From: Candidatus Bathyarchaeota archaeon
GTDB taxonomy: Archaea > Thermoproteota > Bathyarchaeia > 40CM-2-53-6 > RBG-13-38-9
Length of the DNA stretch: 24,000 bases
Reading direction: 5' to 3'
NCBI GenBank assembly: GCA_026394315.1
Contig: JAPKYM010000212.1
Location: 1-24,000, forward strand
Both the position numbers and the translations under genes were made by a program. Below are positions 1 to 24,000 of the stretch, piece by piece (within the stretch, counting starts at the first letter, position 1; every line of letters starts with the position of its first letter). The notes under the pieces are model-generated. The model had not been told where the DNA came from. It did no database searches and was given only the letters and a program-made list of their open reading frames with translations.

Positions 1-1681
1 CATATCGACGAGTTATGCCAGCACGCCCTTTGGCTCGTATGATTTTGGCACCAGCGTGTAATCCGAGCATCTCTTGTTGCTTTGCCATCCACATTGCCAT
101 ACGTAAGAAGCCTTTCTTGGCTTCTCCGTAGTAGTCAGTGCCGAGAACATAGGTTACGCCGATCTCAGGAAATACAAGTATTTGACGATCTTTCTCTTGC
201 CATTCAGGCACGTATACCAGTTGTAGAGATGAATCACTAGATTTTGGCGGGAAGAGCGTCTGGCTTACCATGTATGCCAGACGAACCATCTCTTTACGCT
301 GAACAGAAACGTAGAGGGTGCAATGGGGAGTGAATATTGGATTATCACCCATCGTTCTTTCAACAGCTACTAGGGGTGCCCGTTCTAAGTACTTGTGTAG
401 CTCCGCAATTGTTTGAGGCAGATTTCTAAGTATCTCCCGTTGACGAGGGTTGAGGTTTTTCTGTTGAACTGCTGGGCTACCGACGTAGACTGTTAAGTTG
501 GCACTCCTGTTCTTCACAGTTGAGGTGAAGTTGTAGTTCCCAAAGTTTGTCTTGGTTCCGTGTTCTTCCGCCATGGATCTGACAAGTTTCTCATCGAGGA
601 ACGTGACATTCGAGCGTTTTCTTAAAGAGTTGACGGCCTTCTTTACTTCGTCGAGATCGACTCGTACTTCAGATACCTCAACCGGCTTCGGAATTAGAGG
701 CTCAAGATATTCTCGGAAGAGTATTATCTCATTTATCCTCTTTTGTACTTCAAAAATCGGTCTAGTCGTGTTTATACTATAACACGCAACAAACTGGAGT
801 ATCTCCTTGAAGAAGGAAGTCAGTTGTTCCCTCTCTTCCTCTCTTCGATCTTCTGAAACTTCGAGACCTGATGGCGATCCTATGAGAAGTGTCAAGGCTT
901 CTTGATTGCTCAGACGTCTGTCTACAGTCTGGCTGTTCTCGTCAGCCTGAAGAAAGAAGATAAGTTTTATTCTTGTTGTGCCAACGAATTTCTCATTTCC
1001 ACCGATCCACCAAGGATCTAGCATGAAGTGACCTTCTTCACGTTGACACTTGTGTAATAACTCTTGAAGACGAGGACTTATCTTTGAGAGTTCAGTCTTC
1101 AGATAGAATTTGCGTTCGCAAGCTTGAGTTGATAGTCGACCCTTTTCGCCACCCAACTGTTCTACAGCAAATAAGTCGTTTGAGTGTATTCTTGCTCTCT
1201 CCAGGTCCAAAAGAAGGAAGGCGTGAGTTGATTTTCCGCATCCACGACTGCCAGCCAGCATTATTCCCTCGCCATTTATGTCTACCAAAGCACCGCGCAA
1301 AAGGCTGACACGTTTCTGATCTAATGATACATCCATCACTATACGTAGCCCGAGATCTCGAATAGCCTCGTAACTTCGCGGATTAAACACTATACCTGTC
1401 TTAGTTTCTGGATGATAGTGGCTAGCAACCTCAACTTGCGGCGTCTGGGTGATTGCATAGATTATTCCATGTGGCCTTAGATTGTGATCGTAAGCAGCAG
1501 GATACCAGTTTTCTTTCCAGAAAGCATCTAGATTGCTATCGTTGGTTCGGAGTTGGACAATTATTCCATTAATGTTGACATTCCATATGTATAGTGAATC
1601 GTATCCTAGAAATCGTTCGGCTAGCTTAGTAAGCTCCTTGATTCTGTGCAGACCGATTATTTTGAAAGCAGTTTGTGACAA
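1..1681 (-). CDS. Partial ORF (3' end beyond window edge): N-terminal HprK-related P-loop kinase-like domain fused to an ATP-type PEP carboxykinase-like domain
   Basis: My manual minus-strand translation gives one uninterrupted frame from the TGA-TGA at 1708-1703 down to position 1. It is missing from the ORF track because its stop lies outside the window. The first candidate start is TTG at 1681. LLRGALVDINGEGIMLAGSRGCGKSTHAFLL (P-loop codons about 1226-1252) followed by IHSNDL (1172-1186) fits the HprK/PEPCK-type P-loop plus a downstream acidic motif. NFTSTVKNRSANLTVYV (about 503-529), LGTDYYGEAKKGFLRMAMW (about 110-142) and LHAGAK (44-58) parallel the PckA motifs FTGRSPKD, GTxYxGEMKKG and MHCSAN, with E. 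coli-like spacing of about 140 aa. Confidence 0.6.
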   Translation of the reverse strand, partial: MSQTAFKIIGLHRIKELTKLAERFLGYDSLYIWNVNINGIIVQLRTNDSNLDAFWKENWYPAAYDHNLRPHGIIYAITQTPQVEVASHYHPETKTGIVFNPRSYEAIRDLGLRIVMDVSLDQKRVSLLRGALVDINGEGIMLAGSRGCGKSTHAFLLLDLERARIHSNDLFAVEQLGGEKGRLSTQACERKFYLKTELSKISPRLQELLHKCQREEGHFMLDPWWIGGNEKFVGTTRIKLIFFLQADENSQTVDRRLSNQEALTLLIGSPSGLEVSEDRREEEREQLTSFFKEILQFVACYSINTTRPIFEVQKRINEIILFREYLEPLIPKPVEVSEVRVDLDEVKKAVNSLRKRSNVTFLDEKLVRSMAEEHGTKTNFGNYNFTSTVKNRSANLTVYVGSPAVQQKNLNPRQREILRNLPQTIAELHKYLERAPLVAVERTMGDNPIFTPHCTLYVSVQRKEMVRLAYMVSQTLFPPKSSDSSLQLVYVPEWQEKDRQILVFPEIGVTYVLGTDYYGEAKKGFLRMAMWMAKQQEMLGLHAGAKIIRAKGRAGITRRY

Positions 1682-1899
1682 TACTGTCTTTCCCCTTGAA
1701 GATCATCATATTCTTTGGTTTCTGTTTTCACTCTAGTTGGTCGGCATTTACCATTATAGGCTACTTGCGGCGTCCGAGCTATCCAAATGAACGAGCCAAA
1801 GAACACTCCATCAAATATGAAGATTTCCATACAGACCAGAGCGAGCCCACTGCTTTCGCTCCCTGCCCAACTTACCATTTTGCTGACGTGCGCAGACAC
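1657..1899 (-). CDS. Hypothetical 80-aa protein with one hydrophobic segment (LALVCMEIFIFDGVFFGSFIWIA). It could instead be a frameshifted N-terminal extension of the downstream kinase-like ORF, or spurious.
   Basis: ATG-initiated ORF 32 nt downstream of the nfo stop, overlapping the next ORF by 25 nt. No recognisable motifs. A competing antisense ORF of equal size exists (1675..1914 +). Confidence 0.2.
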   Translation of the reverse strand: MSAHVSKMVSWAGSESSGLALVCMEIFIFDGVFFGSFIWIARTPQVAYNGKCRPTRVKTETKEYDDLQGERQYCHKLLSK

Positions 1900-1931
1900 A
1901 AATGCTATGGTTAAGAGTCTGCTATTAATTG

Positions 1932-2849
1932 CTAGGCTGCAAGTCTACGGATTCTTTGGATATTAGTGATATCCGTTCCGCGTCGATCTATTGGTGTCTC
2001 CAATATCAAAGGCAGTTCTCTAATCGTCCGATCATGAAGAATTGCTCGGAATCCTTCATGACCTATGCAGCCTAAACCTATGTGCTCGTGCCTGTCGATC
2101 CGCGAAGCCAAATCACCTTTAGAGTCGTTAATGTGTACTACTTTGAGTAGAGCCAGATCCACTGTATCTCGAAGCATAGACATCGTTCCTTCTACGGAAT
2201 CTTTGTTTCTTAGATCATATCCAGCCGCAAAGGCATGGCACGTATCAAAGCAAATGCCAACATGAGACTTCACAACATTGTCAATTATTTCGCGAATGTC
2301 CTCAAATGACGACCCCATACTATTTTTCGTTCCTGCAGTATTCTCAATCAGTATTGTCGCCTTACTTTCGGATGATTCTATAGCCAAGTTTAGCGCATTG
2401 ATTAGCCTGTTGAGGCCCATCTCTCTCCCTATACCGAGGTGGCTACCTAGATGTGTTACAATGAACGGGATTCCCAACTTTCCACATCTATTCAGCTCCT
2501 CTAGAAGGGCTCCGATAGACTTCTTGTAGACTGTTTCTCTGGGAGAAGATAGATTCGCTAAGTAGGGCATATGAGCAACTACTGGAAAGATTCCAGATGT
2601 TGACACTTTTTCTTTGAATCGAATTATGTTTTTGGGCTCAAGCCGTTTGGTCTTCCAACTTCTAGGATTCCTCGTGAATATCTGAAAAGTGTTGCATGTC
2701 TTCTCCTGTGCTCTGTCAACAGCTTGATCAATTGTTCCCGTGATCGAGATGTGTACACCACATTTTATCGGACTGTCAGTCCAATTGCCAGGTGCATTGG
2801 GCTTAGATGATGTAACAGACACAGTGGAAGTCTCGGTAACGTCGCTCAT
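1932..2849 (-). CDS. nfo: Endonuclease IV (AP endonuclease family 2)
   Basis: 305-aa ORF with ATG start. Nfo-type motifs are present: HMPYLANLSS, VTHLGSH, ENTAG, CFDTCHAFAAGYD, HINDSKGDLASRIDRHEHIGLGCIG. It carries an S/T-rich N-terminal extension of about 28 aa. Confidence 0.93.
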   Translation of the reverse strand: MSDVTETSTVSVTSSKPNAPGNWTDSPIKCGVHISITGTIDQAVDRAQEKTCNTFQIFTRNPRSWKTKRLEPKNIIRFKEKVSTSGIFPVVAHMPYLANLSSPRETVYKKSIGALLEELNRCGKLGIPFIVTHLGSHLGIGREMGLNRLINALNLAIESSESKATILIENTAGTKNSMGSSFEDIREIIDNVVKSHVGICFDTCHAFAAGYDLRNKDSVEGTMSMLRDTVDLALLKVVHINDSKGDLASRIDRHEHIGLGCIGHEGFRAILHDRTIRELPLILETPIDRRGTDITNIQRIRRLAA

Positions 2850-3072
2850 TGTCGCTGTAACAACCTAGATGTTTACTAGTCAATCATTATTACTAGACAG
2901 ACTGGAAAAAGGAGTATGTGTCCTGTCAATCGCGCGCGCTTTCCCTACAATTCTGACGGAATGCCACTGTAGACTAGGAATCCTGCTACTCGGAATACAG
3001 AGGCAAGAAGAATAATGTGTTGTGGTGATTAGAGATAGTTACTGTCAAACATCAGGTACTGTATGTCCTGCT

Positions 3073-3459
3073 TCACTCAGATCCTATGCAGGCTATTGCG
3101 TCTATCTCTATGAGCAGTTCCTGTAGGGGGAGCTTTACTATTACTGTTACTCTACCGGGTGGATTTACTGGGAAGTAGGTTTTGAAGACTTCATTCATGC
3201 CCGAGAAGTCTTTTGTGTCAGTCAGATAGACTGTAGTTTTCACCACGTCCTTCATCGATGAGTCTGCCGCTTCCAGTACTGCCTTGATGTTCTCCATTAC
3301 TTGGGTTGTCTGCTCTTTGATTCCTCCTGGCACTAACTTTCCATTCTTGTCGAAAGCAACAAATCCTGCTACATAGACAGTGTTTCCCACTTTGACACCC
3401 TGCGAATATGGAGCTGCTGGAATGGGTGCCTTGTCCGTTTTGATAATGACCTTGTCCAT
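3073..3459 (-). CDS. ridA: RidA/YjgF/TdcF-family reactive-intermediate (enamine/imine) deaminase
   Basis: 128 aa from the ATG at 3459 (the track starts one codon earlier at a TTG). Typical family sequence: APYSQGVKVGNTVYVAG...KEQTTQVMENIKAVLEAA...VKTTVYL...F..MNEVF..YF...PGR. Confidence 0.9.
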   Translation of the reverse strand: MDKVIIKTDKAPIPAAPYSQGVKVGNTVYVAGFVAFDKNGKLVPGGIKEQTTQVMENIKAVLEAADSSMKDVVKTTVYLTDTKDFSGMNEVFKTYFPVNPPGRVTVIVKLPLQELLIEIDAIACIGSE

Positions 3460-3643
3460 CAAAACTCACCGAGGCTGATTTACAGAGCCAGACTATTTAT
3501 GCCTTGATGAAGCATTGAACTTTTGCCATTGTTCTTGCTATGATCTAGCCATCACAAGAAAATTGTAGGGGAAGCCAATGAGTCAAAATGGTTTTCCGCA
3601 GGGTGTGATTTGAATATTAGTTGAAAACGCGCGTCTGCCTACC

Positions 3644-3921
3644 TCATTCTAACCTCTTGATTATGTGATAACCAAATTGGGTTTTTACAGGTTCTTGGGT
3701 TGTCTGTCCCTTTTCTAAGGTAAACGCAACCTTTTCAAATTCCTTAACCATTTGACCTCGGTTAAACCATCCGAGATCACCCCCCGTTTCTTCGACGAAC
3801 ATATAGAGACTTCTTTCGCAACAGCGGAGAAGTTCTCACCCTTACCAAGCCTGTTTAGAACCTGCAGAGCCTCAGAATGCTTCTCAATTAGGATATGTGC
3901 ACAATGAACCTTGTTGCTCAT
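3644..3921 (-). pseudogene. Single-domain parvulin-type peptidyl-prolyl isomerase (PinA-like), interrupted by a 1-nt frameshift in a C6 (minus-strand G6) run
   Basis: The track ORF 3715..3921 reads [47 protein letters not shown] and then becomes nonsense. Shifting frame at the homopolymer 3780-3785 gives [45 protein letters not shown], with the stop at 3646-3644. Adding one G restores a 92-aa parvulin with the canonical C-terminal FGYHIIK. Confidence 0.85.
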
Positions 3922-3980
3922 TTCTGAGACTTCCTAACAGCGAATCATTGCTTTAATAGTGTATTCATCATGCGAGGGGG

Positions 3981-4157
3981 CTAGGTTCTTTTTGCTATTA
4001 TTATTGCTTCCTTCCAATTGTCGACTTCCCGTAGAGAATCAAGCATTCCAACAAGAATATTCCAGATTATCTTCTGGACGAATTTGTTCAATTTTATAGT
4101 TCTACCGTCAACCTTTATCTCCAGTTTAACAGCTTCAGTTCCCATTCTTTCCAACAT
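3981..4157 (-). CDS. Hypothetical small protein (58 aa), below the ORF-track size cutoff
   Basis: Manual translation: MLERMGTEAVKLEIKVDGRTIKLNKFVQKIIWNILVGMLDSLREVDNWKEAIIIAKRT. It has an ATG start with a TGA two codons upstream. Its composition is more protein-like than the overlapping + strand ORF 4018..4218. I recognised no family. Confidence 0.35.
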   Translation of the reverse strand: MLERMGTEAVKLEIKVDGRTIKLNKFVQKIIWNILVGMLDSLREVDNWKEAIIIAKRT

Positions 4158-4226
4158 CCTTCAGATACTACCCCTAAAGGTTAGATCTAACTTTAAGTTG
4201 TTCCTAGATACCGACTGAGGAGTGAC

Positions 4227-4517
4227 TTGGTGCAAGTCTTGAGACTTCGATCAAAGCTCAATATCAGGACGGCCTCTGCCGCGGTAGAACTCTATAACAA
4301 GTATAGGAGTCCAGAAGTGACAGCGAGACTGATTAGTATTGACGCCGCAGGGATAACATTGCAGTTCGAGGGTACCTTCTGTAATACTTGTGGGTTTATG
4401 GACTATTTTGAGGACTTCATCTTTGAGGTAAAGAGACTAGCTAGCATTAATATGAGGATCGACTATGTTGAGGAGAAAGCCTTTCAGACATTTGTAGTAA
4501 GGTACTTAGCTGAATAG
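4227..4517 (+). CDS. Hypothetical small protein (about 95 aa) directly upstream of deoxyhypusine synthase
   Basis: Start at TTG 4227 or GTG 4230, preceded by GGAGTGA. Balanced composition with a CNTCG motif. It ends 24 nt before the DHS start, so co-transcription is likely. Confidence 0.55.
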   Translation: MVQVLRLRSKLNIRTASAAVELYNKYRSPEVTARLISIDAAGITLQFEGTFCNTCGFMDYFEDFIFEVKRLASINMRIDYVEEKAFQTFVVRYLAE

Positions 4518-4541
4518 AAGCCGAAAGTGTAGGCGTCGCTC

Positions 4542-5621
4542 ATGGTGGAAAAGAGAATCATTCCCATCAATATTTTGCCGCATATGAAAGTGACTGAGCT
4601 AGTAAGCGCTTACGGAGAGTCCCACGCATACAATGCAGGCAGACTCTATGAAGCGTGTAAGCTCTATGAGAAGATGCTTGATGAAGATGCTACGATTGCA
4701 CTTACGTTGGCAGGCGCTATGACACCTGCTGGAATGGGTGGTCCAATAATTAACCTAATGAAGAACGGGTTCATCGACTTTCTAGTATCTACGGGCGCAA
4801 ATCTCTACCACGATCTACATTTCGCCTTAGACCTCCCTCTGTACCAAGGAGACTTTAGAGCTGATGATATTGAACTGCGGAAGAAAGGGATCGTCAGGAT
4901 ATACGACATATTCATACCAGATGAGACTTTACTAGGGACCGACCGGTTTCTCAAAGAAATCTTTCGTTCAGTCAAATTGAACAATCCAATCTCGACAGCA
5001 GAACTCCATCGTATGATCGGGGAAGTTGTATTGAATAGAGCCCAGCGGCCAGACCTGTCGATAGTTGCTCAAGCTGCAAAATACGACGTGCCTATTTACA
5101 CATCTTCTCCTGGAGACTCCTCAATAGGCATGAATCTTAGCGCAGCAAAAATGAGCGGTAGCACAATTACCGTTGATCCAGATCTTGACGTCATGGAAAC
5201 AACCGCTATAGTCTATGCAAGTAGTAAGAATGGAGCCATAGAAATTGGTGGCGGCTCACCTAAGAACTTCTACCTTCAAACACAACCTCAACTATCACAA
5301 ATACTAGGTATGGATGGTGGGGGACAAGACTTCTTGATCCAGATAACGACGTCCTCGCCCCAGTGGGGAGGGCTCTCAGGCGCAACATTCCAAGAAGCGA
5401 TCTCGTGGGGGAAAGTTAACCCACGTGAACCAAGAAATAATGTGGTCTTATACGCAGATGCAACGATCGCTGCGCCAATACTCTTTGCATATATTATGTC
5501 GACAAGAAAAGGAAAAGCCTTGAAGAGATTGTATGCACAAAGACCCAAGCTTGTTGAGGAACTTCAAAGGGACTACGACAAAAAAGATGAAACAAGGAAC
5601 GTCAAGATGCAGCTTCCCTAA
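4542..5621 (+). CDS. dys: Deoxyhypusine synthase (aIF5A hypusination)
   Basis: 359-aa ORF with ATG start. DHS-family sequence: LTLAGAMTPAGMGG, LVSTGANLYHD, IYTSSPGDSSIG, GGGSPKNF, and the C-terminal WGK region. Confidence 0.9.
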   Translation: MVEKRIIPINILPHMKVTELVSAYGESHAYNAGRLYEACKLYEKMLDEDATIALTLAGAMTPAGMGGPIINLMKNGFIDFLVSTGANLYHDLHFALDLPLYQGDFRADDIELRKKGIVRIYDIFIPDETLLGTDRFLKEIFRSVKLNNPISTAELHRMIGEVVLNRAQRPDLSIVAQAAKYDVPIYTSSPGDSSIGMNLSAAKMSGSTITVDPDLDVMETTAIVYASSKNGAIEIGGGSPKNFYLQTQPQLSQILGMDGGGQDFLIQITTSSPQWGGLSGATFQEAISWGKVNPREPRNNVVLYADATIAAPILFAYIMSTRKGKALKRLYAQRPKLVEELQRDYDKKDETRNVKMQLP

Positions 5622-5643
5622 GACCTTCAGACTCATTAAGAGG

Positions 5644-6330
5644 ATGAACCGACTTGTTGACCAAAAGTTAAAGACAGCGCTACAAGAAGCCGCTAAGAAC
5701 TCGACCGTTGACCCATTTAGAGTTTTAGTGACAACAATTCTATCGCAGAGAACAAGAGATGAGAATACACGTAAGGCTTCAGATCAGTTGTTCTTGTATT
5801 ATCCAGATGTGCGGAGTTTGGCCGGCGCAGACATCAAGCACGTCGAAGATTTGATTCGCCCGTCAGGGTTCTATCACGTAAAAGCCCGTTCAATAATTTC
5901 CGCATCGAAAGTATTGGTCGAGAACTACAATGGCAAAGTGCCAAGAAGCCTTGACAAATTGCTTGAACTCCCATCTGTAGGCCGCAAGACAGCCAATTGT
6001 GTTCTAGCCTATGGCTTCCAGATACCCGCAATTCCCGTGGACACTCACGTACATAGGATTTCGAATCGACTAGCTATAGTCAAGACGAGGACACCTGAGC
6101 AGACTGAACATCTCTTAAGTGTAAAAGTTCAAAGGCGCTATTGGCTTGATCTAAATGAAGAGTTTGTGAGATTCGGGCAAAGAATATGCAAACCCGTAGT
6201 CCCTGAATGTCCAGTGTGCATACTGAAACAATGCTGCTGTTGGTATCGAAGGCATCTAAGAGAGCGGATAACGCAGAAGGCTAGAGGGAAGGCTTCCAGA
6301 GTGAAATCTCACCCTAAAGGTAGTCGCTGA
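5644..6330 (+). CDS. nth: Endonuclease III (HhH-GPD DNA glycosylase with a 4Fe-4S loop)
   Basis: I start at ATG 5644 (MNRLVDQKL...) rather than the track start at 5533, which overlaps the DHS 3' end. Motifs: ILSQRTRDE, HhH LPSVGRKTANCVL, VDTHVHRISNRL, and a Cys cluster C-x6-C-x2-C-x5-C (CKPVVPECPVCILKQCC). The gene ends in a basic tail of about 28 aa. Confidence 0.9.
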   Translation: MNRLVDQKLKTALQEAAKNSTVDPFRVLVTTILSQRTRDENTRKASDQLFLYYPDVRSLAGADIKHVEDLIRPSGFYHVKARSIISASKVLVENYNGKVPRSLDKLLELPSVGRKTANCVLAYGFQIPAIPVDTHVHRISNRLAIVKTRTPEQTEHLLSVKVQRRYWLDLNEEFVRFGQRICKPVVPECPVCILKQCCCWYRRHLRERITQKARGKASRVKSHPKGSR

Positions 6331-7867
6331 TAAGTTTTCCATTTTCTTCTCTTAGCCCTTCGCCACTGATAACTTCAACAACAGTAAGACCTGTAGAAGA
6401 CATAATTACTTCTCCAGTGGACTTCGACTTCGGTTGTATCCCCACAACTCTGATCTTCGCCCCAGCCTTGAGACTTGCAGCCCTTTCCGCAAGATCTCTC
6501 CACAATGAGAGCCTAGCTCTACCGCTACCATCCGTCAGCACCAATGTTGCGACCTTTACATTTTCATTACTTCCGACTTGGACATTCCTTAACACTACAT
6601 CCCCTGAAACTACACCCTCAATAACCACGGGACGAGAGAGATTGCTGAGACTACCAAGCATAACTGGCTTGGGACAACTTGGCACCTTCATTCCGACTAC
6701 CTGTGGATTGCGCGTTAACTTACCAACCCCTCCAACACTCACAAAGAGTTCTCCACCTTTCTCCTTTGCAAGAGCATCACCTACAAGAATGATCTCGTCC
6801 ACATGCACTTCATATACAAACTCCGCCAGCTTGTCCCATAGAAAGAGCCTTACGAGGCCTGTTTCGTCTCCTACAAGTAGAGTTCCACAGCGTCTCGTCC
6901 CACCATCCATTCCCGAAAATTCTCTAATCCCACCCACTTCCACAACTCTGACAAGTAGTGATAGACTCTTTCCCTGTTGAAGATTCTCAATCTTACAGAA
7001 TTTGGGTAGTTTCATTTTTAGATACAGTGGCTTCTCTTTCAGTATTGATGTGATACTGTTATTCCCCAAATGCACTTCTGGTTTGCCTAACATGTCTGCC
7101 TTTACACGTCCACCTATCACCTGCAAAGTGTCGCCCCTTTTGAGATCAATCAGTCCTTGGGCCTTTTCGTTCCAAGCAACGATATTGATTGCTCCTGTCC
7201 CGTCTGTGATTGTTGTCTTAAGGAAACTTCCCTTTTGATCTTCTTTGCTGAAGGTCGAAAACTTAGGCGGTGACTCTACAACCCCTATGATACTTACATC
7301 GGCATCATTCAGTCTTAATTCTTGAAGTTCTGTGAAAAATTCGAAGATATCTGGATAGTCATTATTTCTGGAATCTAGGGGTAAGACCGTTATCTGGCAT
7401 CTGTCTCCTCCGTTGAACTCTGGGATCCCAGACATGCCTTCACGGGTGTATCCGTGTGCAAGCCGAATCAGCCTCCCTTGGAGTTCCCCTACTGCCGTTA
7501 CCTGCTCAGCTTTGCTGTTCCATAATACGCACTTCATCCTTCCAGTCCTATCACCCAAGACTAGCCTGACAAGTTTCCCTGGGGTCCCATCTTGCTTTCG
7601 AAATTCTTGGAGTGGCCACTGAGCGATGACCCTTCCTGTCAGTGTGACATCATTCAGGTTAGTGACTACATCAGCTATCTTGATCTCACTAAAGGTCTTT
7701 CCATCGACTCTTACAAGTAGATCTTGGGCTACGAGCCTCGCGGCTCCTTCATCAGAAAGTAAACCTTGTGCTTCCGCTTTTTTTTTCTCTAGAAGACCTA
7801 GTACCGATTCCCTTGACAGATCCGACCTTTGATCGAGGATCCTTTTTACTATGTGCTCAAGACTCAT
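6314..7867 (-). CDS. RPA-like single-stranded DNA-binding protein with several OB folds
   Basis: 517-aa ORF with ATG start. The N-terminal helical module ends ...LLSDEGAARLVAQDLLV and is followed by repeated units of about 100 aa with an OB-like pattern (V.L.G.V.......F....G......L.L.D.TG....LW). No zinc-ribbon Cys cluster is visible. The call rests on pattern recognition only. Confidence 0.65.
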   Translation of the reverse strand: MSLEHIVKRILDQRSDLSRESVLGLLEKKKAEAQGLLSDEGAARLVAQDLLVRVDGKTFSEIKIADVVTNLNDVTLTGRVIAQWPLQEFRKQDGTPGKLVRLVLGDRTGRMKCVLWNSKAEQVTAVGELQGRLIRLAHGYTREGMSGIPEFNGGDRCQITVLPLDSRNNDYPDIFEFFTELQELRLNDADVSIIGVVESPPKFSTFSKEDQKGSFLKTTITDGTGAINIVAWNEKAQGLIDLKRGDTLQVIGGRVKADMLGKPEVHLGNNSITSILKEKPLYLKMKLPKFCKIENLQQGKSLSLLVRVVEVGGIREFSGMDGGTRRCGTLLVGDETGLVRLFLWDKLAEFVYEVHVDEIILVGDALAKEKGGELFVSVGGVGKLTRNPQVVGMKVPSCPKPVMLGSLSNLSRPVVIEGVVSGDVVLRNVQVGSNENVKVATLVLTDGSGRARLSLWRDLAERAASLKAGAKIRVVGIQPKSKSTGEVIMSSTGLTVVEVISGEGLREENGKLISDYL

Positions 7868-7891
7868 GATGCTGGATCCTCGTCTGTATTC

Positions 7892-8950
7892 CTACCTGAA
7901 AGAGTTCCAGTATTCTTTCAGAATAGACTTGAGCTTCTTTATCCGTTCTTCGATCTCTTGATTTCTATTCACTTCTTGCCGTGCCTTCAGTTCTACTGGT
8001 AGGCAAGGTAAGTCAGCTAGAGCTGTAACTATGCTGGCTATGGACGCTGGAAGAGCTTCAAGATTGTATCCTCCTTCTAGAACTAGAGCTAGGTTATCCC
8101 TGCAGAACCTATGTGTGAGAACTAGTAACTTCCTCGTAATGTTAGCGTACGTGTAAGATGTGAACTCAAGATTCGCAATTGGATCTGCATAGTGAGCATC
8201 TTGACCTGCAGATACTGTGATAAACTCAGGTCTAAACTCTTCCACCAGTGGTGATACTATCTCAGCCAAGATCCGGTCGTAAACATCGCCCGATGTCCCC
8301 GCTGGCAATGGGAGATTAACATTGAAACCTCTTCCTTCCCCCTCACCAATCTCTTCCATATATCCTGTCCCTGGGTAGAGCGGCATCTGGTGGGTAGAGA
8401 AGTAGAGAACTGTAGGGTCTCCATAGAAAATATCCTGAGTTCCATTACCGTGATGAACGTCCCAATCTATAATCATGAAACGCTTTAGGCCAAATTTTCT
8501 CCTCAGATGCTCGATCATCACACAGACATTGTTGAAGTAGCAGAAGCCGCCACCATAGCCTCTTCCAGCATGATGTCCAGGAGGACGAACTAGGGCAAAG
8601 GAGTTTTTCACTTCTCCTCGGATTATGATTTCTCCAGCCTGGATAGCCCCTCCGGCACTCAGTCTAGCAATTTCATATGTTTCAGTTTGAACAGGTGTGT
8701 CGAGTGTGAGTACTCCCCCGCGTTTGCTAAGTGACTGAATCTCTTGGACATAATCCTCTATGTGGACAGCTGTTAGATCCTCTATTGTTGCTGGCTTGGG
8801 CGCGAACAGTTGTATCTCTGGATTGTCAAGCAAACCCGCTCTTCTAAGATATTCAATAGTTGTGCTAATTCTTTCTGGCTTCTCTGGGTGATCTTGCCCT
8901 AGATTGTGCCTGATGTAGTCAGGATGGTATACCAGCCCAGTTGTAGGCAT
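7892..8950 (-). CDS. Histone deacetylase-family (arginase/deacetylase fold) protein: protein or polyamine deacetylase, AcuC/Aph-like
   Basis: 352-aa ORF with ATG start. Motifs: RPPGHHAGRGYGGGFCYFNNV, DWDVHHGNGTQDIFY, GTGYMEEIGEGEGRGFNVNLPL, LEGGYN. Confidence 0.9.
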   Translation of the reverse strand: MPTTGLVYHPDYIRHNLGQDHPEKPERISTTIEYLRRAGLLDNPEIQLFAPKPATIEDLTAVHIEDYVQEIQSLSKRGGVLTLDTPVQTETYEIARLSAGGAIQAGEIIIRGEVKNSFALVRPPGHHAGRGYGGGFCYFNNVCVMIEHLRRKFGLKRFMIIDWDVHHGNGTQDIFYGDPTVLYFSTHQMPLYPGTGYMEEIGEGEGRGFNVNLPLPAGTSGDVYDRILAEIVSPLVEEFRPEFITVSAGQDAHYADPIANLEFTSYTYANITRKLLVLTHRFCRDNLALVLEGGYNLEALPASIASIVTALADLPCLPVELKARQEVNRNQEIEERIKKLKSILKEYWNSFR

Positions 8951-9684
8951 CCCTGAAGCCTCGAAGGTGGACAGAGTAGTTATATGCTCTTAACGTTTTC
9001 ACAACTTAATCCCAGAAAAGTCTGGTGCGCTGATATTCCCTCTCGGCCTTTAATATCTCCGAATATAATTCGGCTTCGCTGTGAACGTATTGTCTGAGAA
9101 TACGTGCTGCTGTTGCGGGTCCAACCCCTCTTGCAGCCATAGTTAGTATAGCCTTTCTTCCCGCTGTCTGTACTAGTCCCGCAGATCTCCAAGCTCTTCT
9201 CCACTGGTCCTCCTCTTCTAGGGTCAGCTTCGCATTGTTTTTCTTCTTAGTCGCTATTGTTAGAAGTTCATTGTCGCCGTGGTAGGCAACCGCTATCAAT
9301 GTTGATCTACATTTGAGGCATCTTATGACCTCGGATAGAGTCTTGACTGCTCTCACACTCTCCCAGTCAGCATTAAAGATGCCAGACCAATCTAACCGTT
9401 GTTGATAGAAGCCTTTCCTTTACTATTTCGGCTAGTGGTTAGGTTGGCAATGCGGGTCTGAGGAGATTATATGGGATAATCTTATTGATTATCGGTAGGG
9501 CAAAAGGTGAACAACTCATTCCCTTTGCTCTACTGCCTTTACTTTTATCTCTCCAGCGATGATTTTCTGAATTACTCTTATCGTGTTCGGGATGTCCAGC
9601 TTCTCTAAGTAGATCTCGCGCTGCGCCTCATGGTTTATTGGGGTTCCCCTGAATCTTTCAACGAGCAGTTTGGCTCTCCGAATC

Positions 9685-10545
9685 TTAGTCTGCCTTCGAT
9701 TCAACTGCTCCGAACCTCTTTGCTATGTGCCAATGCCTCCACGCAAAGAGCTCTGTGCTCTCAACTGCGCTGCCTATTATTGTCGAAACCTCATCTGGGC
9801 TCAGTTTCAGAAGTTCATTGGCAAGACTATTCGGATCTAGTTTCACAGGTGTCACTATAGCGATTCTGTAAGCGTCCACCTGAGTGAGAATGTTTAGTCC
9901 AGATTTGGCCTGCAGTAGAGTGGCTAGTATCAAAGCTAGAGTTTCATTGACTAGGTTACCGAAACATGCATGGATCACTATACAGTTTTCAAAACGTTCA
10001 ATGACTATCTGATCATTTGTTGGCAAGGGATAATCTCGGATATGAGTCTCGACTGTTTCCTTGACTCTTGACGTAGCATTGTCATTGATGTCAAGGTTCT
10101 TCGAGAGTTTTTGGAGTTCCTCACTAGAATCTACGGCCCTCGAGAAGGTGTCTCGAAGTCTGCCTACTTGCATAGCAACCTCATGCTCGACTGGTATTAT
10201 CTCCCCTTCCCAGCTAGGTATCGCTTTCAGAGTCGGTGCTGATGCTTCGACCTCTACACTTAGTTTGTCATCATCGACACATATGACGCGCCAAGTGCTC
10301 CCGTGCATGATAAATTCTGTACCAGTATGGCATCGCCTTGCCACAAACTCCTGATCGAGCGTTCCGAGGTGCCTTTTCAAAGCGAAATCGAACACTTTGT
10401 ACTTCTTTACATCTGGTATCATTGACAGATTCTCATAGTAGTATTTGTGTATTCTCGGAAACTTGGTGTATAGGATCTCAGCGGTCATTCTCACGATTCT
10501 CTGTTGTTGAAGCTGTTGGATGACACTAGAATGTTTTTGGCTCAA
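9685..10545 (-). CDS. Second large fragment of the disrupted Lhr-type helicase (WH plus DEAD-associated domain region)
   Basis: Track ORF of 286 aa. It overlaps the previous fragment by 20 nt in a different frame. Removing one A from the A5 run joins ...GNLEPK to HSSVIQQLQQQ... in frame. Confidence 0.75.
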   Translation of the reverse strand: MSQKHSSVIQQLQQQRIVRMTAEILYTKFPRIHKYYYENLSMIPDVKKYKVFDFALKRHLGTLDQEFVARRCHTGTEFIMHGSTWRVICVDDDKLSVEVEASAPTLKAIPSWEGEIIPVEHEVAMQVGRLRDTFSRAVDSSEELQKLSKNLDINDNATSRVKETVETHIRDYPLPTNDQIVIERFENCIVIHACFGNLVNETLALILATLLQAKSGLNILTQVDAYRIAIVTPVKLDPNSLANELLKLSPDEVSTIIGSAVESTELFAWRHWHIAKRFGAVESKAD

Positions 10546-11581
10546 GATTTCCGTAGGGATACGCTCCTCTCACAATGTTGTATGCTTCATCCAAAGCTAT
10601 CTTTCTTGTATCTAGGATTAAACCTACAATTTGGTGGGCCAGAACATCCAACGCATTATAATGTATCTTGAGTTCCTCAAGTTGACCCTTCTTAGCACGG
10701 CTTACCAGTACTGCTGACTCTAGTATGTCATCAGCCCACGTTGTAATTATGTGTCCGCGTGGTGAAGAGGTTAGTTGATGACCACTCCTCCCTATCCTTT
10801 GGATCATTCTGGTGGCTTCTCTCGGAGACATGTACTGGATTACAAGATCTACTGTTCCTACATCTATTCCTAGTTCAAGGGACGATGTGCAGATTACACC
10901 TTTGACTTTACCTTCTTGAAATTCTGCCTCAACTTGCTCCCTTATTTCTCTGGATAGTGAATCGTGGTGAACCTTCACGAGAATCTTGCAGCCTATTGCA
11001 TTTATTTGTGAACCTAGCGCTTCTGCATGTTCCCTTGTATTTGTGAATACGAGTGTTGAACGTTGCTCAGAGATGAGCTCACATATTCTTCTTACGCGAC
11101 CAACTGTTGCTGGTGGAATGCCTAGATTCTTTGCATCATCGTAGTCGCTTTTACTTGGATTCACATGTTCGACTTTGACGTCCAAGTTGCGGAGTTCAGC
11201 AGACTTCAGTATACGTGCTTCGCCTGATGAACCGGTGAGAAACTTTGATATCTTCTCAGCCTCACCAACGGTTGCAGAAAGCCCTACTCGTTGAAAATCG
11301 TGGCCAACCAGTCTACGGAGTCTCTCAAGAGCTACTGAAAGCTGTACTCCCCTTTTGTCTGTTGCAAGTTCATGGATCTCGTCAACAATTAGCCATCTAA
11401 CATTTCTTAGATGTTCTTTCATCCTCTTGCCTGGAAGTATTGCCTGTAATGTTTCGGGAGTTGTAATCAGCATATCAGGTGGTGACTTCGCCTGTTTTGC
11501 TCTTGCAGTCGTTGGGGTATCTCCATGTCTAATCTGGATGTCTAGCCCAAGATCCTTGCCACTTTCAAGAAGCCTTCTCAA
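10526..11581 (-). CDS. Largest fragment of the disrupted Lhr-type helicase (RecA1/RecA2 core); listed separately because a gene caller would report it as its own ORF
   Basis: Track ORF of 351 aa. The same frame stays open upstream to about 11735 and there encodes the Walker A APTGTGKT. The fragment contains DEIH, SAT, HHDSLS and QRIGRSGH. Confidence 0.8.
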   Translation of the reverse strand: MRRLLESGKDLGLDIQIRHGDTPTTARAKQAKSPPDMLITTPETLQAILPGKRMKEHLRNVRWLIVDEIHELATDKRGVQLSVALERLRRLVGHDFQRVGLSATVGEAEKISKFLTGSSGEARILKSAELRNLDVKVEHVNPSKSDYDDAKNLGIPPATVGRVRRICELISEQRSTLVFTNTREHAEALGSQINAIGCKILVKVHHDSLSREIREQVEAEFQEGKVKGVICTSSLELGIDVGTVDLVIQYMSPREATRMIQRIGRSGHQLTSSPRGHIITTWADDILESAVLVSRAKKGQLEELKIHYNALDVLAHQIVGLILDTRKIALDEAYNIVRGAYPYGNLEPKTF

Positions 11582-12045
11582 TAGGTCGCGGTTGAGCGCC
11601 CTGAGAGGTGTTACGTATAGTATACTTACTCCTTTGAGCTTCTTTGAGATTTGATTCGACAGATAGAGATTGAATATTGGAAGAATAGCTGCCAGAGTTT
11701 TGCCTGTTCCAGTGGGAGCGATAAGAAGAACGTTTTGCCTTTCAATATGTCTGGAATCGCAAGCTTCTGAATCTCGCTCGCTTCTGCTATCCCGTACCTT
11801 TGAATTTGTCGTCTGAGAGGCTCTTCCAGTAACCCAAATACGTTCTCAGCCATCAAGCTGTCTCCAGTGATCTCTAGGTCGATGGTGCCTCCTAATGACT
11901 CAACTAGCAATAGTGCAAAGGATAAACGTTCACTTCATGAGCAAAGCCACAAGGTAGCCTGTTCAGAGCACGCGCTAAGTCACTTGGTGTGTGCTATTGT
12001 TCTGTAATGAACTTCTACTGGTTACTAAGCCGCTTTCCAGATTCG

Positions 12046-12462
12046 CTAACGAACTATAAGCACTGGACATGGTGCGTGGTGACTCACACTGTTGCTTACA
12101 CTTCCCAAGAGAAACCTCTTCGCTCCGCTCAAGCCCCGACTTCCAATGATAATCAAGTCACTTCCCTCTTCCTTAGCGATATTGATTATTGTGTCGGCAA
12201 CTTGACCAGTCTCAAGTCTAGTTGAGGCTTTTACACCTAAAGACTCGACAATATTCTTTGTATTCTCAAGTACTTTACGTCCCGATTCCTCAAGAGGACG
12301 GTAGTCAATAATCCCAGCCTCAACCCCTAATATTATTGGAGGTGGAATGACACATAACAAAGTCATCTCGGAGCCATACTTCTCAGAGACACTGCAGGCA
12401 TATCTGACGCCCTGATCGGAACTCTTGGAACCGTCAACCGGGACAAGGAGTTTCTTCATCAT
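12046..12462 (-). CDS. Universal stress protein (UspA family)
   Basis: I start at ATG 12462 (MMKKLLVPVDGS...); the track begins at GTG 12486. Typical USP features: VPVDGS near the N-terminus and IIIGSRGLSGAKRFLLGSVSNSVSHHAPCPVLIV at the C-terminus. Confidence 0.85.
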   Translation of the reverse strand: MMKKLLVPVDGSKSSDQGVRYACSVSEKYGSEMTLLCVIPPPIILGVEAGIIDYRPLEESGRKVLENTKNIVESLGVKASTRLETGQVADTIINIAKEEGSDLIIIGSRGLSGAKRFLLGSVSNSVSHHAPCPVLIVR

Positions 12463-12639
12463 TACAGCATCAACATTAATCTCCACGTAGACTAGTGAAA
12501 AGCCTTACCTTTCCATTCAACAATCGTGATTGATTGTCCGGTTTTGCGCTTTTGATGCCCGCGCTCTATTAATGAAAGGTATGATCTTCACCGTAAGCCA
12601 TTTATTTGCACCATATTACTCGCTACGTGGTGATATCTA

Positions 12640-13710
12640 ATGAAAAGGTACGACATCGGCATAATGTTCGCGAACGATGAAGAGCAAGATCGACCGATGG
12701 ACCGAGACACATGGCTCCGTGAATGCTTCCCCGAGTGGGGAACTTACCTCAACAGACAAATAGAAGCTGAGAAGGTCGACAAAGGTAAGCTTGTGCTCTG
12801 GTGGTTCGGTGCATGCGCATTCTACATCAAGACTCCAGGAGATGCCAACGTTCTCATCGATAACTACAGTGGTCCATCCCTTTACATCACATATGAGGGT
12901 GGTGGTGGACCTGTAAGGATGAATGGTGCAGAGCGACAAGAATGGATGAGATGTAACCCGCATGTAATAGACCCGTGGGCATTCACGAAAGTAGATGTAC
13001 TGCTATCAACTCACCTGCACAACGATCACTGTGATATCTATACGATAAAGCCACTGATCAAGAATACAAAATGTCTGTTCGTGGGTGCACCCGCATCCTG
13101 TAAAATGTTTGAGATGTATGGAGTTCCAAAAGACAGAATCTTGCGGATGAAGCCAGGGGACAAACATAAGATCAAAGATACCATTATCAAAGCCACGAAA
13201 TCCACAGACTTCTGCGCGCTAAGAGGCGGCGAAGTTAGGCCCGGAAAGACAATAGATGAAGTTGGTCTGAACTACCTAATTGAAACCCCAGCTGGAAACA
13301 TATACCATGCTGGCGATTCTTCATACCACGACTACTACTACAGAGTTGGCAGTGAAAACAAGGTTGACATGGCCCTAATCAACTGTGGAGACAGCCCACC
13401 CAGTTTCACAGATAAAATGTCTTTCGCAGACGCTGCAAGAGTAGCAAACCAGCTGCGAGCTAAGGTTCTCATACCAATGCACTATGATAACTGGGCAATA
13501 GCCGAGGGTGATCCAGCGGAGCTCGAAGTTATAGTGAAAATGAAGTACCCACATCTTAAGACATTCATCATGAAATGGGGCGGACGGTTCGAGTGGCCGA
13601 CAGATGCGGACAAAGGAAGATACATATACCCAAGACAAGAGGAGAGAGCTAGACCCGAACTATCATGGGAGTACGGAGACAAGCCACGCGTAAAACTTGT
13701 TGTGGAGTAA
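12640..13710 (+). CDS. ulaG: UlaG-like metallo-beta-lactamase-fold hydrolase (L-ascorbate-6-phosphate lactonase family)
   Basis: 356-aa ORF with ATG start. It is collinear with my memory of E. coli UlaG along the whole length: FPEWGTYLN..IE.EKV..G...WWFG, THLHNDHCD, GVPK.R....KPGD, NYL.ETP.G..YH.GDS.Y..YY...G.....D.AL, TDKMS.AD, AKVLIP.HYD.W, and the C-terminal YPR. Confidence 0.85.
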   Translation: MKRYDIGIMFANDEEQDRPMDRDTWLRECFPEWGTYLNRQIEAEKVDKGKLVLWWFGACAFYIKTPGDANVLIDNYSGPSLYITYEGGGGPVRMNGAERQEWMRCNPHVIDPWAFTKVDVLLSTHLHNDHCDIYTIKPLIKNTKCLFVGAPASCKMFEMYGVPKDRILRMKPGDKHKIKDTIIKATKSTDFCALRGGEVRPGKTIDEVGLNYLIETPAGNIYHAGDSSYHDYYYRVGSENKVDMALINCGDSPPSFTDKMSFADAARVANQLRAKVLIPMHYDNWAIAEGDPAELEVIVKMKYPHLKTFIMKWGGRFEWPTDADKGRYIYPRQEERARPELSWEYGDKPRVKLVVE

Positions 13711-13999
13711 ATCCACAACATCCCTTCTGTTTCTAGACCGACTTTACTGCTAAGTATTAGAATATACAAGTTTATGACTATTACGGTCACAGTTGGCGAC
13801 TCAACTCTCGTAAATATACAAGAACTATATCATGTATCGGACGTTGCTTCATAAGCTGTTGACATGAATGTGCTTAGAAGAGCGTGACTTAATAACCTAT
13901 TTTATTAATTAATTTACATAAAATAGCTACATACAATTACAATCCAAGTTCCACGGTTTATTAGTCACATATAACCAAGCGAAGGGGCGCGTGAACAGA

Positions 14000-14452
14000 A
14001 TGAAGCTGGAAGAGTATCTAGAAAAAAACAACATTTGGCATCGCTTTGTGAGCAAAACTGAGACAATTCATACTGCCGATGCGGCAAAGGCAGCTGGTGT
14101 AGAGCTTAACAAGGTCACCAAGAACCTCGTCTCACTAGCCAACACAGGCGAACACGTCCTATTGATAGTACCTGGAAGTAGAAAGGTTGACCTAAAACAG
14201 GCTGCTAGTTCCATCGGTGTTGAGGGTATACAATTAGTGTCATTCGAAGAGGCTGAGAAAATCAGTGGGTATCCTCCTGGAGGTACTCCTTCGGTAGCTC
14301 ACAAGAATAAAATGAGGGTTGTAGTGGAGAAGAGTCTACTCAATTATGACACAGTATTCTGTGGCGGAGGTTCTCGAGATAGGTTGCTAGAACTCCGTGT
14401 TCAAGATATCGTAAGATTAAACGATGCTGTAGTTGAGACCATCACTCAATGA
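14000..14452 (+). CDS. YbaK/ProX-type aminoacyl-tRNA editing (trans-deacylase) domain protein
   Basis: About 150 aa from ATG 14000 (the track starts at GTG 13991). Family pattern: T..DAAKAAGVE...V.KNLV, VLLIVPG..KVDLK, GYPPGGTPSVAH, and a GGG tail. Confidence 0.8.
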   Translation: MKLEEYLEKNNIWHRFVSKTETIHTADAAKAAGVELNKVTKNLVSLANTGEHVLLIVPGSRKVDLKQAASSIGVEGIQLVSFEEAEKISGYPPGGTPSVAHKNKMRVVVEKSLLNYDTVFCGGGSRDRLLELRVQDIVRLNDAVVETITQ

Positions 14453-14504
14453 ATATCTCCCATTCTAAAAAGGATTTAACGCTGCATGAATAGGTATTCT
14501 TTCA

Positions 14505-14621
14505 GCCGGGGTGGCAGAGTGGCAAAACAATAAGTGGGCCAATGCGCCGGACTCGAGAACGCCACGTCAACATATCCGGTTCTCCTCACGGAGAGCAGGG
14601 GTTCAAGTCCCCTCCCCGGCG
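14505..14621 (+). tRNA. tRNA-Ser: tRNA-Ser (anticodon CGA), class II, with two apparent introns: one in the D-loop and one at the canonical 37/38 site
   Basis: Acceptor stem GCCGGGG (14505-14511) pairs with CCCCGGC (14614-14620). The discriminator is G14621 and no CCA is encoded. The T arm is AGGGG-TTCAAGT-CCCCT (14597-14613). A long variable arm TCTCC-TCAC-GGAGA (14581-14594) marks it as class II. The anticodon stem is CCGGA (14547-14551) with TCCGG (14575-14579). Removing about 16 nt (14558-14573) leaves the loop CTCGAGA, hence anticodon CGA. The D stem GCA (14514-16) with TGC (14543-45) encloses 26 nt instead of about 10, implying an insert of about 16 nt (roughly 14523-14538). The spliced length is about 85 nt. 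Confidence 0.8.
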
Positions 14622-14645
14622 CCTAATCAGCATTATCAGAGATTA

Positions 14646-15965
14646 CTACTCAAGCGATTTGGTCAAGTTTACGTCTTTTACCAAGACGTATGGAGTTAGA
14701 GTCGGAAATTCAACCTCCCACCACTTTACCCAATACTGCTTATCTGACAGACAAGAGATGTTTCTCAGTAATCGCGGGAGGTTCTCACTGATCCTTAAGC
14801 CCTTTAGAGACTGGACTATCTCACCGTCAGCAACACGGAATATGCCGTCCCTGCAGACTGTTGAGAAGTCACCAGTTCTGTAATTCTGAAATCTCGTGTA
14901 CCAGTTGTTCGTTATGAAGATACCGTTATCGAGATCACTAAACAATCCCTCTTCGCTAGCACCTCCTCGCTCAACAATGATATTCCATGGCTGAGGTACA
15001 ATCCAGCCTGCGTTTGCTGTACTGCGCCTACCGAACTTCTTAGCGGTTGAGGAGTTGTGAAGAAAACTCTGAAGAACTCCATTCTTTATGACGATTGTTT
15101 TCTGGGTCGGTACGCCTTCGTCATCAAATGCTCTTGAATTCAAACCATCGCTCAGCGTCCCGTCATCAACGAGAGTGAGACTCTTGGAAGCCACCCTCTT
15201 TCCTAACATGCCTGCCATAAACGAGAGTCCCGCATCAACGTTGAAGGCAGACGCAGCAGATATCACGTCATTCATGAGATTGGCAACGACATTCGGTCCA
15301 AGAATCACATCGTACTTCCCTGGTTTGCCTTCGAAAGGGTTGACTGCTTTCTTAGCTATCTCAGCCGCTGCCTTGCCAGCTTGTTCAGGATGAAAATCCT
15401 TCTCTGATCTTGCACATGAGTTGGATTGACCTGAGGCCTCGATGCCAGAGAAAGCTCGAACGGAGATCTCCAGAGAAGACAAGCTGTCATTTCCTGACGC
15501 TCCTGCTGAGGTCTCTATTCCTATACTTGAACTTCTGAAAAACAGACTGCCAGCGACTCTGTCGGCACCACTAGAAACAGCACTTGAGATGGCGTCCTTC
15601 ACATACTTTACTAAGTTGGAGCTCTGAACGGAGAGACCGGCCTGTGGAGACCTATACTTGAATGGGCCTGCTGGAAGACTTACATAGTTTTTATTTGGTC
15701 TAGTTGTTTTCGCGATTTTTAGAAGTTGGCTGATTGATTGCTTCATCGAACCTTCGGAGAGATCCTCTATTACGCCTATTGCGACCTTTTTCCTAATAGA
15801 AACCATGACGCATATTGTGGTGGAACGCCAAGATTGACTTACCGTGACCTCATTATTTGCGAATCGTATCATTCTTGCGTCTTCTCTAACATAGGTGGCA
15901 GCTACGTTATCTGCTCCTCCTCGCTTGCCTTCTCTGACTGCTAATGAAGCTAGACTGTTCTCCAA
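14646..15965 (-). CDS. pmbA: PmbA/TldE-family metalloprotease partner subunit
   Basis: 439-aa ORF starting 4 nt after the tldD stop, with an apparent TTG start. Sequence is TldE-like throughout (GADNVAA...R.ANNE, the C-terminal GDFS...G..V..GEI). It lacks the HExxxH motif, as expected for the PmbA partner. Confidence 0.85.
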   Translation of the reverse strand: MENSLASLAVREGKRGGADNVAATYVREDARMIRFANNEVTVSQSWRSTTICVMVSIRKKVAIGVIEDLSEGSMKQSISQLLKIAKTTRPNKNYVSLPAGPFKYRSPQAGLSVQSSNLVKYVKDAISSAVSSGADRVAGSLFFRSSSIGIETSAGASGNDSLSSLEISVRAFSGIEASGQSNSCARSEKDFHPEQAGKAAAEIAKKAVNPFEGKPGKYDVILGPNVVANLMNDVISAASAFNVDAGLSFMAGMLGKRVASKSLTLVDDGTLSDGLNSRAFDDEGVPTQKTIVIKNGVLQSFLHNSSTAKKFGRRSTANAGWIVPQPWNIIVERGGASEEGLFSDLDNGIFITNNWYTRFQNYRTGDFSTVCRDGIFRVADGEIVQSLKGLRISENLPRLLRNISCLSDKQYWVKWWEVEFPTLTPYVLVKDVNLTKSLE

Positions 15966-15969
15966 CGCT

Positions 15970-17394
15970 TTAGAGCCCTCCTAATCTGACCTTTCTCAGC
16001 CTAATGTCTGGGCCGCCTGTCCAGACAGGTGCCCCCTGTTGGGGATCTCCTTTCCCACAAGTTGCGGCAGTAAAGGAAAGATCCCTGCCAACTGCATCAA
16101 CACTTTCGTAGAGGCGGGGCGTAGTTATCTCTAGAACCGGGTTCCGTACAAGATGCGCAAGTTTGCCTTTCTTAATCAAGTAAGCTTCTAAACCGACATA
16201 TCGTTGGCTGAATCTTCGATCGTCTATGTTCCACTCCATGAAACTCTTGATGTAGACTCCTTTTGGTATTGACTCCAACAGCTCTTCAAAACGGTGATCT
16301 CCTCTATCCATGTATGTGTTGGACATCCGGATTATCGGTTCTCGGCTATAGGAGATCGTCCTTGCCGCTCCATTGCTTTCGATACCAAGTTCCGCAGAAG
16401 TTTCTCTGTTGTGTAAGAAGGTATTCACTATTCCTCTTCTTATGAGTTCGCGACGTCTGACTTTGACCCCCTCATCATCATAGAGATTGTAACCATATGA
16501 TTGCGGGATTGTTGGGTCATCAACAACCGTGACCTGAGAGCTTCCGATTCTCTTTCCCAGCATCTCAGTGCTAACGAAGGATTCGCCAGCTGCGGCAGCT
16601 TCACGCCCAAGTATTCTATCAGCTTCGAATGGATGGCCGCATGATTCATGGGATACTATTCCAACGACTTCGCTTCCTAAAACTACATCCAGCACATTCT
16701 TAGGAGGCTTTCTTCCTTCGCTTAGGATTGAGGCGAGAATATCAGCTTCCTCTGATGCAAGTTCAATTAGATTCCAAGCTGAGACAGCTTCCCAACCTGA
16801 ACTCGCTCCTTTCTTATTGAACCGTTGAACGGTTCCTTTGCCTGGGCTGTATGCAGTTACGATATAGGAGAAGGCTATTCTTGGAATCTTCGAGGTTATG
16901 AATGTGCCCTCGCTGTTTAGAAATGTTTGTTCGTTGATTGTTTCGCTTAGGGTCAAAATCCTGGCAGGGAACTTGACCCCTCTTCTAGGTTTGAAACACT
17001 TGTCCGCCTCAAGAATAAGCTTAAGCCTATCCTCCATACCCACAGACGTCAATTTCTGTTTCTGTTGGACTTCCCATTTGTCTCTATTAGTTTTCACATT
17101 AGAAAGGACGGTGGGTTTCCTCAAGGTTTCTGCAGCAACACGTGCCATGGTCGCAGCCGTTAGTACGGTTTCTGTGACATTGCTTTTGCTGAGTTCATTT
17201 GTTGATGCGAATACTAATGAGCCATTGATTATCAACCTTATACCTATACCTAGTTCAGTGAGAAAGGCCGAGAATTGAGGTTCGCCGTTCTTTATGGAGG
17301 TTGAGCGGCTCACGAGCTTCTGTATCCTAGCTTCCGAATATGTTGAACCTAAGCTTCCAGCGTAGTCAACAACGAATCTCGCGATATCTTCCAA
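15970..17394 (-). CDS. tldD: TldD-family zinc metalloprotease
   Basis: 474-aa ORF with an apparent TTG start. It carries the HExxxH motif in VSHESCGHPFEADR, a conserved DDEG, and the C-terminal CGKGDPQQGAPV. Confidence 0.9.
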   Translation of the reverse strand: MEDIARFVVDYAGSLGSTYSEARIQKLVSRSTSIKNGEPQFSAFLTELGIGIRLIINGSLVFASTNELSKSNVTETVLTAATMARVAAETLRKPTVLSNVKTNRDKWEVQQKQKLTSVGMEDRLKLILEADKCFKPRRGVKFPARILTLSETINEQTFLNSEGTFITSKIPRIAFSYIVTAYSPGKGTVQRFNKKGASSGWEAVSAWNLIELASEEADILASILSEGRKPPKNVLDVVLGSEVVGIVSHESCGHPFEADRILGREAAAAGESFVSTEMLGKRIGSSQVTVVDDPTIPQSYGYNLYDDEGVKVRRRELIRRGIVNTFLHNRETSAELGIESNGAARTISYSREPIIRMSNTYMDRGDHRFEELLESIPKGVYIKSFMEWNIDDRRFSQRYVGLEAYLIKKGKLAHLVRNPVLEITTPRLYESVDAVGRDLSFTAATCGKGDPQQGAPVWTGGPDIRLRKVRLGGL

Positions 17395-17685
17395 CTTTAG
17401 CCGTAAAGGTAAGAGTTTGCGCCGAATTTAAGTCGGATGCAAATATTTCGCGGTCAGCTGGTGCTTCCAGTTTCAGTTTCTTAACAGAAAAGTGTCAAAT
17501 CTTATATGTGTAAATTCCCACCAATAACCAACAAATTTAAACAGACGTGTACTGTGTGACTTTCAAACGGCCGTCAAGCTAATATTCTGCGGTTACTCCC
17601 GATCACAGCCTATCTTCATGCCACTCTCCCAAGCGGCAAAGCACCTATTGACCGACGTTCGTCACAAGAAAGAGGAAGATGTCCT

Positions 17686-19224
17686 TTGACCAAGGATCTT
17701 AGAGAAGCGATAGTAGAGATCACGTTGGCTGGTTACCAGTTGGAAGCGGAAGCCTTCGAGCTATTGCGTATTCTCCAAAGTGAGGAGCATTTCGAATTCA
17801 TTATTAACGAATCGTTAGTTGAAGCAAATAGCCTCTCTCCGAAACCGATCGTGATTACCCGCGATCTGGTCGAGAAAGTGCTCAGCAAAATGGCAAAAGG
17901 GAAGGAAGTTGCAGGAGATCATGTTCACCTAAGGTCATCAGTACCGCTTGCTAAAGAGATCAGTAGTGATATTGAGATAATCAAAGACGGAAATGAAGAA
18001 GCTGATTCAAGCGGAACAATAGGTGATTTCAACCAATACTTTAGGGACAGGTATGAAAAACTCTCTATAATCTTGCATGAGAGATTAGATTTCAGGGATG
18101 CACATGATGTCACCACCGCTCTCGAAGCAAAGTACGGCGCAAAATTGAAGATGACTGCTATAGTCATGAACAAACGTGAAAGAATTGATCAAGTGTTCCT
18201 AGAGGTTGAGGATGTAGAAAGCACGGCGACAGTACTCATCACTTCTAGCAAAAGTAGAGAACTCTTCGAAATGGCACGGAGAATTCTTCCAGATCAAGTA
18301 ATCGGAATAGAGGCGGTCCGAGGCAAGGGTGACCTTTTCATAGCAGAACAGGTTATCCTGCCAGATGTCCCTGAAAAAAGGTCACCAAAAGCAGACTGCC
18401 CTGTCAATGCTATTCTGCTATCTGATATTCATGTAGGCAGCAAGACCTTTTGTTCTGATGCTTTCGAAAGACTAGTAATGTGGCTCAATGGCAAGATTGG
18501 AACACCGAAGCAAGTAGACGCTGCCTCAAGAACTAAATATGTGATAATAGCAGGAGACCTCGTAGATGGCATCGGTGTCTACCCACGTCAAGAAGAAGAT
18601 TTGATCATCACAAGCATTCATGAGCAATACAAGAAGGTCGCTCAGTATATCGAACAAATTCCTGATTATGTAGAGATCATAGTCATCCCAGGCAATCACG
18701 ATGCTGTAAGACAAGCGCTCCCCCAACCAGCAATCTCTAAGGAGTTCGCAGAATCAGTCTATGAAGTTAGGAATGTAAGGAGCCTAGGAAATCCCTCTGA
18801 GGTAAAGATACATGGAATACACTTCCTGCTATATCACGGAAGGAGCTTGGATGACGTAATAGCCAGAGTGCCTAACCTCAGTCTTCGAACTCCTGAGAAA
18901 GCAATGGAGTATCTACTGAAATGTAGACATTTAGCACCTGAGTATGGTGCAAGGACCTCGTTGGCACCTGAGTGCAAAGACAGACTCATTATCACCAAAG
19001 TCCCAGATGTCTTTCAAGCTGGCCACATCCATGTTGCAAGTAACTCATCTTATAGGGGCACTCTAATTGTGAACTGTGGCGCTTGGCAAGAACAAACTGA
19101 ATATCAAAGGAGAATGGGAATCGATCCTACACCAGGAGTTATGCCTATCCTGAACCTTCATACACTAGATCTGAATATGATGAATTTCATTTCCAGTGAA
19201 GTCGCTATCTCGCCAAACCCGTAG
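17686..19224 (+). CDS. dp1: DNA polymerase II (family D) small subunit DP1 (3'-5' exonuclease, calcineurin-like phosphoesterase fold)
   Basis: 512-aa ORF with an apparent TTG start. It has an N-terminal helical domain, an OB region, then the phosphoesterase motifs LLSDIHVGS, IIAGDLVDGIGVYP, IPGNHD, LYHGRS and GHIHV. Confidence 0.9.
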   Translation: MTKDLREAIVEITLAGYQLEAEAFELLRILQSEEHFEFIINESLVEANSLSPKPIVITRDLVEKVLSKMAKGKEVAGDHVHLRSSVPLAKEISSDIEIIKDGNEEADSSGTIGDFNQYFRDRYEKLSIILHERLDFRDAHDVTTALEAKYGAKLKMTAIVMNKRERIDQVFLEVEDVESTATVLITSSKSRELFEMARRILPDQVIGIEAVRGKGDLFIAEQVILPDVPEKRSPKADCPVNAILLSDIHVGSKTFCSDAFERLVMWLNGKIGTPKQVDAASRTKYVIIAGDLVDGIGVYPRQEEDLIITSIHEQYKKVAQYIEQIPDYVEIIVIPGNHDAVRQALPQPAISKEFAESVYEVRNVRSLGNPSEVKIHGIHFLLYHGRSLDDVIARVPNLSLRTPEKAMEYLLKCRHLAPEYGARTSLAPECKDRLIITKVPDVFQAGHIHVASNSSYRGTLIVNCGAWQEQTEYQRRMGIDPTPGVMPILNLHTLDLNMMNFISSEVAISPNP

Positions 19225-20458
19225 TTCTTCTCACAAAACGAGGCACATATCTGAACAACGGCTTGACCAAACCATCCTCAGACAACGCTTCAATGACAGA
19301 CCGTTCCCCAGCTCCCAGACGCACTTTCTTGGTCCTACCGTACCTCCCGAAGTTTACGACTCTAGCGTTCAGGATCCCCATTATGTCAAGCTCGCTAATT
19401 AGTCCACTAACCCTTCTCTGAGTTAACGGGTCGACCTTGACCTCTCTACACAGTTCTTGATAGACATTGTAGATGTCGCCTGTCACACCATCCTTAGATG
19501 AGTGGCTACCGAAGAGAAAGACGCTTAGGAGCACAAGCTTTGAGTGTAGAGGTAGGGATGTGAGGATCTCAGTTATTTGGTCATGTTCAACCTTCCGCTG
19601 TGCAGTTCTAACATGTTCCTCCGTCACTTCCTCGCAATCACTGCGCTCAGCCAATTCACCAGCAATACGCAGAAGGTCTAGTGCTCGACGTGCATCCCCA
19701 TGTTCGCCAGCCGCAAGTGCCGCACAAAGTCTTACAGCTGACTCTTTCAGACAGCCCTGATTAAATGCAATTCTAGATCGCGTCTGCAAAATATTGCAGA
19801 GTTCATCTGCTAGGTAGGGTTTGAATATGACCTCCTCCTCTCCAAGACAGCTCAGGATTCGTGGATCGAGAAAATCTTTGAAGTGAAGGTCATTGGATAC
19901 GCCTACAAGTCCCACCCAGCCTCCGTGAAGGCTTTCGTTTATTCTTGTTAGTTCATATAGAAGGCTATTTTCTGCGTTGCGTTTGCCTAGTGTATCGATC
20001 TCATCGAGTACTATTAGTAAGCAACATCCCGTCTTTTCGATACCGTCTCTGAACCTGTTAAATAGCTCACCGACGGCCAGTCCTGTGAATGGAACCTGTA
20101 CGCCCATTGAGCGGCAAATCTCAGCAAGAACTCTGTAGTTAGTTCCAGAGAGTCTACAGTTGACATACGACAGCCTGAGTTTTGTTCCCAACTCATTCGC
20201 TTTTCTTCCTAGACTGTCGAGTACGTGTTTCACAACAGCGGTTTTGCCAGTGCCTGTCTTCCCGTATATGAAAATGTTGGAGATCTTAGATAGGGTTAGA
20301 GCTGGAGCCAGCATCTTCCCCAGTCTAGTGATCTCGTATTGCCGGTGAGGTAGATCTTTGGGAATGTAGTCATGTCTGAGAACTTCTCGATTTGAGAATA
20401 TTCTACTACCCGATAGGAATTTCTCGAATATTCCTTCGAGAGCCTCAGAGCTAGGCAA
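19205..20458 (-). CDS. cdc6: Orc1/Cdc6 replication initiator (AAA+ domain plus winged helix)
   Basis: 417-aa ORF with an apparent TTG start. Motifs: L.HDYIPKDLPHRQYEI, Walker A GKTGTGKTAV, Walker B LLIVLDEID, sensor GDARRALDLLR, and a C-terminal winged-helix region. It overlaps dp1 by 20 nt in convergent orientation. Confidence 0.92.
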   Translation of the reverse strand: MPSSEALEGIFEKFLSGSRIFSNREVLRHDYIPKDLPHRQYEITRLGKMLAPALTLSKISNIFIYGKTGTGKTAVVKHVLDSLGRKANELGTKLRLSYVNCRLSGTNYRVLAEICRSMGVQVPFTGLAVGELFNRFRDGIEKTGCCLLIVLDEIDTLGKRNAENSLLYELTRINESLHGGWVGLVGVSNDLHFKDFLDPRILSCLGEEEVIFKPYLADELCNILQTRSRIAFNQGCLKESAVRLCAALAAGEHGDARRALDLLRIAGELAERSDCEEVTEEHVRTAQRKVEHDQITEILTSLPLHSKLVLLSVFLFGSHSSKDGVTGDIYNVYQELCREVKVDPLTQRRVSGLISELDIMGILNARVVNFGRYGRTKKVRLGAGERSVIEALSEDGLVKPLFRYVPRFVRRTTGLAR

Positions 20459-20540
20459 AACCTTTCCACCGATGCGACAATTGCTTCGAAACTGCCCTGT
20501 ATTGATATTAAGAATTTCTGTACATCAAACCCGATAAAGA

Positions 20541-20552
20541 ACAGTGGAAAAG
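20541..20552 (+). promoter_or_regulatory. Mini-ORB-like site in the orc1/cdc6 upstream region
   Basis: acagtggaaaag: the 10-mer cagtggaaaa (20542-20551) is identical to the core of ORB-like element b. It lies about 85-95 nt upstream of the cdc6 start, next to the inverted repeat atgact-N9-agtcat (20556-20576). Confidence 0.3.
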
Positions 20553-20671
20553 TGAATGACTATCAAAGAAAGTCATCCTTGATCGCTCTGAAGAGAACTG
20601 ATTAAATATTACTCGCCTATTTAGCCTACGCCAGATTTGGACGATTCATTATTACCAGGTGTTATTCGTTG

Positions 20672-23305
20672 ATGACCTTTGACTTCGAGAAGGGAGATGG
20701 TAAAAACAAGAAACTGCTAGGAGGAAAGGGCGCTGGACTCTGTGAGATGACTAGAATTGGATTGCCGGTTCCTCCTGGATTTGTTATCTCGACTGAGGTA
20801 TGCCTCGAATACTACAAGGAGGGTGAAAAAGTCCCGAAGGGTCTGATGGACGAAGTAAGGGACCACATAAGAACAATAGAAAAGAAGACGGGAAAGAAAT
20901 TCGGAGATACCCAGAACCCATTACTCGTATCTGTCAGATCTGGAGCCGCCCTCTCAATGCCGGGAATGATGGATACAATTCTAAACCTCGGACTTAATGA
21001 TGAAACTGTAGTCGGGCTCGCAAAGCAGACTGGGGACGAAAGATTCATCTACGATTGTTACAGGCGTTTCATACAGCTATTCTCAAAAATCGCCATGCAG
21101 GCAGATGCAGAGAAATTCGACAAGAAAATTGAAATGCTAAGGGACCGTTCTGGGGCAAAGTTTGACACAGATCTCACAACAGAGACTCTGAAAAAGATCG
21201 TGAAAGAGTACAAGGGATTATGCAAGGATGAGACTGGTAAGGAATTACCTAAGGATCCCTATATGCAATTAGGGATGGCTATAGAAGCTGTCTTTCGCTC
21301 TTGGATGGGAAGAAGAGCAGTTGACTATCGTAAATTCAATAAGATAACTTCTGACATGGCCAATGGAACGGCTGTCAACATCCAGACTATGGTATTCGGA
21401 AACAGAGGTGCAGATTCAGCTACAGGTGTAGCCTTCACAAGGGATCCGGGCACAGGCGAGAACATCTTCTACGGCGAATACCTGACAAACGCTCAGGGAG
21501 AGGATGTAGTCGCAGGCATCAGAACACCGAAACCAATAGTAGAAATGAGGGAGGAACTACCGAAAAGCTATGAAGAGCTATGCAAAGTCCGAGAGATCCT
21601 AGAGAAACACTATAAAGAGATCCAAGACTTTGAATTCACAATCGAGAAGGGCAAGCTCTACCTCCTTCAAACAAGAAACGGAAAAATGAACGCCATCGCA
21701 ACCATCAAAACCTCCGTTGACATGTTCAATGAGAAGTTACTCAGAAAGGACGAGGCCCTTCTGAGAATTAGACCAGACCAAATTGAACAGCTTCTCCATA
21801 GAGCCATCGATCCAAGAATCACAGCAAAGCCTGTTGCGACAGGCCTCGCCGCCTCACCGGGAGCAGCCTCAGGCCAAGTCGTGTTTGACGCTGATACTGC
21901 AGCTGAACTAGGCTCGAAGGGAGAGAAGGTCATTATGGTCAGAGAAGAGACAAAACCCGAGGATATACATGGATTCTTCGCTGCTCAAGGAGTACTAACC
22001 TCGAGAGGTGGAAAGACCTCACATGCCGCGGTAGTTGCAAGAGGAATGGGAAAACCGTGTGTATCTGGATGCGAGCAGATAAAGATAGACAGCCACCTCA
22101 GACTATTTACAATTGGGGAAAAGTCCATCAAAGAGGCTGAAATCATAACTATTGATGGAAGCACTGGGTCAGTGTATGTAGGTGACATCCCTACAGTTGA
22201 GCCTGAGCTGCCAAAAGAACTCGAGCAGATACTCCAGTGGGCTGATGAGAAAAGGAAGCTCGGTGTGAGAGCTAATGCTGACACTCCAGAAGACGCTAGA
22301 AAAGCTCGCAAATTTGGCGCAGAAGGAATTGGTCTTTGTAGGACAGAAAGGATGTTCAATGCTGTAGATAGACTTCCAATAGTTCAGAAAATGATTCTGG
22401 CAGAGAGTGAAGATGAGAGAGCTGAATGTCTCTCAAAGTTGCTGCCTATTCAGAAAAACGATTTTGTAGAAATATTCAAAGCAATGAACGGATTGCCAGT
22501 GACAGTACGCCTTCTTGATCCACCCCTACATGAATTCCTCCCGTCTATGGAGGGACTACTCCGCGAGATAACTGACATGAAAGCAAAGAACCTCGACACT
22601 AAACAGAAAGAAGAGATCTTCAGGAAAGTCAAGGGTTTGGCAGAGGTCAACCCGATGATGGGTCACAGAGGAGTAAGACTTGGAATAACAAACCCAGAAA
22701 TATATGAGATGCAAATTCGAGCAATAATTGAAGCCGCAGCTGACCTCATCAAACAAGGCTATGATGTTAAGCCAGAGATTATGATCCCCCAGGTTTCAAT
22801 GGCATCAGAATTAAACAGTGTCAAGCAAAATCTTGAGAGAATTAGCCAAGAAATCATGAAGAATAGTGGAGTACATGTAAAATACAGTTTTGGAACTATG
22901 ATGGAAGTTGTCCGGAGCTGCTTGACAGCGAGCAAAATAGCTGAGTATGTAGAATTCTTCTCCTTTGGAACCAATGATCTGACCCAAGGAACCTTCTCTT
23001 TCTCGAGAGAAGACGCTGAGAATAAGTTTTTGCCAAGATATCTTGACCAGGGAATACTTGCATTCAACCCATTTGAGACACTAGACAAAGAAGGAGTTGG
23101 AAGATTGATGAGAATTGATATAGAAGATGGAAGGAGAAAGCAAACAAATCTGAAGGTGGGTATTTGTGGGGAACATGGAGGAGATCCTGAATCAGTACGC
23201 TTCTGTAGTACGCTAGGGCTCAACTACGTCTCATGTTCAGTGTATAGAGTTGTTATTGCAAGATTAGCTGCTGGGCAAGAAGTAGTTAAGGCTCATGATC
23301 TATAG
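20672..23305 (+). CDS. ppdK: Pyruvate, phosphate dikinase
   Basis: About 877 aa from ATG 20672 (the track starts one codon earlier at a TTG). Motifs: LLGGKGAGLCEMTRIGLPVPPGF, the phosphohistidine domain TSRGGKTSHAAVVARGMGKPCV, and the PEP-utilising domain GLCRTERMF, FFSFGTNDLTQ and CGEHGGDP. Confidence 0.95.
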   Translation: MTFDFEKGDGKNKKLLGGKGAGLCEMTRIGLPVPPGFVISTEVCLEYYKEGEKVPKGLMDEVRDHIRTIEKKTGKKFGDTQNPLLVSVRSGAALSMPGMMDTILNLGLNDETVVGLAKQTGDERFIYDCYRRFIQLFSKIAMQADAEKFDKKIEMLRDRSGAKFDTDLTTETLKKIVKEYKGLCKDETGKELPKDPYMQLGMAIEAVFRSWMGRRAVDYRKFNKITSDMANGTAVNIQTMVFGNRGADSATGVAFTRDPGTGENIFYGEYLTNAQGEDVVAGIRTPKPIVEMREELPKSYEELCKVREILEKHYKEIQDFEFTIEKGKLYLLQTRNGKMNAIATIKTSVDMFNEKLLRKDEALLRIRPDQIEQLLHRAIDPRITAKPVATGLAASPGAASGQVVFDADTAAELGSKGEKVIMVREETKPEDIHGFFAAQGVLTSRGGKTSHAAVVARGMGKPCVSGCEQIKIDSHLRLFTIGEKSIKEAEIITIDGSTGSVYVGDIPTVEPELPKELEQILQWADEKRKLGVRANADTPEDARKARKFGAEGIGLCRTERMFNAVDRLPIVQKMILAESEDERAECLSKLLPIQKNDFVEIFKAMNGLPVTVRLLDPPLHEFLPSMEGLLREITDMKAKNLDTKQKEEIFRKVKGLAEVNPMMGHRGVRLGITNPEIYEMQIRAIIEAAADLIKQGYDVKPEIMIPQVSMASELNSVKQNLERISQEIMKNSGVHVKYSFGTMMEVVRSCLTASKIAEYVEFFSFGTNDLTQGTFSFSREDAENKFLPRYLDQGILAFNPFETLDKEGVGRLMRIDIEDGRRKQTNLKVGICGEHGGDPESVRFCSTLGLNYVSCSVYRVVIARLAAGQEVVKAHDL

Positions 23306-23310
23306 AGGGA

Positions 23311-23336
23311 CACATACACCTCTATTTCCTCTGGAG
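23311..23336 (-). repeat. ORB-like element a (consensus on the minus strand: ctccagaggaaatagaggtgtatgtg)
   Basis: It is the reverse complement of element b at 23 of 26 positions. Its TCCAG end faces the AT-rich centre. Confidence 0.6.
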
Positions 23337-23488
23337 AATAAAACTCTTTTTAGGTTTTGATATTGATTTTAATATAAAACTCTTTGAATGGTAATTTGTG
23401 ATTGTTCTTTAACTATTTTCTAATCTATTTTTTTTAACTGAACAATCCAAACAATTGATCGGTGAGCATACACAACCATGCAAAATAA

Positions 23489-23514
23489 CTCCAGTGGAAA
23501 AATAGGTGTATGTG
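23489..23514 (+). repeat. ORB-like element b (ctccagtggaaaaataggtgtatgtg)
   Basis: It contains TCCAGTGGAAA, the core I recall for archaeal ORB/mini-ORB Orc1-binding sites. It is the inverted partner of element a across about 150 bp of AT-rich DNA. Confidence 0.6.
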
Positions 23515-23608
23515 TCTGTGAACTTCTGTGAATAAATATTGATTAGGGGCAAGAAACTCGAGGAAATGCATTAATTAGCCATTTTATGTTCACTTTCTGT
23601 GAAGGTCT

Positions 23609-23634
23609 AAATAACCCCTTCATTTCCTCTGCAA
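23609..23634 (-). repeat. Mini-ORB-like element c (shares the 10-bp core atttcctctg with element a)
   Basis: The core at 23622-23631 is identical to 23324-23333. The flanks are only partly conserved, giving about 17 of 26 matches overall. Confidence 0.4.
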
Positions 23635-23722
23635 GCGTACATTCTTCCTATGCAAGCAATTAATAGCATTCACAAACTGATGAAAAATAGGCGAAATAAA
23701 TAAAAGCGTTCACAAGTATTAG

Positions 23723-23736
23723 ATTCACATGTGAAT
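23723..23736. promoter_or_regulatory. Perfect 14-bp palindrome ATTCACATGTGAAT overlapping the start codon of the downstream ORF (candidate operator)
   Basis: Read directly from the sequence. It is the terminal member of an array of seven TGTGAA/TTCACA hexamers between 23517 and 23735. An A/T-rich TATA-like stretch (aaataaataaaa, about 23694-23705) lies about 30-40 nt upstream. Confidence 0.35.
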
Positions 23737-24000
23737 GGCCAACAACGGTGCTTTAGTTTTGCCAGCCCACCGTGTTAAGATTGAGTTCTACGACAAGGAA
23801 GGAGTAAAACATGTAATGGCCATTGAGGGAAATGTCACACGGGAAAAAGTTGGAAAGATTTTGGATTATATTGAACTGATGGGTGGAGTGGCCGCAAATC
23901 TATCCCCAGACAAGCCTATCAGCAGAATTCAACACACTCGGTTCGAGAAGACTCTTTCCTTAGTGCTCTCCAACTTTACTGATAAGACCTTCTTGTCCAA
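23735..24000 (+). CDS. Hypothetical protein, partial (runs off the right edge)
   Basis: Manual translation from ATG 23735: MANNGALVLPAHRVKIEFYDKEGVKHVMAIEGNVTREKVGKILDYIELMGGVAANLSPDKPISRIQHTRFEKTLSLVLSNFTDKTFLS. The frame is open to the window end, which is why the ORF track lacks it. Composition is protein-like, but I recognised no family. Confidence 0.5.
   Translation, partial: MANNGALVLPAHRVKIEFYDKEGVKHVMAIEGNVTREKVGKILDYIELMGGVAANLSPDKPISRIQHTRFEKTLSLVLSNFTDKTFLS

Follow-up and report, generated by a model that had tools for sequence, protein, structure and literature searches.

The window, that is, the whole stretch of 24,000 nucleotides analysed here, opens inside a gene that encodes a long form of phosphoenolpyruvate carboxykinase (PEPCK) in an uncultured archaeon, probably a member of the Bathyarchaeia. 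Translation of the minus strand of positions 1-1702 gives 567 codons without a stop. An open frame of at least 560 codons leaving the window had been proposed from the letters alone and is confirmed, as is its absence from the list of open reading frames, which is explained by the frame leaving the window end. The first possible start is a TTG situated behind an upstream in-frame stop (TGA, 1703-1705), the next in-frame ATG lying more than 120 codons downstream. This start is supported by homologues that begin at the equivalent residue (MQQTV.., MPQTI..) and makes the window part codons 1-560 of the gene; the full protein (P0001) has 880 aa, the remaining 320 codons lying beyond window position 1.

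Positions 1..1681, minus strand: coding sequence, codons 1-560 of the 880-codon long-PEPCK gene (open frame, TTG start, full-length protein P0001)
Positions 1679..1681, minus strand: start codon TTG, first possible start

The complete protein (P0001) appears as a single gene call on 12 metagenome contigs. Six of these, from six separate samples, were compared at the DNA level and are 99.7-99.9% identical to window positions 1-3000 with zero gaps, which excludes a missed stop or a frameshift. The possibility that such an error separates two ordinary genes was consequently rejected on the strength of the 12 contig calls and the six gap-free matches. Moreover, orthologues of 860-913 aa with conserved N-terminal modules number more than 85 and are spread over several archaeal and bacterial phyla. 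On contig L007 (protein P0067) the two modules are carried by separate overlapping ORFs, and this is the one point in favour of an artefact, whether a pseudogene or a pair of adjacent genes fused through faulty sequencing or assembly. However, the split comes down to a single base missing from the linker, whose restoration recreates the conserved ..EV...VNSLR.. reading, and the gene is intact on the 12 contigs and in the orthologues, so that the probability of an artefact is practically nil. A natural two-gene form was likewise rejected, L007 being a lone contig in which the linker has lost one base.

The catalytic PEPCK module

The C-terminal two thirds of the 880-aa protein constitute a module of about 535 residues (C-module), of which the window contains the first 215.

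Positions 1..646, minus strand: residues 346-560, the first 215 of the catalytic PEPCK module (Pfam PEPCK_ATP, NCBIfam NF006821)
Positions 56..142, minus strand: catalytic motifs GTDYYGEAKKG (110-142) and LHAGA (His at 56-58), with Y517, K522, K523 and H542; E. coli PckA alignment, 85/85 orthologues
Positions 503..538, minus strand: lineage signature NYNFTSTVKNRS, residues 382-393, invariant in long and short forms

The sequence-only reading had quoted these motifs correctly and had taken the second module for a PEPCK, an assignment borne out by profile scores above cut-off. The full protein reaches 166.1 bits with PF01293 (PEPCK_ATP), whose cut-off is 26.5 (42.4 bits and E=5e-11 for the window part), and 430.6 bits with NF006821, whose cut-off is 369 and of whose 525 positions 25-521 are aligned. 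The pckA equivalog TIGR00224 is not reached (71.9 against 590), which places the module in a divergent ATP-type lineage and not among the orthologues of E. coli PckA. The off-window part of P0001 contains the kinase-1a P-loop (GLTATGKTT), the kinase-2 motif (IIQDD) and a full PEPCK C-terminal domain; together with the NF006821 score this refutes the permuted PEPCK that had been suggested as an alternative. In the alignment with PckA, Y517, K522, K523, H542 and K572 correspond to E. coli Y207, K212, K213, H232 and K254, and T573, D594, D595, K615 and R661 to T255, D268, D269, K288 and R333; these ten checked catalytic residues are kept in 85/85 orthologues. At the structural level, Foldseek matches the C-module to ATP-PEPCKs (E=2.6e-33 to 1e-28, target-normalised TM 0.73-0.81), GTP-PEPCKs scoring lower (target-normalised TM 0.63-0.70). 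Judged by its sequence, the C-module is a complete, predicted catalytically competent, nucleotide-dependent PEPCK of a divergent ATP-type lineage (NF006821).

The C-module shares the two-domain fold, the P-loop and the ten catalytic residues with the ATP-PEPCKs (PckA) of E. coli (1AQ2) and Thermus thermophilus (1J3B), at about 20% identity to the solved PckAs. PPi-dependent PEPCKs of about 1150 aa, which owe their size to insertions and lobes and are not known to contain a second PEPCK-fold module, occur in Propionibacterium, Entamoeba and Actinomyces. Like them, the present enzyme exceeds the usual PEPCK length of 530-620 aa, but it retains the canonical nucleotide P-loop (GxxGxGKT), and no PPi-PEPCK appears among the 50 best Foldseek matches of the C-module.

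Instead of the FTGRSPKDK of PckA, the lineage displays NYNF[TV]STVKNRS with an invariant R392. The divergence of FTSTVKNRS had been raised as an argument against a plain gluconeogenic PckA; the motif is, however, invariant in the whole lineage, ordinary 550-aa forms included, and by itself does not speak against PEPCK activity. R392 may be equivalent to Arg65 of E. coli PckA, which binds PEP/oxaloacetate. The first 185 or so residues of the C-module give no sequence alignment to PckA (HMMER alignments begin at about profile residue 181-187), and for this reason R392 is treated here as a candidate.

Fold and residue conservation of the N-terminal module

The C-module is preceded by an N-terminal module (N-module), here termed X, and by a linker whose length and sequence differ among orthologues.

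Positions 662..1681, minus strand: N-module X, residues 1-340, a truncated, degenerate module of predicted PEPCK fold (AF2, Foldseek, hhalign)
Positions 641..700, minus strand: inter-module linker, residues 328-347, PLIPKPVEVSEVRVDLDEVK, predicted disordered (pLDDT <50 at 330-337)

Structure prediction and a fold search, which had been proposed as checks, assign a PEPCK fold to the N-module. Its AF2 model (pLDDT 85.7, pTM 0.85) retrieves exclusively PEPCKs among the 50 best Foldseek matches, the 35 best being ATP-PEPCKs and the next 15 GTP-PEPCKs, with HprK absent from these 50. The matches to ATP-PEPCKs reach E=5e-14 and query-normalised TM values of 0.66-0.73 over 380-405 alignment columns. 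At the profile level, hhalign aligns the N-module with the PEPCK core over 298 columns (probability 90.6%, E=1.3e-6; with a repeat included, 89-91% and E of about 1e-6), and in tblastn stand-alone relatives of X find the PEPCK module without an intermediate (E of about 1e-9 to 1e-10). X is without roughly the first 100 and the last 80 residues of a PEPCK, and thus presents the PckA fold in reduced form. In the full-length AF2 model the linker is disordered and pTM falls to 0.65, so that no confident packing between the modules is predicted.

The sequence-only reading had likened the N-terminal 320 residues or so to HprK-related kinases. The C-terminal domain of HprK resembles the nucleotide-binding domain of PEPCK, both belonging to one P-loop superfamily, and what stands of the proposal is a local match at the P-loop: Hpr_kinase_C (PF07475) gives 22.9-23.7 bits (E=4e-5 to 7e-5) on the N-module, below its cut-off of 33.3. 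The remaining curated profiles stay further off, with 19-20 bits against 240 for TIGR00679 and, for TIGR04352, TIGR04355 and TIGR04249 (HprK-related A/B, ScmC), some 12-13 bits where 125-200 are required. When a profile of 31 N-modules is run against PDB sequences, HprK is the sole match, and a weak one (E=0.024-0.13). This likeness is confined to about 50 of the 340 residues, at the strand, P-loop and helix; the N-module, unlike HprK, also includes an equivalent of one portion of the N-terminal domain of PEPCK. The term HprK-like is therefore too narrow, as the model gives the PEPCK fold to the whole 340 residues. What was borne out is the broader proposal of a tandem of two related P-loop-fold modules in one polypeptide, by the 880-aa protein and the fold matches. 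Neither Pfam nor NCBIfam contains a model for the X family.

Several motifs of the N-module fall on known elements of the PEPCK fold.

Positions 1226..1252, minus strand: Walker A GSRGCGKST, residues 144-152, intact here, not conserved among orthologues
Positions 1127..1195, minus strand: motifs ARIHSxD (residues 163-169; ARIHSND at 1175-1195) and LGGEKGRxST (residues 176-185), in the place of the PEPCK kinase-2 DD and the following hairpin
Positions 971..1015, minus strand: motif PWWIGGxxKxxxTTR, residues 223-237, aligned with the PEPCK Arg333 loop (E. coli numbering)

HprK needs its Walker A (GxSGxGKS) for kinase activity. In the N-module the Walker A lysine is found in 35 of 85 orthologues and is absent from 50, its position being occupied by Arg in 25 and by Ile, Val or Asn in another 25; the complete motif is restricted to 22 of 85, and in the Lokiarchaeial long forms the loop is rewritten (SKSYTEIAT). 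The idea of a conserved HprK-related kinase did not survive this survey. By contrast with the P-loop, several other positions are invariant: R164, S167, G177, G178, G181, R182, S184 and T185 (loop 176-181 having low pLDDT in the full-length model) as well as P223, W225, G228, T235 and R237 are kept in 85/85, and K231, T236, R129 and R190 in 84/85 each. The equivalents of the PEPCK metal and substrate residues are degraded, with Ser, Asp or Ala for K213, Arg for H232, a variable residue for D268 and R333 lost. Taken as sequence, then, the N-module appears degenerate yet under strong constraint, and the loss of these four equivalents together with the lack of the P-loop lysine in most orthologues points to a pseudoenzyme rather than to another kinase. 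In the closest (Bathyarchaeial) orthologues GxxGxGKST is intact in 13/13, and so nucleotide binding or catalysis by X may exist in this organism.

Relatives of X and their gene neighbourhoods

The survey of homologue architectures, another of the proposed checks, uncovered a second fusion besides that to PEPCK. In many bacteria X is the C-terminal module of aspartate aminotransferase fusions of about 781 aa (AspAT-X), whereas the X-PEPCK fusion is found in archaea and a few bacteria. The relation between the two versions of X is very close (hhalign probability 100%, E=2.2e-96, 323 columns) and includes the common motifs WNxNIxGxxxQLRTN, FWxENWxP, PHG, ERK[FY] and DPxWxxGxxK, although the AspAT-X modules have a Cys-rich insertion and are without the GGEKGR motif. 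A PEPCK gene is present within 10 kb in 67 of 80 AspAT-X loci, directly downstream and on the same strand in 61, and the neighbouring PEPCK is 36-44% identical to the present C-module. The other 13 loci are without PEPCK; in eight of them the contig extends 2.4 kb or more downstream, and still none appears in the flank. At one Zixibacterial locus an NDK gene sits between AspAT-X and PEPCK, which gives no more than a hint on nucleotide specificity.

X also has stand-alone relatives of 320-570 aa (E down to 1e-101 with the N-module), three of which (P0122, P0128, P0131) come from contigs too short to show a gene context. They keep DYYGxxK, IHG, GTGKS, HSDD and SExxFY and, to judge from these catalytic-type motifs, look catalytically active.

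In archaea, the genes for ordinary-length members of the PEPCK lineage immediately follow those for an archaeal asparagine synthetase A and for an AsnC-type regulator. No aminotransferase is found near the archaeal long forms at the loci examined, and no conserved partner emerges from the long-form neighbourhoods, archaeal and bacterial, that were examined: the present gene is accompanied by endonuclease IV and purine genes, those of Freyarchaeota and of one bacterium by unrelated genes, and that of a Lokiarchaeon by an AsnC regulator and a GTP-PEPCK. No HPr or PTS gene came to notice in the window or at the loci examined.

Possible roles of X

The best explanation for the observed architecture, fold, homology, residue conservation and gene linkage, which we regard as probable by a modest measure, is that a non-catalytic PEPCK paralogue, X, partners this catalytic PEPCK lineage at the aspartate/oxaloacetate/PEP node. 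X would form a pseudo-dimer with the catalytic PEPCK, in cis within the fused archaeal protein and in trans in bacteria, where it would hold the aminotransferase beside PEPCK for the aspartate/oxaloacetate/PEP steps, the direction of flux through them being presumed. The vestigial cleft of X, lined with invariant Arg, Lys, Ser and Thr, may in addition bind an anionic ligand and so tune the enzyme, and X would in this manner operate as a docking or allosteric module. The docking role is suggested by bacterial gene order and may not extend to archaea, given that aminotransferase genes are missing from the surroundings of the archaeal long forms. A more far-reaching version can be advanced only tentatively. 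X would constitute a new family of PEPCK-fold pseudoenzymes that physically couples AspAT and PEPCK in an oxaloacetate-handling complex or confers a response to aspartate-family effectors; the PEPCK would represent an uncharacterised lineage of Bathyarchaeia, Asgard archaea and many bacteria (Zixibacteria, Aminicenantes, Ignavibacteriales, Acidobacteriota); and the stand-alone relatives, with their intact catalytic residues, would be a new class of small phosphotransferases of P-loop type that form a link between PEPCK and HprK.

Three other roles have to be weighed against this partnership. X could be a purely allosteric sensor of the fused enzyme, responding for instance to aspartate, oxaloacetate, PEP or a nucleotide, with no docking involved. 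Its invariant Arg, Lys, Ser and Thr residues do align with PEPCK active-site loops, the two enzymes to which it is fused have oxaloacetate in common, and the AsnC-type regulator and asparagine synthetase A of related loci point to aspartate-family control. Nevertheless, a sensor by itself leaves unexplained the nearly constant position of AspAT-X immediately upstream of a PEPCK belonging to this lineage, and we consider this role rather unlikely. An active HprK-like P-loop kinase/phosphorylase, at least in Bathyarchaeia, acting on a protein (possibly PEPCK itself) or on a metabolite and making the protein bifunctional, has several features on its side: besides the Walker A motif intact in the window and in all the closest Bathyarchaeial orthologues, there are an acidic D169 at the kinase-2 position, a Lys at the K288 equivalent, the close local match to HprK (LRGALVDINGEGIMLAG against LHGVLVDVYGVGVLITG; Pfam E 4e-5), the HprK-only result against PDB sequences and the retention of all kinase-type residues by the stand-alone relatives. 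Set against it are HprK profile scores under every curated cut-off, fold neighbours that are PEPCKs, and the replacement or loss of the metal and substrate residues. The absence of the P-loop lysine from 50 of 85 orthologues amid strong constraint on the rest of the module means that catalysis cannot be the conserved function of the N-module; a kinase is decidedly improbable.

The third role would be another kind of catalysis at the PEP/oxaloacetate node, such as oxaloacetate decarboxylation or phosphoryl transfer independent of the P-loop lysine. The very strong conservation of the polar residues in the vestigial cleft would fit, and the 25 orthologues with Arg for Lys retain the positive charge of the P-loop; yet another 25 carry Ile, Val or Asn at that position, the Lokiarchaeial loop is rewritten altogether, conserved acidic or His metal ligands are lacking, and we know of no precedent for it. 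Such an activity is accordingly very improbable.

Among known systems, mammalian hexokinase I and eukaryotic phosphofructokinase are tandem duplicates in which one half is degenerate and regulatory. The analogy lies in a fold duplicated within one chain, one copy being catalytic and the other degenerate but conserved. It differs in that the degenerate copy is here truncated, kin to free-standing proteins and fused elsewhere to a different enzyme, and these last two features indicate that X is a mobile module and not the product of a simple in-place duplication. To our knowledge, there is no PckA with a second, degenerate PEPCK-fold module. The sequence-only reading knew of no description of such an architecture, in agreement with literature searches (PEPCK with HprK, archaea, N-terminal extension, aminotransferase) that found no description of X-PEPCK. 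One Haloferax paper states that PEPCK is missing from H. volcanii.

X adds an unmodelled domain family to the PEPCK/HprK superfamily. A conserved, non-catalytic paralogue makes up a third of the protein, and in many bacterial phyla this module links AspAT to PEPCK. The fusions of X, along with the asparagine synthetase A and AsnC context, provide a testable hypothesis on how aspartate, oxaloacetate and PEP metabolism may be organised or regulated. PEPCK acts at the PEP/oxaloacetate node, where the choice between gluconeogenesis and anaplerosis is made. Its long form occurs in many Bathyarchaeia and Asgard archaea, where databases label it simply 'phosphoenolpyruvate carboxykinase', and owing to this plain label metabolic reconstructions treat it as an ordinary PckA. 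The AspAT-X and stand-alone proteins, for their part, are annotated as aminotransferase or hypothetical protein.

The long PEPCK gene and its catalytic module

Minus-strand translation of window positions 1-1702 gives 567 codons free of stops, in a frame bounded upstream by a TGA at 1703-1705 and with its first usable start at a TTG (1679-1681), after which no in-frame ATG occurs for more than 120 codons. The N-termini of the orthologues coincide with the residue equivalent to this TTG, and with a start at 1681 the window holds codons 1-560 of the gene. A database search retrieved the full-length product, P0001, an 880-aa protein essentially identical to that of the window, thereby confirming the long ORF running off the window end that a sequence-only reading had noticed; it was missing from the ORF list because its reading frame leaves the window. 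The nearest named relatives, at 81-83% identity, are from Candidatus Bathyarchaeota/Bathyarchaeia; together with the Cdc6/Orc1 and PolD small-subunit-like proteins encoded in the window, they mark the source as an archaeon and most likely a Bathyarchaeion. P0001 is a single gene call on 12 metagenome contigs, and the six of these taken into the DNA comparison, which come from different samples, match window positions 1-3000 without gaps at 99.7-99.9% identity. The 12 calls and six gap-free matches exclude an artefact as the origin of the long ORF, be it a hidden stop (the possible read error considered earlier), a frameshift or a chimeric assembly. On one related contig (L007, 1200-1300) the N-terminal module and the PEPCK are found as two overlapping ORFs because one linker base is missing; either a sequencing error or a recent mutation probably accounts for the loss.

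Profile, motifs and fold all place the C-module, from about residue 346, in the PEPCK family, as had been anticipated; its lineage is divergent, and we know of no member that has been assayed. Pfam PEPCK_ATP matches residues 368-835 of the full protein with 166 bits, and the PEPCK subfamily model NF006821 scores 430.6 bits (cut-off 369) over profile positions 25-521 of 525; the full protein falls short of the pckA equivalog model. The kinase-1a P-loop GLTATGKTT and the DD motif both lie in the off-window part, so the alternative of a permuted PEPCK lacking its own P-loop there is wrong. In the alignment, Y517, K522, K523, H542, K572, T573, D594, D595, K615 and R661 correspond to Y207, K212, K213, H232, K254, T255, D268, D269, K288 and R333 of E. 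coli PckA, and all ten are conserved in 85/85 long-form orthologues. In the full-length AF2 model (mean pLDDT 86.7) the C-module superimposes on ATP-PEPCK crystal structures with target-normalised TM scores of 0.73-0.81, and more poorly on GTP-PEPCKs (0.63-0.70). Identity to solved PckAs is about 20%, and no sequence alignment to PckA was obtained for the first ~185 residues of the module. The divergence of its FTSTVKNRS motif is real; it is not a special trait of this protein, since NYNF[TV]STVKNRS is invariant across the lineage, including ordinary-length forms of 540-570 aa from Bathyarchaeia and Hadesarchaea, and is a signature of the lineage and not of the fusion. The invariant R392 is a plausible stand-in for E. 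coli Arg65.

Fold and residue conservation of the N-module

The N-module (residues 1-340, hereafter also X) had been likened to HprK kinases, a resemblance that is real but narrow. Pfam Hpr_kinase_C matches about 50 residues around the P-loop at E=4e-5, its 23-24 bits falling short of the 33.3 cut-off; none of the NCBIfam models for HprK, HprK-related kinases or ScmC comes close to its cut-off, and for a profile built from 31 N-modules the HprK matches in the PDB reach no better than E=0.024. As a whole, the module is PEPCK-like. Its profile aligns with that of the PEPCK module over 298 columns (probability 90.6%, E=1.3e-6), pairing N residues 21-331 with PEPCK-module positions 100-461, a result repeated against the short forms. 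In a Foldseek search with the N-module AF2 model (pLDDT 85.7, pTM 0.85), the best 35 matches are all ATP-PEPCKs, with E down to 5e-14, query-normalised TM of 0.66-0.73 and ~380-405 alignment columns; matches 36-50 are GTP-PEPCKs, and HprK is absent from the 50 matches listed. Profile alignment, model and structural neighbours together identify the N-module as a shortened PEPCK fold that is missing roughly 100 residues from the start of a PEPCK and 80 from its end. It lies outside the HprK family by every curated threshold and by fold neighbour, within the same superfamily, and constitutes an unnamed family of its own within the PEPCK/HprK superfamily. The earlier proposal of two related modules in one polypeptide is therefore borne out, both matching PEPCK structures; no solved structure spans the two (query-normalised TM at most 0.50).

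Residue equivalents in the N-module were taken from the N/PEPCK profile alignment and counted over 85 orthologues. At the K213 position the module has Ser, Asp or Ala, and at the H232 position Arg (84/85); the D268 equivalent varies, and the R333 loop has been lost. Only 35 orthologues keep the Walker A lysine; 25 have Arg in its place and another 25 have Ile, Val or Asn, the Lokiarchaeial loop at this position reading SKSYTEIAT. In the window's own clade Walker A is intact (GSRGCGKST), and nucleotide binding may therefore persist there. Invariant or near-invariant positions are Y104, R129, R164, S167, G177, G178, G181, R182, S184, T185, R190, P223, W225, G228, K231, T235, T236 and R237, which by alignment fall in loops of the PEPCK active-site cleft. 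The invariant GGEKGR loop is modelled with low confidence in the full-length protein; mobile functional loops are often predicted in this manner. Judged from the alignment, this pattern, in which catalytic residues have decayed while others remain under strong constraint, is that of a putative pseudoenzyme that would have retained a binding function.

Relatives of the N-module and their gene linkage

In a sensitive profile search with the N-module, 235 representative proteins had E values no higher than 0.001; besides the long PEPCKs they comprise two groups. Stand-alone relatives of ~320-570 aa retain DYYGxxK, IHG, GTGKS(T), HSDD and SE[RK]xFY and, by these motifs, look catalytically active. 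Where their sources name them they are, with one exception, a 'hypothetical protein', and no Pfam or NCBIfam model matches them above threshold. In P0153, P0180 and similar stand-alone proteins (~550 aa), a long insertion separates HSDD from SExxFY and the C-terminus is extended; the amino-acid composition of these proteins points to high-GC genomes. The second group, AspAT-X, consists of ~781-aa proteins in which a class I/II aminotransferase precedes X; among NCBIfam models the aminotransferase fits those for aspartate transaminase best, at scores below their equivalog cut-offs. Its X aligns with the archaeal N-module over 323 columns (hhalign probability 100%, E=2.2e-96) and is the same module, with a Walker A that is likewise variable. 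AspAT-X is widespread (Zixibacteria, Aminicenantes, Acidobacteriota, Ignavibacteriales, Calditrichota, Gemmatimonadota, Latescibacterota and others). Unlike the archaeal N-module, its X contains a Cys-rich insertion, CENV..C..C..C.LD.G.P.C (e.g. P0125 residues ~620-660, alignment A4), possibly a metal site.

The PEPCK module of the window protein, used as query against 80 AspAT-X genome loci, matched a PEPCK of 36-44% identity within 10 kb in 67 of them; in 61 this PEPCK lies directly downstream on the same strand, the match beginning 80-560 bp past that of X. For five of the 13 loci without PEPCK, the sequence available downstream is shorter than 1 kb. X is thus linked to the PEPCK lineage in two ways: it is fused to PEPCK in archaea and a few bacteria, and in bacteria, where it is joined to the aminotransferase, the two are conserved neighbours. 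Two neighbouring PEPCKs checked in detail have NF006821 as best match, below its cut-off. At the Zixibacterial locus where the ~440-bp gap between AspAT-X and PEPCK was inspected, a nucleoside-diphosphate kinase gene lies in it; on the chromosome (L011, 7001-14813) AspAT-X (7001-9346), this kinase, PEPCK (9785-11638), a Zn-ribbon protein, an FAD oxidase and citrate synthase follow on one strand.

Ordinary-length Bathyarchaeial PEPCKs of this lineage lie 30-50 bp downstream of an asparagine synthetase A gene of the archaeal type (367-380 bits on NF005054, cut-off 309), with an AsnC-type regulator upstream; loci L094 (4289-7650) and L095 (4278-7662) show the three genes in the order regulator, synthetase, PEPCK. 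In the Lokiarchaeon GCA_011365055.1 (L009, 3328-8682) a canonical GTP-PEPCK of 638 aa, an AsnC-type regulator and, after it, the long PEPCK adjoin, so this organism has two different PEPCKs. At two Asgard loci (L008, 9037-13419; L009, 8872-13086) the next gene after the long PEPCK, on its strand, is a very large ORF (1400-1460 aa) for which Pfam offers essentially no match. Aspartate aminotransferase interconverts aspartate and oxaloacetate. Given the adjacency to AspAT-X and the asparagine synthetase A/AsnC context, the whole PEPCK lineage appears to work at the aspartate/oxaloacetate/PEP node, and the synthetase context hints at flux in the carboxylating, anaplerotic direction.

Possible role of the N-module and the other genes of the window

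What is observed is the architecture of the protein, the fold and homology of X, its conserved residues and its gene linkage; on this basis it can be proposed that X is a non-catalytic PEPCK paralogue that would pair with a catalytic PEPCK, in cis in the archaeal fusion and in trans in bacteria, where X would keep the aminotransferase beside PEPCK, and that its vestigial cleft probably binds an anionic ligand modulating the enzyme. The full-length model, with a pTM of only 0.65 and a disordered linker, predicts no confident packing between the modules, and no aminotransferase lies near the long PEPCK at the archaeal loci examined; the alternative ranked highest is that X acts purely as an allosteric sensor. 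The intact Bathyarchaeial Walker A leaves room for a nucleotide-dependent function in the window's organism, and an active HprK-like kinase in this clade, set against the sub-threshold HprK scores, ranks second, ahead of a different catalytic activity of the N-module. Pairing of X with PEPCK is the preferred reading. The long PEPCK elaborates a known enzyme and does not amount to a new kind of system, but the elaboration is real, widespread and unannotated; both the architecture of the protein, as the sequence-only reading had suspected, and the AspAT-X/PEPCK pairing are undescribed in the literature searched, that outside subscription journals.

The remaining genes considered in the window are as follows:

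1932-2849, minus strand: endonuclease IV (nfo; TIGR00587, 275 bits), directly upstream of the PEPCK gene across a 250-bp spacer
9685-11581, minus strand: Lhr-type helicase as two overlapping ORFs (DEAD/Helicase_C/WH_Lhr, then WH_Lhr/DEAD_assoc)
14646-17394, minus strand: tandem pair of PmbA/TldD-family metallopeptidase genes
From 17686, plus strand: PolD small-subunit-like gene (DNA_pol_E_B and Metallophos), convergent with Cdc6/Orc1
19205-20458, minus strand: Cdc6/Orc1 gene
20669-23305, plus strand: pyruvate,phosphate dikinase (TIGR01828, 1353 bits; PPDK_N, PEP-utilizers and PEP-utilizers_C domains)

Pyruvate,phosphate dikinase, encoded 19 kb away from the long PEPCK, also handles PEP, and its presence is relevant to which way PEPCK may run. 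Endonuclease IV has no obvious functional link to PEPCK. A replication origin may lie near the PolD small-subunit-like and Cdc6/Orc1 genes (17686-20458). The Lhr-type helicase may be truly split or carry a shared frameshift, since on the independent contig L001 the DEAD_assoc part likewise has separate gene calls. GC content drops to 38% at 23001-24000.

Follow-up and report, generated by a model that had tools for sequence, protein, structure and literature searches.

A probable Orc1/ORB-type replication origin with lineage-specific extras in the Bathyarchaeia

Background

Bathyarchaeia are abundant uncultured archaea of sediment and soil, and the literature searched yielded no account of how their replication origins are built. 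The window analyzed here, that is, the whole stretch of 24,000 nucleotides of Candidatus Bathyarchaeota DNA, encodes an Orc1/Cdc6 protein and contains, at a distance of 2.85 kb from the gene for this protein and with one gene between them, a spacer (positions 23306-23734) with inverted repeats around an AT-rich interval. An initial annotation took this spacer for oriC and pointed to the intervening gene as the unusual aspect of the arrangement. The locus raises the question whether such a spacer is an origin at all, considering that the non-adjacent position of the initiator gene speaks against this reading, and, if it is, which of its parts belong to the common archaeal design and which are peculiar to the lineage.

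Results and discussion

Replication and repair genes around the spacer

The calls of cdc6, ppdK and dp1 in the initial annotation are confirmed by Pfam, as is the convergent orientation of dp1 and cdc6. The orc1/cdc6 gene (19205-20458, minus strand; TIGR02928, 403 bits), which encodes the presumed trans-acting initiator, overlaps by 20 bp with the gene for PolD DP1 (17686-19224, plus strand), whereas the gene located between cdc6 and the spacer is ppdK (20669-23305, plus strand; Pfam PPDK). A comparison of the Cdc6 protein with the PDB shows that it is far closer to 2V1U (4e-112) and 2QBY_A (2e-110) than to Orc1-3 (1e-53) or to the Orc1-2/ORC2 class. It is an Orc1-1-type ortholog of the ORB-crystallized ORC1 of Aeropyrum pernix (2V1U) and Orc1-1 of Sulfolobus solfataricus (2QBY_A). 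The window additionally codes for an RPA-like multi-OB protein, an HhH-GPD glycosylase and an Lhr-type helicase; together with DP1, these proteins make the neighborhood rich in functions of replication and repair, which counts in favor of an origin.

The core promoter region of cdc6 (20505-20552, minus strand) includes the invariant TGATGTACAGAAATTCTTAATAT (20505-20527, minus-strand reading) and, upstream of it, a moderately conserved half-ORB, TTTTCCACTG (20542-20551, minus strand). By itself, the 10-mer CAGTGGAAAA found between cdc6 and ppdK does not exceed chance level in the window; given this, and the moderate conservation of the half-ORB, it is classed as a promoter element and was rejected as a part of the origin.

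Three ORBs in the spacer downstream of ppdK

A repeat search detected in the spacer an inverted repeat with arms of 28 nt (23309-23336 and 23489-23516) that are 89% complementary and separated by 152 nt; reading of the letters bears out the earlier statement that, within these arms, 23311-23336 is the reverse complement of 23489-23514 at 23 of 26 positions. A 21-mer taken from the left arm, with up to 3 mismatches allowed, matches just the two arms in the 24 kb (and was matched in 0 of 100 dinucleotide shuffles), and the two arms are also the sole occurrences of the core TCCNNNGGAAA in the window. Read outward from the AT-rich interval between them (hereafter the DUE), both arms have the form TCCAG(A/T)GGAAA-N4-GGTGT, with TCCAGTGGAAAC-N3-GGGGT at the equivalent places in related genomes. 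This is the archaeal ORB form, namely the dyad TCCAGNGGAAA and a G-string, in agreement with the layout published for ORBs, in which a dyad, TCCA-N2-3-GGAAA (recognized by the wH domain), is combined with an asymmetric G-rich element (recognized by the ISM).

With a position matrix for which the ORBs of the relatives served as the sole source (consensus TTCCAGTGGAAAnggAGGGGT), three ORBs are found in the window, all of them within the spacer: 23311-23338 (minus strand, 29.5 bits), 23487-23514 (plus strand, 24.1 bits) and 23609-23636 (minus strand, 21.8 bits). Elsewhere in the 24 kb the matrix yields at most 10 bits, and the mean of the null maximum over 200 shuffles is 6.2. The first of the three, ORB-L (23309-23336, minus strand; minus-strand reading TCCAGAGGAAATAGAGGTGTATGTGTCC), starts 4 nt past the stop codon of ppdK, with the dyad (23325-23335) adjoining the DUE and the G-string equivalent GGTGT (23316-23320) on the distal side; it is conserved in seven genomes and class-wide. 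The dyad of ORB-R (23489-23516, plus strand; CTCCAGTGGAAAAATAGGTGTATGTGTC) likewise adjoins the DUE (23490-23500) and is followed by GGTGT at 23505-23509. ORB-L and ORB-R are located on opposite strands, with the dyads pointing inward to the AT-rich interval, and in the window both have GGTGT in place of the canonical GGGGT.

The third box, ORB3 (23609-23636, minus strand; minus-strand reading TGCAGAGGAAATGAAGGGGT), has the orientation of ORB-L, the canonical G-string GGGGT (23614-23618) and, at 23623-23633, a dyad that contains a single mismatch. The third copy of the repeat core, ATTTCCTCTG, had been correctly placed at 23622-23631; this 10-mer alone is at chance level, but in its context it is part of a full ORB with a high score and a GGGGT element, and we therefore count it as a third ORB. 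A degenerate fourth copy claimed at about 23555-23567 did not survive this analysis: it scores less than 6 bits with the matrix and falls in an unconserved stretch of the seven-genome alignment.

Conservation of the ORB pair across the Bathyarchaeia

A search with the Cdc6 sequence places the window in the Bathyarchaeia and yielded 39 related loci, with Cdc6 identity of 47-84%. The six closest genomes have the same gene order, and in the alignment of the spacer from the seven genomes, ORB-L, ORB-R and ORB3 are kept while most other positions drift. The conservation of the repeats in relatives, on which the earlier proposal could be checked, extends beyond this group: exactly one inverted (-,+) ORB pair is present in the window and in 35 of the 39 related loci, the inner spacer measuring 143-165 bp in every case. 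The genes around the pair vary. It lies by the 3' end of ppdK in the clade of the window, by the cdc6 promoter in L005-L013, L022-L030, L038 and L039, and, in L014-L021, L036 and L037, next to dp1, at the 3' end of this gene and 2.4 kb upstream of cdc6; in L005-L008 and L032 the origin adjoins cdc6, without ppdK. The ORB pair thus persists whatever its flanks, and ppdK represents a clade-specific insertion that separates cdc6 from the origin and is outside the mechanism. The arrangement that had been highlighted as unusual is thus real but minor as an oddity, given the relatives that lack ppdK at this place. Judging from the gene orders, adjacency of the initiator gene and the origin has been lost at least twice independently in the class, with different intervening genes in another clade.

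The same comparison bears on two readings of the arms that have nothing to do with initiator binding. Under one of these, the arms would form the stem of a long hairpin in RNA or DNA, be it a structure or terminator in the 3' UTR of ppdK, a non-coding RNA or a cruciform, and the 89% complementarity of the arms in the genome of the window is what such a structure calls for. The arms are, however, 152 nt apart, and an Rfam search of the spacer produced no family match (best E = 0.46), nor did one of the whole window, in which no tRNAs were found. More importantly, the arms do not covary: in 36 loci, the within-locus agreement between them is 17.9 of 28 positions, compared to 18.2 expected under independence, and at variable positions it is 0.27 vs 0.31 expected, that is, there are no compensatory changes. 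It follows that each arm is an independent protein site rather than one side of a hairpin or a transposon end, and we consider pairing of the arms to be extremely improbable.

Equally improbable is the other reading, under which the 28-bp arms are the terminal inverted repeats of a MITE-like non-autonomous transposon of about 208 bp, although a MITE would have such a size (208 bp), be AT-rich inside and end in inverted repeats. There is no flanking target-site duplication (the flanks read ...tatagagg and tgtgaact...), the unit is found at orthologous positions class-wide, and it is conserved just at the ORB consensus positions, with no covariation between the arms. It is also present as a single copy in the window. 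We searched metagenomes with the 26-bp element of the window, made degenerate at the three positions at which the arms differ, and among 241 million records detected it in one other contig, which carries both arms of the same locus, is 99.8% identical to the window and comes from the organism of the window itself. With a single matching contig, the objection that the element could be a dispersed repeat fails within the records searched; in the window and in these metagenomes the element is confined to this locus. Taken together, the missing covariation of the arms and the missing target-site duplication effectively refute the hairpin, cruciform and terminal-inverted-repeat interpretations.

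Nucleotide skew provides a further comparison. After correction for the coding strand, and within 10 kb on either side, the skew of the pooled loci changes at the ORB pair in the expected direction (GC3 +0.053, AT3 -0.037), with 23 of 31 loci positive. Counted by clade, the loci being non-independent, this is the case in approximately 11 of 17, which is not significant, and in the clade of the window itself the value is about zero or negative; the skew is accordingly not counted in favor of an origin.

Fixed-position boxes in the DUE

The interval between the paired ORBs (23337-23488, 152 bp) was described as strongly AT-rich, and so it is: its GC content is 0.243, compared to 0.448 for the window, and it holds the AT-richest 120 bp of the window (GC 0.20; the next lowest value is 0.283), which begin at 23337, the first base past ORB-L. 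The T8 run (23428-23435) and the inverted repeat attgttc (23401-23407) and gaacaat (23440-23446) are where they had been reported. Of the 12-bp direct repeat ATAAAACTCTTT, the first copy at 23338-23349 is correct, but the second copy is at 23374-23385 rather than at 23384-23395.

Alignment of the DUEs indicates what this direct repeat is. Its two copies correspond to two box positions, one adjoining ORB-L and one internal. The first (23338-23349, minus strand; reverse complement AAAGAGTTTTAT) corresponds, in the DUEs aligned by eye, to the rGAGT box that adjoins the cdc6-side ORB in relatives. The second is part of an internal box at a fixed position (23374-23395, minus strand; reverse complement ATTACCATTCAAAGAGTTTTAT), which is a degenerate version of the class-wide TACC-N4-5-GGAGTA. 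Among 36 aligned units, GGAGTA is the most enriched 6-mer of the DUE: it is present in 9 of 19 clade groups, whereas the null distribution has a mean of 0.8 and a maximum of 3. With distances counted from the inner boundary of the scoring window of the cdc6-side ORB, GGAGTA lies between -48 and -50, with one exception at -58, and TACC comes before it, at positions -55 to -58. The window has TTACC at -56 (23390-23394, minus strand), followed by the degenerate AGAGTT, and its DUE boxes are generally degenerate relative to those of the relatives. In many clades, TGTAYA/TATACA is additionally found near -92. Conserved boxes at fixed positions within the DUE appear to be a new lineage-specific feature.

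A winged-helix gene with an adjacent ORB and palindrome

Beyond ORB-R, the spacer leads to an uncharacterized winged-helix (wH) gene, the 5' part of which occupies 23735-24000 on the plus strand (alternative start TTG at 23760). Directly distal to ORB-R is a direct pair of GTGAA half-sites (23518-23533, plus strand; GTGAACTTCTGTGAAT), in which GTGTCTGTGAAC is conserved in the seven genomes. It is followed, at 23589-23603, by the palindrome TTCAC-N5-GTGAA (TTCACTTTCTGTGAA), a putative operator of the wH protein that is conserved in the same alignment and lies 5 bp from the scoring window of ORB3. The promoter region of the wH gene (23669-23735), with blocks conserved in the seven genomes, contains TTCAC half-sites at 23669 and 23709, the TATA-like AAATAAATAAAAG at about 23695-23707 and the palindrome TTCACATGTGAA at 23724-23735. 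Altogether, there are 8 GTGAA/TTCAC half-sites in the 231 bp between 23510 and 23740, compared to 0.63 expected. In the 609 kb of the loci, TTCAC-N5-GTGAA occurs in 22 copies, compared to 0.5 expected, and 20 of the 22 are within 300 bp upstream of a wH gene. Class-wide, the palindrome is found at approximately -180 and an ORB at approximately -155 before the wH-gene homolog, even where this gene is 5 kb away from the ORB pair; the position and orientation of ORB3 are kept in the close clade.

The complete wH protein, available from contig L040 (1355-1807), consists of 150 aa and is predicted (pLDDT 73.6) to fold into two domains, a small beta-beta-alpha domain at the N-terminus and a winged helix-turn-helix at the C-terminus. 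Foldseek search of the PDB yielded generic ArsR/RosR/PadR/BlaI regulators alone (E ~5e-3, TM ~0.4); the BlaI-type match in Pfam is below the threshold (22.1 bits vs the cut-off of 22.6), and NCBIfam search gave no match. Since only generic wHTH proteins are matched, a tie to Cdt1, WhiP or Orc is not indicated. At E<=1e-10, the family comprises about 300 clusters (50% identity), and all matches that come with an organism name are from Bathyarchaeia.

ORB3 and the palindrome belong to a separable module that always accompanies the downstream wH gene, and the pairing of an ORB with TTCAC-N5-GTGAA upstream of this gene seems to be a new lineage-specific extra. Most likely, the module serves as the promoter/operator of the wH gene, at which both Orc1 and the wH protein would be bound; in the simplest reading, the wH protein would bind DNA and regulate its own gene, with Orc1 likewise present on the promoter. 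A more specific role is conceivable but rather unlikely, namely that of a Bathyarchaeia-specific origin accessory factor which binds the TTCAC/GTGAA sites abutting the G-string sides of ORB-R and ORB3 and, together with Orc1, controls licensing or couples its own expression to initiation, as an analog of UBP/ucm or WhiP with a different fold. Under this reading, TACC-N4-5-GGAGTA in the DUE would be a second, orphan element for protein binding.

From the behavior of ORB3 one can arrive at a different interpretation of the entire locus: the ORBs could be Orc1/Cdc6 operators that control the flanking genes (the wH gene and, ancestrally, cdc6) at a dormant or vestigial origin that does not fire. 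Given that ORB3 accompanies the wH gene even 5 kb from the ORB pair, at least one ORB behaves like a promoter element; furthermore, the cdc6 promoters of the soil clade contain a mini-ORB, TTCCACTGGAA, directly after the TTAA box, Orc1 paralogs are known as transcription regulators (PMC9738581), and local skew gives no signal in the clade of the window. An operator role, however, leaves unexplained why the ORB pair with its AT-rich spacer of constrained length is kept no matter whether ppdK or dp1, each with its 3' end, or cdc6, with its 5' end, is the neighbor, and on the side of ORB-L, just past a stop codon, there is no gene to regulate. We regard the operator interpretation as improbable for the locus as a whole.

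A model of the origin and its implications

The combination of three ORBs, two of which form an inverted pair, the AT-rich DUE, a nearby gene of the Orc1-1 type and class-wide conservation supports the original proposal, and the spacer 23306-23734 is in all probability a chromosomal replication origin (oriC) of a member of the Bathyarchaeia, of the Orc1/ORB type. The arrangement ORB(-)/DUE/ORB(+) is the published minimal functional pattern, and each ORB is individually required in Sulfolobus; by its sequence, the layout in the window appears to be the same, and under the rules of Ori-Finder-Arch the locus would be a 'structure-match' origin.

By analogy with oriC1 of Sulfolobus and Ori1 of Aeropyrum, we infer that initiator binding, MCM loading and firing occur at this spacer. 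Monomers of the Orc1-1-type protein would bind ORB-L and ORB-R, with the winged helix contacting the TCCAGNGGAAA dyad and the ISM of the AAA+ domain contacting the G-string. Because the boxes are inverted with the dyads inward, the two initiators would face each other over the length-constrained AT-rich DUE of about 150 bp. In their ATP form they would bring MCM to the DUE, which would melt, and bidirectional replication would start from there. A caveat comes from Thermococcus kodakarensis, for which a published study (PMC5663688) describes the canonical oriC and Cdc6 as dispensable, so that a canonical sequence would be no guarantee of use.

The known model of archaeal initiation is unchanged by this locus. 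What the window and its 35 relatives provide is a testable architecture for the class, consisting of the ORB consensus, a spacer of 143-165 bp, the DUE boxes and the wH gene with its palindrome. This architecture could be used to anchor genome closure, estimates of growth rate from metagenome coverage (peak-to-trough ratio) and reconstitution in vitro. Pipelines for origin prediction that require adjacency of the initiator gene and the origin should allow for the loosening of this linkage, on at least two occasions, in the Bathyarchaeia. Among the features of the lineage, the module of the wH gene, palindrome and ORB3, the GGAGTA box of the DUE and the constrained spacer appear to be worth following up.

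Comparison with known archaeal origins

The closest parallels are oriC1 of Sulfolobus (ORB3-DUE-ORB2, Orc1-1-dependent) and Ori1 of Aeropyrum pernix. These origins share with the window inverted ORBs that flank an AT-rich DUE of about 130-150 bp, with inward dyads in the arms of the window; the ORB design of a dyad and a GGGGT-type G-string located a few bases past GGAAA; a further ORB beyond the paired ones; a DUE that contains a conserved box; and an initiator orthologous to Orc1-1/ApORC1. Unlike the case of Sulfolobus, the initiator gene of the window is removed from the origin and located behind ppdK, the paired ORBs contain GGTGT, and a palindrome and a wH gene go together with the third ORB, a feature that is undescribed there. 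The boxes of the DUE also differ. The ucm of Sulfolobus, TTATACAAAC, which marks the ucm/UBP-containing origins of the Sulfolobales and Desulfurococcales, is an essential mid-DUE box bound by UBP; it is absent from 23337-23488 even when 2 mismatches are allowed, and the DUE box of the class of the window, TACC-N4-5-GGAGTA, is different.

The ucm/UBP pair and WhiP at oriC3 of Sulfolobus have in common with the wH module the concept of a non-Orc DNA-binding protein with sites in or beside the origin, and WhiP is, moreover, encoded adjacent to it. The proteins themselves are not alike: WhiP is a tandem-wH, Cdt1-like protein and UBP is saddle-shaped, in contrast to the single-wHTH protein of 150 aa in the window. 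The WhiP repeat TACTACTACTAC, which forms the inverted repeats of the WhiP-type pattern IR(+)/ucm/IR(-), is absent from the spacer, and the palindromes associated with the wH gene are outside the DUE, unlike ucm.

In the oriC region of Pyrococcus and other Thermococcales, Cdc6 and PolD dp1 belong to one neighborhood, as is the case in the window. The Pyrococcus ORBs differ from those described here in their length of 34 bp, a G-string located further from the dyad and the presence of many 13-bp mini-ORBs, and a second cluster of ORBs is found inside dp1, whereas dp1 of the window has no ORB score. In its first 12 nt, CTCCAGTGGAAA, ORB-R is identical to the opposite-strand reading of the ORB2 oligonucleotide of P. 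furiosus, and P. furiosus ORB oligonucleotides that share CTCCAGTGGAAA bind Cdc6 in EMSA. With respect to the position of the initiator gene, the window can be compared to oriC of the Hyperthermus butylicus type, which lacks an adjacent initiator gene ('Type III: structure-match' of Ori-Finder-Arch); in the window, the initiator is still one gene away, and the comparison of the loci shows its separation from the origin to be recent and specific to the clade.

Variation of the probable origin and of locus arrangement

The two arms of the ORB pair, the inverted initiator boxes that flank the AT-rich DUE, match at 23 of 28 positions in the window (23309-23336 and 23489-23516), compared with 16-20 of 28 in nine other compared loci, and share a non-consensus tail, GGTGTATGTG, which recurs identically in the right-hand box (ORB-R) of the related locus L001. 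This likeness and the common tail may reflect either gene conversion between the arms or a lineage-specific preference of the Orc1 ISM, the part of the AAA+ initiator that contacts the ORB G-string.

The position of the origin elements varies among related loci. In L014-L021, L036 and L037, the ORB pair follows dp1 (~7400-7650), 2.4 kb upstream of cdc6, and the gene that separates the ORB pair from cdc6 in this dp1-side clade looks, on reading the sequence, as if it encodes V-ATPase subunit F. The module comprising the winged-helix (wH) gene, ORB3 and the palindrome is located ~5 kb downstream of cdc6 (~15,600-16,050) in the soil clades (L010-L012, L029, L038 and L039), where it stands apart from the ORB pair. 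No ORB pair was found within 10 kb upstream of cdc6 (at 10001) in L020 and L024, the cdc6 of which shows 63% identity to the query. MAG BA_22 is the source of both L020 and L014, and so it contains two strains unless cdc6 is present there at two loci. Two contigs labeled as bacterial, L011 (DASPWZ010000012.1, 'Dormiibacterota bacterium') and L026 (JAJPJY010000066.1, 'bacterium'), carry dp1 and a canonical ORB pair in addition to an archaeal cdc6, and are probably mis-binned or mislabeled archaeal contigs.

Convergent with the wH gene is a gene for a conserved hypothetical protein of 164-169 aa (L040, 845-1339, plus strand, just past the end of the window; L001, 5762-6271); searches of Pfam and NCBIfam returned no match for this protein.

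Promoter elements

The core promoter of cdc6, TGATGTACAGAAATTCTTAATAT (within 20505-20552 of the window), is invariant in 7 genomes. In soil-clade loci (e.g., L038, 9930-9960), its equivalent, GTACGAGAACCCTTAA, is directly followed by a mini-ORB, TTCCACTGGAA, a juxtaposition that suggests autoregulation of cdc6 by Orc1. The mid-DUE box of the soil clade, GTATACAGGATAACCTAAAT, looks like the same promoter-type element as the cdc6 promoter box.

Gene neighborhood

A 517-aa multi-OB-fold protein (6314-7867, minus strand; tRNA_anti-codon, REPA_OB_2 and CDC24_OB3 domains) is likely an RPA-like single-strand-binding protein and, together with an HhH-GPD glycosylase (5533-6330), Lhr, DP1 and Cdc6, constitutes a replication and repair gene neighborhood. 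The Lhr-type helicase is encoded on the minus strand (9685-11581) in two ORFs that overlap by 20 bp, one containing DEAD, Helicase_C and the start of WH_Lhr (10526-11581), and the other the remainder of WH_Lhr and DEAD_assoc (9685-10545); a frameshift could account for this split, as could a pseudogene or an error in the assembly.

Within an ORF for a metallo-beta-lactamase-fold protein, a short triplet repeat, GACTACTACTAC, occupies 13324-13341 on the plus strand. The above-chance matches to the TACTAC repeat of the type associated with WhiP, the tandem-wH origin protein of Sulfolobus, come only from this triplet repeat, which is coding sequence and almost certainly has no relation to replication.
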